Part shown: positions 1 to 64,000 of the stretch, in pieces | How the letters are laid out: the number at the start of each line of letters is the position of its first letter | Position numbering within the stretch: the first letter of the stretch is position 1 | Source of the DNA: Candidatus Moraniibacteriota bacterium | Lineage (GTDB): Bacteria; Patescibacteriota; Minisyncoccia; Moranbacterales; UBA1568 | Direction: 5' to 3' | NCBI GenBank assembly: GCA_037201605.1 | Contig: JBBCGM010000002.1 | Coordinates: forward strand, 80,697-144,696 | DNA: 64,000 nt | Position numbers and translations under genes: made by a program | Notes under the pieces: generated by a model | What the model saw: the letters and a program-made list of their open reading frames with translations, nothing else | Database searches by the model: none | Told to the model about the DNA's origin: nothing

Positions 1-135
1 ATCATTCTCGATATGATCATGGACAAAGTGACGGTACCGGCACGAGTATCAGTCATCGACCGCTCAAATCTCGAATATTCCGCGATCATTGGAAAAAGAA
101 ACCTCTCCCGCTTTCTCATTGATGTTAATAAATAA
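1..135 (+). CDS. 3' end of an unidentified CDS (start outside window)
   Basis: Frame 1 is open from the window edge to TAA at 133-135 (...SAIIGKRNLSRFLIDVNK*). No diagnostic motif. Confidence 0.3.
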   Translation: MILDMIMDKVTVPARVSVIDRSNLEYSAIIGKRNLSRFLIDVNK

Positions 136-139
136 TCAG

Positions 140-1153
140 ATGACTTCTCAGCACATAAAGATCCTTGGAATCTCTACCACCAAGAACTCGCAGAAATACT
201 ATTTTCTCCTTGCCGCCGAAAAGTTCGGACTCCAAGTAAGAGAGCTGGAGAAGCTGCCTCGCATGCAGGATGGCGTTCTCAAAGAAAGAACTGTCATGCA
301 GGTAAGTAATGGAAGAAAGTTCATTCTTATACTGGGGGCGACCACTTCTCAGACGAGCTATGTCGGGATGAAAATCGCCGTAAACAAAGTGGCGACAAAC
401 AATATTTTCAGAAAATCCGGTCTGCCGACTACCGAACAGGTCGTCATCCATTCCGAAGAAGATCTTGCGCTCGCGCTTTCCCGTTTTGGAAAAATTATTA
501 TTAAACCGGCAGACTCCCGCGCCGGTAAAGGCATCTTCAGCAACATCAGCACCCTGAAAAAAGCGATTTCCGTCTATAAGACTCTGAAAAAAAAGTACTC
601 TATCATCCTGGCCGAGAAAATCCTCGAAGGGAAAGAGTATCGCATTCTCGTCATCAATCGCAAAGTCTTCGCGGTAGCCGAATACGTTCCGCCCTCAATC
701 ACGGGCGACGGTATCCATACCATTCTCTCCCTTATTGAGAAAGAAAATGAAAAGAAAGTGGCCTTGCAAAAAGACTACCTTATAAAAATAAATGCCGCCC
801 TCAGGCTGAATTTGAAGTCACTCGGACTGCATAAAAATTCCATCCTTCCTCTCGGCAAAAGCATCATTCTGCATAAGGCGGCTCCTGTATCAAACGGCGG
901 GTACACCATCGATGTAACGAGTAAAATCCATCCGGAGAATATACGGGTAGCTGAAGACGCTGCTATGCTTATTAATCTCGATATAGCTGGAATCGATGTC
1001 ATGCTTCCTGATATAGGCAGGCCTTTTTCAGAGGGGGGCGGTGCCATAATCGAAATTAACGGTGGTCCGGATTTTGACGTACACTTCAGCGTGGATGAAG
1101 GCCACTCAAAAAACGGCGCTGAGGCCGTGTTTCAAGACTACTTTGATCTCTAG
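140..1153 (+). CDS. ATP-grasp ligase, cyanophycin-synthetase/RimK-like ATP-grasp domain
   Basis: ORF 89..1153; first ATG after the upstream stop is 140. Motifs IIKPADSRAGKGIF, EYRILVINRKVFAV, GGYTIDVT..HPEN and DIAGIDVM..GGAIIEINGGPDF. Confidence 0.7.
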   Translation: MTSQHIKILGISTTKNSQKYYFLLAAEKFGLQVRELEKLPRMQDGVLKERTVMQVSNGRKFILILGATTSQTSYVGMKIAVNKVATNNIFRKSGLPTTEQVVIHSEEDLALALSRFGKIIIKPADSRAGKGIFSNISTLKKAISVYKTLKKKYSIILAEKILEGKEYRILVINRKVFAVAEYVPPSITGDGIHTILSLIEKENEKKVALQKDYLIKINAALRLNLKSLGLHKNSILPLGKSIILHKAAPVSNGGYTIDVTSKIHPENIRVAEDAAMLINLDIAGIDVMLPDIGRPFSEGGGAIIEINGGPDFDVHFSVDEGHSKNGAEAVFQDYFDL

Positions 1154-1158
1154 GGATT

Positions 1159-2397
1159 ATGAAGCGGGGGCAAGTAGCGATTATCGGAAAAGCGACTCCG
1201 GAACTCGTCCGAGAAATCAGAAGGCAAAATTTAGAACCCATCCTTTTCAGCGTCCGTAAGAAAAAATCTCGTAATGGGATCTCTTCTTACTCTGTTGATA
1301 TGCGCTCTAAGAAAGCGCTTTTTGCTTCTTTAAAAAAATGTGGACACCTCCGTGTCTGGGCTGCCGTAGCGGTTTATGAGCACTTTATTCTCGTCCAACA
1401 TTGGGTTTCCGAATACTTCCATCTCCCCTTTTCCCCGGAAGCGTCAATCGAGGCATCTACCGACAAGAGACTCATGCGCGAACTTTTTTTCAAACACGCG
1501 CCCCACACTACTCCGCGTTTTCAGGAAATAAAGAACGAGAAAGACTTAGTGATGTTTTCCCAAAAGTTCTCATTCCCACTCATTCTCAAGCCTGCGAACC
1601 TTACCAAAAGTCTCCTCATTTCAAAGAGTGCGTCTCTCGATGAGCTTTTAAAAAATTATCGGTACACTAAAAAAAAGATTCGAGACGTCTACAAGAGGGA
1701 GGGAAGCCTGCGAACACCCAAGATTCTTGTGGAAGAATTCCTAGAAGGCTCTTTCCATTCTCTGGCAGCGTTTGTGGATAGCCGGGGTTCCATGACGCTT
1801 CTTCCTCCAGTCGATCTAGTGACAGCTCATGAACTTAGCAAAGACGATACGTACATATTTGGGCGCAGGCTTCCTTCAAAACTTACCCGAAAAGAAGAGG
1901 CTCTCTCAAGGAAGATGGCCGAAGCAGCCATCTCGGCCCTCGGCCTCCGAAATTCCGCAGCCCATGTGGAATTCGTGTATACGCAAAGCGGCCCAAAGGT
2001 TATCGAGATCGGGGCACGCATCGGCGGGTACCGCCCCTATCTTTATAGGACAACCTACGGATTGAATATTCTCAAATACCAAATTGATCTTGCACACGGA
2101 AAACCTACTCCCCCTAGACCAAGCCGGCCGGCAGAGTTCAGCGCTGTTTTAGAGATATTTCCTGAAGAGGAAGGTGTACTCCACTCAATACATTTCCTCA
2201 GAAAAGCTGCAGGGAGAGAAAGTGTCCGTTCTATCAATCGAAAGAGGGCTGTCGGGGAGCGCGTAGGGCCGGCAAAAAAAGGTTTTCGTGCCTGCGCGAT
2301 CATCTTCTTAGCTTCCCCTAAAAAAACTACCCTTGAAAAAGACGTGGACTTTATCCAAACCCACGTAAAGGTACGCTTGAAGCGTCCAAAAGGCTGA
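1159..2397 (+). CDS. ATP-grasp domain carboxylate-amine ligase
   Basis: 412-aa ORF starting 5 nt after the previous stop. Motifs PLILKPANLTKSLLISKS, LVEEFLEG and AAHVEFVYTQSGPKVIEIGARIGG. Confidence 0.7.
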   Translation: MKRGQVAIIGKATPELVREIRRQNLEPILFSVRKKKSRNGISSYSVDMRSKKALFASLKKCGHLRVWAAVAVYEHFILVQHWVSEYFHLPFSPEASIEASTDKRLMRELFFKHAPHTTPRFQEIKNEKDLVMFSQKFSFPLILKPANLTKSLLISKSASLDELLKNYRYTKKKIRDVYKREGSLRTPKILVEEFLEGSFHSLAAFVDSRGSMTLLPPVDLVTAHELSKDDTYIFGRRLPSKLTRKEEALSRKMAEAAISALGLRNSAAHVEFVYTQSGPKVIEIGARIGGYRPYLYRTTYGLNILKYQIDLAHGKPTPPRPSRPAEFSAVLEIFPEEEGVLHSIHFLRKAAGRESVRSINRKRAVGERVGPAKKGFRACAIIFLASPKKTTLEKDVDFIQTHVKVRLKRPKG

Positions 2398-2449
2398 GTC
2401 AAAAAAGAACTCCACGTCCCTTCTCTTTTTCTCTTTTTCATGGTATATA

Positions 2450-5035
2450 GTGAAGACACTTGTCTTATACTCCGCTATGAAATTATGGCGTAAGAAAAGG
2501 AAAATTCCTCGCCTCTCTGCGGAAAGCGGTCGTTTTTCCGTGAAAAATTGGCGGGACTGGAACTGGCCAAAAATCCGCAAATATACCCTCTGGGGAGGCG
2601 GGGCTGGGTTTTTGCTTCTGTCTGCCCTTTTTCTATACGTAGCGAAAGATTTGCCGGATCCCAAGAACATCCATAAACGCGTGGTGGCCCAGTCTACCAA
2701 GATCTATGACCGTACCGGCGAGCACCTTCTCTATGACGTGCACGGCGAAGAACGGCGTACCGTCATCCCTTTTTCCGAAATGCCGGAAAATGTACGGGCT
2801 GCTACCATCGCTCTTGAAGACCAGAATTTCTACCATCACTTTGGCATCCAGCCCAAAGCTATCCTCCGAGCGCTCCTCAAGGACATCGTGGCCTTCGATA
2901 CGGCTCAGGGCGCTTCGACCATCACACAGCAATTCGTCAAGAATTCCCTTCTTTCCAACGAAAGCACCTTTACGCGTAAGGCCAAGGAAGCCATTCTCTC
3001 AATCGAGCTAGAGACGCTTTATTCCAAAGACGAGATTCTGGAATTCTATCTCAATGAAATCCCTTACGGCCAAAATGCTTACGGCATTGAGGCGGCCTCG
3101 CAGACATTTTTCGGCAAGTCCGCGCGCGACCTCACGCTCGACGAAGCAGCGGTGCTCGCGTCCATGCCCCGAGGCACGACCTACTATTCCCCATACAGCC
3201 ATCCGGACCGCTTGGTAGGCCGGAAGGATTATGCCCTCCAGCAGATGGCTAAGCTCGGCTACATTACGGAAGAACAGGCTGAGCAGGCAACAGCGGTTGA
3301 TACCCTGGCCAAATTGCAGCCGCAAAAGGACCTGATTGCAGCGCCCCATTTTGTTATGTTCATCAAGGATTATCTCCAGCAAAAATACGGGGATCAGGCC
3401 ATTGAACAAAACGGTTATAAGGTGATCACGACGCTCGACTGGGACAAGCAACAGGCGGCGGAAGAGGCCGTCAAGAAGGGTGCGGAAAATAACAAACGTT
3501 GGAAGGCCGAGAATGCCGCCTTAGTCGCTATGGATCCGAAAACCGGCCAGCTACTTGCCATGGTTGGGTCCAAAGACTACTTTGACACGACTATCGACGG
3601 ACAGGTGAATATTTCGGTCACCAACCAACAGCCGGGCTCTTCATTCAAGCCCTATGTCTACCTGACTGCCTTTAGCAAGGGCTACCTGCCAGAAACCATG
3701 CTCTACGACACGGAAACTGAGTTCGCGACCGGCGGAGCTGATTCATACAAACCGCAAAACTATAACGGGCAGTTCAACGGTCCGATCCAAATGAAGCGGG
3801 CGCTTGGCGGCTCGCTCAATGTGCCGGCCGTCAAGACCCTGTACCTAGCCGGCGTCGAAGACTCCGTCACTCTGGCCCATTCCCTTGGCATTACGGGCAT
3901 CCAAGATCCTAAGCGTGTCGGCCTGTCACTTGTTTTGGGCGGAGGCGACGTCACGCTCCTCGACCACGTACACGCCAATGCAACACTTGCAACCGGCGGG
4001 ATTTATCGCGACCAGACCGCTATCTTGCGTATTGAAGATTCTTCAGGCGAAGTCGTCGAGGAATTCAAGCCGTCCAGCGGCAAACGCGTGGTTGAAGAAA
4101 AGTATATTGCCATGCTTGATTCCATTCTTTCAAATAACGAGAATCGCGCCTGGATCTTCGGCGAGAATTCCCCCCTGCGCTTCGATAATCGCCAAGTAGC
4201 AGCCAAAACCGGTACTACTAATGAGTTCCGCGACGGCTGGACGCTCGGCTACACCCCCTCGCTTGCAGTCGGTGTTTGGGCCGGAAACAACGATAACACT
4301 CCGATGGCCGAAGGCGCAGACGGCGTAAATGTCGCGGCGCCTATTTGGCGCGCCTTCTTGGATAAGACGCTCACCAACTACGCAATCGAAGAATTCCCGA
4401 AGTATAATCCAGACGATGAGATCGGCGAGGGAGATGGGAAAACGAACAAACCCATGCTCGCCGGCAAACTGGAGGAAGAAAAAGACATCAAAGTCTGCGA
4501 GCTTCCTGATCACGATGGCGAATACTGCCTAGCGAATAAGTACTGCCCGGAAGATGAAGAGGATGAGAAGGATTTTGTGAGCACTCACGATATTCTCTAC
4601 TATGTCAATCGGGAAGATCCGAGAGGAGCAGCCCCTAAGGATCCGAAGAGTGATCCCGAGTACGAGAATTTTGAAAAAGGTGTCCAGGAATGGTACAAAA
4701 AACAGGGCAAAAAAGAGGGTGGCGAGGTGCCTCGGGACGAATGTGACTCGGATGACTTCGATGACTACAAACCGGATATCGATATCACAACTTCCGGAGA
4801 AGCCTCGAGTTCCTCACTTAAGCTCTCGGTCAAAGTAGACGCTCCTTACGGGGTGAAAAAGGTGAGTTATCGCGTCGATGGCGATGATGCTGGTTCGAGT
4901 GATTCAAAGCCCTACTCAGTGAACTATTCTCTCTCCGACAGTAAAAATAACTCCACCGTTACGATAGAGGCCAAAATTGAGGATAAGAACGGGAACACCG
5001 CGACGGACAAAAAAGACGTACGCGTCCGTTTCTAA
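2450..5035 (+). CDS. Class A penicillin-binding protein (glycosyltransferase + transpeptidase) with long acidic / Ig-like C-terminal extension
   Basis: GT51 motifs EDQNFYHHFG and RKAKE. Transpeptidase SxxK (SSFKP), SxN (SLN) and KTG (KTGT). N-terminal TM helix. Alternative start at 2477. Confidence 0.9.
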   Translation: MKTLVLYSAMKLWRKKRKIPRLSAESGRFSVKNWRDWNWPKIRKYTLWGGGAGFLLLSALFLYVAKDLPDPKNIHKRVVAQSTKIYDRTGEHLLYDVHGEERRTVIPFSEMPENVRAATIALEDQNFYHHFGIQPKAILRALLKDIVAFDTAQGASTITQQFVKNSLLSNESTFTRKAKEAILSIELETLYSKDEILEFYLNEIPYGQNAYGIEAASQTFFGKSARDLTLDEAAVLASMPRGTTYYSPYSHPDRLVGRKDYALQQMAKLGYITEEQAEQATAVDTLAKLQPQKDLIAAPHFVMFIKDYLQQKYGDQAIEQNGYKVITTLDWDKQQAAEEAVKKGAENNKRWKAENAALVAMDPKTGQLLAMVGSKDYFDTTIDGQVNISVTNQQPGSSFKPYVYLTAFSKGYLPETMLYDTETEFATGGADSYKPQNYNGQFNGPIQMKRALGGSLNVPAVKTLYLAGVEDSVTLAHSLGITGIQDPKRVGLSLVLGGGDVTLLDHVHANATLATGGIYRDQTAILRIEDSSGEVVEEFKPSSGKRVVEEKYIAMLDSILSNNENRAWIFGENSPLRFDNRQVAAKTGTTNEFRDGWTLGYTPSLAVGVWAGNNDNTPMAEGADGVNVAAPIWRAFLDKTLTNYAIEEFPKYNPDDEIGEGDGKTNKPMLAGKLEEEKDIKVCELPDHDGEYCLANKYCPEDEEDEKDFVSTHDILYYVNREDPRGAAPKDPKSDPEYENFEKGVQEWYKKQGKKEGGEVPRDECDSDDFDDYKPDIDITTSGEASSSSLKLSVKVDAPYGVKKVSYRVDGDDAGSSDSKPYSVNYSLSDSKNNSTVTIEAKIEDKNGNTATDKKDVRVRF

Positions 5036-5042
5036 TAAAGAC

Positions 5043-5336
5043 TTAGGAGAAGGAGATCTTGATATCTTTGACAACCTCTTCGCCCAACTCACTATTGAGA
5101 TTGGCGAGGAGGTTTTCTTTTTGAAGCATGATCTCGGTACGCCACAAAGAGCTTGGGGACTGAAGATAGAGAGCGCCTTCTGAGAAACGTTTGGCGAGTA
5201 TTTTTTGCGCCCCTTGCTCACCGAAGGCGCCCTTCAATACGCGCGAGAAAAGAAAAAGGATGGTCTGCTCATCAGGTGCAGTTTCTCTCGTATTTATTTT
5301 TCTCTTCTTTCGGAGAAGGTCTGACAGATTATGCAT
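5043..5336 (-). CDS. DciA-like (DUF721) small protein, putative helicase-loading factor
   Basis: Internal ATG at 5336 of ORF 5043..5477 overlaps the dnaN stop by 8 nt. C-terminus ...GALYLQSPSSLWRTEIMLQKENLLANLNSELGEEVVKDIKISF resembles the DUF721 pattern by eye. Confidence 0.5.
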   Translation of the reverse strand: MHNLSDLLRKKRKINTRETAPDEQTILFLFSRVLKGAFGEQGAQKILAKRFSEGALYLQSPSSLWRTEIMLQKENLLANLNSELGEEVVKDIKISFS

Positions 5337-6477
5337 ACTCTTTGCGAATCGGCATAAGGATATAGCGATAGTTCGTTGCCTTCTCTCCAGATTCAGAAAG
5401 GAGCACTGGGGTGGTTGGCGTGTTAGCGGAAAAGGTGATCTCTTCGCTGCGCAGGGCGCTGATCCCCTCCATAACATAGCGGGGATGAAAGACGAAGGTC
5501 ATCGGTTCTTCGCCCTTACTTGCTTTGAGAGGAAAAATACTCGTATTGTCGCCAATTTCTTTGGACTGAGAAAGGATGGTAGCTGTTTCCTTTTTAGGAT
5601 CAAGCACTAAGGCAATCTCGCCGCTTACAAAGGATGAGAGGCCTGAGGCGATCTTGAGAGCGCGGATACAATCATCTTTGCGCAACACGACCTCAAGACC
5701 GAATTTTTCCGGAATAATCTGGTGATAATCGGGGTAACGGCCATTAATGAGACGGGAGACGAGACGGACATTTTCTGCTTCAAAGAAAATTTGGTTTTCC
5801 TCGAGAGCTATCTGAAGAGATTCTGTTTCTGTGCCAATAACGCGCATCAGCTCTTGAATAGTCGCGGTTGGAAGGATAAGTGATGGATTTTCCTCTCGAA
5901 AGTTTTTGTAACCAATTGCTGGTTTTTCCAGCGGAAGAATCTCCTGCCCAAGACGAAAACTATCTGTCGCAGCCACTTCTATTTGCCGCTCACCAAAAGC
6001 TATATGCACACCACTCAGTTCAGGGCGAGATTCATTAGTACTGACACAGAAAAGAAGTCTCGCTAAAGCCGCTTTCAACTCCTGAGCCGGCAAAGAGAAA
6101 GGAAATTCTTTTTTATATTCAGGAATAATCGGGAAATCCTGACCGTCCAGAACCTTGATATTGAGCGTATACCCCCCTGAAGTGAGTTTAAGGTACCCCT
6201 GAGAGGATTCAAGGGTAATAACCTCTCCTTGGGGCAAATTATGCACAAATTGAGCCAGTACCTTGGCTGGAACAGCAAGTTTTCCTTCGGATTCGATTTT
6301 CGCTCCCACACCTACCATAATACCAATCTCTAAATTGGTAGCTGAAAGCTTTAAGCGCCCTTTCTGTGTTTCGAAAAGAATATTACTGAGAATAGGAAGT
6401 GACATCTGCTTCCCAACAACACGATCAAGAGCGAGAAGGGCATTTGAGAGGTTTTCTTGAGTACAAAGAAGTTTCAT
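5329..6477 (-). CDS. dnaN: DNA polymerase III beta sliding clamp
   Basis: 382-aa ORF directly downstream of dnaA. N-terminus MKLLCTQENLSNAL...LPILSNILFE...LKLSATNLE is typical of beta clamps. Confidence 0.9.
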   Translation of the reverse strand: MKLLCTQENLSNALLALDRVVGKQMSLPILSNILFETQKGRLKLSATNLEIGIMVGVGAKIESEGKLAVPAKVLAQFVHNLPQGEVITLESSQGYLKLTSGGYTLNIKVLDGQDFPIIPEYKKEFPFSLPAQELKAALARLLFCVSTNESRPELSGVHIAFGERQIEVAATDSFRLGQEILPLEKPAIGYKNFREENPSLILPTATIQELMRVIGTETESLQIALEENQIFFEAENVRLVSRLINGRYPDYHQIIPEKFGLEVVLRKDDCIRALKIASGLSSFVSGEIALVLDPKKETATILSQSKEIGDNTSIFPLKASKGEEPMTFVFHPRYVMEGISALRSEEITFSANTPTTPVLLSESGEKATNYRYILMPIRKEYA

Positions 6478-6737
6478 AGGGTTTAAGTTAAGTTCTTCTC
6501 TTCTTATTTAAAATTTATTATTACTATTAGGGTAGTGGATATTGGGATAAGTCCCCAGAATGCCTTTGCTAAGGCAATTTTATTGAAGATACTCTGGGGA
6601 AAGAAAAAGGAAAGGAGATGTATTTTTGTACAAAAGTCACTTTTTTAATAGGAGGTTCTTTTTTGTGCACACATCCATACTTTTTGTACAAGGCTTATCC
6701 AATAAAAACCCATCGCTTATACAGGCTTATCCACACT
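6478..6737. promoter_or_regulatory. Candidate oriC segment (dnaA-dnaN intergenic): DnaA boxes plus AT-rich tract
   Basis: Perfect TTATCCACA at 6727-6735. Near-matches are TTATCCAAT (6695-6703), AGTGGATAT (6534-6542) and TGGGATAAG (6543-6551). AT-rich run at about 6500-6530. Confidence 0.6.
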
Positions 6738-8160
6738 TTAGGAGTAGTACAGGCGTTCCTGAACTGTCGAAACCTCCTCATTGACGCGGGAGCTGGTATT
6801 TTTGAGGGCATCAATTTTTTCAAAAGCGTGCAAAGCTGTTGTATGGTCGCGCCCACCTAAAAGCGCGCCGATGCTTGAAAATGGCATCTTGAGTTCTTGA
6901 CGCAGCAGATACATCATGACTTGGCGCGGATAGGAAATCTCCTTTTTTCTTCCCTTCTTGATCAAATCTTCTTTTGAAACGTTAAAGAATTCACCTATCA
7001 CCGAAAAAATATCTTCTGGACGGATATTCTTTTTATTATGCTCGATAATTTCTGAGAGAATCTTCTGGATGCTGGGGATATCCGGAGTAATCTTATGAAA
7101 TTCGGAATAGGCGATAACGCGATTGAGCGCCCCCTCCAATTCACGGATATTCTGATTAATATTCTCTGCGATATATTGAAGGGCCTTTTTCTCTATAAAG
7201 AAGCCCTTTTCAGCCACTTTTGACTCAAGAATAGCTAGGCGCGTCTCGAGACTGGGCCTACTGATATCAGTGATCATGCCGCCCTCAAAGCGTGAGCGCA
7301 GGCGCTCTTCCAGGGTCGCGATAGCCTTCGGTGGACGGTCACTGGAGATGACGATTTGCTTGTTAATTTGGTAGAGGGCATTAAAAATATGGAAAAATTC
7401 GTTCTGCGTCTTTTCTCTGCCCGAAAGGAACTGGACATCATCGATGATCAGGAGGTCCATCTGCTGATAGTACTCTTTAAAGAGGTCGATTTTCTGGTTT
7501 TTTATGGAATCGACTAGTTCTGTCGTAAAGCGCTCTGAAGTGATGTATTTGATACGTTTCTCCGGGTGGCTGAGGCTTACCTCATTTCCGATGGATTGAA
7601 GGAGGTGGGTTTTGCCTAAGCCGACACCTCCATAAATAAAGAGGGGGTTATAGCCTGCTCCGAGATTCTGGGAGACGGCATAGCAGGCCGCTCTCGCTAG
7701 CTCATTGTTTTCGGCTACGATAAAGTTATCAAAAGTGTAGCGAGTATTAAGATTTGATTCGTGGAAAGCTGGCTGAGAGAGGCCGTCCTCCATTCTAAAA
7801 ACAGGCTTTTCCAAGATCTTTTTTCGTACAAAGTCACCTTCTTGGAAGCTCTGAGGACTGTTTTTTTGGGCTCCCTCCTGCTGAATCAAGAGAAGGAGGT
7901 GCACTTGACCGTCGCTCTCCGGAAATAGAACAGCGCATTTCCCGGACCGAGGGGTCAAGGCTCTTAAGGGCCTTGAGAATATGCATGGAATACTTGTTTT
8001 CCAGCCATTCTTTTGCGAAACCATTAGGGACGCCTATAGTGACCACACCTCCCTTGTTTTCCAAAATAGAAGTATTTTTAAACCAGGTGACAAAATTGGC
8101 TTTAGAAAGGGAAAGTTCGATTTGTCCCAGCACAGCTTTCCATAAGTCCTGATTTTCCAT
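6738..8160 (-). CDS. dnaA: Chromosomal replication initiator DnaA (one frame break)
   Basis: N-terminal domain is in ORF 7834..8205 (MENQDLWKAVLGQIELSL...). The AAA+ and DNA-binding domains are in ORF 6738..8024 (GGVGLGKTHLL, LIIDDVQF, HTTALHA). The frames can be joined at the A7 run (T7 on + strand, 7861-7867). Confidence 0.9.
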
Positions 8161-8205
8161 AGCGAAAAGATGATAAAAAGGAGGCGGTGAAAGGCAGTAT
8201 AGCAC

Positions 8206-8264
8206 GGTGGATAAGTGTTCGCGAGGGCTTATTCAAGGCAAAAATGTGCATAAGGCGTGGATAA
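8206..8264. promoter_or_regulatory. Two DnaA-box matches in the dnaA/rpmH divergent intergenic region
   Basis: GGTGGATAA at 8206-8214 and GTGGATAA at 8257-8264, both the complement of TTATCCAC. Confidence 0.5.
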
Positions 8265-8284
8265 GTAGAGAAAGAAGCGAAGAG

Positions 8285-8313
8285 TTGACTTTTTGAGCTA
8301 ATTTCCCTACACT
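8285..8313 (+). promoter_or_regulatory. Sigma70-like promoter upstream of rpmH
   Basis: TTGACT (8285-8290), 17-nt spacer, TACACT (8308-8313). Confidence 0.4.
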
Positions 8314-8340
8314 AGAGAGACTTTGCATTCAAGATCTCCT

Positions 8341-8475
8341 ATGAAGAGAACCTACCAGCCGAAAACCAGGAAAAGAGCGCGCCGCCACGGCTTTCTGAAG
8401 CGTATGAGTACCGTGGGAGGTAAGCGCGTTATTGCCAGCCGGCGTCGTAAGGGCCGAAAAAAGCTCTCCGTTTAG
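8341..8475 (+). CDS. rpmH: 50S ribosomal protein L34
   Basis: Hand translation gives [44 protein letters not shown]. At 44 aa it is below the ORF-track cutoff. Confidence 0.95.
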
Positions 8476-8485
8476 CGCTTTTTCC

Positions 8486-8827
8486 ATGTCTGAGTTACGG
8501 CCGCTTAGTGCCAAAGAGGATTTTGAAAGGGTTTTTCGTTACGGAAAAGCCCTTTTTTTGGGGGATTTATCCCTTAAATACGCCAAAACTCTCCCGGGCC
8601 AGAAAGCTATTAGACGCTTTTCTTTCGGAAAAAGCAAAGTTTTTCTTGCAAGTGACCGAAATCGTTTGCGCCGCACTCTTATAGGGGCTTTAGAGAGGAG
8701 TCAAAACCCCCTCTTCACGCAGTATGATATGATATTCTATGCGCCTAAAAAGCTCTCCAAAAAGCCAAAAATAGATCCAGAAGCCCTTATTTTAGCCCTC
8801 GGAGATGTTCTTGCCCGTCAAAAATAA
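8486..8827 (+). CDS. rnpA: RNase P protein component
   Basis: Follows rpmH. Internal ATG at 8486 of ORF 8432..8827 (MSELRPLSAKEDFERVFRYGKA...). Small basic protein with conserved synteny. Confidence 0.8.
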   Translation: MSELRPLSAKEDFERVFRYGKALFLGDLSLKYAKTLPGQKAIRRFSFGKSKVFLASDRNRLRRTLIGALERSQNPLFTQYDMIFYAPKKLSKKPKIDPEALILALGDVLARQK

Positions 8828-8832
8828 TACCT

Positions 8833-9561
8833 ATGCTCAGCCTTTTTCACACTTTTATCTCTCAGCCTCTCTATAACGCCCTCGTATTCCTCTACAATGT
8901 GGTTCCGGGTGGGGATTTCGGCATTGCCATTATCTTGACCACCATCCTCCTCAAGGTCCTCATGCTGCCCTTGTCCAAGAAGCAGATCGAGTCCCAGAAG
9001 AAAATGCAGGAGCTGCAGCCAAAAATGAAAGAAATTCAGGCTAAACACCGGGATAACAAGGAAGAGCAGACCAAGGCCCTGATGCAGCTCTATAAGGAAG
9101 AGCAGACCAATCCTTTCTCCGGCTGCTTGCCGCTTCTCGTGCAGATTGTTTTCCTAATCGCTATTTATCATGTCATTATCCGCATTTCTCAAGCCGCTTT
9201 CACTATCAATGGCAGCGAGCTTTACGCTTTTGTCGAAAATCCAGGTACGGTAAATCATCTGTTTCTCCATATTGTCGATCTGGCTCGTCCAAATATCCTT
9301 TTAGCTGCCCTGGCTGCCCTGGCCCAGTATTTCCAGACGAAGATGATGCTCCAGAACATCCCAACACCTGTCAAAAAAGAAGGTGCCTCAAAAGGCGAAC
9401 CTGATTTTGCGGCTATAATGAACAAGCAGATGCTCTACATTGCGCCTGCCATCACGCTCTTCATTGGCGCGACCTTCCCGGCTGCCCTCTCGCTCTACTG
9501 GCTTACCTCAACACTCTTCATGCTTTTCCAGCAGATTGTTATTTTCCGCAAGCAATCTTGA
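8833..9561 (+). CDS. yidC: Membrane protein insertase YidC (short form)
   Basis: 242-aa polytopic protein with PLSKKQIESQKKMQELQPKMKEIQ and NPFSGCLPLLVQ motifs, in rnpA-yidC synteny. Confidence 0.85.
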   Translation: MLSLFHTFISQPLYNALVFLYNVVPGGDFGIAIILTTILLKVLMLPLSKKQIESQKKMQELQPKMKEIQAKHRDNKEEQTKALMQLYKEEQTNPFSGCLPLLVQIVFLIAIYHVIIRISQAAFTINGSELYAFVENPGTVNHLFLHIVDLARPNILLAALAALAQYFQTKMMLQNIPTPVKKEGASKGEPDFAAIMNKQMLYIAPAITLFIGATFPAALSLYWLTSTLFMLFQQIVIFRKQS

Positions 9562-9565
9562 ACCT

Positions 9566-10063
9566 ATGTCAGAACAGCAGTCCTCCGAAACCATTCTTAA
9601 AAATCTCGCCGAAGGCTTGATTGCCAAACTCGGTTTCGTTGGCAGCGTTCGGGTATCTCAGAAAGAAGATTCGCTTCCGCCAGTGTGGCAGATTGATATT
9701 ACCCTGCCAGAAGGACAGCATTTCCTGATCGGGCAGCACGGGATGAATCTCGGAGCCCTCCAGCACCTTATAAAGATCCTGGGACGCCGAGCGCTCGCTG
9801 AAGAAGGGACTCTGCTTGTAGATGTCAACAACTACTTTGCCGAAAAACGTTCGTTTCTCGAGCGCGAAGCGTATCAAGCAGCCGAGGAGGCTCTGAAAAC
9901 AGGGTTTGCGGTTACTCTCAAGCCGATGCAGCCTTTCGAGCGCAAGATCGTCCATACGGCACTTGCTTCCAATACGGCGGTAATTACCGAGAGCGTCGGA
10001 AAGGGTGATGAGCGACGGGTCTTGGTGCGTCGTCGGGAGGAAGAGGCAACAGAATCCGAATAA
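9566..10063 (+). CDS. jag: Jag/KhpB-like KH + R3H RNA-binding protein
   Basis: ATG at 9566 (MSEQQSSE...). C-terminus ...PFERKIVHTALASNTAVITESVGKGDERRVLV is an R3H-type motif. Follows yidC. Confidence 0.75.
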   Translation: MSEQQSSETILKNLAEGLIAKLGFVGSVRVSQKEDSLPPVWQIDITLPEGQHFLIGQHGMNLGALQHLIKILGRRALAEEGTLLVDVNNYFAEKRSFLEREAYQAAEEALKTGFAVTLKPMQPFERKIVHTALASNTAVITESVGKGDERRVLVRRREEEATESE

Positions 10064-10096
10064 ATAAAAAGAAGGTCAGATACCTTCGGAATACCT

Positions 10097-11551
10097 ATGC
10101 CGGTAGCTAGAAAAATCGCGTACAACGTGGTTCTCAACTCCTTTTTCAAGGTTTTTTCGACTGTCGCACTCTCGCTTCTTTCTATTCGTTACGTCACGGC
10201 TTACTTGGGCCAGGATGGTTTCGGCAAATACGCTACGGTCCTAGCTTTTTTCGCTTTCTTCTCAGCTATTCTTGATCTCGGCCTCGGACCCGTGACTGCC
10301 CGGGAAATTTCTCGCGAAGGTGCCGATGAGAAAATGATTCTGGGGAATGTCCTGACCCTCCGCCTCATCGCTTCTTCTCTTCTCCTTCTGATTGCCCCGC
10401 TCTCACTCCTCATTTTCCGCTACCCTCCCGAGCTTGAAATCGGCATCATGATAGCGGCTTTGACGACCCTCTTTTCCACCGCTTCCCTCGTTCTCAATGC
10501 TATTTTCCAGAAATACCTAGCGATGGATCGGGTGGCGATGATCGAATTTGCCGGCAAAGTCCTACAATTGGCACTTATCCTCATTATTGTCAGAATAGAT
10601 GCCGGGTTTTTGGCGGTGACCGCCACGCTCCTTATCTCCCTTTCTTTCAATGCCGCTCTTGCCTATTTCTTCTCTCGCCACTATGTTTCCTTCCGCCTCC
10701 GCCTCGACCTCGGTTACTGGAAACGTTTTCTCGTCGAGTCTCTCCCCATGGGAGCAACGGCTATTATCACCTTTGCCTATTTTAAGTTTGATACCATCCT
10801 CCTTTCGCTTTTGCAGTCCAGCGCGGATGTCGGTATTTACAATGTCGCCTATAAGATTATCGAGAATCTTGTCTTTTTTCCGGCTATGGTTGCGGGCCTT
10901 ATCCTGCCCCTCCTTTCTCGCTTTATCTATACTGACCGCGCGCGTTTCGAGGAAATTGCCAACAAGACCTTCAAAGTGTTCATTCTCATCGTACTGCCGC
11001 TTATGGTCGGCACTTTCTTTCTAGCCCCCCAGATCATTGCTATCGTTTCCGGCGGGTCTTTCGCTCTCTCCGTACCGGTGCTTCGCATCCTCATCTTCGC
11101 CCTTGCCTGTATCTTCTTCGGCCAGTACTTCAATATGCTGCTCATCGTTTCCAACGCACAGCGCAAACTCATGACAGCCCTTCTTTTTGTTGCTGTTTTT
11201 AATATCGGCCTTAACCTGTTCTTTATTCCGCGCTATTCCTATATCGGTTCGGCATTCACTTCCGTAGCTACCGAACTTCTGGTGGTGATTCTGACCAGTA
11301 TCCTGGTCTGGCGCCATGTACGGTTCTTCCCCTCTCTCCGGCATGCCGAAAAAGCCCTTTTCTCAGCCGCCGTCATGGCTCTGGCTCTCTTTTTCCTCGC
11401 GCCCGTCTCCTTCCTACTCGCAGGTCTTATCGGCACCCTGCTCTATGCGGGGTGTCTGTGGCTCACCCGTGCCGTCTCTCTTTCTGAGCTCCAACTCCTC
11501 TTTTCCAATCGCGACTCTATTCCGGAGCCGCTGGAAAATCCTACCCTCTAA
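10097..11551 (+). CDS. Polysaccharide/oligosaccharide flippase (Wzx/MOP superfamily)
   Basis: 484-aa protein with about 12-14 TM helices. N-terminus ...LSIRYVTAYLGQDGFGKYATVLAF is typical of polysaccharide biosynthesis flippases. Confidence 0.7.
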   Translation: MPVARKIAYNVVLNSFFKVFSTVALSLLSIRYVTAYLGQDGFGKYATVLAFFAFFSAILDLGLGPVTAREISREGADEKMILGNVLTLRLIASSLLLLIAPLSLLIFRYPPELEIGIMIAALTTLFSTASLVLNAIFQKYLAMDRVAMIEFAGKVLQLALILIIVRIDAGFLAVTATLLISLSFNAALAYFFSRHYVSFRLRLDLGYWKRFLVESLPMGATAIITFAYFKFDTILLSLLQSSADVGIYNVAYKIIENLVFFPAMVAGLILPLLSRFIYTDRARFEEIANKTFKVFILIVLPLMVGTFFLAPQIIAIVSGGSFALSVPVLRILIFALACIFFGQYFNMLLIVSNAQRKLMTALLFVAVFNIGLNLFFIPRYSYIGSAFTSVATELLVVILTSILVWRHVRFFPSLRHAEKALFSAAVMALALFFLAPVSFLLAGLIGTLLYAGCLWLTRAVSLSELQLLFSNRDSIPEPLENPTL

Positions 11552-11562
11552 AAATCGGCCCT

Positions 11563-12435
11563 ATGCCGAATGTTGCCATCCTCGTGCTGAATTACAATGC
11601 CGGGCCGCTTTTGGCCGAGGCGGTCCGGAGTCTGGGTTCGCAGACCCATACTGAAAAAGCGCTCTATATACTGGACAGCGCTTCCACAGACGGTTCTTTC
11701 CAGGCCGTACAGCGGGAATTCCCGAGCCATACCTACCTGCCGCTTGCCAAAAACCGGGGCTTTGCTTCAGGTATTAATGTCGGTTTAGCCAAGGCCTTTG
11801 CCGACGGAGCTCAATTTGCCTGGCTTTTCAACCCCGATGCCGAAGCGGATCCCCGAACTCTCGCCACCCTTCTTGAAACGGCGCAAAAACATCCGGAAAC
11901 AGGGCTTTTCTCTCCGATCATCGCTGATCCTGAAGGCCGTATCTGGTATGCGGGCGGGCGGATACGGTTCTGGCGCATGCGTACCGAGCATCATCAGAAA
12001 CTCTCTTCCAAGGAGAGCTTTGAAACCGCCTTTATGACCGGCTGCGCGCTTCTCATCAGCCGGACCCTCTGGGAGCGCATCGGCGGCTTAGATGAACGCT
12101 TCTTCCTCTACTACGAGGATGCCGACTATTCCCTGAGAGCTATCCGGGCAGGCTTTTCGCTACGGGTGGTGCCTGCTGCCAGGGTTCTGCATCGTGAGCA
12201 AAGCGAGCAAAGTCCCCAGAAAGTCTATTTCCTGGTTCTTTCAGGGCTTCTTTTCTTCCAAAAATATGCCGAGACCAGGCTCCAAAAGACCTTTTTCCGG
12301 GCGCGTGTTACAATACGCAGAATGAAAAACCGCCTCGATCTGGCCCTGCGTCGCCCTCGGGCATCCTGGGTGGCTCGGGCATACGGTGATTTTTTTCAAC
12401 ACGCTGATGTCCGCGATCTCCCTCATCTTCGTTAA
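11563..12435 (+). CDS. Glycosyltransferase family 2
   Basis: VAILVLNYNAGPLL...LDSASTDGS...NRGFASGINVG...YYEDADYS pattern (GT-A fold with DxD-like motif). Confidence 0.8.
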   Translation: MPNVAILVLNYNAGPLLAEAVRSLGSQTHTEKALYILDSASTDGSFQAVQREFPSHTYLPLAKNRGFASGINVGLAKAFADGAQFAWLFNPDAEADPRTLATLLETAQKHPETGLFSPIIADPEGRIWYAGGRIRFWRMRTEHHQKLSSKESFETAFMTGCALLISRTLWERIGGLDERFFLYYEDADYSLRAIRAGFSLRVVPAARVLHREQSEQSPQKVYFLVLSGLLFFQKYAETRLQKTFFRARVTIRRMKNRLDLALRRPRASWVARAYGDFFQHADVRDLPHLR

Positions 12436-13195
12436 TTATCGCAGCGCCCGCTATCTGGAGAGTGCTCTCCAGAGTCTCTTTGCCCAAGAAAAAGAAGAGG
12501 ATTTCGAAATAATCATATCGAATAATGATGCTGAGGAAACGGTGACTCTCCATGGTTTGCAGGCCCGGTATCCCTTTACGCTTGTCGAGAATCGCGGCAA
12601 TATCGGATTTGCCGCTGCTTGCAACCGCGCCGCCGCTCAAGCGAGCGGCGAAGTCATAGGATTTCTCAATCCAGATATTCTCTGGCGGGAAAAACTTCTT
12701 CCGAGCATTATTGCTATTGTTCAAAACGAACAGGCCGTAATCGGGCTCTCTCTTTTAACCACACAGGGTCTGCAGCAAGCGTACGATCATGGTCACGCCC
12801 CGACCCTCTCACGGCTTTTTCTTAATCACCTCCTCCCCCGGAGCCTTTGGAGGCATGCTTCTACGAATCTATCCCTGCGTTCAGTGGATTGGGTGAGTGG
12901 ATGTACCCTCTTTCTTCCGCAGGCGCTTTTTTCCCAACTTGGCGGCTTCGACGAAGACTTTTTTCTCTATTATGAGGACATTGACCTGTGTATGCGCGCC
13001 AAGCTTGCTGGCCGTCCTGTCTGGTACGCAAGTGGTTTTGCGGTCACCCACTTAGGGGGAAAAAGCCAACCTTCTCGCGCCTCCCAGAAGCGCGCCTATT
13101 TTGCCTCCCAGCGCCGCTATTTTGGAAAGCACCGGCCTCTTTGGGAACGCCTCCTCCTTCCCCTTTTCCAGAAAGCAACCCGCGTCTTTTCCTAG
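12407..13195 (+). CDS. Glycosyltransferase family 2
   Basis: MSAISLIFVNYRSARYL...NRGNIGFAAACN...YYEDIDLCMRA. Start chosen at an internal ATG of ORF 12386..13195. Confidence 0.8.
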   Translation: MSAISLIFVNYRSARYLESALQSLFAQEKEEDFEIIISNNDAEETVTLHGLQARYPFTLVENRGNIGFAAACNRAAAQASGEVIGFLNPDILWREKLLPSIIAIVQNEQAVIGLSLLTTQGLQQAYDHGHAPTLSRLFLNHLLPRSLWRHASTNLSLRSVDWVSGCTLFLPQALFSQLGGFDEDFFLYYEDIDLCMRAKLAGRPVWYASGFAVTHLGGKSQPSRASQKRAYFASQRRYFGKHRPLWERLLLPLFQKATRVFS

Positions 13196-13198
13196 AGT

Positions 13199-14458
13199 AT
13201 GCCCACTTTTCTTGCACTCTTTTTCTTTCTCCTTCCTTTTCAGTTCGCCTTAAGTCCTTTGCCGGGGATTGATTTGCCGGTGGCTCGTCTTCTTGTCATC
13301 ATCCTCTTTCTTGTCTGGTTATTTTCTGGTTTAAAGGGGCGCTCTTTGACTCTCCCCAATCCGCAAATACTTTGGCCCACCCTCTTTTTCCTTGTCTGGC
13401 TCGTGCTTTCTTCCCTTTGGGCGCTACAACCTGACTGGGCATGGCGCAAAAGCGCCTTTCTTTTTAATTTTTTTCTTCTCCTCTTCCCGCTTCTCGCCGT
13501 GTTTTCCCGAGAAGGTCAAAAAACTCGCTATCGGATAACGGCAGCTCTCGTGTCCGGGGCGACCCTCTCCGGAATTATGGGCTCTTTGCAATTTTTATCG
13601 CAATTTGTTTTCGGACTTGAGAAAACCTATACTTTCTGGACTTCCTCAATTCTGCCATTCTTTCTCGGACAGGCGTTCGGGGCTTCCGTACGCGAGTATC
13701 CGAGCCTGCTCGTCAATGTCTCTGACCATACGCTCCTGCGTGCCTCAGGCTTTTTTCCAGACCCGCATCTTTTTGGCCTTTATAGCGCTACCGCGCTCTT
13801 CCTCGCGATCTGGCTCTGGCGCTCTTCCGGGAAAAGATTTTGGCTTTTTTTTGGTAGCATCCTCCTCCTTGCTACGCTCCTCTCTTTTTCCCGAGGCGCC
13901 TACCTTGCGCTTTTCTGCGGAACCATCGTACTCACCTTTCCTGCTTTGAAGCAGTATTTCTCGCTACGCCGCATTTTTTTCGTACTCCTTCTTTCTGGCT
14001 TGCTTGTTTTTTCTCCGATCGGCAATCGTTTGCTTTCAAGCTTTTCCCAGAATGACGGCTCAGTAAATGAACGCCTCAGACTTTGGGAAGAGGCGGCGGA
14101 CCATATAAGCGAAAGGCCGCTTGGCGGTGTCGGACTCGGAAGCTATCCCCTCCTTGTCGATCCGCAAGCTCTCTACCGCACGCCGATCTACGCCCACAAT
14201 CTCTACTTGGATGTGTGGGCGGAGATCGGCCTTGTCGGACTGCTGCCCCTCCTGTTTCTCTTCTTGATAGCCCTCAGGCAGCGTACTTCCGAATATGGAG
14301 AAGCTCCCCGGGCCGCACTTGTCGTTTTTCTTGTGCACTCTTTTTTCGAGACTCCTCTTTTTTCCGTCCATTGTCTGCCACTTCTTCTTTTTCTGCTTGC
14401 CTTTCTTCTCGCTCCTCCGCCCAGCATGAACACCTATGAATCTGATCCGCTTTCCTAA
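13199..14458 (+). CDS. O-antigen ligase / Wzy_C family polymerase-like membrane protein
   Basis: 419-aa polytopic protein with LLSFSRGAYLALF and AHNLYLDVWAEIGLVGLL motifs. Confidence 0.75.
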   Translation: MPTFLALFFFLLPFQFALSPLPGIDLPVARLLVIILFLVWLFSGLKGRSLTLPNPQILWPTLFFLVWLVLSSLWALQPDWAWRKSAFLFNFFLLLFPLLAVFSREGQKTRYRITAALVSGATLSGIMGSLQFLSQFVFGLEKTYTFWTSSILPFFLGQAFGASVREYPSLLVNVSDHTLLRASGFFPDPHLFGLYSATALFLAIWLWRSSGKRFWLFFGSILLLATLLSFSRGAYLALFCGTIVLTFPALKQYFSLRRIFFVLLLSGLLVFSPIGNRLLSSFSQNDGSVNERLRLWEEAADHISERPLGGVGLGSYPLLVDPQALYRTPIYAHNLYLDVWAEIGLVGLLPLLFLFLIALRQRTSEYGEAPRAALVVFLVHSFFETPLFSVHCLPLLLFLLAFLLAPPPSMNTYESDPLS

Positions 14459-15695
14459 ATATCTTAAAGATCTCTCGCGAGAAGAAGGCTTTGTTTGTGC
14501 TGTTTTCCTCCTTATCCCCTTGGCCGGACAGCGTCTTTTTGGTACGCCGCTCTACCCATTGGATATCCTGGCCTTTCTTCTCATACTTTTTTCTTTGATG
14601 CGCCGAGAAGGGTTTCGGGACGGTGTCCTTAGGGTCTGGCATCAAGAGAAAGCGCTTGTTTTTGGCACCCTGCTTTTTCTTGTCGGCACGCTTCTCGCCT
14701 TTTTTACGCATGAACGTACACTCACCGGTTGGGGAGAGCTCAAATCTTGGATTCTTGTCCCCCTGAGCATCTTTCTCGCGACCGCCTCTCTCAAAGAGCG
14801 GATACGCCCGATGTTCCTTTGGCTTGCCTGGCTTGCCATGACGGCCATACTCGCCTCGGTCTCTCTGTGGGGATGGTTCAATAACTTCCTTACCTTTGAT
14901 GGACGACTGGCGTATCCTGAAAACTCTCCCAATTTTTTGGCAGAACTTCTCGCTCCTGGACTGCTTCTCTGCTTTTTCTTTGGCTCCCGCTTTTTGCGGA
15001 AAAATATTCTTTTCGTCTTTCTTCCCTTTCTTCTCCTCATTCCCTTTCTTGCAACGCGGTCCTACGGGGCATGGCTTGCATTTTTTCTAGCGGCTTTTTC
15101 CCTCTTCCTCTCTCTTCGTTTGAAGGGAAGGGGCATTCACCTTCTCCTCCTCTCTGTATTCTTTTCTATCGCCATATTCGGCTTCTATGAAATAAGAACC
15201 GATAAATTCACTGCACTCTCTCATCTGGAAGAGCGATCATCCCTTGCATCTCGTATTATGATTTGGAAGAGCGCCGCCTCAATGCTTCACGACGAACCTT
15301 TTCTCGGTATCGGGCTTGGGCGTTTTCAAACGGTCTATCTTGAGAAGCAATCGGAGTTTCCGCCCTACCTGGAATGGGCCGTACCCGAGCCGCATAATTT
15401 CTTTCTTTCTGTTTGGCTTTCCTCAGGACTCCTTGGCCTTCTCGGCATGCTTGTATTGCTTTGGTGGACTGCGCAGAACCTCTTCTTTCTTTTTCGGGCG
15501 CATTCATCAGGGGCAGCTCTTTTACTCAGCCTCTCCCTCTTCCTTCTGGTTTTCGGCTTCTTCGATACTCCTTTTTTCCGTAACGATCTCTCGGTTCTGT
15601 TTTTCCTCTTTCTCCTTCTTGTCCTGCTCGAAAAAACCCGCCTTACAGATAGAGAGGGCGGGCAAGCAGCGCGTTTGAGAAAAGTAAACGGCTAA
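14436..15695 (+). CDS. O-antigen ligase-like membrane protein (second paralogue)
   Basis: 419-aa polytopic protein with TRSYGAWLAFFL and PEPHNFFLSVWLSSGLLGLLGM motifs. Overlaps the previous gene by 23 nt. Confidence 0.65.
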   Translation: MNLIRFPKYLKDLSREEGFVCAVFLLIPLAGQRLFGTPLYPLDILAFLLILFSLMRREGFRDGVLRVWHQEKALVFGTLLFLVGTLLAFFTHERTLTGWGELKSWILVPLSIFLATASLKERIRPMFLWLAWLAMTAILASVSLWGWFNNFLTFDGRLAYPENSPNFLAELLAPGLLLCFFFGSRFLRKNILFVFLPFLLLIPFLATRSYGAWLAFFLAAFSLFLSLRLKGRGIHLLLLSVFFSIAIFGFYEIRTDKFTALSHLEERSSLASRIMIWKSAASMLHDEPFLGIGLGRFQTVYLEKQSEFPPYLEWAVPEPHNFFLSVWLSSGLLGLLGMLVLLWWTAQNLFFLFRAHSSGAALLLSLSLFLLVFGFFDTPFFRNDLSVLFFLFLLLVLLEKTRLTDREGGQAARLRKVNG

Positions 15696-16825
15696 AGGTC
15701 GATACGGTAAAGTTTTTTGGTCGTTCTGTCCGTGAAAAAGAGCGCATCCTCTTTGGGTGAAAGAAAAAGGTCGCTCGAATCAAAATCCTGGCCGATGGCT
15801 TCGGTGTCGAGCAGCCGAGTCTTTTTATTGGTTGTTACATCGATTTTCCAAAAAGTATCCCGGCTTTTCAGGCCTTTTCCGAAATAATCATTGGGAAGTA
15901 CCGTGCCCTGGGGCAGTCCGCCGGGAAGAGCAAAGTACAGCGTCCCTCCGTCACGTGACCAGGCGAGCTTTGAGACAAGTGTCGGAATGGCAAGCGAGCG
16001 CAGCCCGCCGCCTTGCTTGTCAATGAGGCTTACATTCAAGGATTCGCCTCCCGGACCATTGCTCGAACTGATCGCCACTTTATCGCCGCTGGGAGCCCAG
16101 AGATAGTCAGCTCCATAGGGACCTTCAAAGAGTTTCTCAGGGCTTCCTCCGGGCGTAATGCGCTCGAAAAGCGTCTTCTCTGGAGCACTCGGTCTTTTCC
16201 AGAGAGAGAGGCCCGGCGTTTGGGGTATATTTGCGAGGAAAAAGCCGCCCGGGGGCAGATCTGAAAGCGCTTGCCAATTGCTTCCATCGGGATTCGCTGT
16301 GTTTACCGACTGTGCCCCGCTGGGGTCGCGGTAAATATAGAAGATCTTGTCACCGAGAGAATTCCAGGCGGTATTGATAATCCCTTCCTTCAGATCTACC
16401 AGCGTTTTGTTGGCAATATCCGAGAAGTACCAGTGTCCGCCTATGAGCAGAAGTATCTTATCGCGCTTAGGCGACCACAAGACGCGTTCCGGAGTACCGG
16501 GCAGGTTATTGAGAAGGACTGCCTTGTCCTTTCCTTCGAGAGTTGCCTTCTTCAGGGCTTTGTCATCAACGGAATAATAATAGAGCGTCCCGTCACTGCT
16601 TGTCACAGGTGCCAAGACGGCTTCATTGACCGGATTTGAGACTTCGGACGAAACGGAAGAAGTATTTTCATCTGCAGGCGTAGTTGGCGAGGCCTCAGAT
16701 GGCTTCTGGGCTCCGTCACCCGACTTCGGAGTGCTCACGTTGTTGCGGAACGCGAAATTGTAGGCCGCCAGGAAGATCAGGGCCAGAATGAGGAGTGCGA
16801 GGGACGAAAAGAAGACTTTTTTCAT
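15692..16825 (-). CDS. Membrane-anchored beta-propeller (TolB/PD40-like) protein
   Basis: N-terminal TM helix, a low-complexity linker, then repeated ...DG..L.Y......W.PDG.. style blades. Confidence 0.45.
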   Translation of the reverse strand: MKKVFFSSLALLILALIFLAAYNFAFRNNVSTPKSGDGAQKPSEASPTTPADENTSSVSSEVSNPVNEAVLAPVTSSDGTLYYYSVDDKALKKATLEGKDKAVLLNNLPGTPERVLWSPKRDKILLLIGGHWYFSDIANKTLVDLKEGIINTAWNSLGDKIFYIYRDPSGAQSVNTANPDGSNWQALSDLPPGGFFLANIPQTPGLSLWKRPSAPEKTLFERITPGGSPEKLFEGPYGADYLWAPSGDKVAISSSNGPGGESLNVSLIDKQGGGLRSLAIPTLVSKLAWSRDGGTLYFALPGGLPQGTVLPNDYFGKGLKSRDTFWKIDVTTNKKTRLLDTEAIGQDFDSSDLFLSPKEDALFFTDRTTKKLYRIDL

Positions 16826-16849
16826 ACTGATCGCTTACGGAAGAAGTGC

Positions 16850-17947
16850 CTAATTAGCCGGATCCCAGGCGTGAAAGTGCCCAGAGTCCTCATCCCAAAC
16901 CTTATAGCCCCTGTAGGAATATATGGGACGATTCTTACTACTATCAATTTTGGACTGCTTTTGCATGAAAGCAAGCACGGGGTTCCTTCCAATATCTACC
17001 GCCGCTCTTCCGGGACCATGAGTGGCATGACCCGCCTCAGTTCCCCCTGTTACGACTAGGTTACAGCCACATTCTCTTTTAACATCAATAAGCCAAGCTA
17101 TGGTAGAGCTTGGGATGCCATCTAGGCTCGTACAGTTTGTCTGTCCAGAGCTGGAACAATTTGCTTTATTTACACCGATACCATTTTGTTGGAGCTTGGT
17201 TCGTGCGCTGGCATCTGTTTCTACCTGTGCGCCACTGAACTCTTTGGCAGCAAAAGATCCTGAACCTCCGCCAGAAGAACCGCCCCCCCCTCCGTCTGAA
17301 CCCGTACCACCTCCTCCTAAAGAAACGGGACTAAGGGATTGAATCGAAAGGTTGGTCAGATCGGGGTTGATGATGTTGAGAATCAATACCGCTGCAAGCG
17401 CCAGCACCAGCCCGAGGAGGGAATCACGGAGCACTTTTTTGGCACTGGAAACGCTCGAGGTATTGCCCGCACTTGTCAGGTACATGAAGCCTCCGACTGT
17501 AAGCATGAAGATCGCTGAGAGCACGATGAGGACGAGAGCGAGCTGGTAAACGCCTTTGAAATAGGCGCTGAAATCGCCAGTGCTCTCCAAAAAGGGAATA
17601 TTCTCCAGCGGTGTGTAGTTGAGGCCGTTGGCGTAGGAATTTTTGGCGGATAGGCCACTTATTTCATTTGAAGAGGTGGGATTACCATTCTGGTCTATAA
17701 GGCCTTTTTCTTTTGCCTTATCGTCATCAAGACAGCAAAAGCCTCTCGTATCGCCGGCTTCTTCTGATACACACCCTTTTCCAACGAGTGTTTCAGAATC
17801 GTAGCAACCATCTCCCCATAAAATGTTCGTTGGATAGCAAGTAGCCTCAAGGGTTTGACAAGCACTTTTCGTGATGGCCGAAGCTTGCGACGTTGAAAGA
17901 AAAAAAGAAATAGCGCAAAAAACGAGAAAGATTTTTTTATTTTTCAT
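16850..17947 (-). CDS. Secreted Cys-rich / T4SS-pilin-like two-TM module fused via a Gly-rich linker to a putative Zn D,D-peptidase-like domain
   Basis: MKNKKIFLVF signal peptide. YTPLENIPFL...FMLTVGGFMYLTSAGN...LILNIINPDL matches the CPR pilin-like pattern. GGGTGSDGGGGGSSGGGSG linker. C-terminus has THGPGRAAVDI and SGHFHAWD. Confidence 0.5.
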   Translation of the reverse strand: MKNKKIFLVFCAISFFLSTSQASAITKSACQTLEATCYPTNILWGDGCYDSETLVGKGCVSEEAGDTRGFCCLDDDKAKEKGLIDQNGNPTSSNEISGLSAKNSYANGLNYTPLENIPFLESTGDFSAYFKGVYQLALVLIVLSAIFMLTVGGFMYLTSAGNTSSVSSAKKVLRDSLLGLVLALAAVLILNIINPDLTNLSIQSLSPVSLGGGGTGSDGGGGGSSGGGSGSFAAKEFSGAQVETDASARTKLQQNGIGVNKANCSSSGQTNCTSLDGIPSSTIAWLIDVKRECGCNLVVTGGTEAGHATHGPGRAAVDIGRNPVLAFMQKQSKIDSSKNRPIYSYRGYKVWDEDSGHFHAWDPAN

Positions 17948-18029
17948 ATTCGTGAAAATCACCAACAGTATACCATGAAAAAGCGCCTCCAAAAGAGGCG
18001 CTTCAGGAATTCGGAAAGGTAAGAATTTT

Positions 18030-19070
18030 CTAGAAGTCCCAAGAGCCGTTCATGCTCGAAGACTGCGTGTAGTTGACGACCGTCGTCTCGAAGAAGTTCC
18101 CCTTGTCGCTATTCACGTCCTGCAAACGGTCCAGATGCTTATAGGGATTTTCGATGGCATCCGGGAAAAGCGGGTCGATGTTTAGCATCGCCAGGCGTTT
18201 GTTGGCGAGCCACTGGGTGTAGCTGCGCGTTGTGTCGCCGTTCAGTCCCGGGATGCGGTTCCCGAGGATATGGTCGCTCCATTCGATTTCCTGGCGCACA
18301 GCCTCAGCGGTCATTTCCGTGACAAGCTTTTCATCATAGAGATTCGGGAATTCTTTTTTGATCTCGCGGATTATGTTGACGAAGATGCTGATATGAGTCA
18401 CCTCGTCGCGGCGAATATAGGCGATCATGCGTCCGGTCGCGAGCATCTTCATGCGGTCGACCAGCGTATCGAAGAAGGCGAACCCGTTATAGAAGTAGAT
18501 GGACTCAAGCAGGAAGTTGGCCACGATAGCGCGGAAGAAATTCCGATCATTCGGCGTATCTATGAAGTCTTGATAGATCTGGCCGATGTATTGGTTGCGC
18601 TCGCGGAGCGTCTCATCCGTGCGCCAGAAGTAGTAGATCTCCTCACGCTCTTTACTGTCCACGACCGATTCCAGGATGGTGGCATACGACTGCGAATGGA
18701 TGGCTTCCTGATAGGCCTGGATGGCGAGGATCAGATTGACCTCAGGGGAGGTGATGTAGTCGGAGAAGTGCGGTAGGTTCACGGTCTGAAGCGAGTCGAG
18801 GAAGATGAGAAAGGACAGGATACCCTTATAGGCTCGCTGCTCTTCTTCGGAGAGGTCGCTTGTGAACATGCGGGCATCATCTTTGAGTCCGGAAACCTTC
18901 TCCGGCAACCAGAAGTTGCCTACCATGACCTGGTAGAGAGCTTTGGCCCAAGGGTACTTGATGGCGTTCAGATTAAAGAGCCCGGTTGCCGAGCCTTTGA
19001 TGATGGTGCGATGCTCGACCGAGTCCTGGCCGCCCGGGTTAAAGAGCGGATTTTTGTGGAGGGATTCCAT
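18030..19070 (-). CDS. nrdB: Ribonucleotide reductase class I beta subunit
   Basis: 346 aa with di-iron/tyrosyl signatures (E..H pairs: AYQEAIHSQSY, DEVTHISIF). Adjacent to the alpha subunit. Confidence 0.85.
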   Translation of the reverse strand: MESLHKNPLFNPGGQDSVEHRTIIKGSATGLFNLNAIKYPWAKALYQVMVGNFWLPEKVSGLKDDARMFTSDLSEEEQRAYKGILSFLIFLDSLQTVNLPHFSDYITSPEVNLILAIQAYQEAIHSQSYATILESVVDSKEREEIYYFWRTDETLRERNQYIGQIYQDFIDTPNDRNFFRAIVANFLLESIYFYNGFAFFDTLVDRMKMLATGRMIAYIRRDEVTHISIFVNIIREIKKEFPNLYDEKLVTEMTAEAVRQEIEWSDHILGNRIPGLNGDTTRSYTQWLANKRLAMLNIDPLFPDAIENPYKHLDRLQDVNSDKGNFFETTVVNYTQSSSMNGSWDF

Positions 19071-19102
19071 AAAGTCTTGGGTTATTCAGGGATATTTGAT
19101 AT

Positions 19103-21721
19103 TTAGCCGCTGCAGCTGACACAGTCGTCATCTTTGACTTCGCCGGAGAGGCTGCGTACGTAGTAGACCGTCTTAATCCCCTCTCCCCAGGCCTTTTGAT
19201 AGTAGGCGAAGAGCTGGGCGGGACTTACTTTGGCGGGGTCAATCATCCATTCGAAGCTGATGGACTGGTCTACCCACTTGTAGACGACGGCAATGAGACT
19301 GATGACGTCGGCCATGTCCATATTGATGTACTCCTTGTAGAACCAGAAGTTTTCCTTCGAGAGCTTGGGTGCGACGCGGAGCGTAGGAGCCGAGAGATTG
19401 GTTTCCACGAAATAGCGCTTGTAGATAGGCAGAAGGGCCGCTGTGGTCCCTACCACGCCTGCGGTAGAGGTATTGGGAGCCGGAGCCGTATGGTAGGCGA
19501 AACGTACGCCGGTTGATTGCATGTCGGCAAAGAGCGCCTTCCATTCATCCGCATGCGGCGTGTTCTCGGTGTACCATTCCTCCTTACGTCCGAGGAGAAT
19601 TCCCTTCTGGTACTCGCTCCCTGGGAACAGATCGTAGTGGCCGCGCTCCTTAGCGATATCAGCCGAGGCGCGGTAGGTGTGGTACGCATAGCGCTCGAAC
19701 AAACGATCCACCTCGCTTCTGGCTGCTTCGCTATCGTAGGCGATCTTATTGACGGCCAGGTACTCGGCGAGTCCCAAGTAGCCCAGGCCCACGCTTCGGT
19801 AACGCATCGCTGTGCGGCGAGCTTCCTCGATCGGGTAGTAGTTCAGCGTAATGACGTTGTCGAGGATGCGCATAACGACCGGGAACACTTCGGCAATGAC
19901 TGCATCCGTATTAACGGTCGCGACGTTGATGGAGGCGAGGTTACAGACTACCAGATCTCCGGGTTCGTAGCGCAGCACGATCTTTCCGTCCTCGATGGTC
20001 TCCTCGATGAATTTCGAAGTCGAGGTGTTCTGGCAGATCTCAGTGCACAGCTGAGTCGAGTAAATATTTCCGGCGTGCTTATTGGGGTTCAGACGGTTAA
20101 CGGTGTCACGGAAAAAGACATAAGGCATGCCGGTTTCAACGGTCGTTTTCAGGAACTTTTTGAAGAGTTCCTTGGCCTTGATCGTCTTCTTCATGGTCAT
20201 GCGTTCGTCCTGTTCCAACTCCAGGTAAAAAGCATCGAACTCATCGTTGAAGTGATCCTGAAGATTTTTGCCGTGCACGTGCTTGACCTGGTAGGGATCA
20301 AAGAGCGTCCATTCCCCGTCTTCCTGAAGGCGTTTCATGAAGAGATCGGGAACGGAAACAGCTGGGAAAATATCGAACGCCTTCGAGCGGATATCGCCCG
20401 TCTCTGTCTGCAGGTCGAGAAAGTCATAGATATCCAGGTGCCAGAAATCGAGCGTTACGGAGATAGCGCCGAGGCGCGCTCCCAGCTGGTTGACGGCAAC
20501 TGCTGTATCGTTAATGACTTTGATCCAGGGGTTAACGCCGCCGGACATGCCGAGCACGCCGCGAATCATGCTGCCGCGGGACCGTATATTGCCCAGGTAC
20601 ACGCCCACACCTCCGCCGAACTTGGAAATCTGGGCCATGTTTTCAACCGCGTGATAGATGCCGCGCAGATCGTCGTCCACATTGATCTTGAAGCAGCTGG
20701 AAAGCTGGTGGAAATTGGTGCGTGAGTTGAGAAGGGTCGGTGTCGGCAAGGAGATACGCTGCTCGGAGCAGTGCTTGTAAATCTCGAGTGCGAACTTCAA
20801 GCGATTTTCATCCGTTTCCGGAATGGCGAGGAAGAGCGCGATCGACATGTACATTTCCTGAGGCAGCTCTTTGACGATCTTATTAGGGTTGAGCAGATAG
20901 CGTTTGGCAAACGAAACGATGGTCGTGTATTCGTAGGTATCATCCGTTTCTTTGTTCAGGTGGCGTCCTGCTTCGAGAATGTCTTCTTTGGAGTAGTACT
21001 TATAGAAATCTTTGTAGTAGAGTCCGTTCGCGATGTATTCATCAAAGAGCGCGGCATAGGCTTCCGGCGTGTAGACCTCTTCCTGTTTGAGTCCGCGGTT
21101 CTTGGTGGCTTGTTTGTACAGACCTCCGAGTTGGATGCGCGCTGCAACATTCTGCCAGGCGATGTTCTCGACGGAGACGAGATCGATACAGGTCTTGATG
21201 AGAAGCTTCTCGATATCTTTGGTTTGAATGTCTTCGACGAGATTTTTTTTGAAAGCTTCCATCAGCTCATCAAGCGAACATTCTTCCTCGAAGCCTTTGG
21301 CAGCCCGATCAAACAGTACGCGCAATTTTTTGACATCAAAGCGCTCGTGCGACCCATCACTCTTGGTTACCTGAAGCGTGTTCTTCTCGAATTCATCAAT
21401 GAGCTTCGCCATGCGCGCTTCACGCTCTTTGCGCCGCGTTTCGCGGTAGAGGATAAATGCCTTGGCGAGTTCGAAACGATTCGTCTTGACCAGGTTGCGC
21501 TCCACGATGTCCTGAATATCTTCGACGGAAGGCGTGCGGTTCGTGAAGATTTCCGTATAGACGTGATCCAAATCGCCGATAATATCATCGGTCAATCCCG
21601 GAATGAATTCCTTGTCCGGTTCCCCTATGGCTTCACAGGCCAGGGCGATAGCGTTTTCAATGCGCGTGCGGTTGAAGGGGACGATCTCTCCATCGCGGCG
21701 GCGAATCTTGTCGATAGGCAT
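19103..21721 (-). CDS. nrdA: Ribonucleotide reductase class I alpha subunit with N-terminal ATP-cone
   Basis: 872 aa. ATP-cone (IRRRDGEIVPFNRTRIENAI), catalytic NLCTEI-like (STQLCTEICQ) and C-terminal CxxC tail (DDCVSCSG). Confidence 0.9.
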   Translation of the reverse strand: MPIDKIRRRDGEIVPFNRTRIENAIALACEAIGEPDKEFIPGLTDDIIGDLDHVYTEIFTNRTPSVEDIQDIVERNLVKTNRFELAKAFILYRETRRKEREARMAKLIDEFEKNTLQVTKSDGSHERFDVKKLRVLFDRAAKGFEEECSLDELMEAFKKNLVEDIQTKDIEKLLIKTCIDLVSVENIAWQNVAARIQLGGLYKQATKNRGLKQEEVYTPEAYAALFDEYIANGLYYKDFYKYYSKEDILEAGRHLNKETDDTYEYTTIVSFAKRYLLNPNKIVKELPQEMYMSIALFLAIPETDENRLKFALEIYKHCSEQRISLPTPTLLNSRTNFHQLSSCFKINVDDDLRGIYHAVENMAQISKFGGGVGVYLGNIRSRGSMIRGVLGMSGGVNPWIKVINDTAVAVNQLGARLGAISVTLDFWHLDIYDFLDLQTETGDIRSKAFDIFPAVSVPDLFMKRLQEDGEWTLFDPYQVKHVHGKNLQDHFNDEFDAFYLELEQDERMTMKKTIKAKELFKKFLKTTVETGMPYVFFRDTVNRLNPNKHAGNIYSTQLCTEICQNTSTSKFIEETIEDGKIVLRYEPGDLVVCNLASINVATVNTDAVIAEVFPVVMRILDNVITLNYYPIEEARRTAMRYRSVGLGYLGLAEYLAVNKIAYDSEAARSEVDRLFERYAYHTYRASADIAKERGHYDLFPGSEYQKGILLGRKEEWYTENTPHADEWKALFADMQSTGVRFAYHTAPAPNTSTAGVVGTTAALLPIYKRYFVETNLSAPTLRVAPKLSKENFWFYKEYINMDMADVISLIAVVYKWVDQSISFEWMIDPAKVSPAQLFAYYQKAWGEGIKTVYYVRSLSGEVKDDDCVSCSG

Positions 21722-21773
21722 AACAGTTTTTCTTGGTTCGGATTAATTTGTTTTTCTTTCAATCGAATGCCCC

Positions 21774-22355
21774 CTATTTTCCTTCTTGGTAGCGGCGCTC
21801 TATTTCTTTCCAATCGATGGAACGCATAAAGGTTTCGATGTAGTCGGCGCGCTTGGTGCCGTAATCAATCATGAACGCGTGTTCGAAAACATCCATATTG
21901 ACGAGAATGCGCGATCCGGCCAGGTGTCCCATATCGTGCTCGTTCACCCAAACATTTAAGAGTTCGCCGGTGTGCAGGTCTTCATAGAGAATGGCCCATC
22001 CCATGCCCCGCATTGCGCCGATCGTTGTAAAATTCTTGCTCCATTTTTCAAAACTTCCGAAACATTCTATGAGCTTCTGCAGGAGCAGGCCTTCGCCGAG
22101 CTCATTCTTTTCTTTCGTCATGCCTCCGAAATAAAATTCGTGCAAGCGCATGCCGTTCCATTCCCAGCCGAAGCGCCGTTGCAGCTCTGCATGCTCTGGC
22201 GATGCAATCTCGGTTCCTCGAAGTTTTTCGATGATGAGATTGGCGTTCTTCACGTAGCCTTCGTAGAGCGTGAAGTGATTGGTCATGAGCGTATCGCTCA
22301 GTCCCTCGATGCCGAGCAGATGATCATACTTTTTAGCAGCGTAGACGTCAGCCAT
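21774..22355 (-). CDS. Fe/Mn superoxide dismutase
   Basis: Internal ATG of ORF 21774..22430. Motifs HFTLYEGYV, LHEFYF and DVFEHAFMIDY (D..EHAY-type metal ligand motif). Confidence 0.85.
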   Translation of the reverse strand: MADVYAAKKYDHLLGIEGLSDTLMTNHFTLYEGYVKNANLIIEKLRGTEIASPEHAELQRRFGWEWNGMRLHEFYFGGMTKEKNELGEGLLLQKLIECFGSFEKWSKNFTTIGAMRGMGWAILYEDLHTGELLNVWVNEHDMGHLAGSRILVNMDVFEHAFMIDYGTKRADYIETFMRSIDWKEIERRYQEGK

Positions 22356-22700
22356 AGGTGTTGCCTTATTAATTTTGATGAATGAAAAATAATTTTTACT
22401 GAGAGTGTGAAGTACGGCGGGAGACCGCATGTATTTTACCGACGCCTCCGTATGATACGAACCTGTAAACGCGCTGTCAAATACGCCCCCACAGCTCAGG
22501 TGAGGGAAGGCGTAAAACCGTTATTTAAAGAAAAAGCAGGAAAAACAACTATATGTTGTATGCACAGTCCATTATACACCACAAGAGAACAAAATGCAAA
22601 TTTTACTTCTTGCCAAAAGAAGCGCACTATGACACAAGAAGAAAAGCAGCCTAGCAGAAGCCTTTTTGCTTCCCCGCATATCCCTCAACCGAGTATTTGT

Positions 22701-23768
22701 ATGCCCGAATTTCCTATATTTCTCGTTCCGCGGCGCTTTGAAGGCGACCGGCTTGATCGAGTACTTCCCAAAATCCTCGTCGCCTCCCGCGAGCCTGGTT
22801 TGGCGCAGGCCAAAGCTTTGTGGGTGGACCTTTCCAGGGCCTCTTGGCAGCACAAGCTAGCCCGCCAGGAGGTCCTCGTAAACGGCAAACCCGCCGCCAT
22901 CGACCAAAAGGTCCGCGCCGGCGATCGCCTTACAGTGCTTCCGAACAAGAAAGCCCTCCCCAAGGCGCTCAAAAGCCCTAGCCCCTACCAGATTCTCTCC
23001 AAAACGCCCGCTTTTTTGGCGGTTAACAAAGGCCCGGCACTGAGCGTTCATCCGGTATCCGGGCATTCTCACTCAGAGATGACCCTAATCGAAGCTCTTT
23101 CCCAAACCTATCCAGAGTTGGCTAAACTGAGTGAAATGCGTAACGGCCTCATTCATCGTCTGGATCGGGATACCTCGGGGATTCTTTTAGTTGCTCGCAA
23201 GGCCCAAGCGGTCGTAGAGCTTAAAAAGCTTTTTCAGAGCCGAAAAATCGAAAAACGCTACCTCGCTCTTGTTTTTGGAGAAATGCCCGTTAAAGGGGTA
23301 TTAGAAGATGCTTTAGTGAGAAAGAAAGGCTCTCTCAAGCGAAAAATTGCCAAAAAACCCGAAGAGGAGCCCCAAAGCCGTTTGGCGCGTCTTTCTTACG
23401 AGCGCCTGGCGTGGAGCCAGAAAGACAATGTCAGTTTGGTGCTGGTGAGCCTGGAAACCGGAAGGACTCATCAGATCCGCGTTCAGATGGCAGCTTTCGG
23501 CCACCCTGTCTTAGGAGACCATCTGTATGCCTCCAAGCCCTCGAGAGACCTTTCGCGTGCATTGGGCACCCCCCGGCAGATGCTCCATGCTGCTTCTCTC
23601 CGTTTTTCTCTCGGTGCCCGGGATTATGCTCTGCAAGCGCCCCTCCCGGCTGATTTTCAGGCCCAAATCGAGCGTTTCCCGGCCGGATTCAAGAGAGCCA
23701 CGGAGACTTTTTTCTCGAAAGCATCTCCTTCCTCCTCCTCAGAGCCCAAAAGAGCCGTTTCTTCTTGA
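22701..23768 (+). CDS. RluA-family pseudouridine synthase (RluD-like, N-terminal S4-like domain)
   Basis: HRLDRDTSGILLVARK catalytic motif and GRTHQIRVQMA. Start ambiguous between 22629 and 22701. Confidence 0.8.
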   Translation: MPEFPIFLVPRRFEGDRLDRVLPKILVASREPGLAQAKALWVDLSRASWQHKLARQEVLVNGKPAAIDQKVRAGDRLTVLPNKKALPKALKSPSPYQILSKTPAFLAVNKGPALSVHPVSGHSHSEMTLIEALSQTYPELAKLSEMRNGLIHRLDRDTSGILLVARKAQAVVELKKLFQSRKIEKRYLALVFGEMPVKGVLEDALVRKKGSLKRKIAKKPEEEPQSRLARLSYERLAWSQKDNVSLVLVSLETGRTHQIRVQMAAFGHPVLGDHLYASKPSRDLSRALGTPRQMLHAASLRFSLGARDYALQAPLPADFQAQIERFPAGFKRATETFFSKASPSSSSEPKRAVSS

Positions 23769-23889
23769 CGAAACAAGGGATACTCGCTATGATACCGAGG
23801 CTAAAAAGCCTGTCCGGTCTCGGAATCCCTCTTCCGATTTTCCGCTCTCTCAGGCCTTTTTTCTTTCATTCAGCTATATTTTATTTCGT

Positions 23890-24444
23890 ATGCACCAGAA
23901 ACTGATCGCTTTCAACCAGGCCCAGCGCCGTTCGTACCCCCTCGTGCCTGATCTCCAGAGTGGCGATGTGGTGCGTATTTCCCGTAAGATCCGCGAAGGC
24001 GCCAAGGAGCGTATCCAGATCTTCCAAGGCACTATTATCGCTATCAATGGCGGACAGAGCTCTTCCAAGACTATTACGGTCCGCAAGGACTCGTTCGGAA
24101 TAGGCGTCGAACTGGTACTTCCCCTCTCCTCTCCTCAGATTGAAAAGATCGAGTTTGTGAAGCGTACCAAGACCCGCCGCTCCAAGCTTTACTTCGTACG
24201 CGACAAGTCGGTCAAGGTACTCCGCAAGAAGCTCAAAGAAGTCTCTATGAAGGGTATTCTGGCCAGTCTTTCGGCGGCTGCAGTGGCTGAAAAGGAAGCC
24301 GAAGCTGCCCCCGCTCCGGAGTCCGAAGAAGCCTCTTCACCGGAACCTATCGAGGAACCGGTAGAAACTACGGAAGCTCCCGAGGAGTCTCCTGCCGAGG
24401 ACAGCACGCCTGTTGAAACCGAAGAAACCGAGAAAGCGGCTTAA
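23890..24444 (+). CDS. rplS: 50S ribosomal protein L19 with acidic C-terminal tail of about 70 aa
   Basis: MHQKLIAFNQAQ...PDLQSGDVVRISRKIREGAKERIQIFQGTIIAINGG...RRSKLYFVRD, then an E/P/A-rich tail. Confidence 0.9.
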   Translation: MHQKLIAFNQAQRRSYPLVPDLQSGDVVRISRKIREGAKERIQIFQGTIIAINGGQSSSKTITVRKDSFGIGVELVLPLSSPQIEKIEFVKRTKTRRSKLYFVRDKSVKVLRKKLKEVSMKGILASLSAAAVAEKEAEAAPAPESEEASSPEPIEEPVETTEAPEESPAEDSTPVETEETEKAA

Positions 24445-24460
24445 TCACGCTTTCCCACCT

Positions 24461-24544
24461 GCCCAGGTGGCGGAATTGGTATACGCGCTAGCTTGAGGTG
24501 CTAGTTCCCGCAAGGGATTGGAGGTTCGAGTCCTCTCTTGGGCA
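24461..24544 (+). tRNA. tRNA-Leu (anticodon GAG)
   Basis: Acceptor GCCCAGG/CTTGGGC, anticodon arm CTAGC-TTGAGGT-GCTAG, long variable arm, T-loop GGTTCGAGTCC. Confidence 0.85.
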
Positions 24545-24560
24545 CACACAGAAGTACATT

Positions 24561-24634
24561 GCACGCTTAGCTCAGTTGGTTAGAGCATCTCGTTTACACC
24601 GAGAGGGTCCAAGGTTCGAGTCCTTGAGCGTGCA
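24561..24634 (+). tRNA. tRNA-Val (anticodon TAC)
   Basis: Acceptor GCACGCT/AGCGTGC, anticodon arm TCTCG-TTTACAC-CGAGA, T-loop GGTTCGAGTCC. Confidence 0.9.
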
Positions 24635-24646
24635 CAGGTCCCTTTC

Positions 24647-24721
<75 letters not shown>

Positions 24722-24796
24722 GCGACAGGTTAAAAAGAGTGTCTAAGTGGTGTATAAGTGGTTTATACCCCTAATATCCACTAAAATAGGGCTACA

Positions 24797-25024
24797 GGGA
24801 CTGTATCCGCCAGCTGGCGGAGGTAAGAGCAGGCGGCTCATAACCGCTTGGTCGTTGGCCCGCCCCGTGCCAAAATTGACATCATAGATTTAGGGTCCGT
24901 AGCTCAGCGGTAAGAGCAGGCGGCTCATAACCGCTTGGTCGTTGGTTCGAATCCAACCGGACCCACTGACAGGACGGTTAGGTAATGTCAATTTTGGTAC
25001 GGGGTGAAAATCCAACCAGTCCCA
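24797..25024 (+). other. tRNA-like outer shell (anticodon CAT) split at its T-loop position by a 146-nt hairpin-ended insert carrying a complete tRNA(CAT)
   Basis: The 5' part (24797-24858) and 3' part (25005-25024) give acceptor GGGACTG/CAGTCCC and T stem GTTGG/CCAAC. A 35-nt stretch spanning the 3' part of the D arm, the anticodon arm, the variable region and the 5' strand of the T stem is identical to the inner tRNA. The insert is bounded by inverted repeats 24863-24882 and 24985-25004. Confidence 0.6.
24893..24965 (+). tRNA. tRNA with anticodon CAT (elongator Met or Ile2; not an initiator type)
   Basis: GGGTCCG/CGGACCC acceptor, D arm GCTC-AGCGGTAA-GAGC, anticodon arm GGCGG-CTCATAA-CCGCT, T arm GTTGG-TTCGAAT-CCAAC. 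G1-C72 is paired. Confidence 0.9.
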
Positions 25025-25037
25025 CTGTCAGTAGAAA

Positions 25038-25108
25038 GCGGCTATCGTATACTGGTATTATACTACCTTGCCAAGGTAGGGAAACGGGTTCGATTCCCGT
25101 TAGCCGCT
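25038..25108 (+). tRNA. tRNA-Gly (anticodon GCC)
   Basis: Acceptor GCGGCTA/TAGCCGC, anticodon arm CTACC-TTGCCAA-GGTAG, T arm ACGGG-TTCGATT-CCCGT. The D-arm parse is less certain. Confidence 0.75.
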
Positions 25109-25298
25109 CACAAAGAGCAGAGACCCGGCTTCGTGCCGGGCTTTGCTTTTTTGGCTAACGGGAATCGAACGGGAAAGGGGTCGGGAAAACGGGAGTTTTC
25201 CCGTAAGCGGAGAGCAGCGAGTCTGCGAGCGCTGAGAACCGAGGGGTTCTCAGAGCGCAGGCCATAGGCCGAGCAGAGAGATCTCCCGTTAGCCGCTC
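25086..25298. repeat. Direct and inverted partial copies of the tRNA-Gly 3' end (att-like scars)
   Basis: TCCCGTTAGCCGCTCA occurs at 25095-25110 and again at 25283-25298. An inverted copy GGCTAACGGGAATCGAAC lies at 25153-25170, and a degenerate copy CCCGTAAGCGG at about 25199-25210. Confidence 0.6.
25116..25152 (+). terminator. Intrinsic terminator after the tRNA cluster
   Basis: Stem CCCGGC-ttcgt-GCCGGG with flanking AGCAGAG/CTTTGCT, followed by TTTTTT. Confidence 0.6.
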
Positions 25299-25384
25299 AG
25301 GAAACAAGGGACTCCCTGTGAAGGGAGTTTTTTGATTCTTTGAAATACAAAAGTAAAGAAGGTCGTTATGCTAGAATTTAAGGT

Positions 25385-25891
25385 ATGAACCTGAAACTTA
25401 ATGTAAAGCCATTTCAAGAAACTCTTAATGCTGGGTATTGTGGCCCAGCCTCTTTGAAGATTGTCCTCGGCTATTATGGGCTTGATGTATCCGAAGAAGA
25501 GCTCGCGCAGAAAACAGGAGCAACAAAAGACCTGGGTACGACCGCAGAAAACTTGAAAAGAGCAGCTGAAGCATTTGGTTTTCAGGTGGAGATCCATGAT
25601 AATTGCGAACTTCAAGATATTGAAAAGTGGCTCGAGAAAAAAGTGCCGATTATTGTCGATTGGTTTACGGCAGGACGAAGTGACTACGAGCCTGATATCG
25701 CTTCTGTTGACGGGCATTATTCTGTAGTGAGCGGAATAGATGATACTCATATTTATCTCCAAGATCCAGAACTCGGCACAGAAAGAAAGATGCAGCGGGA
25801 AGTCTTCAATCGTGTCTGGTTTGATTTTTTAGGAGAACTTATTAAACCGGATGAGCTTGTCATTCGACAGCTTGTAGCGGTTTATAGGTAA
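25385..25891 (+). CDS. Peptidase C39-like papain-fold cysteine protease (stand-alone)
   Basis: LNAGYCGPASLKIVLGYYG (catalytic Cys context) and ...VDGHYSVVSGIDDTHIYLQDP (His). No ABC transporter domain. Confidence 0.65.
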   Translation: MNLKLNVKPFQETLNAGYCGPASLKIVLGYYGLDVSEEELAQKTGATKDLGTTAENLKRAAEAFGFQVEIHDNCELQDIEKWLEKKVPIIVDWFTAGRSDYEPDIASVDGHYSVVSGIDDTHIYLQDPELGTERKMQREVFNRVWFDFLGELIKPDELVIRQLVAVYR

Positions 25892-25921
25892 CCCAGTTCT
25901 TTTTGATATTAAAAACTTTCT

Positions 25922-26392
25922 ATGTCTCAAAACTACGAAGAAAAAGCAAAAAGAATCCTCTCAGGCATCTCATATGCAACTGTGGCTACGGTTACTCCGG
26001 AAGGAAAGGCATGGAACAGTCCGGTGGCGCATGACATGGATGAGAATCACAATATTTACTGGTTTTCTGACAAAGAAAACGAGCATTCAAAGAATATTCG
26101 CAATAACCCGAGCATATTTATTGTTATTTATGACTCCACTGCTCCAGATGGAGAAGGAGAAGGTGTCTACATCGAAGCTCTTGCAGAGGAACTTACCAAT
26201 GAGGTTGAAATTGACACGGTTCTGAGAATTAACCCAAACAATAAAGAAAAAGGATCAGATTTTCTTGGTGAAAATGTAAGACGTTGTTACAAAGCTATCC
26301 CGCAAAGAATGTGGCTCAATGATGCTGAAGAAAAAGATGGGGTTTTTATTCGAGATTACCGGGTTGAGATTGATCTGCTGAAGGAAGCTTAA
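25922..26392 (+). CDS. Pyridoxamine 5'-phosphate oxidase-family FMN-binding protein
   Basis: ISYATVATVTPEGKAWNSPV...IYWFSDKENEHSKNIRNNPSIFIVIYDS pattern. Confidence 0.55.
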   Translation: MSQNYEEKAKRILSGISYATVATVTPEGKAWNSPVAHDMDENHNIYWFSDKENEHSKNIRNNPSIFIVIYDSTAPDGEGEGVYIEALAEELTNEVEIDTVLRINPNNKEKGSDFLGENVRRCYKAIPQRMWLNDAEEKDGVFIRDYRVEIDLLKEA

Positions 26393-26423
26393 TGCTAGTG
26401 CTCTCCACCAAAGCACGGCCCAT

Positions 26424-27065
26424 ATGATCCACACGGTAATATTTGATTTTGACGGCACGCTGGCTGACACCCTGGATATATTCATTGCGGCGTATAACAA
26501 GATTGCTTCGAGGTACGCGCTCGATGCTATAGATCCGGCTCAAAAAGAATTTTTGCGTAACTTCGGCGCAAGAGAACTCATAAGAAAATACAGAATATCT
26601 CCCTGGAAACTCATGACTTTGACACGCCGCATGCGCTCCCAACTCAAAAAAGAAGGAGGGAGCACCTCTTTTTTCGAGGGAATAGATACTCTGTTTCAGG
26701 ATTTGAAACGAAAGGGATTCCGGATAGGAATAGTGACTTCAAATTCAGAAGAAAAAGTAAAAAGCTGTTTGGAAAAGTGGCATATCTCTTCTGACGTGGA
26801 TTTCATTCACTCAGAAAGAAATATTTTTGGAAAAGCCAAAGCCTTCTCTCATGTTTTGAAAAAATACAGCCTGAGCAAAGAAGAAGTAATCTATGTCGGG
26901 GACGAGGTAAGAGATATCGAGGCTGCGCATCAGGTAGGCATTCCCATCATTTCGGTTACCTGGGGATTTAATTCCAAGGAAAGATTGGCGCAGTCTCAGC
27001 CGGAACATCTTGCTTTACGTCCAAGCGAGATTCTAGAAATTGTCAGCGCTCACGGTGCGGTTTAG
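26424..27065 (+). CDS. HAD-superfamily phosphatase (phosphoglycolate phosphatase-like)
   Basis: Motif I VIFDFDGTLADT, motif II IVTSNS, motif III/IV K...YVGDEVRDIEAA. Confidence 0.8.
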   Translation: MIHTVIFDFDGTLADTLDIFIAAYNKIASRYALDAIDPAQKEFLRNFGARELIRKYRISPWKLMTLTRRMRSQLKKEGGSTSFFEGIDTLFQDLKRKGFRIGIVTSNSEEKVKSCLEKWHISSDVDFIHSERNIFGKAKAFSHVLKKYSLSKEEVIYVGDEVRDIEAAHQVGIPIISVTWGFNSKERLAQSQPEHLALRPSEILEIVSAHGAV

Positions 27066-27096
27066 CCGACTGGGAAGAGAATCCAAAGGATGGATA

Positions 27097-27120
27097 GGCC
27101 TCAAGGAAGAGGCCTTTTTA
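27097..27120 (+). terminator. Intrinsic terminator
   Basis: GGCCTC-aaggaa-GAGGCC followed by TTTTT. Confidence 0.6.
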
Positions 27121-27186
27121 TTTCCCCTGAAAAGTCAGTGCACTTTCTCAGGTTTTCTGTTATTATTTTTGTAATAAATACTCTTT

Positions 27187-28863
27187 GTGAAAGTCATGTC
27201 TTTTCGTTCGTGCCGCGTTTGGACAATTAGGCTTTTTCTCTTTGCTCTGCTTTTCGGTTTTGGTTCTCATCGAGCCGAAGCATTTTCCGGCGTAGGGACA
27301 GGTACGGCAGAAACTCCTTTTCTGATCACGACCTGCACGCAGCTCCAGGAGATGCAAGACGACCTGGAGGCCGACTACAAACTGAGAAACGACATTAATT
27401 GCGATGTCGCTCCCTACAATACCGGCAGCGGTTTCGAACCGGTAGGGGGTAGTTCTTCTCCTTTCGAGGGTTCCTTTGATGGCGCCGGACATGTTATCGA
27501 TAATCTCTTTATCGACCGTTCCAGCACGAGTAATGTCGGACTCTTCGGTTTTGTCGGCGATGAAGGGCTGATCTCAAATGTCGGCCTTACAAACGTTGAT
27601 ATCACCGGCTCTTCGTACGTCGGCGGCCTGGTTGGCCGTCTTTCTGCCGCTACCGTCGAATATTCCTACGTAGAAGGGACAGTTGAAGGCGCTTCAAATG
27701 TCGGCGGCCTGGCCGGAGGCGCTATAAACGGTATCGTGAGAACTTCCTACGCTCGGGTCAGCGTTTTTAGTACGGGTAGCGCGGGCGATGAAGGGGGTCT
27801 GGTAGGGTTATTGAATGGTGCATCGGCCAAGATCGAAAATTCCTATGCTACTGGAGACGTAAGCGGTTCGGGCCTGAACGTCTATGCCGGCGGCCTGGTC
27901 GGCCTTGGCGCAGGAGGCTTGATCGAGAATTCCTATGCCACCGGAGACGTGACAGTGAGCAATGCCGGGGGCAGCTATGCCGGCGGACTGGTGGGCATAA
28001 CCAGCATTACTATCAATAACTCGTATGCTACTGGCACCGCGACCGCAGCACAAGGCGATGCGAATGACGGAGGTTTCGCAGGGAGCAACGGAGGCATTAT
28101 TACCAACTCTTACAGCGTTGGTGTGGCTGGAGCGTTAGGGGGCGGATCTTCCAGTGTCACGAACAACCAGAGTATAAGCGATTTCTACGAGACCGATCCC
28201 CTGCACGATGTCTACCTTGGGACGCCTAGCTGGGACTTCGACAGTATCTGGTTTTTCAATGACGCCTCATCACTCCCCGTTCTGCATTTGAGGGCTGCTT
28301 CTGAAGAAGATACGGATACGTCGGAACGTGCGAAGATCTCTTCTTTCGAGGTTTCTCGTTACTCCGACAACAGCAAATGCCCCCAGAAGATCAGAGTAAC
28401 TGTTAAAGGCCACAACTTCGACGATGATGATACAGAGGTCTTTGTCGGTGGCAAGGAAGCCTCTTCCGTAGATGTCAAATCTTCTCGGAAGCTTGAAGCC
28501 CTGTTCTGTCTCGACAAGTTTTCCAAGAAAGACAAAACTTCTCTCAAAAAGACCCTTTCCGTAAAGAATCCCGATACCAAAGAAATCAAGGCCAATAACA
28601 AAATAGATTTGTCTGCCTACAAGAAGCCGAAGGTCTCTCTCGACCCTGACGCCTCTTTTGACGAAAGCACGAACGCCGGCACTACCAATATTCAGAAAGT
28701 ACTGGTTGCACTCGGTTTTCTCTCTGCAGATGACATTGTCGGGAGCTACGGCCCCAAGACAGTTGCAGCTGTCAAAGCCTTCCAGGCCAAGCAGGACATC
28801 TCCCAGACAGGCAATGTCGGTCCGAAGACTGTCGAAGCCCTCCAGAAGGCTATTGGCAAGTAG
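27187..28863 (+). CDS. Secreted GLUG-repeat protein with C-terminal peptidoglycan-binding (PGBD1-like) domain
   Basis: Signal peptide. Repeated VGGLVG / VGGLAGG / AGGLVG GLUG-type motifs. C-terminus NIQKVLVALGFL...YGPKTVAAVKAFQAKQDISQTGNVGPKT. Confidence 0.7.
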   Translation: MKVMSFRSCRVWTIRLFLFALLFGFGSHRAEAFSGVGTGTAETPFLITTCTQLQEMQDDLEADYKLRNDINCDVAPYNTGSGFEPVGGSSSPFEGSFDGAGHVIDNLFIDRSSTSNVGLFGFVGDEGLISNVGLTNVDITGSSYVGGLVGRLSAATVEYSYVEGTVEGASNVGGLAGGAINGIVRTSYARVSVFSTGSAGDEGGLVGLLNGASAKIENSYATGDVSGSGLNVYAGGLVGLGAGGLIENSYATGDVTVSNAGGSYAGGLVGITSITINNSYATGTATAAQGDANDGGFAGSNGGIITNSYSVGVAGALGGGSSSVTNNQSISDFYETDPLHDVYLGTPSWDFDSIWFFNDASSLPVLHLRAASEEDTDTSERAKISSFEVSRYSDNSKCPQKIRVTVKGHNFDDDDTEVFVGGKEASSVDVKSSRKLEALFCLDKFSKKDKTSLKKTLSVKNPDTKEIKANNKIDLSAYKKPKVSLDPDASFDESTNAGTTNIQKVLVALGFLSADDIVGSYGPKTVAAVKAFQAKQDISQTGNVGPKTVEALQKAIGK

Positions 28864-28884
28864 CATCGGGCAAATCTGCTGTCA

Positions 28885-28920
28885 CCGCCGCTCTCCAAGA
28901 AAGGGCGGCTTTGTTTTTTT
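28885..28920 (+). terminator. Intrinsic terminator
   Basis: CCGCC...GGCGG stem followed by TTTGTTTTTTT. Confidence 0.5.
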
Positions 28921-28977
28921 GCCAATCTTCTCTAGAATAGGAAAGGAGTTTGTTTTTAATCCCAGCCACTGCAGCCT

Positions 28978-29367
28978 ATGATGCGTCCAGCGCCGTTTAT
29001 CAAGAAGAAAGTATGTGTCATCGATGACGATGACAATATCCGCGAGATTTACCAAGTCAGCCTAAAAGGCGCTGATTTCGAAGTCGTTACGGCTGCCGAT
29101 GGCGAGCAGGGGCTCGTTGTGATCAAGAACGAGCGGCCCGATATTATTCTGCTCGATCTGCAGATGCCTATCATGGACGGCTTCGAGGTCTTGAAGAAGC
29201 TCGACAAGGACCCGGAACTTTCCCGTATCCCCGTGGTTATCCTGAGCAATGTGGATGACGAGATGGCCTTCAAAAAGGCGGGCAAGTTCGATACCCGCTT
29301 CTATATGATCAAAGCCCTCACCAGCCCCCAGAAGGTGATAGAGACCATTTCCGAAGTATTGAACTAA
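28978..29367 (+). CDS. Single-domain response regulator (CheY-like receiver), orphan
   Basis: VCVIDDDDNIRE..., phospho-acceptor context IILLDLQMPIMDG, VVILSN and K in ...MIKAL. No output domain and no kinase nearby. Confidence 0.85.
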   Translation: MMRPAPFIKKKVCVIDDDDNIREIYQVSLKGADFEVVTAADGEQGLVVIKNERPDIILLDLQMPIMDGFEVLKKLDKDPELSRIPVVILSNVDDEMAFKKAGKFDTRFYMIKALTSPQKVIETISEVLN

Positions 29368-29458
29368 GGGAAATCCGAAAAAAGCCGAAGATAAGCCAAA
29401 AAGCAGCCAAAAAGAGCTGTTTTTTGCTTTATCTAAGCCATTTAACTGCCATATCCTA

Positions 29459-29487
29459 TTGACAGAAATACTATAATATGCTAATAT
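29459..29487 (+). promoter_or_regulatory. Sigma70-like promoter
   Basis: TTGACA (29459-29464), 17-nt spacer, TAATAT (29482-29487). Confidence 0.5.
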
Positions 29488-29580
29488 CGTTGGTTGACTG
29501 AAATGGATTGCCCTAGAGGCAAACAGGCAGGTCAGCCCGTTTTTTCCCCAGGGGAATGCGGCTTATCCGTAACGCATCCT

Positions 29581-30099
29581 ATGCGTTTTACGAAGCAATT
29601 AGTGTTTGTCGGTATTCTGTCTCTCTCGCTCCTTCCCAAACTCCTGTATGCTGCTACCCCCGAGGTAACCGAGGAGTATAACTATGCGAACGATCCCTTC
29701 CTCGTTAAGTGGGCTCTCCAGGACCCCCAGTCCGAGCCCGTGAAGACCGAGGATGACAAGGTCCTGGATGTCTGGAAACAGAAACAGAAGGATCTGTGGA
29801 CCCGTCTGCCTGACGGCAAGTTCGAGCTCAACGCTTCTGCCTATACGGCTGCGGCTGATGAGTGTGGCAAGAGCGACGGTATTACCGCTTCCGGTCTTCG
29901 TGTGACGGAAAAGCGCACCCTCGCCTGCCCCAAGAACTTCCCATTCGGTACGATTATCCGGATTGACGGTATGGGTGAATACCGCTGTGAAGACCGCGGT
30001 GGCGCCATTACCACGAACCGCATAGACATCTACATGGAGACCAAGTCGGAAGCTTTCGCTTTCGGTCGCCAGCAGCTTATCGCTGAGGTGGTCAAGTAA
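29581..30099 (+). CDS. Secreted 3D-domain (MltA/RlpA-like double-psi barrel) protein
   Basis: Signal peptide MRFTKQLVFVGILSLSLLPKLLYA. C-terminus GITASGLRV...FPFGTIIRIDGMGEYRCEDRGGAITTNRIDIYMET. Start chosen at 29581 inside ORF 29494..30099. Confidence 0.75.
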   Translation: MRFTKQLVFVGILSLSLLPKLLYAATPEVTEEYNYANDPFLVKWALQDPQSEPVKTEDDKVLDVWKQKQKDLWTRLPDGKFELNASAYTAAADECGKSDGITASGLRVTEKRTLACPKNFPFGTIIRIDGMGEYRCEDRGGAITTNRIDIYMETKSEAFAFGRQQLIAEVVK

Positions 30100-30190
30100 T
30101 CTGTGCGGATGGAGAAGACTCCCCTCTTTGGGGAGTTTTCTTTTGCGCGTTGACCGTGACCGGGCCTTTTGCTAGGCTTCTTGGAGCAAA

Positions 30191-30262
30191 GGTCGTGTGG
30201 CCGAGTGGTTAGGCACGGGTCTGCAAAACCCTTTACCCCCGGTTCAATTCCGGGCACGACCT
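30191..30262 (+). tRNA. tRNA-Cys (anticodon GCA)
   Basis: Acceptor GGTCGTG/CACGACC, anticodon loop CTGCAAA, T arm CCCGG-TTCAATT-CCGGG. Confidence 0.9.
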
Positions 30263-30269
30263 CAGAAAT

Positions 30270-30352
30270 GCCGTGGTGGCGGAATGGTATACGCAGCGGA
30301 CTTAAAATCCGCGGGCCGCAAGGCCATGAGAGTTCGAGTCTCTCCCGCGGCA
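30270..30352 (+). tRNA. tRNA-Leu (anticodon TAA)
   Basis: Acceptor GCCGTGG/CCGCGGC, anticodon arm GCGGA-CTTAAAA-TCCGC, long variable arm, T-loop AGTTCGAGTCT. Confidence 0.9.
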
Positions 30353-30360
30353 CAAAAAAA

Positions 30361-30385
30361 CTCCCTTGATAAAAGGGAGTTTTAT
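30361..30385 (+). terminator. Intrinsic terminator after the tRNA pair
   Basis: CTCCCTT-gataa-AAGGGAG followed by TTTTAT. Confidence 0.55.
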
Positions 30386-30411
30386 ATACTATAAATAGGG
30401 TATAAACTTTT

Positions 30412-30889
30412 TTGAGTATCTGTATGAGAATCCTAACTGTTCTCAATAAAGAACCCGGATCTCCAAGTATGCTGAAATCATACGGTACAGAAGCTATCCT
30501 TCTCTACTTTTTGGCCTTTTTCGGAGGTGCTGCGATTAATAGATTTGGATCATCTCTCGTTTCTTTAGTTGATCCATCAGTTTCTTCCGCTTCAGGATTT
30601 ATGGATTTCGGAATTGTTGTTTTTGGATTTTTTTCTTTTTATTTTCTCTATCCCCTTCCTTATTCCTCTGAAGCTGGGTCAGGCATGGGCCGAGACTCCT
30701 TTGCTCATCATTCTTATAATTTATGTTGCCATCCCTTTCCTTATGGTGTCACTGTTTCTCTTAATGACTCTCACGGGTTTTCTGATTCAAGCTCCGCTTT
30801 GGATACTGTGGCTTATTATTGTCACTGCTTTTAGAAATCGAGCAAATCTCGCAGTAATTGATAGAAAGGCGCCTGAACCCCTATCCTAA
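30412..30889 (+). CDS. Hypothetical small membrane protein (one frame break)
   Basis: Two overlapping ORFs (30412..30834 and 30569..30889) each carry hydrophobic helices. No recognisable family. Confidence 0.3.
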
Positions 30890-30974
30890 TTCAAGAAAAA
30901 TAAAACTCCCCTAGCGGGAGTTTTTATTTCGCTATAATATGGCATTAGGCAAACCTCAAAGAGGAGATTGACCA

Positions 30975-31433
30975 ATGTCTCTCAGCATAGTTCCTGCGGA
31001 AGAAGAATCCACTTACTCAGAGTTCATTCACAAAGCAATTCTTTGGTATATCAATCGGCGCAGAGATAATCGTGCCGTGCATGGAAAAGTTCATCTGGGT
31101 GTCACGAGAAGTGAGCTCGAGCGTCCTTTCCTGCGCTTTTTCAGTCTCCGTTCAAAAGACTTTGAAAAGACGATCAATGAGATGGCGCAAAAGGGAACAC
31201 TTCTCATAACCTTGCGCTTTAATAAGCGCATTGGAAATGGCTCTTATGCTCGGACTTCTACCAAGGTAGAGATTCTCGATAAGCTTCCGACCGCCAAGCA
31301 AGCAAATGGTTCTGTACAACGTTTCTACCTCCCTGACCATCTCCCGCTTCAGGTTCGCGCTGCTGGGATGCAGATGGTTGAAATCGATCAGCTTATTCGG
31401 GACATCACGCGCCCCTTAACCGCCGTCGCTTAA
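30975..31433 (+). CDS. Hypothetical protein
   Basis: 152-aa ORF followed by a strong terminator. No motif recognised. Confidence 0.4.
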   Translation: MSLSIVPAEEESTYSEFIHKAILWYINRRRDNRAVHGKVHLGVTRSELERPFLRFFSLRSKDFEKTINEMAQKGTLLITLRFNKRIGNGSYARTSTKVEILDKLPTAKQANGSVQRFYLPDHLPLQVRAAGMQMVEIDQLIRDITRPLTAVA

Positions 31434-31458
31434 CTCAAGTACCTGCTCTCACTTAAAT

Positions 31459-31494
31459 CCCGCCACTGCCTCTAAAGCTTGTGGCGGGTTTTTT
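31459..31494 (+). terminator. Intrinsic terminator
   Basis: CCCGCCAC (31459-31466) ... GTGGCGGG (31481-31488) followed by TTTTTT. Confidence 0.65.
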
Positions 31495-32080
31495 CTAAGA
31501 GTCTTCTTTTAATTTCTCAATCACCTTCGGGACCTTTTTAAAATCTTTGATCAAAGTTTCGCGCATCGAGCCGTTGTAGAGCGCGGCGGCCGGATGATAG
31601 AGCGCGAAAAAAACAAGCGTTCCCAAGCCGGGGATGTCACGCCGGAACGCTTGGCCATGCACCTCGGAAATCTTTTTGCCCGGAACGAAATGTTCGAGGG
31701 CGTGGCGGGCCGAGCGTTACGATCACTTTCGGCTCAATCACTTTGATCTGTTCGTGCAGCCAGGTTTCGCAGGCAGCGACTTCTTCGGGTAGCGGATCGC
31801 GATTATCAGGCGGACGGTATTTGACGACGTTCGTGATGTAGACATCTTCGCGTTTCAGGCCGGTGCTTGCGAGCATTTCATTTAAGAATTTTCCGGCAGC
31901 TCCTACGAACGGCTTGCCCTGCAGATCTTCGTTCTTGCCGGGCGCTTCGCCGATAAAGAGAATGTCGGCATCAGGATTGCCATCCCCCGGCACCGGCTGT
32001 GTCGCCGTGTCTTTTAGTGCGCAGTCGCAGCTGGCAGCCTGCAGAATATTGACGGCATCGAGCGTTTGCTTTTTGTCCAT
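31495..32080 (-). CDS. Uracil-DNA glycosylase family 4 (one frame break near 31700)
   Basis: ILFIGEAPGKNEDLQGKPFVGAAGKFL motif. The C-terminal part (...HALEHFVPGKKISEVHGQAF...LYHPAAALYN) is in another frame after an extra C in GGCCCGCC. Confidence 0.8.
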
Positions 32081-32082
32081 AA

Positions 32083-33061
32083 TTATACGATAGCAAATCC
32101 GTACTCCGTCTCGCGGATGCGGCCGGGGAGTTCGAAGCCGCTCGCCAGACGATGGCCTCCCCCGCCGAATCGGTGGGCGATAGCCGACACATCTACCTGG
32201 TGCTGTTCCATGGTCCTCAGGCTCGCGCGTACCGTATCGTCATCACGCTCCGAGAGCACGAGGGCGAAGCGAGCGTCGGGCACGGTCGAGAGAATGGAGG
32301 CGACTTGGTAAATGTCTTCTGGGCGCGCGTGGCAGAGTGCAAGGTCTTCCTGGGTAACGGCCGTTACCAGCATGCCGTTTTCTGGGTAGAGGCGCGCCCG
32401 TTCCAGCGCCTTCCCCCACAGGCGCAGCGCCGCGATGTCTTGGTGCGCGTAGATGAGCTGTGAAACTTTCGCAAGCGGCGCCCCGCTCTTCATGAGGGCG
32501 GCCGTGATTTCCATAACACGAGGTGAAACGCTGGCATGCTGCAGGTTGCCAGTGTCGAACAAAATGCCGGCAAGCAAAGCGCTGGCGGCTTTTTTGGTCA
32601 GGCGCGCTTCCACCGACATGAGAAAGAGATAGACCAGTTCGCAGGTCGAAGAATATTTGGGATCGATCATTACGATATCGCCGGAGACGCTGATATCAGG
32701 ATGATGATCCATGAGCACTACCACCGTTTTTTTCCGATACGCGCTCGCGAATCAGATGAAACCCGCGATCTACGCTATCGAGTGCGATGACGGCGTCATA
32801 GGCGCCGAGATCCACATTGTCCGGATGCGTAAAATGCTCTTTGGAAAGCGCAGAGAGACTTTCAGGAAAAGCGTCAAAGCAAGCGATAGTCGCTTCTTTA
32901 CCCAGCCCCAGGATGTATTCTTGCATTGCGAGATTAGCACCGACGGTATCAGCGTCGGGTCTGGTGTGAGCGAAAAGCAAAATACGTTCTGCGGTGCTTA
33001 TGACGTAGTCGAGCTGACGGAATTCTTGGTGAAAATCTTGCATAGCGGAATTAAACGTCAC
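32083..33061 (-). CDS. DHH/DHHA1 phosphoesterase (NrnA-like), one frame break near 32710
   Basis: N-terminal ORF 32696..33061 has HTRPDADTVGA (DHH context). C-terminal ORF 32083..32724 has DPKYSSTCELV and GGGHRLASG (DHHA1 GGGH). Confidence 0.8.
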
Positions 33062-33401
33062 TCCCCTCCTCTTTCAGGGAGATGAGTATTTTTTCAATGA
33101 CATCGTTTTTCTGGGCGGTTTTGTCGATGAAAAAACGAAGTCTCGGTAGCGGCTTCATCGAAAGTTTTCCATGTACGAAGTGCTCGAGCGTCACCCTCTC
33201 TTTGGCAAGCGTTTTGAGCGCGTAGGCCTCGTCGCTTTCCGGAAAAGCACTTACATAGACGCGTGCCTGACGCAGGTCACGCGAGACCTCGGCGCGTACG
33301 ACCGTCAGAAGGAGCCCTTCTTTGAGCGTCAGCGTCGTAGAAATAGCCTGGGCTACCAGATCACGGATCAGTTCGTTTACCTTGATAATGCGTTCGGACA
33401 T
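33051..33401 (-). CDS. rbfA: Ribosome-binding factor A
   Basis: MSERIIKVNELIRDLVAQAIS...LTVVRAEVSRDLRQARVYVS pattern. Confidence 0.85.
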   Translation of the reverse strand: MSERIIKVNELIRDLVAQAISTTLTLKEGLLLTVVRAEVSRDLRQARVYVSAFPESDEAYALKTLAKERVTLEHFVHGKLSMKPLPRLRFFIDKTAQKNDVIEKILISLKEEGSDV

Positions 33402-33417
33402 CTTGCGAAGTTAATAG

Positions 33418-33489
33418 TGCCCTCGGCAGGAATCGAACCTACAGCTTTCCCTTAGGACGGGATTGTTTTATCCATTAAACTACGAAGGC
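33418..33489 (-). tRNA. tRNA-Arg (anticodon CCT)
   Basis: The reverse complement gives acceptor GCCTTCG/CGAGGGC, D arm GTTT-AATGGATA-AAAC, anticodon loop GTCCTAA and T-loop GGTTCGATTCC. Confidence 0.75.
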
Positions 33490-33508
33490 CAGCGAAGTTT
33501 CTAAACAG

Positions 33509-33581
33509 TGGACCCAGCCGGACTCGAACCGGCGACCTCCTCCATGCCATGGAGGCGCGCTACCAGCTGTGCTATGGGCCC
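33509..33581 (-). tRNA. tRNA-Ala (anticodon GGC)
   Basis: The reverse complement gives acceptor GGGCCCA/TGGGTCC with the G3:U70 pair, anticodon arm CCTCC-ATGGCAT-GGAGG and T arm GCCGG-TTCGAGT-CCGGC. Confidence 0.9.
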
Positions 33582-33709
33582 CAGTGTCGCAAACATCTCA
33601 CTATCATACGGCAAAGAGCGAATCTGTCAATCAGAAAAAGAGCATCCGCTCCCCTTTTCCCTAAAGCCGATCAAGCCTATAATAAAGGGATTTCTCTTTA
33701 ATTATAGGT

Positions 33710-35254
33710 ATGTTCAGGAAAGTCCCGCTACTTTTTTCTCAGCTCTCTTCAAGCGCTTTTTGGGAAAAGGTTTTTTTGGCAGGCCTTATCTTAACCGCCT
33801 TTCTTTCTATCCGGAAGACAATCGCTACCATCGCTCCCCTTCCGGGAGCTTCTTTCAATGAATATGCTGATATTTCTCTATATGCTTTTGATGTCTTTTT
33901 CATACTGTGGGCCTCCTGTTTTATATTAAGAAACAAAATATTAATATTGTCAATATTAAGATCTCTCTATAAGCAGAAATCACAAATGTTCCACGTGGAA
34001 CATTTTCCTCTATCAGCTCTTATCATAGTCTTCTTTCTCTCTACTCTCTTCTCAAAATACCCAATCCTGAGTTTCTATACATTGCATTTTTGGCTGCAGG
34101 GCATATTTCTATTTACAGCCCTCCTAATTTATCCAATGTTCCACGTGGAACATTTGAAAAACTCATCAAAAAATGTTCCACGTGGAACATTTGAAAAACT
34201 CATCAAAAAATGTTCCACGTGGAACATTTTACAGTTAACATGGTCAATTATCCTTATATTAAGCCTTTTTGACCTCATTCTCACTTTCTGGCAACCTTTT
34301 AGCGGCTCCTCTCTAGGACTATGGTGGCTGGGGGAGCCAAGCCTAAAATTAGGTAATCCGGCAGTAGCCAAAGTATTCCTCTTTGGAGAGCCTATTTTAC
34401 GCGGTTATGGATTTTTTCTTCATCCAAATATAAATGCTCTTTTTCTCCTTTGCGTAATTTGGATTCTCATAAATGTTCCACGTGGAACATTCTGAACATT
34501 CAAACACCCAATGTTCCACGTGGAACACGGGTCTAACTTCAAAAAAAGCCTTTTTACTAGCCACCCTCTGTGCTTTTGGATTCTTGCTGACCTTTTCAAA
34601 AGGGGCTTTTTTACTTGCAATAGGGCTTTTTCTCTATAAAATGTTCCACGTGGAACATCCAGGTCGTTTAAAAAGCTTTTATACGATGTTCCACGTGGAA
34701 CATGTGAAGTTTCTGATACCCATAATTTTGTGGATAACCATTGTATTCTTTGCTTTATACACGCTTTTGCACAACTCTCAGTCTCTCTCAGAGCGTGAAA
34801 ATCTTCTTTTTCTGTTCTCTGAAGGTTGGAGTCCGAGTTTATGGGGGTCTGGGTTAGGGACTACGGTAGTTGAAAACATTGATAGGGGATTGGTAAATCC
34901 AGACTGGTTCTTGCAGCCAGTACATAATGTATATCTCATTGCCTTAGGAGAAACAGGCCTTCTAGGGCTATTAGCATGGACTTTCACTCTTTTTAAACAC
35001 TTTTTGGAGCCATGTTCCACGTGGAACATCTGCGGAAATTGTACAAGGATGTTCCACGTGGAACACTAAATAGTAATGATGGGGTCAAAAAATGTTCCAC
35101 GTGGAACATTTACGGAGGATTACTCTTTATCTTTGTCGGCAGTATGTTTTTCGATCATTTTTTATGGGACATACCCAGCGGATTATGGATGTTCTGGATT
35201 TTTCTCGGATTGGCTTATCCTAGTCATCTAGTATATATTGACAAAATTAAATAA
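33710..35254 (+). CDS. Third O-antigen-ligase/Wzy-like membrane protein, carrying 11 embedded parS-type palindromes (two frame breaks)
   Basis: Three consecutive ORFs (33710..34495, 34473..35069, 35012..35254). Wzy_C-like motifs LLTFSKGAFLLAIG and PVHNVYLIALGETGLLGLL. MFHVEH, CSTWN and VPRGT hexapeptides mark the palindromes. Confidence 0.6.
33986..35109. repeat. Array of 11 parS-type palindromes (16-bp core TGTTCCACGTGGAACA; 18-bp ATGTTCCACGTGGAACAT)
   Basis: 18-mer starts: 33986, 34136, 34173, 34210, 34473, 34511, 34641, 34686, 35012, 35049, 35092. The 16-bp core is perfect in all 11. In the copies at 34511 and 35049 the 18th base is C. The copies fall into five clusters with intra-cluster spacing of 37-45 bp. 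Confidence 0.9.
34136..34227. repeat. 37-bp tandem repeat, about 2.5 units, each containing one parS-type palindrome
   Basis: ATGTTCCACGTGGAACATTTGAAAAACTCATCAAAAA is repeated identically at 34136 and 34173, with a third partial unit from 34210. Confidence 0.9.
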
Positions 35255-35265
35255 AATTGTATAAT
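35238..35265 (+). promoter_or_regulatory. Sigma70-like promoter
   Basis: TTGACA (35238-35243), 16-nt spacer, TATAAT (35260-35265). Confidence 0.5.
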
Positions 35266-35464
35266 ATATTCTTTAGAAAAAGATTGGCAAAGGATCTTAT
35301 TGCAAGACTTTACTGCGAATTTCTAAGAAGATTTCTAGGAGTTTACTCTTAAAAATACTTCTAAAAAACGATGCTCTCTGTAAAGAGATTTCTCTCAAAT
35401 ACCTCTTTCTTTTTCGCTCTAAAAACTGATATACTGACGAAGCAATACAAACATCTCAAAACTT

Positions 35465-36463
35465 TTGATCATGCGTGCTTTCGGTTTGTCGAACAATAGC
35501 GAACAGAGCGCTTCTTTTAAATTCGTGTTTCCTGTTTTCGTTGCGCTTTTTTTGGCAAGTGCTTTTTTCTTGGCGCGTGCCGCTGAGCAAAGCCCGAGTA
35601 ATTCTTCTGTTTTTCTTGATAGCGATCAGGACAATCTGACTGATGACGAAGAAGCACTGTACGGAACTGACCCCCGGAAAAAAAGATACTGACGGCGATA
35701 GCTATTCGGACAGCGTGGAAATCCAGAGCGGTTTTGATCCTCTCAAACCCGCACCTGGGGATCGTATCGCGCCGGTGACAGATGTTGAGGCGCCGGTTCA
35801 GAACGGAACTTCTCAAGAGAATCTCACCAACAAAGCTTCCGATCAGATAGCTTCTCTTTTGAAGAACGCCGAGCAGGGAGAGAGCGTGAATATGGAGGAT
35901 ATTACGCAGGCCGTACAGGGAGCTCTTTCTCAGAATACGGAAGTGACTCTTCCGGAAATTGATATTTCCAAGATCAAAATTAAGAAAGCGCCCTCGACAA
36001 ACTCTCTGACGAAAAACGCGAAGCCCAGGAAAAAAAGGACGTGACGGAATACCTCACCGTGATCGCCTACTTGTTTGCCAATAATGCGCCACAGTCTTTT
36101 ACGAATGAAGACGAGTTCGGAGCGATGCTCGGCGCATTAGCGCAGCAGGGGACGCTTTCGCTTACCAGCGGCAACAGCGCATACTTGGATGCGCTGGCTG
36201 AAAAGGGGAAGAACATTACTGACGGCGCACTCGATATCGAAGTGCCCGAACAGATGCTCTCGGTGCATGTCAAAGCGCTCCAGTTGGCAGCCTACGCCCA
36301 AACTCTCAAGGATGAATTACGGCCAGGAGAGGCTGACCCTTTGGGCCAGATCGCGACACTTTCCAAAGTCCAAGGCTTTCTCAATGTCATGAGTTCTTTT
36401 ATGGATGAAGTGCATGCGCGCATGGGCGATTACGGCATCGAAGAAATTCCGCTCGACATCTAG
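35465..36463 (+). CDS. Secreted protein with thrombospondin-type-3-like Ca-binding repeats (at least 2 frame breaks)
   Basis: Signal/TM helix. DSDQDNLTDDEEALYGTDPRKKDTDGDSYSDSVEIQSGFDP is only readable across the A7 run at 35678-35684. A second break lies near 35985-36045. Confidence 0.55.
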
Positions 36464-36466
36464 CCT

Positions 36467-37533
36467 ATGAAACTTTTTTCTCTCCGAACAAAAAACGTTT
36501 TCGAGCCGCGGCCCTCATGCTCGTGCTTTTCGCATCGCTCGTTTCCGCACCGGCTGCCCATGCCAGCGCCTGGGGAGAAGCTTTGGCAGCTGCACTTATG
36601 AAGCAAGCGCTGGAAAATATTCAGAGACAGATAGAGTCAGCCGTCCTCGGGACGCTCAAAGTGGCGGCCGTCCAAGTATTGAACAGTCAGGTAGCGCAGT
36701 CTGGGTCGGCGGCAATAGCGTTGGCCAGAGTCTGGTGATTAGTGATTTTCATCAGTTCCTCACCACCGTGCCGGAGCAGCAAGCCAAGCTTATTATCAAA
36801 GATGCTTTTGCCAACGGAGTGCTCCAAGGCAAGGCATCTTCTTCTAACTATCTGCCGGCCACTCAAAAAATTAGCATCGAGGAAAATTATGCAACCATCC
36901 TGAACAGCACGGTGAAGGCTTCGATAGACGCCGAGCTGCCCGCGCTACGATGCCGATGAGTGCGCAGGCGGCCGCGATCCGGGCCAGGTTCTCGCTACCC
37001 TCTGGTGACTTCAAGGTTTTGAACTGCGTTACCCTAAACAAGGCCAATAATCCGTTAGGCATCCAGATTCTTGCCCAAGAAGCCCAGGCTGCAAAAACCA
37101 GCCAACTCAGTAAAGAGCAGGAAGTACTCGCGCAGTCATCCGGTTTCAAGCCGAGCATGAAAGACGGCAAGATCGTGGCTCCGGCAGGCTCCATCGAAGA
37201 ATTAGTCACGAGTGTTAATAGCCTGGGTCAGAATCTCATCACGGGCTGCCAATAATCCGGGAGAGCTTCTGAGCGGGGGTAGTGATCGGACTGGTCAATA
37301 GGACGGTCAATAGCCTGGTCCAGCAGGGTGTCGGCAAAGTGCAGTCTTCTATTGAGCGCGAGATACGTTCGGTAGACAATGCCGTATCTGGCCAGATTCG
37401 GAGCGTGACCGGCCAGCAAGGCATCGGGGGCGTCGTCAGACAAGCCAACCGAGAGTTCGAGCAGCGCACGAATGTCAATCAGAATACTGAGAATCCGCCT
37501 CTGCCGCCGGCTTTCGACGATGGCATTTACTAA
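36467..37533 (+). CDS. Hypothetical secreted protein (at least 4 frame breaks)
   Basis: MKLFSLRTK.. start and signal peptide ...LFASLVSAPAAHASA. Consecutive ORFs 36517..36738, 36735..36959, 36950..37255 and 37282..37533 abut each other in different frames. Confidence 0.45.
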
Positions 37534-37548
37534 CATCTGGCATCAAAA

Positions 37549-37575
37549 AACTCCCGAGTCCGGGAGTTTTTCTTT
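37549..37575 (+). terminator. Intrinsic terminator
   Basis: CTCCCG-agtc-CGGGAG followed by TTTTTCTTTT. Confidence 0.6.
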
Positions 37576-37604
37576 TCTCAAAAAGATCTTTTTGAGGGCG
37601 GGTG

Positions 37605-37678
37605 TGGGTGATACTGGACTCGAACCAGTGACCTCTACAATGTCAATGTAGCGCTCTAACCACCTGAGCTAATCACCC
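37605..37678 (-). tRNA. tRNA-Val (anticodon GAC)
   Basis: The reverse complement gives GGGTGAT/ATCACCC acceptor, anticodon arm CTACA-TTGACAT-TGTAG and T arm ACTGG-TTCGAGT-CCAGT. Confidence 0.9.
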
Positions 37679-37726
37679 GAGAGCGAACTGGGAAAGCATA
37701 GCGTTCCCAGATTCCTTTGTAAAGAC

Positions 37727-39561
37727 TTAGGCTACCGCTCCGGCTTTTTGCCCGACGATCAGATCGAACTCTTCTTTTTCAAGCGTTTCTTTTTCAAGAA
37801 GCGTCTTGGCGAGCCTATTAAGTACTTCGCGTTTTTCATTCAGGATTTCCGTCGCTTTCCTTGAAAGCATCGTCAATGAGTCGCGACACTTCGCGGTCAA
37901 TGCTCTCGGCAGTCGTTTCGGAATAGTTGCGTTCCTCGTGCATCTCGCGGCCCAAGAAGACCATTTCTTCCTTTTTGCCAAAGGTGCGCGCCCCCAGTCC
38001 GCTCATGCCGTAGCGCGTCACCATGTTGCGTGCCATTTGGGTGGCGCGCTCCAGATCGTTTGAGGGACCGGTAGTAATGTCGCCAAAGACGAGCTTTTTC
38101 TGAAGCGTAGCCGCCGAGCAGCACGGCCAGTTCATCGTAGAATTAGATTGCGGGAATGGAGCGTCTTGTCTTCCTCCGGTACGGCCATAGTGTAGCCTCC
38201 GGCATGCCCGCGTGAAATGATCGAGATCTTGTGGACCGGATCAGCATGTTCGAGACTGGCGCCGACGAGCGCGTGCCCGCCTTCGTGATAGGCAACGATC
38301 TCTCGTTCTTTAGCATTAATGGCGCGATTGCGGCGTTCGGGACCGAGGAGTACCTTTTCGATCGACTCAGCGAGATCTGCCATTTCGATTTCCTTCTTGT
38401 CACGGGCGCGTGGCAAGAATAGCTCCTTCGTTGAGCAGGTTGGCGAGGTCCGCGCCGAGAAGCCTGGCGTGCGGGCCGCGATACGGCGCAGGTCAACATT
38501 TTTCGCCAGGGGCTTGTTCTTGGTGTGGATCTTGAGGATCTTCTCTCGGTCGTTAATGTCGGGCAGGTCGAGCGTGACGCGCCGATCAAAACGTCCGGGA
38601 CGCAGAAGTGCCGGGTCGAGTACGTCCGGCCGGTTGGTAGCAGCGATCACGATTACGTGCGTGTTGGTTTCAAAGCCGTCCATCTCGACCAGGATCTGGT
38701 TCAGGGTCTGCTCGCGTTCATCGTGTCCGCCGCCCAGTCCTGCACCGCGGTGCCTTCCGACGGCATCGATTTCGTCAATAAAGACAATCGAAGGCGCGTT
38801 TTTCTTGGCTTGTTTGAAGAGGTCTCGCACGCGGCTTGCTCCTACGCCGACGAACATCTCGACGAATTCTGATCCGCTGATATTGAAGAAGGGAACGCCC
38901 GCTTCACCCGCTACCGCTTTGGCCATAAGAGTCTTGCCGGTGCCGGGCGAACCGAGCATGAGTACGCCCTTAGGAATTTTGGCGCCCATCAAGAGGAACT
39001 TCTTCGGCTCTTTCAAAAGTCCACTACTTCTTCGAGTTCCAGTTTGGCTTCTTCGCTCCCGGCAACATCCTTGAAGGTGATGCGCTTGCGCTTCTCTTTG
39101 GGATCCAGAATGCGAGCCCGGCTCAAACCGAAGGAGAGCGCCTGGGCATTGCCACGGCTCGCTTGGCGGAACATGAACCACAGGAAGACAGAGATGATGA
39201 GGACCGGCAGGAGGAAAGGAAGAAGGGTTGCGAACCAGAAAGCGGCGCCCGAGGGTTCTTTGACCGTGATGGCGACTGCGGCGAGCTTGTCTTTCTCTGT
39301 TCCGTAATTGGCAAGCGTTTCCGTAAGGGAAGCCTCGTTTTCTTTGCTTGCTTTGGCGGTCACGCCGTCATTTTTGGTGATGGTGAGGGCATTTCCCTCT
39401 ACCACGATGCTTTGTACCTGGCCCTGATTGATCTGAGAAACGAGTTCTGACAGAGAAATATTTTCAGGTTTCTTCTCGGGTACCTGGTAGAGCAGGGCAA
39501 TACCGGCACAGAGGAAGAGGACGAGAATCCAAGGAGAGAGGTTTTTGGTCGTTTTTTGCAT
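37727..39561 (-). CDS. ftsH: ATP-dependent zinc metalloprotease FtsH (about 5 frame breaks)
   Basis: Pieces 39013..39582, 38132..39181, 37836..38135 and 37727..37981 carry Walker A GSPGTGKT, Walker [33 protein letters not shown] and Zn motif HEGGHA. One junction is DF|LKEPKKF at the T4 run (A4 on + strand, 39015-39018). Confidence 0.9.
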
Positions 39562-39578
39562 AAAATAAGAGAGGAAAA

Positions 39579-40513
39579 TCACGTTTTGAGCAGTCTCACT
39601 TTATCACCTTTCTGTTCCAATAACAACCCGAAAAAGGCGACTTTCCGGTTTTTCGCCTTCACTCTCCGATAAGGGCTTTTTCCGTCTCGAGCAAAGCGCT
39701 TTTGGGCAGGGCTCGCGGGAGCATCTCTCCCGAGAGCAGGCGCAGAAAAGCCAACCTTTTCGGTTTTCTTGAGCTCCCGGAAGGCTTTTCTGGAAAAAGT
39801 AAGCGCTTCTTTCTCTGAAGAGATGAGCGGCCAGAGGGTCCTTGTATGATGCGTCTGCTCTTCGGCGAGCGTCTCCGCAGTACGAGCGAGCAAGGCAACG
39901 ATACCGGGCTGGTAGTCTTTGGCCAAGAGCGGCAAGAGGTCGTGCCTCAGGCGATTTCTCAGAAAATGGCGGTTGAGATTGCTCTCATCATCGTGAAAGG
40001 GGAGACCGAGGGCTTGTGCCGCTTTCTCAAGTTCGTCTTGGGTCGCGAAGAGAAGAGGTCGGATAACAGAGGCATTTTTCGGCTGCATGCCCGAGAGACC
40101 TGTTCGTCCCGTCCCCGCGCAGCAGGCGCAGGAGAAAAGTCTCCGCCTGATCTTGCTGGTGATGTGCTACGGCAACTGCTGACAACCCTCGCTTTTTCTG
40201 CAGTTTTTCAAAAAACGCATAGCGTCGCTCCCGGAGACGTTTCTTCTAGATTTTGCGTGCCGCGCACGCGCACCTGCAGAACATGGTAGGGGAGGCCGAA
40301 CTTTTGCGCAGTGCTTTGCACCAGGCGCTCGTCACTTTGGCTTGCCTTACCGCGCAGATGGTAATTGACATGCGCTACTTCCAGAAAAAGACTCTCTTTG
40401 GGAGCGACATAGCTGAGGAGTGCCAGAAGCAGCATGCTGTCCCGACCGCCAGAGACAGCTACGAGCAAGCGATCATTTTTTCTGCCAGAGTTCGTGGCGC
40501 TTGGCAAAAGCAC
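39579..40513 (-). CDS. tilS: tRNA(Ile)-lysidine synthase TilS (at least 2 frame breaks)
   Basis: The N-terminal piece has the PP-loop LLVAVSGGRDS. The middle frame reads RYAFFEKL...VAVAHHQQDQAETFLLRLLRG. The C-terminal piece has IRPLL...LPFHDDESN. Confidence 0.85.
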
Positions 40514-40561
40514 GCATTTTTTTTAGCCAGCGTGCGTGCGGGGTAGGGCAGACTTTTCGTA

Positions 40562-41131
40562 CTACCCTTTTTTCGTGAGGAAGTGTTTTTCAATGATGGC
40601 TTGGAGCGCATCGATGCTTTCGTCGAGGGCTCCATCGCGGTTTTGGATGACATAATCGTAGATTGAGATATCGCTGAAATGTTCCTGGGTATATTGCATG
40701 CGGCTTTCAAGGAAGGCGGCATCGGGCTTATCACGCTTTTGGATACGCTGGCGCAGGGTTTCTATATCGGCAGTGATAAGCACAGCTGGTATTTCCGGAA
40801 AAAGTTTTTTGGCTTTGACGACGCCCTGATATTCCATCTTCCAAATGCCCGCTCGGCCGCTCTGTGAAACGCGCTCGAGCTCGGATTGGGTTACTCCGTA
40901 ATCCTGATTATTGTAGGTACGCGCGTGCTCGACGAATTCGCCAAGAGCTACCTTTTCCGCAAAGGTTTCCTGCGAGAGGAAATGGTACGGATGGCCTTCG
41001 CTTTCACCCGGGCGTTTCTCGCGTGTCGTAGTGGTAATGACGCGCTCAATCGGGAGACGCTTCCTCAAGCCTTCGATAACGGAATCTTGGCCGGAGCCCG
41101 AAGGGCCGGAAACGATGAAAAGATTTTGCAT
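40562..41131 (-). CDS. gmk: Guanylate kinase
   Basis: MQNLFIVSGPSGSGQDSV (P-loop), TTTREKRPGESEGHPYHF, EFVEHARTYNNQDYGV. Confidence 0.85.
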   Translation of the reverse strand: MQNLFIVSGPSGSGQDSVIEGLRKRLPIERVITTTTREKRPGESEGHPYHFLSQETFAEKVALGEFVEHARTYNNQDYGVTQSELERVSQSGRAGIWKMEYQGVVKAKKLFPEIPAVLITADIETLRQRIQKRDKPDAAFLESRMQYTQEHFSDISIYDYVIQNRDGALDESIDALQAIIEKHFLTKKG

Positions 41132-41183
41132 CGATGTAGGGATTATGAAAAAACATCCCTGGGGCGCAAGGATGTTTTCTTGT

Positions 41184-42352
41184 TTAGGCTTCTTTGTTCT
41201 CGCCTTCACGCACCGGGAGCAGTCCCTGCGGTGGCTCTTGGGTTCGATCGAGAGAATCTTCCAGGAATAGTCTTCGCCTTCTTTGAAGACTTCTTCAATC
41301 TTGCGGCCCGGGTAGACTTCTTGGAATTCGCTTACGTGTGCCAGTCCATGAATATCTTTGTCGAGGTAGACGAAAGCGCCGAAGTGATTGATTTTGTCGA
41401 CTTTGCCGGATACTACTTGCCCTACCTGGTAACGGGACAGTACCTGCTCCCATGGATCGGCCTTGAGCGCTTTCATGGAAAGCGAGATGCGGGTATCGTC
41501 GATGCCGATGATTTTGGCTTCTACGTGGTCGCCGGTCTTGATCATTTCACGCGGATCATCAATGAGCTGCCATGCCAGTTCGGAAATGTGGACCAGACCC
41601 TCGAGTTTTTCCGTAGGAATTTTTTCGCCTGTCTCGGCCTTAGGTGAGAATTTACGAAGGCTCCGAAATCTACGACGCCGGATACTTCGCCAGAAACCAC
41701 TTCGCCGACTGAGAACTTGCTGATCAGTCCGCGCTCTTTCTCGCTCTGTGCCGCTTTTTCGCTCACGATGAGTTTTTCGGATTCGCGGTCAGCGTCCCAG
41801 AATACGCACAGAGACTTCTTGTCCGATGAGTTTTTTCAGAAGATCTAAGATCTTGTTCTTGTCGCCGTCTTCAACGCGCGGGTAGTGTTCATTGGAAAGC
41901 TGAGAGACGGGGAGGAAGCCGGGGATGCCGTTCTCATTCGATCATCAGGCCGCCCTTGTTGGCTTCAATCACTTTGGTGGTGACGGTTTCTCGGCGAGAA
42001 AGCTTGCCCTCGATGTCTTCCCATGACTTTTCGTAGGAAGCCTCGCGAATAGAAAGCTCGATATAGCCATCCTCATTTTCGTAGCTCATGAGGGTAGCGC
42101 TCACCTCGGCGCCAATCTTAAGGCGTCCTTCCGGACCAAGGCCGTCGCGCATTTCCTTGCCTAAGACGATGCGGTGCCCAAAGGGCCTAGGTCAATGAGG
42201 GCAGAGGCGCCGCCAACATACATGACGGTACCCTGTACGACGTCACCGACCTCGGGAATAGAGACCAAGTGTTCATCCAAGAGCTTTTCCATAGGAGAAA
42301 CAGCCTCCGGAGTGTCGGTCTTGGTCATTTCTGCAGTTTCTTTTGCTGCCAT
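41184..42352 (-). CDS. rpsA: 30S ribosomal protein S1-like multi-S1-domain protein (several frame breaks)
   Basis: S1-domain fragments in ORFs 42161..42352, 41934..42152, 41542..41766 and the 5' part of 40562..41545 (GDVVQGTV, GFLPVSQL.., GQVVSGKVDKINHFGAFV..GLAHVSE). TAA stop at 41184-41186 in the restored frame. Confidence 0.7.
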
Positions 42353-42451
42353 ACGTTATATTGAGAGGGTGGAGGCTGCACCGAGGCCTGCCAGTTACGG
42401 ATAAATAAGGGGTGCCGAAACGAAAAAGGCTTGTTTTAGGGGAATTTTTGA

Positions 42452-42476
42452 TAAAAAAACCCGATTCTTCGGGTTC
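42452..42476 (-). terminator. Intrinsic terminator oriented to the minus strand, about 100 nt upstream of the rpsA start
   Basis: Minus-strand reading AACCCG-aagaat-CGGGTT followed by TTTTTTT (A7 at 42453-42459 on the + strand). Confidence 0.6.
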
Positions 42477-42827
42477 CTTGGGTCCAAGATGACGCACTCA
42501 GACCCTTTTTTAGGGGAGGCGACCTTTTCAAAGAGATTAAAGCATCTCTTTTTCAGTTGGATTACCAATTACTCCGACGCTTGTCTTCGTTCTGTGGGTC
42601 CAGCCTAGCAGGAAAGGGTACATTTGGCAAGAGTCAGATGCATTCCCCGAAGCATCGTTTCTTTTGTGAAAAATGCTCTAAATAAAGCAAAACTTTTGTC
42701 TTTCTGTCTGGACAGGGGTACTTTTGGCGTGCTAAAGTAGAGGAGGTTTAGGTGCCTCACTCTAGGCATTTCTTTGCTTTTTACCCACTCTAAAGGGTCA
42801 AAAAGCCTCAATTTTCTTTTGAGTTTT

Positions 42828-43487
42828 ATGCTGATTCAATACTACGGAGACTACTGCTTTAAAATCACGACCAAGCCAGGCGGCCGTGCTACCGATGATG
42901 TGACTCTTCTAGCTGACCCGTTGCCCAAAGGTGCTGGCCTGCGCAGTCCTCAGGGAGAAGCCGATATCGTTTTGCTGACGCATGGAAACGTTGAAGAAGC
43001 CAAGGAGGGCCTGAAGGGTGCTCCGGCTGTTTTTGACTGTCCGGGAGAATATGCCGCCAAGGGCATTTCGCTTTTGGGCATCGAGTCTTTTGCAGATACT
43101 CGTTCGGGAGAGCTCGCCGGCCCGAATACCGTCTTTGCTTTTGAAACTGAAGACATTCACTGCGCCTTCTTAGGCGCTTTGGGCCATGATCTTTCTCCGG
43201 AAGCTCTCGATCGGCTCGGAACGGTAGACGTCCTTTTTATCCCGATCGGCGAAGAAGGATCGCTCTCCGCCGAGCACGCTGCCGCTCTTGTGAAGAATAT
43301 AGAACCCAACGTCGTTATCCCGATGCACTATGCATTGCCCGGATTGACCTTGCCTGCCGGAAGCGGTAAAAAATTCTTTGAACTTCTGGGGAGTCAGCCC
43401 AGTGAGAAGACGATCAAATGGAATATTAAGAAGAAGGACATCGAAGGCAAGAAAATGGAAATAGTTATGTTTGAGCGCGGCAGCTAA
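42828..43487 (+). CDS. MBL-fold metal-dependent hydrolase (UPF0173-like)
   Basis: MLIQYYGDYCFKITT..., ADIVLLTHGN..., DVLFIPIG... pattern. Start is at an internal ATG of ORF 42774..43487. Confidence 0.55.
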   Translation: MLIQYYGDYCFKITTKPGGRATDDVTLLADPLPKGAGLRSPQGEADIVLLTHGNVEEAKEGLKGAPAVFDCPGEYAAKGISLLGIESFADTRSGELAGPNTVFAFETEDIHCAFLGALGHDLSPEALDRLGTVDVLFIPIGEEGSLSAEHAAALVKNIEPNVVIPMHYALPGLTLPAGSGKKFFELLGSQPSEKTIKWNIKKKDIEGKKMEIVMFERGS

Positions 43488-43502
43488 ACACTTCTTCGGT
43501 AT

Positions 43503-43850
43503 ATGCTAAACAAGCTGGCAGACAAAATCGCGCACATCCAGACTCAGCCGGAGAATGTGCGCATACGCTACCTCGTTATTTGTCTCGGAGTATCCATGCT
43601 TTTCATTGTCAGTATTTGGATACTTACCCTAAAAGAGAATCTGCACAGTATTAGTCAGACGAAGGCCCAGATAGAAGAGCTCAATCCGAAGAGTTCTGAA
43701 GGAGGATCTCTTCAAGACCTGCTCCGTTCCAAAGAGCCTCTCAAGGATGGTTCTGGCGCCAGCTCCCAAAGCTCGCTTCAGGCCGAATTGAAAGGCGGAC
43801 AGAAGAGTGATGCTTCTGGTGAAGCACTCCCGCCCGAACCTCTCCAGTAA
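43503..43850 (+). CDS. Hypothetical single-pass membrane protein
   Basis: 115-aa ORF with one TM helix ([21 protein letters not shown]). No family recognised. Confidence 0.35.
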
Positions 43851-43878
43851 GAATTGTTTCATTCGTATTTTTTCTCCT

Positions 43879-46333
43879 ATGGCACAGGCAAACCAAGAAT
43901 TCCACGACGGCAAAATCGAACCGCGCTCCATCACGGATGAAGTGCGCCAATCGTATCTTGACTATGCCATGAGTGTCATTGTGGCTCGCGCTCTGCCCGA
44001 TGTGCGTGATGGCTTGAAGCCGGTACACCGTCGCATCCTCTATTCCATGTGGTCTTCAGGTTTGCGTTCCACGGCCAAGTTCCGCAAGTCAGCCACCGTC
44101 GTCGGTGAAGTGCTCGGTAAATACCATCCGCATGGCGACTCGGCCGTCTATGACACGATGGTGCGTTTGGCTCAGGACTTCTCGCTTCGCTACCCGCTTG
44201 TTTGGGGACAGGGGAACTTCGGCTCGATGGACGGCGACAGCGCAGCTGCCTACCGCTACACCGAAGCCAAGCTCACCGCTATCGCCGAGGAAATGCTCCT
44301 CGACATCGACAAAGACACCGTGGACTTCGTGCCGAACTTTGACGGCATGCATGAAGAGCCTGTGGTGCTGCCGGCTAAGCTGCCGCAACTCCTTCTCAAT
44401 GGAACAGTCGGTATTGCGGTCGGTATGGCTACCAATATCCCGCCCCATAACCTCGGCGAGCTGACCGATGGCATTGTCCACTTGATTGATCATCCGGAGG
44501 CGACCATTGAGGACCTGATGCAATTCATCAAAGGACCTGATTTTCCAACGGGCGGTATTCTTTATGATCAGAAAGCTGTGCGTGAGGCCTATGCTACCGG
44601 CAAAGGCCCGATTCTGACGCGGGCCAAGGTGGATATTGTCGAGACCAAAGCGGGCATGTTCCAAATCGTTATTTCGGAAATGACCTACGCTACGAACAAG
44701 GCGAACCTAGTGATGAAGATCGCCGAACTGGTGAAGGACGACAAGCTTAAGGGCATCAAGGACTTGCGCGATGAAAGCGACAAGGACGGCGTGCGCGTCG
44801 TCATTGATTTGAAGAAAGAAGCCTTCCCGCAGAAAGTGCTTAATCGTTTGTATACCCTGACCGATCTGCAGAAGAATTTTAACGTCAACATGCTGGCGCT
44901 CGTAGACGGGCGCGATCCGCAGATCCTGAATCTGAAATCCATTCTCGAGCACTACATCGATCATCGCGAGCGCGTCGTGGTACGCCGCACCGAATACGAG
45001 CTCCAGAAAGCGCTCGATCGCGCTCATATCTTGGAAGGTTTGAAAACAGCGCTCGATCATATCGATGCGGTGATTGATACGATCCGCAAGTCTCCGACCA
45101 AAGAGCAGGCCCATGCCAACTTGATGAAGAAGTTCAAGCTCTCGGAGCGCCAGTCGACCGCTATCTTGGAAATGCGTTTGCAGACGCTTGCCGGACTGGA
45201 GCGCCAAAAAATCGAAGACGAACTGAAAGAAAAACTGCTCCTCATCGCCGAACTCGAAGATCTCCTGAAGCATCGCAAGAAAATTCTGGGTCTCGTGAAA
45301 AGCGAGCTCATGGAACTGCGCGATCGTTTCGGCGATGTGCGTCGTACCAAAGTAGTGAAGGGAGGCATTTCGGAATTCAGCCAGGAAGATCTGGTGCCGA
45401 ATGAAGAAGCCATCATCACGCTTTCGGTGGATGGCTACATCAAGCGTATGAACCCGAGCGTCTATCGCGTGCAGAAGCGCGGCGGCAAGGGCGTCATTGG
45501 CGCGACGACCAAAGAAGAAGACAAGATCGCGACGCTTATGACTATTTCGACGCATGACAATATCATGTTCTTCACGAGCACCGGCAAAGTCTTTCAGACC
45601 AAAGGCTACGAAATTCCCGAATCGACGCGTACGGCCCGCGGACAGGCTATCGTCAATTTCCTCCAAACATCGCAGGATGAGAAGATTACGGCTGCCATTT
45701 CTTTCAGCAAGAACGATGAGTACAAGTACCTCATCATGGCAACGCAGAACGGCACCATTAAGAAGTGCAAGCTTTCCGATTTCGAAAATGTCCGCAGGAG
45801 CGGCCTGATTGCGATCAACCTCGACAAGGGCGATACTTTGGGCTGGGTGGATCCCACCACGGGAAGCGACGAAGTCATTCTCACTACTTCATCCGGACAG
45901 GCCATCCGTTTCAAGGAATCAGACGTCCGTCCTATGGGGCGTACGGCAGCTGGTGTGAAGGGTATGAAGCTCCATGCGGAAGATCGCATCGTAGCGATGG
46001 ATGTCCTTCCTAAGGGCGAGAAAGGCCAGCAGCTGCTTATCCTCTCGCAAAACGGCTACGGCAAGCGCTCAGCGCTCAGTGGCTACAAGATCCAGAAGCG
46101 CGGCGGCTCGGGTATCAAGACCATGAAAGTCACCTCAAAAACCGGCCATTTGGTGGGTGCGGGCTATCGCTCGCACGGCTGATGCCGATCATGATCTGAT
46201 CCTCACCTCCGAGAACGGCACTATTATTCGCATCCCGTTCAACTCGGTGCCGGTGCTTGGTCGCGTGACCCAGGGCGTACGGGTGATGAAGCCCTCTCCA
46301 GGGGACTGCGTAGCCGGGTTTACCCTTCTCTAA
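43879..46333 (+). CDS. gyrA: DNA gyrase subunit A (one frame break near 46161)
   Basis: [28 protein letters not shown] (active-site Tyr). The C-terminal beta-pinwheel continues in another frame to TAA at 46331-46333 after an extra G in a GGG run. Confidence 0.95.
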
Positions 46334-46456
46334 GGGCTTTTTGCCCTCGCATTTGCCAAAAATGGAAAGTGTGCTATAGTAGCGAAACCTAATTTTAATT
46401 GAGCGGGTGCTGGTTGCTTCTCAGTAATGAGCAACGAACGCCTTGCTGACACTCAT

Positions 46457-46741
46457 ATGGCGCTTACCCATAAGCAGAAGACGAAAGTCACCGAGCCGCA
46501 CCGCCGGCACGAAAAGGACACTGGTTCTCCCGAGTACCAAATCTCCCTCTTTACCGAGCAGATCCGCAAGCTGACGATGCACCTCAAGAAGAACAAGAAG
46601 GACTTTCATTCACGCCGCGGTCTCCTCAAGATGGTCGCCAAGCGCAAGAAGCTCATGAGCTATCTCGAGCGGACCGACAACAAGGCCTTTAAGGCAGTTA
46701 CGAAGAAAATTGGGGCTCTAAGCCTCTTTCTTCTTTTTTAA
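46457..46741 (+). CDS. rpsO: 30S ribosomal protein S15 (3' end possibly shifted)
   Basis: ...DTGSPEYQISLFTEQIRKLTMHLKKNKKDFHSRRGLLKMVAKRKKLMSYL. The odd tail ...IGALSLFLLF may be an artefact of a G-run indel. Confidence 0.85.
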   Translation: MALTHKQKTKVTEPHRRHEKDTGSPEYQISLFTEQIRKLTMHLKKNKKDFHSRRGLLKMVAKRKKLMSYLERTDNKAFKAVTKKIGALSLFLLF

Positions 46742-46763
46742 ACCACATTCTTTCTTAAAAACT

Positions 46764-47264
46764 ATGGCAAAATTTGCAGACCAGCGCGTTGGCGTGCTCG
46801 TCGACATTTCCAATCTCTACTACAGCGCACGCGTGCTGTACAGCAAGAAAGTCAATTTCAAAAACGTGCTCGACGCCTGCGTGAGCGAGCGCAAGCTCAT
46901 TCGCGCTATCGCGTACGGCATCAAGACGGTTGAGGCTACCGAAGAGAAATTCTTCGAAGCGCTCGAAAAAGCCGGCTACGAAGTGAAAACCAAAGACCTC
47001 CAGATTTTCCCGGACGGCTCCAAGAAAGGCGACTGGGACGTCGGTATCGCGGTCGATGCTATCAAGCTCGCCCAGAAAGTGGACGTAGTGGTGCTGGTGT
47101 CTGGCGACGGCGACTACGTATCACTTGCTGAATATATCCAGAACACCTTCGCCTGTCGCGTAGAAGTGGCAGCCTTTTCCGAATCAGCGAGCCAAAAGCT
47201 TATTGAAATAAGCGACGACTTCATGAATCTTTCCGAGAACAAGCGCCGCTTCTTGATGGGGTAA
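46764..47264 (+). CDS. NYN-domain (LabA-like) putative RNase
   Basis: VGVLVDISNLYYSAR..., LVSGDGDYVSLAEYIQ... pattern of LabA/DUF88 NYN domains. Confidence 0.7.
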   Translation: MAKFADQRVGVLVDISNLYYSARVLYSKKVNFKNVLDACVSERKLIRAIAYGIKTVEATEEKFFEALEKAGYEVKTKDLQIFPDGSKKGDWDVGIAVDAIKLAQKVDVVVLVSGDGDYVSLAEYIQNTFACRVEVAAFSESASQKLIEISDDFMNLSENKRRFLMG

Positions 47265-47283
47265 ATAGGAGAATCTGTTCATA

Positions 47284-47310
47284 AAAAGGCTCATAAGAGC
47301 CTTTTTTCTT
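47284..47310. terminator. Hairpin terminator (A-run before, T-run after)
   Basis: AAAAGGCTC-ataa-GAGCCTTTTTT. Confidence 0.55.
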
Positions 47311-47323
47311 GCCTTCTCTCTTA

Positions 47324-47352
47324 TTGACAAAAGTAAAAAAGTAGAGTATAAT
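47324..47352 (+). promoter_or_regulatory. Consensus sigma70 promoter
   Basis: TTGACA (47324-47329), 17-nt spacer, TATAAT (47347-47352). Confidence 0.65.
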
Positions 47353-47367
47353 ATTAGAGCTGCTGGA

Positions 47368-47790
47368 ATGGCAGTTAATTGCGACATTGAATATGTTGCA
47401 AACCCTCTGGGAATGGAGAGCAGAATGCAACTTACCAAAATTGAGATTTCGGGAATCAATCTCACGGGTACTATTTCTTGGGCCCGCTACTGGATTCTCA
47501 AAGCGTTTCAGGAAATGGTTCCCTGTGACGAGTTGCAGCTTCAAACGTGCCCAATTTCCCTTGACCTCAAGGGTGAGCGAGGGGATACGTTTCGCAACGT
47601 GCTGGCTCGCGGCATCTGTGCGGGGAGAACCTTCTCCAGCGAGTGCCGCTTGTCTCAAATTCACGGTGGTGGAAAATTTTCCATCTGGCATATCATCATC
47701 GTTCTTGACGACGGCACCGAGCAAACTTTCCACCCAGGGCTGTGGCCAAGTTTCCCACCTGTAGATGACGGGGGGATGGAACATTTCTGA
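47368..47790 (+). CDS. Hypothetical protein (start may be 47413 or 47425)
   Basis: 140-aa ORF immediately downstream of the consensus promoter. The antisense 190-aa ORF (47221..47793) runs through the promoter and terminator and is considered a shadow. Confidence 0.4.
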   Translation: MAVNCDIEYVANPLGMESRMQLTKIEISGINLTGTISWARYWILKAFQEMVPCDELQLQTCPISLDLKGERGDTFRNVLARGICAGRTFSSECRLSQIHGGGKFSIWHIIIVLDDGTEQTFHPGLWPSFPPVDDGGMEHF

Positions 47791-47901
47791 CACCGACGCT
47801 GAGAACTGATTCTTACTCGTACACTGAACCCCAACGAGGATAAATAAGGGGTTCTTTTCTTTTATTCAAAACAGGTTAGAACCTGGTATACTAGAAATAT
47901 T

Positions 47902-48415
47902 ATGTTATCCAAAATATATTTTATTATCGGAGCCAATGGTGTAGGTAAACTACACTCTTATCTCATGTAAGGAACCTTTTATCGGAGCATTCTTTTAAGC
48001 TTCATGATTTTGATGAAAGAGGAGTTCCGGATAATGCTGATAAAAATTGGAGGATAAATGAAACGGATTACTGGATTCAATTAGGAGAAGAAAATAAGAA
48101 GAAAGATATTTCTACTATTATCTGTGGTTTTTCAAAACCTGAAGAAATAGATAAGCGAGCAGAAATTATATTGCTTGATGTGGATGCGAATTCATTAGAA
48201 AAGAGACTGGGGAGAACGCTACCAAACAGAGGAATCTCTAAAAGAGCTAAAAAGAACAACTGGTAAGACCCTAGATAAATTTGTCTCTGATAATATTTAC
48301 ACCTCCTCTCTTTTGAGAAAAAGCTGCGAGGAACAGAAATGTAAGATAATTGATACTTCTCATTTTTCGCCAGAAGAAGTCGCTAAACAAGTAGTGGACT
48401 GTATAAAAAGATAAG
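47902..48415 (+). pseudogene. Decayed P-loop kinase/AAA-like gene in an AT-rich patch
   Basis: Hand translation gives MLSKIYFIIGANGVGK (Walker A), then stops and frame changes. Later fragments read ...HDFDERGVPDNADKNW... and ...IILLDVDANSLEKRL... Confidence 0.5.
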
Positions 48416-48579
48416 TCAAACTTCATCAAATATATAAAGCTTTCTTTTGACAGAAAGGCTTTTTTCTTCTATGCTGAAACGAAGTTTATTAATTCAGAGC
48501 CAGTTCGTCTCGTAGGTACACTTGGGGTAGTAGAAGTCCAAGCGTGTTTATGAGCCGGGAGCGGCTCAATCAGAAGAGT

Positions 48580-50700
48580 ATGCAGGAGCAGAAATGGACT
48601 CTCCAGCTTGGGGGACGTGAATTAACCGTTTCCACTGGGCTTTTGGCGGGCCAAGCCGATGGCGCTGTGACCGTGCGTTACGGCGACACAGTTGTTCTCG
48701 GTACGGCGGGTGATGAGCAAAGGCGCATCCAAAATCATGGGGTATTTCCCCCTCATGGTGGATTACGAGGAACGCTATTACGCTGCCGGAAAAATTAAAG
48801 GCTCGCGCTTTATCAAGCGTGAAGGACGTCCGTCAGATGACGCTGTCCTTTCAGGCCGAGCGGTAGACCGTACTGTACGGCCGCTTTTTGACAGCCGCAT
48901 GCGCAATGAAGTCCAGGTGATCGTCACGACGCTTTCCTATGATGGCGAGAACGATACGGATCTGGTAGCGATGATCGCGGCTTCTGCAGCCCTCTCAATC
49001 TCGAGCATTCCGTGGAACGGCCCTATCGGCGCCGTACGCGTCGGTATGTCCACGAGTGGCGAGTTTATCCTCAATCCTACGACCGAAGAGCGCCGTGATG
49101 CCAAGCTCGACCTCATTGCTTTCTGGTACGGCCGGCAAGATCAATATGATCGAAGCCGCTGCCCAGGAAATCCCTGAGGAGAAAATGGCCGAAGCCTTCA
49201 AATTTGGGTTTTGAAGCTATCCAGAAAATCGCAGGATTCCTTTCTGAAATCCAAACTTCTCATGGGAAGGAAAAGGCTGAGGCTGCCCGTCTTACGGGTG
49301 ACCCTGCTTTCGAGAAAGCTTTCCGGGAGGCTCTTCTCAAAGAAGACGTGGCAGAGGCTCTCTATATACTTCCCAAGAAAGCTATGGAAGAGCGCATGGG
49401 AGCGATCGCCAAGACGGTAACCAAATGGGCGAAAGAAACCCATCCGGAAGAAGCAAGCGACGAGCTCATGAATCTCCTCATTGATGAGGTATGCGATGAG
49501 ATCGTCCACGAAAATATCCTCAAGCAGGAGAAGCGACCGGACGGACGCAAGCTTTCCGAACTGCGCCCCCTCTTCTCTCAAGTAGGCATTCTTCCGCGTA
49601 CCCACGGTACTGGACTCTTCGTGCGTGGCGAGACCCAGGCTCTCACCGTGACCACTCTGGGCGCGCCTGGCGATGAGATGGTGATTGATACCATGAAGAC
49701 TGACGAGAAGAAGCGCTACATGCACTTCTATAATTTCCCGCCGTATTCCGTAGGCGAAGTCAAGCCAATGCGCGGCCCGGGCCGCCGAGAAATCGGCCAC
49801 GGAGCACTCGCCGAAAAAGCACTCCTTCCGGTACTGCCAAGCCGTGAGGAATTCCCGTACACCATTCTTCTCGTTTCCGAAGTGCTCTCCTCGAACGGTT
49901 CGTCATCCATGGCATCGACCTGCGGTTCAACCCTTTCCCTGATGGACGCGGGCGTGCCGATCAAGAAGCCAGTTTCCGGTATTGCTATGGGCGTTATCGC
50001 CGGAGAGAACGGAGAATACAAAATCCTTTCTGACATCCAAGGGTTAGAAGATCATTACGGTGACATGGACTTTAAAGTCGCCGGTACCCGTGACGGCATC
50101 ACGGCCATGCAGATGGATGTGAAGATCGACGGCCTGACGCCGGAAATGCTCGCCGTCGCTATTGATCGTGCCAAGGAGAGCCGTCTGGAGATCCTGGAGC
50201 ATATGCTCAAGACGATTGAAGCGCCGCGCGCTGAAATGTCACAATATGCCCCGCGTATCATTACGCTGCATATCAATCCCGAAAAGATCCGCGACGTTAT
50301 CGGACCGGGCGGCAAGATCATCAACCAGATCATCGACGAGACAGGCGTCTCTATCGATATCGAAGATGACGGTTCCGTCTTTATCACCTCCAACGATCAA
50401 GCAGGCTCTGACAAGGCTGTAGAGTGGGTGCGCAACCTGACGCGCGAAGTAAAGGCCGGTGAAATGTTCCAGGGCCGCATCACGCGCCTCATGAACTTCG
50501 GGGCTTTTGCCGAAGTGCTGCCAAATCAAGAGGGTCTGATCCATATCTCCGAACTCGCCGATTACCGCGTTGAAAAAGTCGAAGACGTAGTGAAGGTAGG
50601 CGATATCGTACCGGTTGTCGTCAAGGAAATTGATTCCCAAGGACGCATCAATCTCTCCATGAGGGCTGCGCAGGCAAAAGTTACTGCCGAGGGAGAATAA
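48580..50700 (+). CDS. pnp: Polyribonucleotide nucleotidyltransferase (PNPase), 2 frame breaks
   Basis: Pieces 48544..48798, 48692..49177 and 49204..50700 carry [17 protein letters not shown], two RNase PH domains, KH ([13 protein letters not shown]) and S1 ([20 protein letters not shown]). One break is at a GGG run at 48708-48710. Confidence 0.9.
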
Positions 50701-50790
50701 GAGTCTAGAAAATATTCGATTGTCTGGTATACTGCAAAGGAGCGAAAGCTCCTTTTGCTGTTTTTGCAAAACGTTTCAAAACAAAAAACT

Positions 50791-51923
50791 ATGAGCATGT
50801 TTTCTTCGGGAAAAAAAGATGATTCCCGAGACCCGGCCCGAGAGGCTATTCCCGCGGAAGTCCTCAATCAAGTGAGTGTCATGGGTGATGCCCCGACAAG
50901 AGATTCTGCCGGGAGTTTAGCGGTTGAGCCGAAAGCCCCGCCGGTATCATCTAAAGCCGAACCCGCCCGTCCTCCTGCGCCACCGAGCCCTTTTCTTGAT
51001 CCGAATACTCGCCCTACCCCTCCGTCCCAGCCTGCGCCGCGGCAAATCTCCCCTTTTCAAAAGACACTATCGGAAGTCCGAGCTTTGATCGAACAGCTGC
51101 TCCATCCCCGTCTGCTGCTCCCGGCTTGCCGACCCCTCCTCTTGCGCCTGTGTTGCCGGCAGCAAAACCCTCCCGACACATACCCTGGATGTGGATCCTC
51201 TCCGTTGTCATTTTGTTTATTCTCTCAGGCGGCGTTGGCTACTTTCTCTATACCTCGCACCTGAATCAAGAAGCTGCAGCTCCTGCGCCCGAAGAAACCC
51301 CCTCTGTAGAGGCAAATACCGAAACACCGACTCCGCCGGAAGTCCCTTTTGCCCTGGATCAGCCGAATCCTCTTTCTCTCAATACCGAAACCAGTACTCC
51401 TCAGTCCATCCAGCAGGAGCTCTCCGAACGCGCGGATGCTATCCTGAGGACCCAAATGGTCTCCCCGGTCGAGTTTTTGATCACGGATCAGAATAATAAC
51501 CAGCTTGCTTTCAGCCGCTTTGCCTTTCTTTTGGGCCTTTCCTTGGATTCGGATCTTCTCTCGACTTTTGACGAGCCCTTTGCGCTTTATCTCTATAACG
51601 ACGGCGGAGTGGTCCGCATGGCTCTGGCTGTTTCCCTGAAAGCATCCACGAGTGATCCTATGGCAGCTCTCGCCAATGTTGAAAAAAGCCTGCCCCAGGG
51701 CATGCAGAACCTCTTCTATCCCGCCACCAGCCTCAATCTGAGTGATCCGGTCTTCGCAACGGGAGATTTTAACGGTTCCCCAGTGCGCTATGTGAACCTG
51801 GATACGGCTACTAACTATTCTTTCGACTACACGGCCAAGGGAAACGTTGTTGTGTTCGGTAATAGCAAGAATATGGTTCGTACCGCGCTCCCGCTCGTGA
51901 ATTTTTCTTCCTCGGCACAGTAG
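50791..51923 (+). CDS. Hypothetical Pro-rich single-pass membrane protein (one frame break near 51070-51130)
   Basis: ORFs 50755..51264 and 51126..51923. P/A-rich N-terminal region, TM helix WILSVVILFILSGGVGYFLY, then an extracytoplasmic domain. Confidence 0.4.
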
Positions 51924-51951
51924 AAAAAGTCAGAAGACTTTTTTCCAAGAG

Positions 51952-51988
51952 ATGCTGCCGCAATATGCGGCAGCATTTTCTTTTTTCT
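51952..51988 (+). terminator. Intrinsic terminator
   Basis: ATGCTGCCGCA-atat-GCGGCAGCAT followed by TTTCTTTTTT. Confidence 0.7.
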
Positions 51989-52041
51989 GTGATTGCTATG
52001 CACTTCTGCAGAGAAAGATGCGAGAATGCGAGCGATGTTCC

Positions 52042-52070
52042 TTGACCAGAGCCTATTTTTTTGCTATAAT
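52042..52070 (+). promoter_or_regulatory. Near-consensus sigma70 promoter facing an ORF-free region
   Basis: TTGACC (52042-52047), 17-nt spacer, TATAAT (52065-52070). Confidence 0.6.
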
Positions 52071-52076
52071 GGGTCT

Positions 52077-52572
52077 ATAGATGTGTTAGATCTTTGACAA
52101 CTTCTCTCCCACAGTCTCTTTACGGACGGTGAAAGGGTTCCCGGTCACAATTCCCCCTAATTGTGCTGGGTACTCTTTCACTGTTCAAGTGTTCCGGCAA
52201 TGACCGGAGCCGCTCCATCCTAACCAGGAGACCTAAAAATAAAACCAAAAGCCTGAAAAATAATATTACGCAGGCACAAAAAAGAAAAAGCAATAAAAAA
52301 ACAAGTTCTTTGTAAAATTAAAGGCATAGCCAGAGAATGGTGAGAGGATAAGTGCTTGAAATGTTAGGCCAAGCGCGTATATGGGCATGTACACAAAACA
52401 CAGGCGTGTTACTGGATTCTCCCTCGCTTTCCTCACCCGTAAGCGAACGAACCTGCATACCTGTTGGCACATGCAAGTTCGGGCGCTACAGCCAAATATA
52501 TTTATTATTGGGCGCAAGTAGCGCCCGACACCAACAATTTTGTATACTGAAAGCCTGAAAGGGCGTTTTTTT
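52077..52572 (+). ncRNA. Candidate structured non-coding RNA, family unassigned
   Basis: About 500 nt with no credible ORF lie between the promoter and a T7 tract (52566-52572). Long imperfect hairpin 52127-52183 (CGGTGAAAGGGT.../...ACTCTTTCACTG, apical CACAATT/AATTGTG). A-rich linker at about 52236-52320. 3' hairpin GGGCGC-aagta-GCGCCC (52510-52526). The strand is inferred from the promoter only. Confidence 0.35.
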
Positions 52573-52587
52573 ATTACCCAAAACCCT

Positions 52588-52976
52588 ATGCCGGCTCAAT
52601 CAGCAGACTCACTTGGCCGCTTGGGAGAGAAACTGGCTGCCCGCTATCTCTCCGAGCGAGGCTATCGGATCCTGGAAGAACGCTATACGAATACCCGAGG
52701 CTACCGCTTAGGGGAGGTCGATATCATCGCCGAATACCAGGGCTACTTGCGCTTTATCGAGGTCAAGACCAGCCTGCTGCGTAAAGAGGACCTCTTTTCG
52801 CCCGAAGAACGTCTTTCTCCTCGCAAGCTGCACCTGCTCGAGGGCATGGCAGAGCGTTATATCCGTGAGAAGCGTTTTTTTTGAGTATGAATACGGTTTT
52901 GATGCGGTTTTTAGTACTCTATGATCCAGAGCAAAAAAGCGCCAAAATCCGCCTCCTGGAGGACATTTTCTTGTAG
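52588..52976 (+). CDS. YraN-family (UPF0102) endonuclease-like protein (2 frame breaks)
   Basis: LGEKLAARYLSERGYRILEERY...GEVDIIAEYQGYLRFIEVKT. The tail ...FDAV..LVLYDPEQKSAKIRLLEDIFL* is only readable after shifts at T8 (52875-52882) and a T5 run. Confidence 0.7.
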
Positions 52977-53021
52977 GGAGCGCCCTTTTTTGATACAGTA
53001 CAGGCACTTAATGAGAAATAT

Positions 53022-53360
53022 ATGTCACTTTCTCCGGAATTTATTCAGGAAATGAAAGAAAAGCTTGAAGCCGAGAAGGCGCGCCTCGAGGAAGAGCTGG
53101 GCCGGCTCGGGAAGCGTGTCGGAGCCGGAAACTATGAAACCAGCTTTACCGCTATCGGTGAGGACCCAGACGAGAACGCGAGCGAAGTAGAGCAGTATGT
53201 AGACGATCGAGCTGTAGAAAACAGCCTGGAGGCTGAATTCAAAGAAGTAGAAGCTGCTCTGGAGCGTATTGTCTCTGGGACGTACGGAGTGGCAGAAGAC
53301 GGAGCTTCCATTAGCGAAGAGCGTCTACGGGCCTACCCGGCTGCCAAAACAGCCCTCTAG
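53022..53360 (+). CDS. DksA/TraR-like protein lacking the C4 zinc-finger cysteines
   Basis: Coiled-coil N-terminus, then ...ALERIVSGTYGVAEDGASISEERLRAYPAAKTAL where canonical DksA has CxxC...CxxC. Confidence 0.6.
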   Translation: MSLSPEFIQEMKEKLEAEKARLEEELGRLGKRVGAGNYETSFTAIGEDPDENASEVEQYVDDRAVENSLEAEFKEVEAALERIVSGTYGVAEDGASISEERLRAYPAAKTAL

Positions 53361-53367
53361 CCCTCAT

Positions 53368-53773
53368 ATGAAGGAAATAAAGCTCCAGAAAGGCCTGCGT
53401 GGCGCCTTTCTGGTTCTTTTTTTCTGGGGACTTATTTTCATCATCCGTGCCTATTTCGCTGTTCCGGGTTCTTTTACCTGTAATTCCGCCGGAGCTCTCG
53501 GTTTCCCCTGGCCCCTGGCTCTCCTTTGGGGAGTGCCGCTGGCCCTCTTGGGAATCCTCTTCTACTGGTGGTCGGTGAGCTCAAACCGTTTAGAAGAAGT
53601 TTCTGCCATTTTGCTGTTTTCCGGAGGCTCCGCCAACCTTTTTGAGCGCTTCTGGTATCATTGTATTGCCGATTACTGGATTGTGCCCCCTCGGTCCGGC
53701 TTTCAACTTGGCAGATACCCTGATCTTTTTTGGAGTCATTTTTCTCACTTTTTCCTTTTTCCCCAAGTCTTAG
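53368..53773 (+). CDS. lspA: Lipoprotein signal peptidase II (one frame break near 53690)
   Basis: NSAGALGFPW..., GGSANLFERFWYHCIADYW, then FNLADTLIFFGVIFL in the next frame after a C5 run. Confidence 0.75.
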
Positions 53774-53789
53774 TTTTTGTAGTTTGCCT

Positions 53790-55319
53790 ATGTCTTCACG
53801 CATTTCCTCAGCCGCTACCCTCGGGATTGAAAGCGTACCGGTTGAAGTGGAGGTAGACGTTCTCTCCGGAGGTTTGCATAATTTTACTCTGGTCGGTTTG
53901 CCTGACCAGGCTATTCGAGAATCGCGTGACCGTGTCGGGGCGGCTATCAAAAATTCTGGTTTCCGGCCGATGCACCGGGCCGGACGCGTGACCGTAAATT
54001 TAGCGCCGGCCGATCTGCCAAAAACTCGCCTATTTACGATGTTCCGATCGCCATCGGTATCCTTGCAGCTACCGGGCAGCTCGCCTTTTCTCCTGAAGAG
54101 AAGCTCTTTGTCGGCGAGCTTGCGCTTGATGGCCGGACACGCCGTATCCAGGGAATTCTACCCTTGGCCCTTTTTTGCCCGCAGCACAGGCTACACGGAG
54201 CTCTTTGTTCCTGAAGAAAATGCCCAGGAAGCCTCCTTAGTCTCGGGCCTGACCATCTTTGCCGTTCCTCACCTGAGTGCTCTGGTGAAGCATCTCAGCG
54301 GTTTGCAGCCGCTTCAACCTTTTAAAGCTCCTCAGGTGAAAAGGGTGGTTAACGATGCTGATCATGATCAATCCGATCTGCGTTATATCCGGGGACAGGA
54401 ACATGCCAAACGCGCACTCGAGATTGCAGCTGCTGGGGGACACAATGTTCTCTTTGTTGGACCGCCTGGCAGCGGAAAAACGCTTCTCGGAAAAGCGTTG
54501 CCCGGCATCCTGCCTGAGTTTCTCCCAGAAGAGCAGTTGGAAGTTACTAAAATCTACTCTGTAGCTGGCCTCTTGTCGCGCCAAGAGGGCATTGTGCGCA
54601 CGCGTCCTTTCCGCTCGCCGCACCACGGCGCGAGTCCAGCGGCGCTTATCGGCGGCGGATCCTTTCCGCGGCCCGGCGAGATCAGCTTGGCCCATCGCGG
54701 AGTCCTTTTCTTGGATGAATTCGCTGAATTCCAGCGCAGCGTATTGGAAAACCTGCGCCAGCCGCTTGAGGATGGGGAAATTGTCGTGTCCCGTGCTCGT
54801 GGAGCGCTCCGCTTTCCCGCCCGCTTTATCCTGGCTGCGGCTATGAATCCCTGCCCGTGCGGCTTTGCGGGCGACCCCGAGCGTCTCTGTTCCTGTAGCC
54901 CTTACCAGGTAGCTAAATATCGCCAGAAGATTTCCGGACCCATTCTCGATCGTATTGATCTGCACGTAGTCGTTCCTCGCCTGAAAGTGACAAAATTCGA
55001 GGAACCGATTGATGCGAATGAGTCGAGCGCCACTGTGCGCGAACGCGTTGAGAGAGCCCGTAGTATCCAGAAAGAGCGCTTTTCTGGGACGGCCGTTCTG
55101 GTGAATGCCGAAATGCAAGGGGAGCAGCTGAAGCGCTTTTGCGCCTTAGGCGAGAGCGAACAGGCGCTCCTCTTTCGTGCCGTCGAGCAGCTCGGTCTGT
55201 CCGCCCGCGGCTACGCGCGTATTCTCAAGCTGTCTCGAACGATCGCCGATCTCGCGGGTATCGAGCAGATCGGAGCGCCCCATATCGCCGAAGCTCTCCA
55301 GTACCGTTTCCAAGAATAG
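53790..55319 (+). CDS. Mg-chelatase-like AAA+ protein ComM/YifB family (2 frame breaks between about 54020 and 54140)
   Basis: GIESVPVEVEVDV...LVGLPD..ESRDRV N-terminal domain. Walker A GPPGSGKT, GVLFLDEF, ...AAMNPCPCG..., C-terminus ...RILKLSRTIADLAG. Confidence 0.85.
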   Translation: MSSRISSAATLGIESVPVEVEVDVLSGGLHNFTLVGLPDQAIRESRDRVGAAIKNSGFRPMHRAGRVTVNLAPADLPKTRLFTMFRSPSVSLQLPGSSPFLLKRSSLSASLRLMAGHAVSREFYPWPFFARSTGYTELFVPEENAQEASLVSGLTIFAVPHLSALVKHLSGLQPLQPFKAPQVKRVVNDADHDQSDLRYIRGQEHAKRALEIAAAGGHNVLFVGPPGSGKTLLGKALPGILPEFLPEEQLEVTKIYSVAGLLSRQEGIVRTRPFRSPHHGASPAALIGGGSFPRPGEISLAHRGVLFLDEFAEFQRSVLENLRQPLEDGEIVVSRARGALRFPARFILAAAMNPCPCGFAGDPERLCSCSPYQVAKYRQKISGPILDRIDLHVVVPRLKVTKFEEPIDANESSATVRERVERARSIQKERFSGTAVLVNAEMQGEQLKRFCALGESEQALLFRAVEQLGLSARGYARILKLSRTIADLAGIEQIGAPHIAEALQYRFQE

Positions 55320-55324
55320 CTGTT

Positions 55325-56273
55325 ATGCACCACCGATCTCGTTTTTTCCTCGCCTTGCTTGCAATTGCAGTGCTCTCCGCCGTTTGTTTTTTCGTGTTTC
55401 GACCGCCGGTACCTGAATATGCAAAAGTAGAGCGTATCTCATTAATGATAGACGGATTAGCTGTTCCGCTTTCCGCTCAGGATACTGGCGCAAAAACCGT
55501 CGGGGAATTTTTGCACGAGCGTCAGGTGGCCCTGGGCCCTGAAGACCGCGTTTTCCCCATGCCGGAAGCAGCGCTTACGAGCGGCATGCATATCACTATC
55601 GATCGGGCGCGCACGTTTACGCTCGAAGCAGACGGCGAAACAAAAACTTTTGCCTCACGCGCTCTTTCTATCGGCGAAGCCCTTTCCGATACGGGTCTTG
55701 TCCTGGATGAAGACGATATCGTTTCGCCGGATGTTGAAGAGCCGCTGGCTGACAGAACAGCCGTACAGGTGATTCGCGTGGCCGTCACTGAAGAGTCAGT
55801 CGAAAAACCCATTCCTTTTGAAACGGAAACAAAGGAAGATGACGAGCTTTCTTGGCGTAAAAAAATTGTCACGACGAAAGGGGGAAAAGGGTGTGGAGCG
55901 CCTGACCTACCGAGTGGCTCGCCACGACGGTGAGGAAGTGAGTCGCAAATTGCTTGCGAGCGAACGCACGAAGGAGCCAGTGACCGAGGTCGTAACCCAG
56001 GGCACCTATGTCAAACTAGGCAAGAGCCATACAGGTGCCGCCAGCTGGTATGCTTATACCGGCACGCTTTCAGCTGCCAATCCCTGGCTTCCTCTGGGTT
56101 CTTATGTCAAAGTGACCAATACGGCGAATGGCAAGAGCGTTATTGTAAAAATCAATGACCGGGGACCGTTCGGTCCCGGGCGCATCATCGATCTGGACAA
56201 GGTCGCTTTTCAAGAAATTGCTTCACTCGGCGCCGGCGTTGTGAATGTTAAGATGGAAGAAATCACCAATTAA
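55325..56273 (+). CDS. Membrane-anchored DUF348-G5-RlpA-like (DPBB) cell-wall protein (one frame break near 55880)
   Basis: TM helix and DUF348-like repeats. G5 (..EKGVERLTYRVARHDGEEVSRKLLASERTKEPVTEVVTQGT). DPBB (GAASWYAYTG...VKVTNTANGKSVIVKINDRGPF). Confidence 0.75.
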
Positions 56274-56277
56274 GCTT

Positions 56278-57080
56278 GTGGATATCGCTCCCAAAAAAAG
56301 TCTTGGCCAGAATTTCCTTCAGGATGAAACCATCGTCCAGAAAATTATTGATATTGCGGGCATTCAAACGGGCGGATCAAGTTCTGGAAGTGGGTCCTGG
56401 TCTCGGCGTGCTGACGGAAGCGCTCGCGCAGGCCGGCGCCAAGGTCACGGCTTTGGAAATCGATCGGCGGCTTATTACGCGCCTCAATGAGCGTTTTCGT
56501 GAAACCCAAGGCGTTTCCATTCTTGAAGGCAATATTTTGCAGACCGATCTGGGAGAAATGGTGAACACTTTTTTCTCAGACGGTACGTATCAGGTCGTAG
56601 CGAACATCCCTTACTACATCACGGCTCCGATCATCAGGCTTTTTCTCACGCTGCCGCGCCAGCCCAAACAGCTCGTGCTCATGGTTCAGAATGAAGTGGC
56701 AGAGCGTCTGGGTGCCCCGATCGGTTCCATGAGCCTCCTTTCGGTCATGGCTCAGTATTACTCCGAGGTTGAGAAGTGCCTCTTCGTACCGCGCGCAAGC
56801 TTTGAGCCGGTGCCCAAAGTAGACAGCGCCATCGTACGCATTGTTCCCCAAACGTCCCTTTGATGATGAAGTTGATCGGGCTTTTTTCCGTATCGTACGC
56901 GCCGGTTTCTCTGCCCGTCGCAAGACGCTTACGAACAATCTGGCAGCGCTTTTGCCCCTCAAGAAAGAAGCTTTGGCAGAAATCCTGATTTCTTTGGGAC
57001 TTCGTCCTGATGTCCGGCCCCAGGCCCTTTCAGTAGAGCAGTGGCTGGCGCTTGTGGCAGCGCTTGAAAAGGCTGCTTAG
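56278..57080 (+). CDS. rsmA: 16S rRNA (adenine1518/1519-N6)-dimethyltransferase (2 frame breaks)
   Basis: PKKSLGQNFL, VLEVGPGLGVLTE, EIDRRL, VANIPYYITAPI, RRKTLTNNL. GTG start at 56278. Breaks near 56365 and 56860. Confidence 0.85.
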
Positions 57081-58720
57081 GTTACCAGGACCAGCAGTAC
57101 CAAGCCATACGTAAAGGCAAGGGCCATCATGATCGCCGGGAGGCGATAGTAGTCGAAAAAACTTTTGGGATCGCGCCGGGCCACTTGCAGGATCCAAAAA
57201 GCAGCGCTTCCGAAAAGTAATCCTTCGGGGGCAAGCAACGGCACATTGAGGATAGCCGGACTGAGGCTGAAAACAAGGAAGGCGAGCCCCCCTAAGACAA
57301 GGCGCGCCTTTTTTTCACCCAGAAGTACAGGGAACGTGTAGACGCCATCGCGAGCATCCCCCTTGATATCTTTGAAGTCTTTGATGGGGAGAAGAATGGT
57401 GTAGGCGGCTCCCAGGAAAAAGAGCAGCCGAAGCGGTAAGGCGTCAAGGTTTCCTGAAGGGCTGACTGCGAGGAAGCCGGCGCTGAGGACGAGAAGTCCG
57501 CACGCGGCAGCGATAGCCGTCGCGATAATCGGAAAACGCTTCAATCTGAACGGCTCAGCCGAGTAGAGAAAAGCCAGGGCCTGATAGCCAAGAAGCAGGA
57601 GAAGAGCTGTGAAGCTCACGGTGCCGGCGAGAAGCAATGATCCGGCGAAAAAGAGGACTCCATAGTCAAAATAGGCTTCCGGAGAAATCGTTTTTTCGGT
57701 GAGCGGGCGTTTCGGATTGGTGATGGCATCAATGCGCGTATCGTACCAGTCGTTTACGGCAACGCTTGCCAGCCAGGCGAGTACTGCGGCCATGAGAAGG
57801 CTCACGGTAGCAGTGGCGTCAAAAATGGAAAAAACAGGACTCGGGGGATTATAGAGCAGGGCCAAAAGCATGCCTACGGAAATCAGACCGCCATGGTAGC
57901 AAACCTGCGGCAGGCGGGCGTTGCGGAAAAGGGCGAGAAAGTGGTCCCTACGTTTCCAGAAAAGCAGCGCGAACATGATGCACGGCAGCAGAACGCCGTA
58001 GATGAGGCTCATCTTGGTATTGAGCACGCTCCGCGTATCGGTCAGTTCGCGGCCAAGGACGGATTCCGGCGAGAGGAAAAATCCCGCGACATCGAGGCTA
58101 TTCGTACTCAAAAGCTGTCCGGCTGGCAATTTGAAAAGCAGCGTCAGCCACGAGGGAAAAGTCCCGAGAATATAGAGAACTGAATAGACGGCGAGTCCCG
58201 AGAGGAAACCGCGAATGACGCGCTTGGTTACCAGTCCTACGTAGAGAGCGGCGAGTATGCTCACCATGATGACCTCGAAACGGACGCCGTAGGTGATACC
58301 GATTTGGGGGTTGCCTCCGAAGAGCGTGAAATAGCCGCGCATGAGTCCTGCTAAGCCGTCAAATTGGTAAAAGCTCCAGAAAAGCCTTTCCCCGAAGATG
58401 AGCTTGTCAATAATAGGCGGCGAGAGGATGATGAGGAACCCAAACAGAAGTACGGACGCAGTTTCCGGGACGGATTTGCGCGCGAGGGGCAAGAGAACAG
58501 CAAGCAGCACTGAGAAGGCGAGAGAGAAAAAAAGGAAGGTGTGAGAAAATTCAGAGAAGAAATAGGCAAAAGAATGGCTCTGGAAACGGCTGATAGCCCC
58601 CTCGATAATAAGCCGTGCCACGATAAGAGACGCGAAAGAGATGGTGAAAATCCCCAAGCGCAAATCGGGCTTTTCAATGAGGCCAAGAATTTTTTCAGCA
58701 ATGCGTTTGAAGGAAGCCAT
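57077..58720 (-). CDS. UbiA-family prenyltransferase domain with an N-terminal polytopic extension of about 280 aa
   Basis: NDWYDTRIDAITNPKRPL (first Asp-rich motif) and IKDFKDIKGDARDG (second). About 15 predicted helices in total. Confidence 0.7.
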   Translation of the reverse strand: MASFKRIAEKILGLIEKPDLRLGIFTISFASLIVARLIIEGAISRFQSHSFAYFFSEFSHTFLFFSLAFSVLLAVLLPLARKSVPETASVLLFGFLIILSPPIIDKLIFGERLFWSFYQFDGLAGLMRGYFTLFGGNPQIGITYGVRFEVIMVSILAALYVGLVTKRVIRGFLSGLAVYSVLYILGTFPSWLTLLFKLPAGQLLSTNSLDVAGFFLSPESVLGRELTDTRSVLNTKMSLIYGVLLPCIMFALLFWKRRDHFLALFRNARLPQVCYHGGLISVGMLLALLYNPPSPVFSIFDATATVSLLMAAVLAWLASVAVNDWYDTRIDAITNPKRPLTEKTISPEAYFDYGVLFFAGSLLLAGTVSFTALLLLLGYQALAFLYSAEPFRLKRFPIIATAIAAACGLLVLSAGFLAVSPSGNLDALPLRLLFFLGAAYTILLPIKDFKDIKGDARDGVYTFPVLLGEKKARLVLGGLAFLVFSLSPAILNVPLLAPEGLLFGSAAFWILQVARRDPKSFFDYYRLPAIMMALAFTYGLVLLVLVT

Positions 58721-58798
58721 AAGCGAACAGGCCTATTTTAGCATGCCCCTAGGCCTGTGCTAGAATACCTCTGCTTTTTTGATTTTTACTCTTGCCGC

Positions 58799-61073
58799 AT
58801 GACAGAACCTTTCTGGAAAGCCGGATTGAATAGCGATCAGCTGGAAGCCGTGCTCTCGACCGAGGGCCCGGTTTTGATTCTGGCTGGCGCCGGGAGCGGT
58901 AAAACCAAGACGCTGACGCATCGTATCGCCTACCTTTTGGCCGAGAAACACGTTGCTCCGGAGTCTGTCCTGGCGGTTACCTTTACCAACAAGGCTGCCG
59001 GTGAAATGCGCGCCCGTGTCGAAGGATTGCTGCAAACGGCCGTCCGGGAAAGCGACTTTATATTCCGCGGCCTTCCCCAGGTCGGTACGTTCCATACCGT
59101 ATGCGCGCGCATTCTGCGCCGTGAGATCACAAAATTAGGCTACGGCGACAATTTTCAAATCGCTGATGATCAGGACCAGCAGACGATTATCAAGCGCGCC
59201 ATGAAGGCCGAAGAATTAGGAACAGACCAGATTAAACCCCGAGGCGTGCTTGAGGCCATTTCGCGTGCCAAGAATGCACTGACCACTCCCGATCAGGCAT
59301 TGGCTCAGGCAGAAAGCTACTACGAGGAGGTGATCGCCCGCGTCTATATACGCTACCAGCGGGAATTGCGGGACCAGAACGCCCTCGACTTCGATGACCT
59401 TATTTGTCTTACGGTTTCTCTCTTCCAGCAGTTTCCGGAAACGCTTGAGCATTACCAGGACCTCTTTCGTTACATTATGGTGGATGAGTACCAGGATACT
59501 AACCGGCCACAGTATCTCCTCGTCACGCTCCTGGCCCAAAAGCATCGCAATCTCTTTGTTATCGGCGATGATTACCAGTCCATTTATGGTTGGCGCCAGG
59601 CCGATATCCGCAACATCTTAGACTTCGAGAAAGATTACCCGGAAGCCAAGGTTATTACCCTCGATCGCAATTATCGCTCAACGCAGGTGATTCTTGATGC
59701 CGCGACGGGAGTTATCGCTCGCAACCGCGACCAGCGTCACAAGAAGCTGTGGACTGACACCCAGGCAGGCGAAATGATCAGCGTCTGTCCTGCCGACGAC
59801 GAAGACGCCGAAGCGGAAACTATTGCCAATACCGTTGCCGCCGGCATGCGCGCCGGCCGTCAGGCGAGCGACTACACGGTACTCTACCGGACGAACGCTC
59901 AGTCCCGGGCCGTGGAAGAAATGTTTTTACGCAAAGATATTCCCTACCGTATCGTCGGAGGCCTGAAGTTCTACCAGCGCAAGGAGGTAAAAGACATGGT
60001 GGCCTACGCTCGCTTTTTTTCCAATCCGAAAGATCGTCTAGCTCTTGAACGCATTGCCAATGAGCCCAAACGGAATTTGGGACGCGCGACGCTTGAAAAA
60101 TGGAACGCGGCTGTCCAGGCTGCCAACACGGATTTTCTCGAAGCAGCATATGCTCTTAATGCTGATTCGGGCCTCGCGCCGAAGAAGATTATTATCATCC
60201 GCAACTTTGCCGATATTTTCTTAGGCCTCCGGAGTGAGCGGGAAACCCGCGAGGATCTCGGGTTGCCTGAACTGCTACGCAAACTGGCTGAGAAAAGCGG
60301 TTTTCTTGGCGCCTTGGAAGACGGTACGCCTGAAGCAGAGGCGCGCATCGAGAACGTTCAGGAACTCTTTTCTGTGGCGGAGAAGTTTCGCGAGCAGAGC
60401 CTGGAGGAGGCTCTGAATGCTTTTTTGGAAGAGGTAGCCTTGGCTTCGGATACGGATGAAATCGATCTCCATCAGGGTGCCGTGCAGCTTATGACGGTTC
60501 ACAGCGCCAAGGGCCTGGAGTTTCCCATTGTTTTCATCATCGGTTTGGAAGAAGGCATCTTTCCCCATTCACGCGCGACGCTCTCGCCTGCGGAGATGGA
60601 AGAAGAGCGCCGGCTCATGTATGTGGCGCTCACTCGTGCCAAGGAAAAAGTCTACCTCCTTTACACGGATGCCCGTGTACTCTTCGGGACGGACGCAGAT
60701 CAATCCGCCTTCACGCTTCCTGTCTGAAATTCCAGCGCATCTGGTAGTTGAAGCCGAGCGCGCCCGCTCCGGGTTCCTGGGGAGCCGGCGTAAGAAGAGC
60801 TTGGGGAATTTCGGCCGCGGCCATTTTTCCGGAGGGTCGCTTGCCGCGAGCCGCCCCGCTTTCTCCAAAGAAAAAAGTGAAAAGAAAAAAGAGGATGGAA
60901 CGGATGTTCCGATCCTTCAGCCCGATCAAGTGCGTCCAGGCGATATGGTGGAACATCCGCAATTCGGCTCGGGACTCATCATTTCAGTGGAGGGAACGCT
61001 TGCGACGGTAGCCTTCAAGCAGCAGGGAGTCAAGAAAATGATGCTTGGGGTAGCGCCTCTCCGCCATGCTTGA
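58799..61073 (+). CDS. pcrA: ATP-dependent DNA helicase PcrA/UvrD (one frame break near 60690)
   Basis: LNSDQLEAV, AGAGSGKTKTL, VDEYQDTN, TVHSAKGLEF, LMYVALTRAK. The C-terminal part (SRFLSEIP...) is in ORF 60528..61073. Confidence 0.9.
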
Positions 61074-61075
61074 TC

Positions 61076-62055
61076 CTAGCGGCGTTTGCGCTTGGCGTGA
61101 AAGCTTTTATGCACTTCTTTGAGGCGTTCGTTGGTGATGTGAGTGTAGACCTGGGTAGTCGTGATTGAAGCATGCCCGAGCATTGCCTGTACGCTGCGGA
61201 TATCGGCGCCGTTTATGAGAAGATCGGTGGCGAAGCTGTGGCGCAGGGTATGCGGATGTACGTCCTTTACGATGCCGGCTTTTTTGGCATAGTGCTTCAC
61301 GAGCCGCTGTACGCTGCGCGGTGTAAGGCGTGCGCTTTCTCGCGTGGCCGCCTTCTGGTTTTGGAGGCCTTTTTTGGGGTAGCCGAGGAAAAGCGCCTGT
61401 TCCACGTCGCTGCGCTTGTCGAGGTATTTTCGGAGAGCCTCTTAGCGGCATCAGACAAAAAGACGATACGGAGCTTTTGTCCTTTTCCGCGCACGGAAAA
61501 CTCGCCTTTCTCCAGATTGACGTGGTAGCGATCAAGGGAAGTCAGTTCTGAGACGCGCAATCCAGAAGAGAAAAGGAGCTCGATGATAGCGCGATCGCGC
61601 AGCGCCTTGGCCGTGGTGCCGGACGTCGCTTCAATGAGCCTCTCAACTTCGTCGAATTCCAAAAAATCGACCTCTCGATCCGGAATCTTGCCCACCTCCA
61701 CCTTTTCGGCTGCAAGCGTCTCGATATCTTGCTTGGCGAGGAATTTGAGAAAAGAGCGGATGACGATCGCATGGTAGCTCTGAGTGTTTTTTTTGAGCGT
61801 GCCCCCCTGGGGAGTGGCGCGCCGGTTGAGGTGGAGGCGGTAGCGGCGCACGGTCTCGAGGCTAATGTCACTTGGTTTTTGCAGCCCCATTTCTTGAAAA
61901 AAGGCCTCTAAAACGCGGGCATAACCGTCCACGGTCCGTTGCGAACGGTTCATCTCGATCTCTAGATGTTCCCCGAATTGCCGAGCAAGTTCCTGTATCT
62001 GGGTTTTACCCCGGTTTTCTTTTGAAGGAGTTTCTTTTTTCATATATTGCGACAT
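61076..62055 (-). CDS. Tyrosine site-specific recombinase XerC/XerD-like (one frame break near 61400)
   Basis: The N-terminal SAM-like domain and catalytic region are split between ORFs 61297..62055 and 61076..61405. Motifs GLRVSEL, HTLRHSFATDLL, LGHASITTTQVYTH. Confidence 0.85.
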
Positions 62056-62207
62056 TTAGTCTAGCATGAAAAAGGAACGAAATCTAAAAAAATGGCTTAT
62101 ATAAAGCAAAATTTGTTTTCCCACGGTTCATTTTTTGCTTGACCGTATAGCGGGAGCGCGCTATACTTCCTTGTGTAAAAAGTAGGGTAAAAGCCCGATA
62201 GACGGCT

Positions 62208-63527
62208 TTGCGACTGGTTTCTTGCCGGCCGCCGTCCCAGGGTTTTTCCAATAGAAAGGCGCGGAGTATCCGCCAATTTCCATTTCTGAAATCTTCCCGA
62301 GCCGGCTCTTCCGAAGAGGCGGCTCATCATTCCACAGAGCCTGACCCGTCATTACGGGAAAGGCTTGAGCGACTGCATACCAAAACGCACGTTTTTCAGC
62401 GTCGTTTCCTCAACTTCCTAAAAGACATTTCGGGCTATCGGGTTGTGCGGGTTTTCCGCAGCTACTCGGCTTTTTCGATCGTTGCCTCCTCTGCTCTCCT
62501 TGTTTCGGCGAGTAACTTTGCTCAGGGACAGGAGTCGGGCAATATTCTCTTGGGTTATGCTGGGAGCCGCGCATCGGCCGCCGAGACCCCTTCCGGTAAG
62601 CATAAGATCATCGCGCAGCCGAGCAAAAAGGAGAATTTGGCCCTGGTACCGCTTGCTAGCGCTCATACAGGCGTGGACCCTGAAGCGAAAGATGATACGA
62701 CTCTTTTTGACGTCGAGGCCGCCTCTCTGGGCAGCCAGGTAGTCCTTGCTCCTCAGGCTCAGGATATTGCCAAAGATCCCGAAGAAGACGGCGGCGTCAA
62801 GATCTATACGGTAGCTTCTGGCGATACGCTCGGTTCCATTGCTGCCGCGCACAGTATTACCATCAATACGATTCTGTGGGCCAACGACTTGGAAAATGCG
62901 GATGAAATAAAGCCGGGCGATCAGATCTTTATTCTCCCTGTGGCGGGTCTTTCACACGTAGTAAAGGGCGGGGAATCGCTTGAAGACATTGCCAAAGAAT
63001 TCCAGGCCGACAAAGAAAAGATTATTGCCTTTAACAGCCTCCCGGCCAATGGAGAGCTCAAGAGCGGCGATACTATCATCATTCCTGACGGAAGGAAGAA
63101 GGAGGAGGAACAGGAATCTTCGACCCAAAATGATGGTTTGGAACGGCGCCAATACGCCACTTCGACCGGCGGCACGGCCGTAGACATCTCTAGTTCCGTC
63201 CCCAAGGGCCGCGCAGGGGCAGGACACCGTTTTCCATATGGGTATTGCACCTGGTATGTAGCCCAAAAGCGCTATATTCCCTGGGGCGGCAACGCCGGAA
63301 CATGGCTCTATAACGCCAAAGCCATGGGATATCGTACCGGTAAAGCGCCTGCAGTTGGTTCTATCGTGGTAACGACGGAGAACCGCTATTATGGCCACGT
63401 GGCTATCGTGGAAAAGGTGAGCGGAGGCACCATCACGGTGAGTGAAATGAACTACAGCGGCTGGGGCAAGACCACGCGCCGCACTCTGGCTGCGAGCAGC
63501 CGGGTTATCAAAGGCTACATCTATTAG
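62208..63527 (+). CDS. Secreted 2xLysM + CHAP peptidoglycan hydrolase (start uncertain)
   Basis: LysM repeats (YTVASGDTLGSIAAAHSITINTILWANDL and HVVKGGESLEDIAKEFQADKEKIIAFNSL). CHAP (PYGYCTWYVAQKR...GHVAIVEKV). Confidence 0.8.
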   Translation: MRLVSCRPPSQGFSNRKARSIRQFPFLKSSRAGSSEEAAHHSTEPDPSLRERLERLHTKTHVFQRRFLNFLKDISGYRVVRVFRSYSAFSIVASSALLVSASNFAQGQESGNILLGYAGSRASAAETPSGKHKIIAQPSKKENLALVPLASAHTGVDPEAKDDTTLFDVEAASLGSQVVLAPQAQDIAKDPEEDGGVKIYTVASGDTLGSIAAAHSITINTILWANDLENADEIKPGDQIFILPVAGLSHVVKGGESLEDIAKEFQADKEKIIAFNSLPANGELKSGDTIIIPDGRKKEEEQESSTQNDGLERRQYATSTGGTAVDISSSVPKGRAGAGHRFPYGYCTWYVAQKRYIPWGGNAGTWLYNAKAMGYRTGKAPAVGSIVVTTENRYYGHVAIVEKVSGGTITVSEMNYSGWGKTTRRTLAASSRVIKGYIY

Positions 63528-63664
63528 TTTCGCACCCTCATCTCGACTCGTTTTTGTGAAAGTGGCGAGAGCGTCCTTCGTAAGAGGGCGCTCTTTAATT
63601 AAGAAATTCATGCTATAATTTTGGCGAATGGGCTGCTCGGCAAGTCAGGCCGATTTGCGTTTTT

Positions 63665-64000
63665 ATGCTGGATTTGAAAAAAGAAAAAAAACATTCGAAT
63701 ATCGTGCACGTCGCCTCTGTTGGCGTTCTTTCTCTTGCGCTCTTTTTGATCCAGTTTCATACAGTCCATGCCTACGATTTGATTGATCTTGTTTACGATA
63801 GTCCGTCTGATTGGATGGGCAGCTGGGCCGGAAGTGCTTTTCGAGGCACATTTCAATACCTGCTCTACGGAGTCTTTGAATTCTTCAGCCTCCTGGTCTC
63901 TGTTGCGGCGACCATCTTCAATTGGGCTATTAATCCGGATTTTTTCTCCGGCCCCAACGGGTTTTTCAATCTCGAGGCCACGCTTGCCATGTGGAAGTTC
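63665..64000 (+). CDS. 5' part of a hypothetical membrane/secreted protein (runs off window)
   Basis: Hand translation from ATG 63665 gives MLDLKKEKKHSNIVHVASVGVLSLALFLIQFHTVHAYD... and stays open to the window end (112 codons). Confidence 0.45.
   Translation, partial: MLDLKKEKKHSNIVHVASVGVLSLALFLIQFHTVHAYDLIDLVYDSPSDWMGSWAGSAFRGTFQYLLYGVFEFFSLLVSVAATIFNWAINPDFFSGPNGFFNLEATLAMWKF

Follow-up and report, generated by a model that had tools for sequence, protein, structure and literature searches.

Anatomy of the nested tRNA locus

The window, which is the whole stretch of 64,000 nucleotides analysed here, contains a tRNA array in the order tRNA-Leu(GAG), Val(TAC), Phe, CAT, and Gly(GCC). At the CAT place of this array a complete tRNA gene was found between two inverted-repeat arms, and the arms in turn lie between the two halves of a second tRNA-like sequence. 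Read on the plus strand, the order of the elements is 5′ half, arm, whole gene, arm, and 3′ half, and this arrangement is referred to below as the nest.

The inner gene (24893–24965) is the one canonical CAT tRNA called in the nest by ARAGORN and by the Rfam tRNA model (72.9 bits). It has the acceptor strands GGGTCCG/CGGACCC and is presumed to be the functional gene. Its 10-nt leader, CATAGATTTA, occupies 24883–24892, and its 19-nt trailer (24966–24984) opens with CTGACAG. Outside these segments lie the left arm CCCCGTGCCAAAATTGACAT (24863–24882) and the right arm ATGTCAATTTTGGTACGGGG (24985–25004), which are complementary at 19 of 20 positions, with the odd position forming a G-U pair in the RNA of the plus strand. 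A comparable inverted-repeat pair appeared in none of 100 dinucleotide shuffles of the window. The insert as a whole measures 146 nt, ends in the inverted repeats, and encodes no protein.

The outer sequence is made up of the flanks 24797–24858 and 25005–25024. It begins with the acceptor strand GGGACTG followed by TA (24797–24805), corresponding to positions 1–9 of the resident tRNA gene, and this strand pairs perfectly over 7 bp with CAGTCCC at 25017–25023. The 16-nt perfect palindrome TCCGCCAGCTGGCGGA (24806–24821) then stands in for the 5′ half of the outer D arm. This palindrome occurs in a single exact copy within the window and forms a 6-bp hairpin in the predicted folds. Its derivation from tRNA-Leu was considered and rejected, as the 11/12 match is at chance level in a 1.2-kb region. 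The outer core (24822–24858) comprises G18G19, the 3′ strand of the D stem, the anticodon arm (CAT), the variable region, and the 5′ strand of the T stem. It is an exact copy of 24909–24945 in the inner gene; the initial annotation had recognised this identity and given its length as 35 nt, and the identical stretch is in fact 37 nt long. The two copies agree throughout the 37-nt core and differ at 5 of the 29 flanking positions that can be aligned.

The left junction CCCG (24859–24862) connects the T-stem 5′ strand to the left arm. The right junction TGAAAAT (25005–25011) stands at the outer T-loop position as a non-canonical residue of the loop. It is followed by the T-stem 3′ strand CCAAC, which completes the 5-bp T stem GTTGG/CCAAC, by the acceptor 3′ strand, and by A73 (25012–25024). 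The outer trailer CTGTCAG (25025–25031) is identical to the start of the inner trailer at 6 of 7 positions. Beyond the 7-nt CTGNCAG the leaders and trailers of the inner and outer copies showed no likeness above chance, and the insert flanks had no other copy within the window. The inner tRNA, the arms with their G-U position, the perfect outer acceptor and T stems, the hairpin replacing the D arm, the TGAAAAT loop, and CTGNCAG after both 3′ ends had all been described in the initial annotation and were found as described.

Identity of the two copies and the ancestral gene

Judged from their sequences, both the inner and the outer copies are tRNA-Ile2 of the lysidine type and not tRNA-Met. In the sequence-family comparison with elongator and initiator tRNA-Met, the inner gene falls with tRNA-Ile2(CAU). 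Its 27-nt core GGCGRCTCATAAYCGCTTGGTCGTTGG is common to enterobacterial tRNA-Ile2 genes, the core GGCGGCTCATAACCGCTTGGTCGTTGG equals that of enterobacterial and Saccharibacteria tRNA-Ile2 genes, and its best matches in E. coli (87–89% identity) are annotated as tRNA-Ile. As the inner and outer anticodon arms do not differ, the outer shell is a second, redundant Ile2 copy; it does not fill the place of a missing CAU species. The expectation of a tRNA-Ile2(CAU), which had been drawn from the presence of tilS in the window, was right, and the nested gene is the one expected. The tilS gene is indeed inside the window, but it is read in two frames (40208–40522 and 39579–40166, minus strand). Its neighbour ftsH is likewise split into two frames, and because of these frame breaks single-base details in the window should be read with care. 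In annotation, the CAT tRNA should be entered as Ile2, not Met, and the outer halves deserve a pseudogene label.

The array has a conserved setting, in which a ribonucleotide reductase gene, a gene for an RluA-family synthase, and rplS are followed by the Leu-Val-Phe-CAT-Gly tRNAs. The L19 protein encoded just before the array is 100% identical to one from a Candidatus Moraniibacteriota MAG (contig JBBCBH010011046.1 of GCA_037975565.1), which belongs to the Candidate Phyla Radiation (CPR). Nine syntenic arrays were compared (L001, L002/L003, L004, L017, L094, L105, L135, L136, and L138). All nine have a single uninterrupted tRNA-Ile2 gene at the CAT place, and the nest was present in none of them. 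These relatives are about equally distant from the studied genome, with 75–80% identity in L19. No closer genome was found in the searched collections through L19 and the downstream C39 peptidase; the contigs with the next-best L19 (82% identical) stop short of the gene, and the closest C39 peptidase otherwise found (70%) is non-syntenic.

A separate conserved element follows tRNA-Gly. Its covariance model matched its four seeds alone, and its 17-nt core had one chance match in viral contigs. It shares no sequence with the nest and was rejected as an explanation of it.

The spacing of the plain genes in the relatives indicates which part of the nest is old. A conserved GTGTATAAG motif lies upstream of the gene (L094, L105, and L136), and the outer 5′ end begins about 40 nt after this motif. 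A gap of 13 nt separates the outer 3′ end from tRNA-Gly, compared with 8–14 nt in L094, L105, L136, and L138. For the inner gene, on the other hand, the corresponding distances are 136 nt and 72 nt. As the outer ends match the spacings of the plain gene, the outer halves are in the ancestral position, and the stretch from 24859 to about 25011 is inserted.

The search of relatives for the outer acceptor sequence, proposed in the initial annotation, was successful, but the sequence was found in a plain single gene. GGGACTG/CAGTCCC is the acceptor stem of the uninterrupted gene in L001, L105, L136, and L138, and the inner form GGGTCCG/CGGACCC is that of L004, L017, L094, and L135. The inner gene differs from the L094 gene by 2 nt. 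Since both forms occur in relatives, the two compensated base-pair differences between the inner and outer copies are natural alleles of one gene and not signs of decay. The perfect outer stem is likewise explained by descent of a natural allele, and the shell need not have been under selection. Both the inner and the outer copies have the GGTAAGAGC D loop and the CTGNCAG trailer, which are missing from all nine relatives; this points to a very close donor, a paralogue within the genome, or gene conversion.

The occurrence of both acceptor types as natural alleles in the clade also bears on the assembly itself, as two co-existing strains carrying the two types might have been woven into one chimeric path. 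Short k-mers do not span the 37-nt exact repeat. Logan contigs assembled from the same run break off near 24545 and resume near 25175, so that nothing independent covers the nest, and the two-frame reading of tilS and of ftsH hints at local sequence errors. A strain chimera, however, cannot make the non-tRNA junctions or the 20-nt arms, and for this reason we rate such an artefact as very unlikely. The arms also differ at one base, unlike a fold-back artefact, and the 346-kb contig is collinear with the relatives on both sides of the nest.

Predicted RNA fold and the outer halves

The joined outer halves do possess acceptor and T stems of 7 and 5 bp and an anticodon arm that matches the inner gene's exactly, and they had been taken for a tRNA-like molecule. 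By the available tests the outer shell is not a tRNA. ARAGORN called no tRNA in the joined halves in its standard, intron, or relaxed modes, and the outer 5′ part (24797–24870) gave no match to the Rfam tRNA model at E ≤ 10. The shell lacks the 5′ strand of the D stem and T54-Psi55-C56. The contacts of the tRNA elbow depend on elements of the D arm and the T loop, so in the outer shell these contacts cannot form. A group I intron was also sought, and the Intron_gpI model gave no match in 24400–25400 at E ≤ 10; as a positive control, the same model detected the intron in the tRNA-Phe of L002 with 64.6 bits.

The 228-nt RNA of the nest folds with the architecture drawn earlier, with a predicted energy of −117.6 kcal/mol (z = −9.4 against shuffles). 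At the predicted junction, the 5-bp T stem is followed by an asymmetric internal loop and then by the helix of the arms. The loop measures 2–4 by 5–7 nt, with CC or CCCG opposite AAAAT or TGAAAAT. The 20-bp arm helix of the initial annotation was reproduced and may extend to 22 bp, since the last two bases of CCCG lengthen it in the fold. A bulge-helix-bulge motif (3-nt bulge, 4-bp helix, 3-nt bulge) was absent at the junctions of the predicted structure. Once the inner tRNA has been cut out, the outer halves are predicted to stay together as a paired two-piece complex at −85.2 kcal/mol.

A terminator of the array lies at 25124–25150, and a single precursor transcript of the array probably ends there. 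CCA is encoded by none of the array tRNAs. TTGACA is present in the left arm, yet it has no usable −10, and a promoter in this arm was rejected. In the array transcript the arms would pair into a helix of 20–22 bp, and the inner tRNA would be freed by RNase P and RNase Z, perhaps after an RNase III cut in the helix. The outer halves would then be by-products of processing, and nothing suggests that they are used in their paired form.

It had also been proposed that the nest is a functional RNA device, reminiscent of archaeal split or intron-containing tRNAs, in which the 20-bp helix clamps the outer halves together during excision of the inner tRNA by RNase P and RNase Z. The outcome would be a two-piece tRNA-like molecule with a function of its own, or a shell serving as a scaffold for processing of the inner tRNA. 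The high predicted stability of the whole unit, the continued pairing of the halves, the G-U compatibility of the single arm mismatch on the transcribed strand, and the perfect acceptor and T stems of the shell all agree with such a device, but descent from a working allele explains the stems as well. The architecture did not recur in the nine related arrays, and no second double core was detected in JGI metagenomes by a gapped search for two tRNA-Ile2 cores 45–75 nt apart. An asymmetric internal loop stands where a bulge-helix-bulge would be required, the elbow cannot form, both detectors reject the shell, and its anticodon arm, a duplicate of the inner one, supplies nothing new. Bacteria are not known to possess the archaeal-type pathway of tRNA splicing. 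The proposal thus went unsupported, and we consider it highly improbable. There is an equally slim chance of a bacterial 'tRNA within a tRNA', a helix-clamped two-piece RNA with a CAU anticodon arm that would do a job of its own; it might act on TilS or IleRS as a decoy or regulator, or serve as a scaffold controlling maturation of the sole tRNA-Ile2.

The archaeal disrupted tRNA genes include non-canonical introns, split tRNAs, and a fragment with an intact copy beside a mobile element (PMC3293823), and they are repaired at the RNA level by a bulge-helix-bulge motif and a splicing endonuclease. The nest resembles them in its break at a non-anticodon position, in its fragment beside an intact copy, and in having a mobile element as the proposed cause, whereas it differs from them in lacking the bulge-helix-bulge motif.

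Origin of the insert

We read the nest as a scar of insertion at the DNA level, with a probability of roughly 55%: an insert with palindromic ends broke into the resident tRNA-Ile2 gene and supplied the replacement itself. The outer shell would be what is left of the resident single-copy tRNA-Ile2(CAU) gene, split in its T loop by the 146-nt DNA. The 20-nt arms at the ends of the insert would represent the halves of a palindromic site, and it would carry as cargo a whole tRNA-Ile2 gene derived from a closely related allele. Insertion into a single-copy tRNA-Ile2 gene destroys the target, and survival would then need a whole replacement gene, which would explain the cargo. The inner gene would now supply the essential lysidine-dependent decoder of AUA, and the outer halves would be a pseudogene that later lost its D arm to the palindrome. 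This comes closest to the first option of the initial annotation, a hairpin-ended mini-element carrying a tRNA into a paralogous gene. The position of the insert and the comparison with relatives make it the best-supported option, but the arms did not recur as a MITE in any of the sequences searched.

MITEs and other palindromic mini-elements, such as the Rickettsia palindromic elements, are about 150 nt long, have terminal inverted repeats that form a hairpin, and are found inside genes. The nest shares the size, the hairpin-forming terminal inverted repeats (the 20-nt arms, 19/20 complementary), and the location inside a gene. It differs in its cargo, a tRNA gene, and in having neither a target-site duplication nor another copy. 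The flanks GTTGGCCCG on the left and TGAAAATCC on the right contain no direct repeat. No further copy of the arms with up to 3 mismatches was found within the window, and the 20-nt arm had no exact copy in 185,579 GTDB species genomes, in JGI metagenome contigs, or in IMG/VR. A recurrence of the arms as the ends of an ordinary MITE, which had been raised as a possibility, was therefore not found in these collections.

The likeliest route of entry would be site-specific recombination in the style of a serine recombinase, in which the T arm, a natural palindrome, served as target for a palindromic site carried by the incoming DNA. The half-sites would then stand as inverted repeats against the halves of the T stem with no target duplication, and each junction would combine one half from the target with one from the donor. 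The remainder of the element would have been lost later or was never there. The geometry of the junctions agrees with such an event, as the right and left arms joined together give a near-perfect 42-nt palindrome and the arms adjoin GTTGG and CCAAC of the T arm directly. If the arms are counted as 20 nt, the central dinucleotide is CG on the left versus TG on the right. Neither a clean 7-nt T loop nor a shared crossover dinucleotide could be rebuilt from CCCG and TGAAAAT, a weak point of this account.

By analogy, three observations make the serine-recombinase route plausible. In L136, a 534-aa large serine recombinase and a primase gene lie immediately after the same tRNA array. The serine-recombinase islands of Dehalococcoides insert midway through the tmRNA T loop; they are many kb long, encode their recombinase, and restore the gene through a 20-bp copy of its 3′ end that leaves a direct repeat (PMC3146451). 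The nest resembles these islands in its target, the T-loop centre of an essential single-copy tRNA-like gene, and in that the element preserves the function of the gene; it differs in its 146-nt length, its inverted-repeat ends, the absence of an encoded protein, and its whole replacement gene. The third observation is provided by breaks in the T loop of tRNA-Ile2 in Saccharibacteria. L122 has a 5′-truncated tRNA-Ile2 copy beside an intact one, and the truncated copy is interrupted after TTC by 79 nt, with TTC on both sides of the interruption. In L014 a tRNA-Ile2 fragment ends at the same TTC and is followed by at least 7 kb of other DNA, with only a loose similarity at its junction. Several Saccharibacteria contigs end inside tRNA-Ile2.

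No homologue of a recombinase or transposase was detected in the 64-kb window by tblastn with the L136 enzyme alone, which is a weak point of this route. A viral carrier was also sought; the tRNA-Ile2 core occurs in viral contigs at enterobacterial prophage borders alone, and no CPR phage with the gene was found.

Integration by tyrosine integrases, which leaves direct repeats of the 3′ part of a tRNA gene as attL and attR, was considered as well. The nest shares with it a tRNA gene as target and a degenerate copy of the 3′ part and trailer downstream (24950–24972 versus 25009–25031, 20/23). It differs from it by an additional 5′ fragment upstream, by an intact gene with its own matching acceptor strands, and by junctions that have no common overlap sequence. 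With the extra 5′ fragment and no common overlap, the classical att model does not give the observed order. An att duplication of this type was rejected because the acceptor strands would not match after excision across either of the direct repeats, and a tandem duplication was rejected because the sequences after the two cores are unrelated.

Other points also weigh against the insertion reading. The arms were found nowhere else in the window or in the collections searched, and no mobile family is demonstrated by them. A remnant consisting of no more than the tRNA and the two arms would call for a lucky internal deletion or for an element that was very small from the start, and the locus is represented in one assembly of one sample. 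The features shared by the inner and outer copies, unlike those of the relatives, are a further difficulty. Given these shared features, the small insert, the unclean junctions, and the lack of a recombinase match in the window, a local rearrangement that involves no mobile element stays a serious rival, though we judge it rather unlikely. Two alleles or tandem paralogues of tRNA-Ile2 would have been combined by illegitimate recombination or by template switching in replication, which would also make the inverted repeat. An old duplication might have been the source, or the uptake of DNA from a sister strain, and the outer halves would still be a dead gene. The second option of the initial annotation, a recombination scar between two CAU genes, is retained in this form as a variant of the DNA-level explanation.

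The common GGTAAGAGC D loop and CTGNCAG trailer, and the contrast between an unchanged 37-nt core and its diverged flanks, are in line with such a rearrangement, as is the single-copy state of the arms wherever they were searched. A second palindrome arose in the D arm, and an 18/18 inverted copy of the 3′ part of tRNA-Gly lies next door; together these two indicate that palindrome-forming events were repeated in the array. However, no simple series of duplications and inversions yields the order 5′ half, arm, gene, arm, and 3′ half. Beyond 7 nt, the two copies have dissimilar leaders and trailers, and neither arm has a recognisable local source.

Significance for tRNA-Ile2 in the CPR

The nest is best read as a real, odd, and singular structure, which is kin to known disruptions of tRNA genes by integrating DNA and is not a counterpart of the archaeal split tRNAs. 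The DNA scar is most likely a one-off event and not a bacterial split-tRNA device. If the insertion reading is true, a minimal CPR genome took a break in the T loop of an essential tRNA gene of which it had a single copy, and that gene survived only through a replacement delivered with the break. The compensation would then have come from a whole gene, unlike the usual duplication of the 3′ end. The locus would also offer a bacterial snapshot of the formation of fragmented tRNA genes, a process so far discussed mainly for Archaea. Together with the T-loop breaks in Saccharibacteria, it suggests that tRNA-Ile2 may be an integration hot spot across the CPR.

A structured element beside the nest

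The tRNA-Gly gene immediately adjoins the nest, in which an intact tRNA-Ile2(CAT) lies inside a split outer tRNA-Ile2 copy, and was a second tRNA here with extra pieces. Window positions 25153-25170 were an inverted copy, matching at 18 of 18 positions, of 25088-25105, which comprises the T-loop, T-stem and acceptor 3' strand of tRNA-Gly. This copy lay 47 nt 3' of the gene, past its terminator. The 3' end of tRNA-Gly (25095-25110) recurred as an exact 16-nt direct repeat at 25284-25299, 189 nt downstream.

The stretch from 25153 to 25299 was a structured non-coding element, one of four copies of about 110–145 nt conserved 3' of a tRNA gene across four Moranbacteria. Like the window copy, that of locus L001 (5169-5281) followed tRNA-Gly, and those of loci L094 (6096-6230, minus strand) and L105 (3942-4084) followed tRNA-Phe; all three loci carry the related tRNA array. 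The core of the element read GGAAAGGGGTCGGGAAAAC, GTTTTCCCGTTTGGGGTGACCCG, a hairpin and AGAGCGCAG. At its 5' end the element carried, in inverted form, the segment of the adjoining tRNA from the T-loop to the acceptor, and at its 3' end a direct repeat, 16, 27 or 47 nt long, of that tRNA's 3' end. Compensatory changes were observed at 11 of the 32 pairs in the hairpins. The Rfam search of the element gave no match, and a covariance model recovered only the four known copies. One possibility is a miniature integrative element, another an RNA of unknown type.

Other features of the array and its neighborhood

Upstream of the outer tRNA-Ile2 5' end, window 24739-24760 held the tandem motif GTGTCTAAGTG/GTGTATAAGTG, and in L094, L105 and L136 a conserved GTGTATAAG preceded the tRNA-Ile2 gene. 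The tandem motif may be a -10-like promoter element within the tRNA array.

Assemblies of a Moranbacterium differed in tRNA-Phe. Two from ENA (L002 and L003, 7441-7742) showed a group I intron in the anticodon loop (Rfam, 64.6 bits), whereas the tRNA-Phe of a third, otherwise near-identical assembly (L004, 7474-7546) was without it; this is a presence/absence polymorphism.

Among the protein genes, ribosomal protein L19 (window 23893-24444) had 184 aa, compared with 139–156 aa in most relatives, and its acidic C-terminal extension of about 55 residues had a high content of Glu, Pro and Ala. On the minus strand, tilS (39579-40522) was split between two frames matching TilS_N profile positions 1-75 and 122-189, and ftsH (37836-39367) between two overlapping ORFs matching profile positions 180-471 and 486-568. 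Either sequence errors or genuine frameshifts account for the breaks in these two adjacent essential genes.

Recombinases and broken tRNA-Ile2 copies in a relative and in Saccharibacteria

Two Saccharibacteria loci (L122, 7492-7705; L014, 451-578) paired an intact tRNA-Ile2 with a broken, 5'-truncated second copy, 5-12 nt 3' of the intact one. The second copy was interrupted in the T-loop after TTC, in L122 by a 79-nt insert and in L014 by at least 7 kb. About 850 nt upstream, L122 also had a gene for a large serine recombinase, and seven Saccharibacteria contigs ended inside tRNA-Ile2.

L136, from a related Moranbacterium (GCA_016182385.1), had the same tRNA array as the window. Directly 3' of its tRNA-Gly, positions 5084-8444 encoded a large serine recombinase (534 aa; Resolvase, Recombinase and Zn_ribbon_recom domains), a 448-aa unknown protein and a DnaG-type primase. 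Other relatives, unlike L136, carried housekeeping genes at this position; the L136 region is probably an integrated element.

Follow-up and report, generated by a model that had tools for sequence, protein, structure and literature searches.

The window analysed here, a 64-kb stretch of DNA from a Candidatus Moraniibacteriota genome (Patescibacteria), carries an array of 11 short palindromes within a single gene for a WaaL/Wzy_C-like polytopic membrane protein, with 26.0 kb between the first site and dnaA (Table 1). The array-bearing contig (346 kb) encodes dnaA, dnaN, gyrA, ftsH, RNR, tRNAs and ribosomal protein L19. The host gene lies in a block of conserved gene order composed of UDG, a DHH phosphoesterase, RbfA, two tRNAs, the array gene and a TSP3-repeat protein, followed by two unknown proteins, a tRNA, FtsH, TilS, S1/Gmk, a metallo-beta-lactamase-fold protein and GyrA. 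The dnaN/dnaA/rnpA-yidC-jag block of the origin region is found also in three relatives (L206-L208), and gyrA is present at 29 of 83 related loci. A preliminary description of this DNA had placed the array about 26 kb from dnaA in a reduced genome; both statements hold for this member of the Patescibacteria, and the synteny comparison that it proposed finds one gene order in the window and in the three relatives named in Table 1.

Table 1. Features of the window (positions in the 64-kb stretch; pLDDT values from the AF2 model of the host protein)
Feature	Position	Strand	Description
Origin-region marker block	5329..10063	.	dnaN 5329-6477 (-), dnaA 6738-8024 (-), rnpA-yidC-jag 8432-10063 (+)
Synteny block	31504..46182	.	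gene order as in L122, L123 and L124
WaaL/Wzy_C-like polytopic membrane-protein gene	33710..35254	+	hosts the entire array; ORF pieces joined; Pfam, AF2, Foldseek
parS site starts (16-mer)	33987, 34137, 34174, 34211, 34474, 34512, 34642, 34687, 35013, 35050, 35093		
parS cluster 1	33987..34002	.	1 site, frame gives MFHVEH; loop TM2-TM3; pLDDT<50 at residues 89-99
parS cluster 2	34137..34226	.	3 sites, 37-bp period, translated as MFHVEH / NVPRGT / CSTWN; loop TM4-TM5; pLDDT<50 at residues 143-171
parS cluster 3	34474..34527	.	2 sites, 38 bp apart; loop TM6-TM7
parS cluster 4	34642..34702	.	2 sites, 45 bp apart, each MFHVEH; loop TM8-TM9; pLDDT<50 at residues 311-335
parS cluster 5	35013..35108	.	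3 sites, 37 and 43 bp apart; loop TM10-TM11; pLDDT<50 at residues 447-462
A3 run	34471..34473	+	frame shifts; deleting one A mends the frame; ORF reconstruction
T5 run	35001..35005	+	frame shifts back; one added T mends the frame; ORF reconstruction

A motif scan of the 64 kb finds 11 sites matching TGTTCCACGTGGAACA at 33987-35108, every one with 0 mismatches, where dinucleotide shuffles give a chance expectation (mean) of 0.02, and beyond these there is no match in the window when up to 2 or up to 3 mismatches are allowed; the 8.8 kb added upstream of the window have none either. The start-to-start distances (150, 37, 37, 263, 38, 130, 45, 326, 37 and 43 bp) resolve into five clusters of 1, 3, 2, 2 and 3 sites, spaced by 37-45 bp inside clusters and separated by gaps of 130-326 bp; cluster 2 is the sole one with identical spacers (two, 21 bp each). 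The base before the site is A in 11/11 cases and the base after it is T in 9/11, which extends the palindrome to 18 bp. The number of mismatch-free copies, their clustering with its internal spacing and the lack of a further full copy are thus as first described, with the 16-mer starting one base after the 18-mer starts given at the time. The 16-mer had also been called a parS of chromosomal type, and it is base for base the perfect parS of P. aeruginosa (PMC4368675); all 11 sites fit the chromosomal consensus TGTTNCACGTGNAACA perfectly, and ParB binding to this 16-mer is proven in P. aeruginosa, Burkholderiales and Bdellovibrio. From this identity to proven sites in other phyla we infer that the sites of the window are bound by ParB. 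The half-site noted earlier at 61398-61407 (CCTGTTCCACGTCGC) exists and is unremarkable.

As assembled, the host gene falls into three pieces (33710-34495, 34473-35069 and 35012-35254), which become one intact ORF of 514 aa once two single-base homopolymer corrections are applied. Pfam Wzy_C (PF04932) matches the product at E 9.5e-4 and 19.4 bits against a gathering cut-off of 31.7, a low score that probably reflects inserts breaking up the domain; many of the 276 homologues have a precomputed PF04932 hit, NCBIfam has no model for the protein, and 1921 relatives at E<=1e-30 are found among 50%-identity cluster representatives. The AF2 model (pTM 0.74) indicates a WaaL-like polytopic fold: in a Foldseek search of the PDB, WaaL (7tpg_B) is the only match of probability 1.00, with a modest TM-score of 0.39/0.47. 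The family carries invariant residues in the homologue alignment and, like WaaL/Wzy_C proteins (PF04932; PDB 7TPG), has a polytopic helical architecture and a large loop outside the cytoplasm in which H/R residues are conserved; unlike them, it forms a distinct subfamily with five variable, low-complexity inserts that are predicted to be cytoplasmic. In the model the site-bearing inserts are low-pLDDT, non-helical, K/R-rich loops. Two Wzy_C paralogues encoded elsewhere in the window share about 26% identity with the host protein and are parS-free. The G+C content of the host gene is 40% against 50% in the flanks; recent horizontal transfer was considered and rejected, since 19/19 relatives show the same AT enrichment of the gene over its flanks and synteny is conserved.

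Both frameshifts are probably assembly indels, because they lie in homopolymer runs and every neighbouring gene checked is split alike. Five neighbouring genes compared with a relative, FtsH, DHH and UDG among them, are all split in this manner and keep approximately 30-68% identity (mostly 54-68%) to intact homologues, and polA and a T2SS ATPase are likewise called as fragments. The alternative is that the host gene of this genome is a true pseudogene, with the array in a decaying remnant that serves only as DNA. The ORF does lie in three different frames, and each shift is followed by stop codons, but one-base corrections in the two runs restore a full-length conserved protein and other genomes have the homologue as an intact ORF, which together with the split neighbours makes this alternative improbable. 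Were the frameshifts real, the host gene would be a pseudogene here, yet the array would still stand.

A parS array inside this gene is an arrangement shared by hundreds of related Patescibacteria, bacteria of ultra-small size. Among 80 related metagenome loci, selected on core motifs that have nothing to do with parS, every one carries 3-17 sites within the gene; in total there are 679 sites (560 of them perfect) in 166 kb of gene, while the flanks, 688 kb in all, have 11 loose matches. The host proteins of these loci are only about 30% identical, and an alignment of 121 homologues puts the inserts at five shared positions. The largest number of parS-type peptides in one database homologue is 19, and a few family members have just 0-2 recognisable sites; the array is non-obligatory for the host protein. 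Across the family only 4/91 adjacent spacer pairs are still alike, and the 16-mers have therefore been kept by selection rather than by recent duplication. What had been tentatively described as a plasmid-style array on a chromosome is instead an old, vertically kept feature of a gene family across Patescibacteria, with conserved synteny.

Dense parS arrays occur elsewhere too. In a scan of 185,579 species genomes for triplets of consensus parS at 15-45 bp spacing, at least 120 loci in many phyla were found, and the earlier statement that chromosomal parS sites are usually scattered single copies was too strong; among the matches listed, a ParB-like ORF shares the 8-kb block with the triplet at 72/120 loci. 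Other phyla have arrays of 7-10 sites per 1.2 kb, and a MAG of uncultured Bacilli has 9 sites at a 55-bp period. The dense arrays checked in other phyla (L041, L100, L026, L013) are mostly non-coding, in that a stop-free stretch of >=100 codons covering the sites is absent in most, and their sites are mostly of the TGA-containing TGTTTCACGTGAAACA variant. Derivation of such arrays from prophages or plasmids was considered and seems unlikely; only 15 of 2.9 million IMG/VR contigs contain a parS triplet.

No parA or parB gene is detectable in the window, in agreement with the preliminary description, whether it is searched by tblastn with B. subtilis Spo0J and Soj probes, by a profile of 66 ParBs run against all six-frame fragments of >=30 aa at E<=10, or by Pfam scans of about 40 window ORFs. 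The Spo0J/Soj probes do work, recovering 74 ParB-like and 79 ParA-like ORFs in non-Patescibacteria loci. One weak tblastn match at 36265-36630 (E 0.16) was set aside as a frameshifted homologue of the TSP3-repeat protein of L122 and is gone in a window-only search. The result was likewise negative for ParB and ParA in 8.8 kb added upstream of the window, for parAB within +-10 kb at 83 related array loci, for parAB around dnaA in L206-L208, whose origin regions were reached via Jag homologues, and for the 66-ParB profile in about 1 Mb of Patescibacteria DNA. The literature searched contains no report of ParB or parS for Patescibacteria and none on the peptide words. The lineage could lack canonical ParB altogether. 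An alternative reading of the palindromes makes them operators for some other DNA-binding protein, either regulator sites controlling the Wzy-like gene or sites of ParB-independent anchoring in a ParABS-less lineage. The absence of parAB near the array or dnaA at any Patescibacteria locus examined, the ParB-like ORFs beside so many triplet loci of other phyla and the silence of the literature all speak for this reading. Against it, the sites are exact canonical parS, mostly perfect across the family, and an unrelated protein is unlikely to have converged on this palindrome; a regulator would have no need of as many as 17-19 sites across a whole coding region; and in each of these genomes the ParB search reached under about 10% of the sequence. 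We judge a non-ParB role to be quite improbable.

Very unlikely, in our assessment, is a selfish or structural palindrome (REP/MITE-like, restriction-site-related or hairpin-forming) that invaded the gene and has no role in segregation. Such an element would account for a perfect palindrome containing CACGTG, for the resemblance of cluster 2 to a recent 37-bp tandem duplication and for a host gene with lower G+C than its flanks. But there is no dispersal, with 0 other copies in the 64 kb and the few loose matches in the flanks of the 80 genomes, whereas REP/MITE-like elements would be many and mostly intergenic and here all copies are in one ORF. Lineages with such divergent proteins agree in the gene, in the five loops and in the synteny, the spacers have diverged while the 16-mers are unchanged, and the low G+C is a family trait with no sign of recent transfer.

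The preliminary description was silent on the fact that the sites are part of the translated sequence, in all three frames, and form insertions in the loops of an otherwise conserved protein. The codon phases of 690 sites are distributed 168/252/270, so that all three are used, and the three resulting translations are MFHVEH, NVPRGT and CSTWN; because the same 16-mer occurs in all three codon phases, it is the DNA that is conserved and not the peptide, and the flanking A/T bases of the palindrome are kept whatever the frame. The sites can be translated as one or other of these words because the C/G-symmetrised parS variant is free of stop codons in all six frames, and 0/20 sites of the variant with A at position 12 lie in the frame giving TGA. 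Spacing shows a further departure from arrays elsewhere: in 67 dereplicated Patescibacteria arrays the distance between neighbouring sites is a multiple of 3 in only 6/198 pairs (mod-3 classes 6/124/68), compared with 45/156 and no mod-3 bias in other phyla (45/53/58). The preferred distances (34, 37, 40/41, 46, 49/50, 52, 56 and 59) fit no 10.5-bp series, so that helical phasing was rejected and the array, at first described as phased, is phased only in avoiding multiples of 3. That peptide motifs of the membrane protein are selected, and the resemblance to parS is incidental, is almost certainly wrong: the three peptide words do recur in every homologue, but one 16-mer read in three frames at comparable frequency yields three unrelated peptides, the flanking palindrome is maintained independent of frame and the inserts lie in low-confidence loops of the AF2 model.

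The reading that we favour, with a probability of roughly 80%, is that the array is the origin-proximal centromere of the Candidatus Moraniibacteriota chromosome and is embedded in the coding part of the WaaL/Wzy_C-like gene. Each of the 11 palindromes would act as a canonical putative ParB-binding site, and CTP-bound ParB dimers loading at such close-set sites would assemble into a single dense partition complex some 26 kb from dnaA, with a likely part in origin segregation, in SMC loading or in both. The host protein would accommodate the sites in its five poorly structured loops, predicted to be cytoplasmic, where extra residues may be tolerated. The high-density ParB loading platform first proposed for this locus is its most likely function.

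Why a centromere should be embedded in a needed gene is a matter on which we offer only a tentative suggestion, possible though doubtful, namely that embedding protects the array. Slippage or recombination between identical 16-18-mers would delete exactly their centre-to-centre distance; neighbouring distances are almost never multiples of 3, so that a lost site would throw the membrane-protein gene out of frame. A deletion reaching from one cluster to another would take transmembrane helices with it. In this way, selection acting at the protein level would police a highly repetitive centromere in genomes with almost no non-coding DNA. Another possibility is that co-translational insertion of the 12-helix host protein into the membrane tethers the centromere there.

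A probable centromere is thereby identified for the large, mostly uncultured Patescibacteria/CPR radiation, whose chromosome biology is essentially unstudied, and a single gene containing as many as 17 perfect parS sites provides an easy marker for it. The locus would also be an extreme natural case of dual coding, in which a putative protein-binding DNA array and a protein sequence share bases in three frames, with visible adaptations in the stop-free parS variant, the loop placement and the out-of-frame spacing. It raises the questions of how one gene can accommodate both ParB clamps and RNA polymerase and of how repeat arrays remain stable in minimal genomes. More generally, tight parS arrays in bacterial chromosomes are much commoner than the textbook picture of scattered single sites. 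For annotation, these genes are cut short or broken up by gene callers at internal ATGs (A-ATG-TTC... in the site), and translated parS words can draw unrelated proteins together in word-based searches.

The sopC centromere of F is a tandem array of 12 units of 43 bp, each bearing an inverted repeat of 16 bp. The array described here resembles such plasmid arrays (sopC is discussed in PMC3597684) in its short period (37-50 bp) and identical inverted repeats, which would load ParB-type dimers side by side. It differs from sopC/parC/parH-like arrays in having parS of chromosomal type on a replicon that bears dnaA, dnaN, gyrA and ftsH, in being divided into five clusters by transmembrane-coding segments rather than built of a constant, uninterrupted tandem unit, and in having no adjoining partition operon in the 64-kb window or around the array in its 83 relatives. 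With chromosomal ParABS, as in P. aeruginosa with parS1-4 near oriC (PMC4368675, PMC7022226), it shares the palindrome, the presence of several origin-proximal sites and, by analogy, an expected role in ParB nucleation; unlike parS1-4, it packs 11 sites into 1.1 kb (up to 17 in relatives) of one ORF and is translated. Multi-site parS clusters are known from Myxococcus xanthus, Corynebacterium glutamicum, Streptomyces and Caulobacter (reviewed in PMC7022226), and these, like the dense arrays of other phyla, concentrate many canonical sites near the origin. Some of the latter equal the Patescibacteria array in density; the Patescibacteria arrays differ in being coding, in using the stop-free C/G variant and in avoiding multiples of 3, and, compared with the triplet loci of other phyla, in having no parAB operon nearby. 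In B. subtilis a single parS lies inside spo0J. There too parS is in coding DNA and is translated, but intragenic parS of this kind are lone sites in assorted genes, whereas here a whole array is limited to the loop-coding parts of one gene across a large radiation.

The 16-mer TGTTCCACGTGGAACA occurs 11 times in the window, between 33987 and 35108, and every copy is perfect; a motif scan of the 64 kb that allowed two or three mismatches adds no further site, and shuffled sequence gives 0.02 matches against the 11 observed. The copies form five clusters of 1, 3, 2, 2 and 3 sites, spaced 37-45 bp within clusters and 130-326 bp between them, some 26 kb from an origin region marked by dnaA together with dnaN and rnpA-yidC-jag. 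The preliminary description was accurate in the copy number, clustering, within-cluster spacing and distance from dnaA of the array, and rightly held that the motif is restricted to the array and that neither parA nor parB is found in the window. We consider, with a probability of about 0.8, that the array is a ParB-nucleating centromere of this chromosome carried within the loop-coding parts of a conserved gene for a membrane protein, where it would be bound by ParB and would function in segregation and/or SMC loading. The best-supported reading is of a centromere array conserved over a large part of the Patescibacteria. Demonstrated directly are that the sites are parS, that they are restricted to this gene and conserved whatever their frame, that the host protein is intact, that synteny is kept and that parAB is not linked; ParB binding and the function that would follow from it are inferred.

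All 11 sites lie inside a single gene (33710-35254, forward strand) that was assembled as three overlapping ORFs; with one A deleted at the first frame change and one T inserted at the second, these join into an uninterrupted ORF of 514 aa. Five neighbours (FtsH, DHH phosphoesterase, UDG and two others) are split over 2-4 frames relative to their intact homologues in the related Patescibacteria locus L122, to which they are still ~30-68% identical in amino acids (mostly 54-68%, the 347-aa protein being lowest), and PolA and a T2SS ATPase upstream of the window are also called as fragments (1-4454 of L205, the locus that covers the 8.8-kb upstream extension). The window assembly is probably unpolished long-read sequence, and frameshifts this pervasive make ORF-based annotation of the contig unreliable. 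The three pieces of the array gene would be expected if it were a genuine pseudogene in this particular genome, but both shifts fall in homopolymer runs and the neighbouring genes are frameshifted too; the frame changes are therefore probable assembly errors and a pseudogene, judged independently of the other alternatives, is unlikely.

The protein is WaaL/Wzy_C-like, as indicated by a weak match to Pfam Wzy_C, by an AlphaFold model (pTM 0.74) for which the WaaL O-antigen ligase 7TPG is the one significant match in the PDB, and by residues, the HPN and QPxHN motifs among them, that are invariant when it is aligned with 24 homologues. Across 121 aligned family members, the peptides translated from parS are confined to five gap-rich regions, which coincide with the five clusters of the window, and the conserved helical blocks are free of them. 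In the AlphaFold model these five inserts are non-helical with pLDDT <50; they are alternate loops rich in K and R, the remaining loops being neutral or acidic, and by the positive-inside rule they are presumably cytoplasmic. The array gene is poorer in G+C than its flanks, both in the window (39% versus 51%) and in 19 of 19 related loci (mean 35% versus 42%), a deficit that persists once the 16-mers are taken out. Gene callers truncate array genes, presumably as each site offers an internal ATG (A-ATG-TTC); in L122, where the called gene is 10001-11278 as against 9651-11088, the annotation begins only after the first six of the 17 sites.

Coordinates of features in the window and in related or compared loci
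Feature	Location	Strand	Remark
dnaA	window 6738-8024	-	origin-region marker, 26 kb from array
Frame change 1 of array gene	window 34471-34473	+	A3 homopolymer run
Frame change 2 of array gene	window 35001-35005	+	T5 homopolymer run
Frameshifted genes: UDG, DHH, TSP3-repeat protein, 347-aa conserved protein, FtsH	window 31504-33043, 35525-37506, 37748-39561
Tandem pair of Wzy_C paralogues (419 aa each)	window 13199-15695	+	parS-free; polysaccharide gene cluster directly after jag
DciA-type helicase-loader gene	window 5043-5477 region (L205 13885-14178)		adjoins dnaN
Ten tRNA genes, four groups	window 24461-25108, 30191-30352, 33418-33581, 37605-37678
T4SS-pilin-like genes	window 16850-17992
Conjugation/T4SS-like cluster	L208 7564-17513		directly after jag at origin of one relative
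TGTTCCACATGGAATA	L152 16443, L157 10969, L167 5347, L168 11102, L187 14142, L190 18521, L196 3476, L204 16458		flanks of Patescibacteria arrays
3-mismatch variant related to TGTTCCACATGGAATA	L124 13924		inside conserved gyrA
Nine TGTTTCACGTGAAACA sites	L041 5384-5894		uncultured Bacilli MAG; 55-bp tandem period, related spacers

The corrected protein was used as query in a word-indexed search, which gave 276 homologues (420-716 aa, ~30-36% identical) from MAGs of Patescibacteria, Moranbacteria, Parcubacteria and Minisyncoccota, and parS-derived peptides are present in all of the best 120 of these (2-18 each). Because such a search is biased towards shared words, it was repeated as a metagenome scan with core motifs only ([LF]F[PL]HPN[IV][LF][GA] and [FY]NEYx[DG][IV][SY][LIV]Y). 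In-gene parS with at most two mismatches occurs 3-17 times per locus in all of the best 80 of the 163 relatives recovered, the ranking having been made by tblastn against a parS-containing query. These 80 loci hold 679 in-gene sites, 560 of them perfect, within 166 kb, and their flanks (688 kb) only 11 loose matches, seven of which are one recurrent 2-mismatch sequence. Dereplication leaves 67 distinct arrays with 548 sites; the median gene has 7 of them (range 2-17), and the median span is 1130 bp. Searching 1.84 billion representative proteins with a full profile gave 1921 relatives at E<=1e-30; among the best 150, at least one parS peptide is present in 114 of 118 new representatives and at least three in 96, with a maximum of 19. 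Gene order (UDG, DHH, RbfA, the array gene and a TSP3 protein, then FtsH, TilS, Gmk/S1, an MBL-fold protein and GyrA) is identical in the window and three relatives, and one relative carries 17 perfect sites.

The array is not linked to parAB: neither ParB nor ParA was found in the window, in the 8.8 kb upstream, within 10 kb on either side of the array in 83 related loci or in the dnaA region of three relatives, a search that reached ~10% of any of these genomes. That the palindromes are instead bound by a protein other than ParB is, in our judgement, improbable.

Selection on the 16-mers is visible in the spacers, which are still similar in just 4 of 91 neighbouring pairs; with nearly all of them diverged, the arrays must be old and the sites maintained by selection, and we regard a selfish palindrome as very improbable. 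Across the window and related loci, 690 of 698 sites fall within a frame that runs for at least 200 codons without a stop on the strand of the gene, in codon phases of 168/252/270. Depending on frame, the palindrome is translated as MFHVEH, NVPRGT or CSTWN, and all three are used; since one DNA 16-mer is read in every frame and conserved at the DNA level rather than the peptide level, a peptide repeat is hardly credible. The C/G-symmetrised variant used in these arrays is stop-free in all six frames, whereas the common variant TGTTTCACGTGAAACA includes TGA, and none of the 20 sites with A at position 12 is in the TGA-reading frame. Whatever the frame, the sites extend to AAAW-TGTTCCACGTGGAACA-WTTT, with A at position -2 in 612 and T at +2 in 556 of the 698, which may point to additional contacts with ParB or to a constraint on DNA shape.

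Spacing avoids multiples of three: in the 67 dereplicated arrays, distances between neighbouring sites up to 60 bp apart fall into mod-3 classes 0/1/2 as 6/124/68, compared with 45/53/58 in the mostly non-coding arrays of other phyla (chi-square p 0.44). The nominal binomial p of 2.5e-26 is an overstatement because the loci are related by descent and because codon indels that keep the frame, with which the distance series 31-34-...-52 and 41-50-56-59 are consistent, keep the mod-3 class. The pattern could stem from few founding events frozen by the need to keep frame, or from selection on spacing against in-frame site loss ("frame-lock"). A deletion between two identical sites would remove exactly their spacing, so under frame-lock the loss of one site would destroy the host protein.

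Other features of the region were also recorded. The parS-free Wzy_C paralogues are just ~26% identical to the array-gene protein, and the same polysaccharide cluster stands behind jag in the origin regions of relatives L206 and L207; in that of a third, L208, the conjugation-like cluster contains a VirB4/TraG-type ATPase, TraC-like, PrgI and T4SS pilin-like genes. Two of the ten tRNA genes lie immediately upstream of the array gene. The degenerate parS-like TGTTCCACATGGAATA, though a few kb from the array in several loci, is probably a coding coincidence.

The premise of the preliminary description that chromosomal parS sites are usually single and scattered was too strong. When 185,579 species, each represented by a single genome, were scanned for triplets of consensus parS spaced 15-45 bp apart, at least 120 loci were obtained, several with 7-10 sites within 1.2 kb; tight triplet arrays are thus common, and density alone does not make the window array unique. 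The matches listed are from Collinsella (one triplet being common to many genomes), Lachnospiraceae, Bacilli, Acidobacteriota, Flavobacteriia, Burkholderiales, Streptomyces, Planctomycetota, Verrucomicrobia and one Parcubacteria genome. Among 2.9 million viral contigs (IMG/VR), only 15 carry a tight consensus triplet (L209-L223); they may be phage-plasmids, or else wrongly binned pieces of chromosome, that borrow host ParB. The literature searched contains no description of the present arrangement or of parS/ParB of Patescibacteria. While parS itself is already known as a component, what is new is the confinement of an entire centromere array to one conserved gene and its translation there, the use of a stop-free variant, the rotation of sites through all three reading frames, the separation from parAB and the conservation in ~1900 representatives of 50%-identity clusters. 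Elsewhere, the sites of most dense arrays checked lie outside any 100-codon stop-free stretch, and among the 120 loci listed the 8-kb block with the triplet also holds a ParB-like ORF in 72 and a ParA-like ORF in 79. The arrays of L041, L100, L026, L013 and L059, all outside Patescibacteria, are dense, non-coding, tandem and sopC-like, whereas those of Patescibacteria are coding and unlinked to parAB.

Follow-up and report, generated by a model that had tools for sequence, protein, structure and literature searches.

A parS array, the likely chromosomal centromere, lies within a WaaL/Wzy-like membrane-protein gene of Moraniibacteriota and related Patescibacteria

Within the window (that is, the whole 64-kb stretch of DNA that was analysed), the 1.1-kb stretch 33986-35109 is likely the centromere of the chromosome, carried inside a WaaL/Wzy-like gene that still functions (probability about 0.75). 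The gene (33710..35254, plus strand), recognized from its open reading frames (ORFs), their repair, the Wzy_C profile and a structure model, encodes a membrane protein with 12 transmembrane (TM) helices and hosts the entire parS array. The confinement of the sites to this gene, the conservation of its open frame, the placement of the sites in loops, selection at the level of DNA and proximity to the origin are shown below, while ParB binding, centromere function and translation are inferred. As part of this explanation, the parS-in-gene layout is regarded as an ancient one whose synteny extends through the Patescibacteria (Moraniibacteriota, Parcubacteria and others).

Scanning of the 64-kb window identified 11 copies of ATGTTCCACGTGGAACA[T/C], starting at 33986, 34136, 34173, 34210, 34473, 34511, 34641, 34686, 35012, 35049 and 35092, which form five clusters and are all located inside the gene. 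Nine of the 11 are exact 18-mers and the other two end in C, and the 16-bp core of every copy is TGTTCCACGTGGAACA, a perfect palindrome. No further parS was found in the window outside the host gene, even at two mismatches, and the number of copies expected by chance, as estimated from shuffled sequences, is zero. The array meets the criterion for chromosomal parS of a 16-bp palindrome fitting TGTTNCACGTGNAACA plus identity to validated sites: its 16-mer is that of parS2 and parS3 of Pseudomonas aeruginosa PAO1 (PMC4368675), and its 18-mer is the parS of Bdellovibrio bacteriovorus that is bound by ParB in vitro (bioRxiv 2023.06.27.546657). An origin of the array by artefact or chance was rejected, given its absence from the shuffled sequences and the independent occurrence of the layout in hundreds of assemblies.

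The 18-mer is free of stop codons in every frame and, depending on codon phase, is translated as MFHVEH, CSTWN or VPRGT. The five clusters, none of which is assigned a strand, fall in five different loops that are inferred to be cytoplasmic. Cluster 1 (33986..34003; loop TM2-TM3) is a single copy (ATGTTCCACGTGGAACAT) read in phase a (MFHVEH). Cluster 2 (34136..34227; loop TM4-TM5) harbours the three copies starting at 34136, 34173 and 34210, a true 37-bp tandem repeat with identical 19-bp spacers, whose phases a, c and b read MFHVEH..VPRGT..CSTWN. Cluster 3 (34473..34528; loop TM6-TM7) consists of the copies at 34473 and 34511, the latter with a final C, at a spacing of 38 bp in the assembly, and the reading frame passes here from 0 to 1. 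Cluster 4 (34641..34703; loop TM8-TM9) holds two phase-a copies (34641 and 34686) at a distance of 45 bp, and such same-phase spacing belongs to a rare class in this gene family. Cluster 5 (35012..35109; loop TM10-TM11) comprises the copies at 35012, 35049 (final C) and 35092, with spacings of 37 and 43 bp and, after repair of the frame, phases a, c and b.

In the assembly the host gene is split into three ORFs (33710-34495, 34473-35069 and 35012-35254). The locus measures 1,545 nt, or 515 codons counting the stop, and after two single-base repairs it encodes 514 amino acids, of which 406 remain without the five clusters; the inserts thus account for about 108 codons. Clusters 1, 2 and 4 are in frame. 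The first break (34471..34495, plus strand) is a TGA at 34493-34495 in frame 0, and the sequence suggests one surplus base there, either in AAA 34471-34473 or in TT 34490-34491. The second (35001..35069, plus strand) is a TAA at 35067-35069 in frame 1, where the reading returns from frame 1 to 0 at cluster 5, and here one T is inferred to have been lost from the T5 run 35001-35005. Repair at AAA 34471-34473 together with insertion of a T at the second break was run computationally and yielded an open frame; the TT 34490-34491 alternative, which was judged by reading the sequence and not computed, would bring back the canonical 37-bp spacing. The second repair yields MFHVEH-x7-VPRGT-x9-CSTWN, the same arrangement as in intact homologues. 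Although the palindrome clusters make up only about 21% of the gene, both breaks are within or next to them, a placement mildly unexpected under random error.

The flanking essential genes, compared with intact orthologues, carry at least 10 frameshifts in 12 kb (about one per kb); those broken include FtsH, TilS and NrnA, and several of the breaks adjoin runs of A or T of up to seven. At this rate, a 1.5-kb stretch should carry about 1.3 breaks, versus the two observed in the host gene, and beyond these two there are no stops or indels in its 1.5 kb of AT-rich sequence. The criteria for a pseudogene are not met, as the breaks are not above the background of assembly error and conserved residues are not lost. 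The two stops are most readily explained as uncorrected homopolymer errors of a long-read-type assembly. Since the breaks match the indel background, can each be repaired by a single base and leave 15 invariant residues in place, the host gene is very probably intact in the source genome, although its translation is inferred, without expression or peptide evidence. The GC content of the gene is 39.0%, compared with 50.7% for the window and with 50.9% and 49.0% for two parS-free Wzy_C paralogues of normal GC that lie in tandem on the plus strand (13199-14458 and 14436-15695; 419 amino acids each), and it is the fourth lowest among 625 sliding windows of equal length. This AT-richness is common to intact orthologues (11 of 11 loci).

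The first-pass annotation, made from sequence alone, had anticipated much of this. Its statements that the palindrome is stop-free and read as the three peptides, that the locus spans 515 codons, that clusters 1, 2 and 4 are in frame with breaks only at clusters 3 and 5, and that the region is riddled with 1-nt indels all held, as did the identification of the two paralogues as 419-residue Wzy_C-type proteins and the impression, gained by eye, that the gene is more AT-rich than they are. Its estimate of roughly 100 extra codons compares with the 108 or so computed, and its caution that two breaks are no proof of pseudogenization is supported by the background indel rate.

The paralogues score 78 and 69 bits against Wzy_C (PF04932), both above the cut-off, versus 19.4 bits (E=9.5e-4) for the repaired window protein, which is below the Pfam cut-off of 31.7. 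Removal of the inserts did not rescue the score, there being no reported match for the insert-free window protein; we therefore read the weak score as a sign of divergence of the family and not as an effect of the inserts. Many orthologues carry a precomputed PF04932 match. An AlphaFold2 (AF2) model, made of an orthologue (P0001) and not of the window protein itself, showed a 12-TM WaaL-like fold (pLDDT 83, pTM 0.87), for which WaaL (7TPG_B) was the sole significant match in the PDB (E 8.7e-6, probability 1.00). The window protein retains all 15 family-invariant residues and 31 of the 35 near-invariant ones; R231, Y233, H238, N240, R362 and H405 are in family-invariant columns, and the invariant His and Arg are found in alternate (outer) loops, as in WaaL.

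Among 946 translated parS peptides, 915 are inside five hypervariable hydrophilic alignment blocks. In the AF2 model these blocks correspond to the low-pLDDT loops TM2-3, 4-5, 6-7, 8-9 and 10-11, whose insert segments are predicted to be disordered; most of the other ~3% share one recurring position in outer loop 9-10. In alignments, both paralogues and the parS-free homologues show gaps at the inserts, which in the 12-TM model avoid TM helices and catalytic segments; the number of copies per loop ranges from 0 to 8. That the insert-bearing loops are cytoplasmic is an inference from helix alternation and homology to WaaL, made without a topology predictor.

Selection acts on the DNA word and not on the encoded peptides, because exact parS codons dominate and the three phases give three peptides. 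Specifically, 291 of 300 (97%) FHVE, CSTWN and VPRGT peptides use the exact parS codons, whereas the background codon usage of the same genes would predict about 1% for FHVE, and it is codon phase alone that turns one DNA word into three unrelated peptides. Furthermore, a parS hybrid containing TGA is depleted on the coding strand (7 vs 26). Neighbouring copies share a codon phase in merely 3 of 158 spacings at the DNA loci of the Candidate Phyla Radiation (CPR); spacing modulo 3 is distributed 3/98/57 in the CPR gene and 44/40/63 in the intergenic arrays of other phyla. These spacing statistics were not corrected for shared ancestry.

The arrangement extends far beyond the source genome and, with the gene still open, recurs in hundreds of lineages of these ultra-small CPR bacteria. 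More than 200 distinct homologues carry translated parS (MFHVEH, VPRGT or CSTWN), with up to 18 copies each. A word-seeded protein search returned at least 120 matches with a median of 10 and a maximum of 18 parS peptides, and among further representatives of clusters at 50% identity, 105 of 107 harboured at least one. The protein matches were partly collected by shared words that include the parS peptides; 80 metagenomic loci were seeded by catalytic-motif patterns instead, which avoids this bias, yet the ranking step was not free of it. At these 80 loci, the gene contains 387 of 387 exact parS copies and the 646 kb of flanking sequence none, and a single stop-free ORF spans the whole match in 77. 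In addition, 12 of 12 copies at one locus (L123) and 15 of 15 at another (L126) are in the called gene, and at a third (L125) 11 of 17 are, with the other six just upstream of the called start. The orthologues are intact and syntenic (UDG-NrnA-RbfA-[gene]-TSP3-...-FtsH-TilS-Gmk-S1-GyrA), and the layout is held across protein divergence down to ~25-30% identity. Bases flanking the sites vary while the 16-bp core is fixed, the variants of other lineages (TGTTTCACGTGAAACA and hybrids) coincide exactly with parS forms already known, and identical 90-nt triplet modules recur in different loops of one gene, pointing to copy-and-paste dynamics. A scan of genome contigs for perfect parS pairs 15-40 bp apart returned mostly non-CPR genomes together with at least three CPR-type loci, and it showed tight parS pairs to be common beside parAB.

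Two readings had been left open by the first-pass annotation. The one in which centromere sites are tolerated as loop insertions is strongly supported, whereas the landing-pad reading, with its decaying paralogue, lacks support in view of the 15 of 15 residues, the intact syntenic orthologues and the indel background. Two of its proposed checks, alignment of the paralogues to place the inserts and a search for insertion-free relatives, both returned gaps at the inserts, which are in inter-helix loops outside TM helices and catalytic segments. What it had not seen is that the architecture is lineage-wide in CPR and not peculiar to the source genome.

The array is also close to the replication origin. 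It is located about 26 kb from dnaA (6738-8024) and the DnaA boxes (8206-8256) of the dnaA-rnpA intergenic region (together 6738..8431, minus strand), a region that is probably oriC, so that the near-origin criterion for chromosomal parS is met. At one locus (L170) dnaA and the gene are separated by ~2.3 kb, and 18 loci have gyrA close by. Motif scans and tblastn, the latter with B. subtilis Spo0J and Soj as queries, detected no ParA or ParB homologues in the window, its upstream 10 kb or the ±10-kb flanks of the CPR loci (~0.65 Mb). The matches that these searches did return were confined to non-CPR loci. A cultivated Saccharibacterium (Patescibacteria) encodes both Soj (ParA) and ParB, with Tn-seq calls at three time points of growth-defect, essential and essential (PMC10633639 supplement).

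Several known systems share parts of this organization. P. aeruginosa (parS1-4) and B. bacteriovorus (two parS) likewise have several origin-proximal sites, with the same palindrome in parS2 and parS3 of the former and in the parS of the latter; however, these are few copies over kilobases, whereas the CPR array packs 11-18 copies into ~1.1-1.8 kb, does not adjoin parAB (the B. bacteriovorus sites are upstream of parAB) and has every copy within one ORF in rotating codon phases. In B. subtilis a parS is contained in spo0J (Lin and Grossman 1998), likewise a ParB site that overlaps translated sequence in a gene that survives. Yet that is one site in the gene of a cytoplasmic DNA-binding protein, while the CPR array occupies all five presumed cytoplasmic loops of a membrane protein with many helices, has been conserved throughout a radiation of phylum level and employs a parS variant suited to stop-free reading. 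Arrays upstream of parA-parB in other phyla (L099, L027, L039 and L052; in L099, 14 parS in 1.7 kb) have the same palindrome at 35-50 bp spacing, but they are beside parAB, without long ORFs and without the codon periodicity of the CPR gene. In the F plasmid, the sopC centromere is a tandem series of 12 units of 43 bp that each contain a 16-bp inverted repeat. It resembles the CPR array in having many close, regular ParB-type palindromes, whereas the latter is on the chromosome, consists of canonical chromosomal parS in five clusters and is inside coding sequence. As for the protein, the host shares its 12-TM fold with the WaaL/Wzy_C superfamily (GT-C_B fold, 7TPG; including the PglL/PglS/PilO O-oligosaccharyltransferases), and with WaaL the conserved outer-face His and Arg (QPVHN, RxYGxFxHPN and FSK/R motifs); it differs as a divergent branch with 50-300 extra disordered residues in loops that are featureless in known members. 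Searches of the literature for CPR parS or ParB, for MFHVEH and for parS within O-antigen-ligase genes returned nothing, and no prior description of a parS array in a gene of this kind was found there.

Three rival explanations were considered. The one that survives best, though unlikely, is that the host gene is a true pseudogene here, with only the centromere DNA maintained, while its relatives are intact. The assembly stops (TGA 34493 and TAA 35067), both at or beside clusters, the ranking of the gene among the most AT-rich stretches of the window and the three of 80 metagenomic loci that likewise lack a single covering ORF are in favour of it. Against it, breaks are about as frequent in FtsH, TilS and NrnA (~1 per kb), one homopolymer-length change cures each break and returns the canonical phase order, the 15 invariant residues are intact, the 1.5 kb is otherwise free of stops and indels, and the AT-richness is also found in intact orthologues (11 of 11 loci).

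Very unlikely is the second, that the palindromes are a selfish or mobile repeat (REP/MITE-like) or operators of some other CPR-specific DNA-binding protein. The failure to find ParB in the DNA searched (window, upstream 10 kb and CPR flanks) and the identical 90-nt triplet modules in different loops of one gene would fit such a repeat. However, the core is base-for-base that of validated parS, the other-lineage variants (TGTTTCACGTGAAACA and hybrids) are exactly known ones, the flanks vary around a fixed 16-bp core and the position is origin-proximal; moreover, mobile repeats disperse, yet no copy lies outside the gene in the 64 kb of the window plus the 646 kb around 80 loci. The third, that MFHVEH, VPRGT and CSTWN are functional loop motifs with an incidental resemblance to parS, finds support in the conserved positions of the peptides across the family but is all but excluded by the three unrelated peptides that one DNA word yields by phase, the 97% of exact parS codons versus ~1% expected from the usage of the genes themselves, the 0 to 8 copies per loop and the predicted disorder of the segments.

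The preferred reading thus remains a centromere within a functional gene. In the proposed mechanism, ParB-CTP clamps would load on the 11 canonical parS for origin segregation of the ParABS type. The C/G version of parS (TGTTCCACGTGGAACA) is stop-free whichever of the six frames is read, so the loop copies would simply be translated, as MFHVEH, VPRGT or CSTWN by phase, adding ~108 disordered loop residues. Selection for protein binding would keep the DNA sequence, and selection on the enzyme would keep the frame open. A bolder reading, which is possible but no more than that, holds the embedding to be adaptive rather than tolerated, by membrane tethering, by a frame lock or by both. For tethering, the ParB-parS complex may be kept at the membrane by transertion of the 12-TM product, whose transcription, translation and membrane insertion would be coupled, in cells without known origin-anchoring proteins. 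For the frame lock, since adjacent copies hardly ever share a codon phase, loss or gain of a single unit by repeat recombination would frameshift the gene, so that selection on the protein may police copy number. Under this bolder reading the consistent AT-rich island and the choice of the one parS variant free of stops would both belong to a single design.

In the literature searched, nothing published on chromosome segregation in Moraniibacteriota, Parcubacteria and their relatives was found, and the array is likely the centromere of this large, mostly uncultivated bacterial group. It represents a natural, long-term case of dual coding, with a protein-binding DNA array and an ORF in the same bases, and the constraints are legible both ways: in the stop-avoiding variant, in spacers that change by codon steps and in insertions that are almost only in loops inferred to be cytoplasmic. 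In practice, the gene and its array offer a marker of the origin-proximal region in CPR metagenome-assembled genomes, and annotation calls for caution, as these proteins, named 'O-antigen ligase family', include 50-300 residues whose presence serves the DNA. Finally, the idea of membrane tethering, in which the centromere would be held by transertion, becomes directly testable.

The 18-mer ATGTTCCACGTGGAACA[T/C] was found 11 times in the window, all within 33986-35109, with no additional copy elsewhere in the window at up to two mismatches; dinucleotide-preserving shuffles yielded none by chance. A scan with the degenerate consensus TGTTNCACGTGNAACA (one mismatch allowed) returned the same 11 sites, and no site in the 10-kb stretch upstream. 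The copies are grouped into five clusters: one copy in cluster 1, three in cluster 2 (centre-to-centre distances of 37 and 37 bp, with identical spacers), two in cluster 3 (38 bp), two in cluster 4 (45 bp) and three in cluster 5 (37 and 43 bp). The 18-mer has no stop codon in any frame and reads as MFHVEH, CSTWN or VPRGT. Its 16-bp core is that of parS2 and parS3 of P. aeruginosa PAO1 (PMC4368675), and the full 18-mer is the parS of B. bacteriovorus, which is bound by purified ParB in a CTP-sensitive manner (bioRxiv 2023.06.27.546657). As dnaA (6738-8024, minus strand) and DnaA boxes (8206-8256) are in the window, along with dnaN, DciA and rnpA-yidC-jag, the array is ~26 kb from the probable oriC. 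In this origin region (5043-10063), DciA, dnaN and dnaA on the minus strand face rnpA, yidC and jag on the plus strand; unlike the usual bacterial order, no parAB or rsmG follows jag.

The array lies inside a membrane-protein gene (33710-35254), whose product gave only a weak match over the full Wzy_C profile (E 9.5e-4, 19.4 bits; curated cut-off 31.7), and no better once the inserts were removed; the two adjacent 419-aa paralogues are clear Wzy_C proteins. An AlphaFold2 model, built from a 94-sequence alignment for the orthologue P0001 and not for the window's own protein, is of high confidence (pLDDT 83, pTM 0.87) and features 12 long helices; among PDB entries, only the O-antigen ligase WaaL (7TPG) matches it significantly (E 8.7e-6). 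Without its inserts the host protein is 406 aa long, close to the 403 aa of WaaL and the 419 aa of the paralogues. The family-invariant residues (RxYGxFxHPN, an Arg in the long loop 9-10, and QP(V/I)HN) are located in loops alternating with the insert-bearing ones. As the catalytic His and Arg of WaaL and PglS face the periplasm according to a published description, the loops with invariant residues are assigned, by homology, to the outer face. The parS-free paralogues (13199-14458 and 14436-15695) are in tandem with a 23-nt overlap, and the glycan-synthesis cluster to which they belong also comprises a flippase-like gene (10097-11551) and two GT2 genes (11563-13195). A perfect sigma-70 consensus at 35238-35265 on the plus strand (TTGACA, 16 nt, TATAAT; 12/12) overlaps the last codons of the host gene and points to the downstream TSP3-like gene.

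Five hypervariable hydrophilic column blocks of the 94-sequence alignment, positioned between conserved hydrophobic blocks, hold 915 of the 946 parS peptides. In P0001 these five blocks are residues 77-85, 132-168, 251-283, 314-357 and 458-464, in the loops TM2-3, TM4-5, TM6-7, TM8-9 and TM10-11, respectively, and all five loops are disordered in the model. Based on helix alternation and the placement of the catalytic residues on the outer face, they are probably cytoplasmic; this sidedness is inferred, no dedicated topology predictor having been used. A sixth, single parS (peptide V-S/P-R-G-T) is found outside the five blocks, in the outer loop 9-10 of ~20 homologues (for example, column 1076 of alignment A1; position 11185 in locus L123). 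Moreover, the same 90-nt triplet modules, spacers included, recur in two or three separate loops within a single gene (P0001, P0007, P0014 and P0091; residues 139-168 equal 254-283 in P0001), which probably reflects copy-and-paste or gene conversion between loops. The factual statements of the first-pass annotation on the sequence all held on re-check. Of its two alternatives, the one in which the palindromes are tolerated as loop insertions is supported, as all five clusters of the window align as plain insertions relative to parS-free homologues and both paralogues, and the model places them in inter-helix loops. Its impression of AT-richness was also confirmed: the host gene is an AT-rich island of 39.0% GC, versus 50.7% for the window and a normal 49-51% for the parS-free paralogues. 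Orthologous genes are likewise 3-12 GC points below their flanks in 11 of 11 loci (L123, L125, L126, L131, L142, L146, L157, L159, L170, L191 and L193).

The stitched protein, joined across two frame breaks, retrieved 350 significant matches. Counts across homologues, here and below, are not phylogenetically independent. The 120 matches that were examined are 294-716 aa long and derive from Moraniibacteriota, Parcubacteria, Minisyncoccota and 'Patescibacteria group' MAGs; nearly all carry translated parS (median 10 and maximum 18 peptides per protein, generalised motifs). Searched exhaustively with phmmer, a set of 1.84 billion cluster representatives (50% identity) gave 1007 relatives (E<=1e-10); among the new representatives in the top 150, 105 of 107 harbour at least one parS peptide and 91 at least three. 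Because such searches may be drawn to the parS peptides themselves, a less biased set of 80 metagenomic loci was fetched by three catalytic-motif patterns containing no parS peptide. Here all 387 exact parS were inside the gene and none in 646 kb of flanking DNA, and one stop-free frame spanned the entire match in 77 of the 80 loci. The site-free loci have shorter genes (about 420-520 codons) and no gyrA nearby, and thus are likely paralogues. The order UDG, NrnA, RbfA, host gene, TSP3-like, ..., FtsH, TilS, Gmk, S1, Lactamase_B, GyrA is common to the window and the loci L125 and L126, and in a more distant Parcubacteria locus the host gene is still beside GyrA, S1, TilS and FtsH. A contig from a MAG labelled Bdellovibrionales (L056, CAZQLN010000002.1) harbours eight parS within a 513-codon open frame (724-2262), the product of which is 29% identical to the window protein over nearly the full length; this may reflect the mis-binning of a CPR contig, or else the architecture may extend beyond CPR.

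Selection acts on the parS word at the DNA level, as shown by core exactness, codon use and peptide diversity. The 16-bp core is exact in 382 of the 430 CPR-locus sites, with variable flanking bases; FHVE, CSTWN and VPRGT are encoded by the exact parS codons in 291 of 300 cases, whereas the same genes otherwise favour TTT, CAT, GTT and GAA (background usage would give ~1% for FHVE); and three unrelated peptides arise from one DNA word. A protein-level constraint is also evident, with the frame kept open, the catalytic residues invariant and the spacing of adjacent copies varying in codon steps (31, 34, 37, 40, 43, 46, 49 and 52 bp). The variant used fits the coding constraint: TGTTCCACGTGGAACA is stop-free in all six frames, and the classical TGTTTCACGTGAAACA has TGA in one phase. 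In lineages with the T/A variant only the FHVK and VSRET phases occur, and the TGA-bearing hybrid is rarer on the coding strand than its mirror image (7 versus 26; binomial p 0.0013, not corrected for shared ancestry). Adjacent copies hardly ever share a codon phase: spacings modulo 3 (0/1/2) number 3/98/57 in CPR loci (L123-L207) and 18/479/102 in proteins, versus 44/40/63 in arrays of other phyla (L003-L122), many of them beside parAB. This avoidance might stem from selection (a 'frame lock') or, alternatively, from a founder effect combined with in-frame indels.

The strongest rival is that the host gene is a genuine pseudogene in this one organism, since the 1545-nt locus runs in frame 0 to a TGA (34493-34495), in frame 1 to a TAA (35067-35069) and in frame 0 to its end, both breaks being at or beside clusters. 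This remains possible but is unlikely. Compared with intact orthologues in the related genome L126, at least 10 frameshifts were found in ~12 kb of neighbouring genes: UDG (one), NrnA-like DHH protein (one; 32089-33043), TSP3-like (two; 35513-36460), a hypothetical gene (at least three), FtsH (at least one; 37751-39561) and TilS (two; 39588-40468), the named genes being split within 31500-43500. FtsH and NrnA are unbroken in both L125 and L126, and several inspected junctions adjoin A or T runs of up to seven, a pattern that most likely reflects an unpolished long-read assembly. Pseudogenisation cannot explain all of these breaks, essential genes like ftsH and tilS being among those affected, so the assembly carries ~1 uncorrected indel per kb, a background that predicts ~1.3 breaks in this 1.5-kb gene against the two observed; thus the first-pass caution that the breaks need not mean a pseudogene held. 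Break 1 is cured by dropping one A of AAA (34471-34473), which jointly with the repair of break 2 gives an open frame; from reading the sequence only, dropping one T of TT (34490-34491) is a possible alternative that would bring back the commonest, 37-bp spacing, with phase c followed by phase b. For break 2, one extra T in the T5 run at 35001-35005 suffices, giving MFHVEH-x7-VPRGT-x9-CSTWN exactly as in intact homologues. In the repaired 514-aa protein all 15 invariant family positions are retained, as are 31 of the 35 near-invariant ones, and the gene is probably intact in the organism. A mobile repeat or a non-ParB operator is very unlikely, given the exact parS identity, the occurrence of recognised parS variants and the lack of any copy outside the gene in the window or in the 646 kb of flanking DNA. 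A function of the parS peptides as peptides is contradicted by the codon evidence and all but excluded.

The DNA covered, comprising the window, 10 kb upstream of it and every CPR flank but not the remaining genome, yielded no ParA or ParB gene; in other phyla, parA or parB is within 8 kb in 53 of 120 retrieved loci with tight parS pairs. A ParAB system nevertheless exists in the phylum, because a cultivated Saccharibacterium encodes Soj and ParB (published Tn-seq calls: growth defect, then essential). Clusters of parS near oriC and iterated plasmid centromeres are already known, and a single parS inside a gene is familiar from spo0J of B. subtilis. Dense arrays beside parAB also occur in other phyla, such as that of L099, with 14 perfect parS in 1.7 kb (1027-2746; parA 2873-3607, parB 3798-4676). 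The same perfect parS forms dense non-CPR arrays in L027, L039, L052 and L073; soj/spo0J homologues share the 8-kb locus in L099, L027 and L039, and the non-CPR dense arrays occupy stretches without long ORFs. Not described in the literature searched (limited to that library) is the combination of an open reading frame that contains, and co-evolves with, an entire centromere array, parS in every inferred cytoplasmic loop of a polytopic membrane protein, and conservation of the embedded array across a large radiation.

The array is thus likely (probability ~0.75) a centromere written into an open membrane-protein gene: the data establish the sites, their confinement to this gene within the DNA covered, the open frame, their placement in loops and selection on the DNA, while ParB binding, translation and loop sidedness are inferred. 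Following the established ParABS clamp and spreading scheme (summarised in bioRxiv 2023.06.27.546657), ParB dimers would most likely load onto the 11 sites, close into CTP clamps and, by spreading, form a partition complex to be segregated by ParA. The array may reside inside a gene because the stop-free palindrome can be read through in translation, the cytoplasmic loops of a WaaL-type enzyme would tolerate disordered inserts and, with the arrangement in place close to the origin, loss of either the centromere or the enzyme would no longer be possible.
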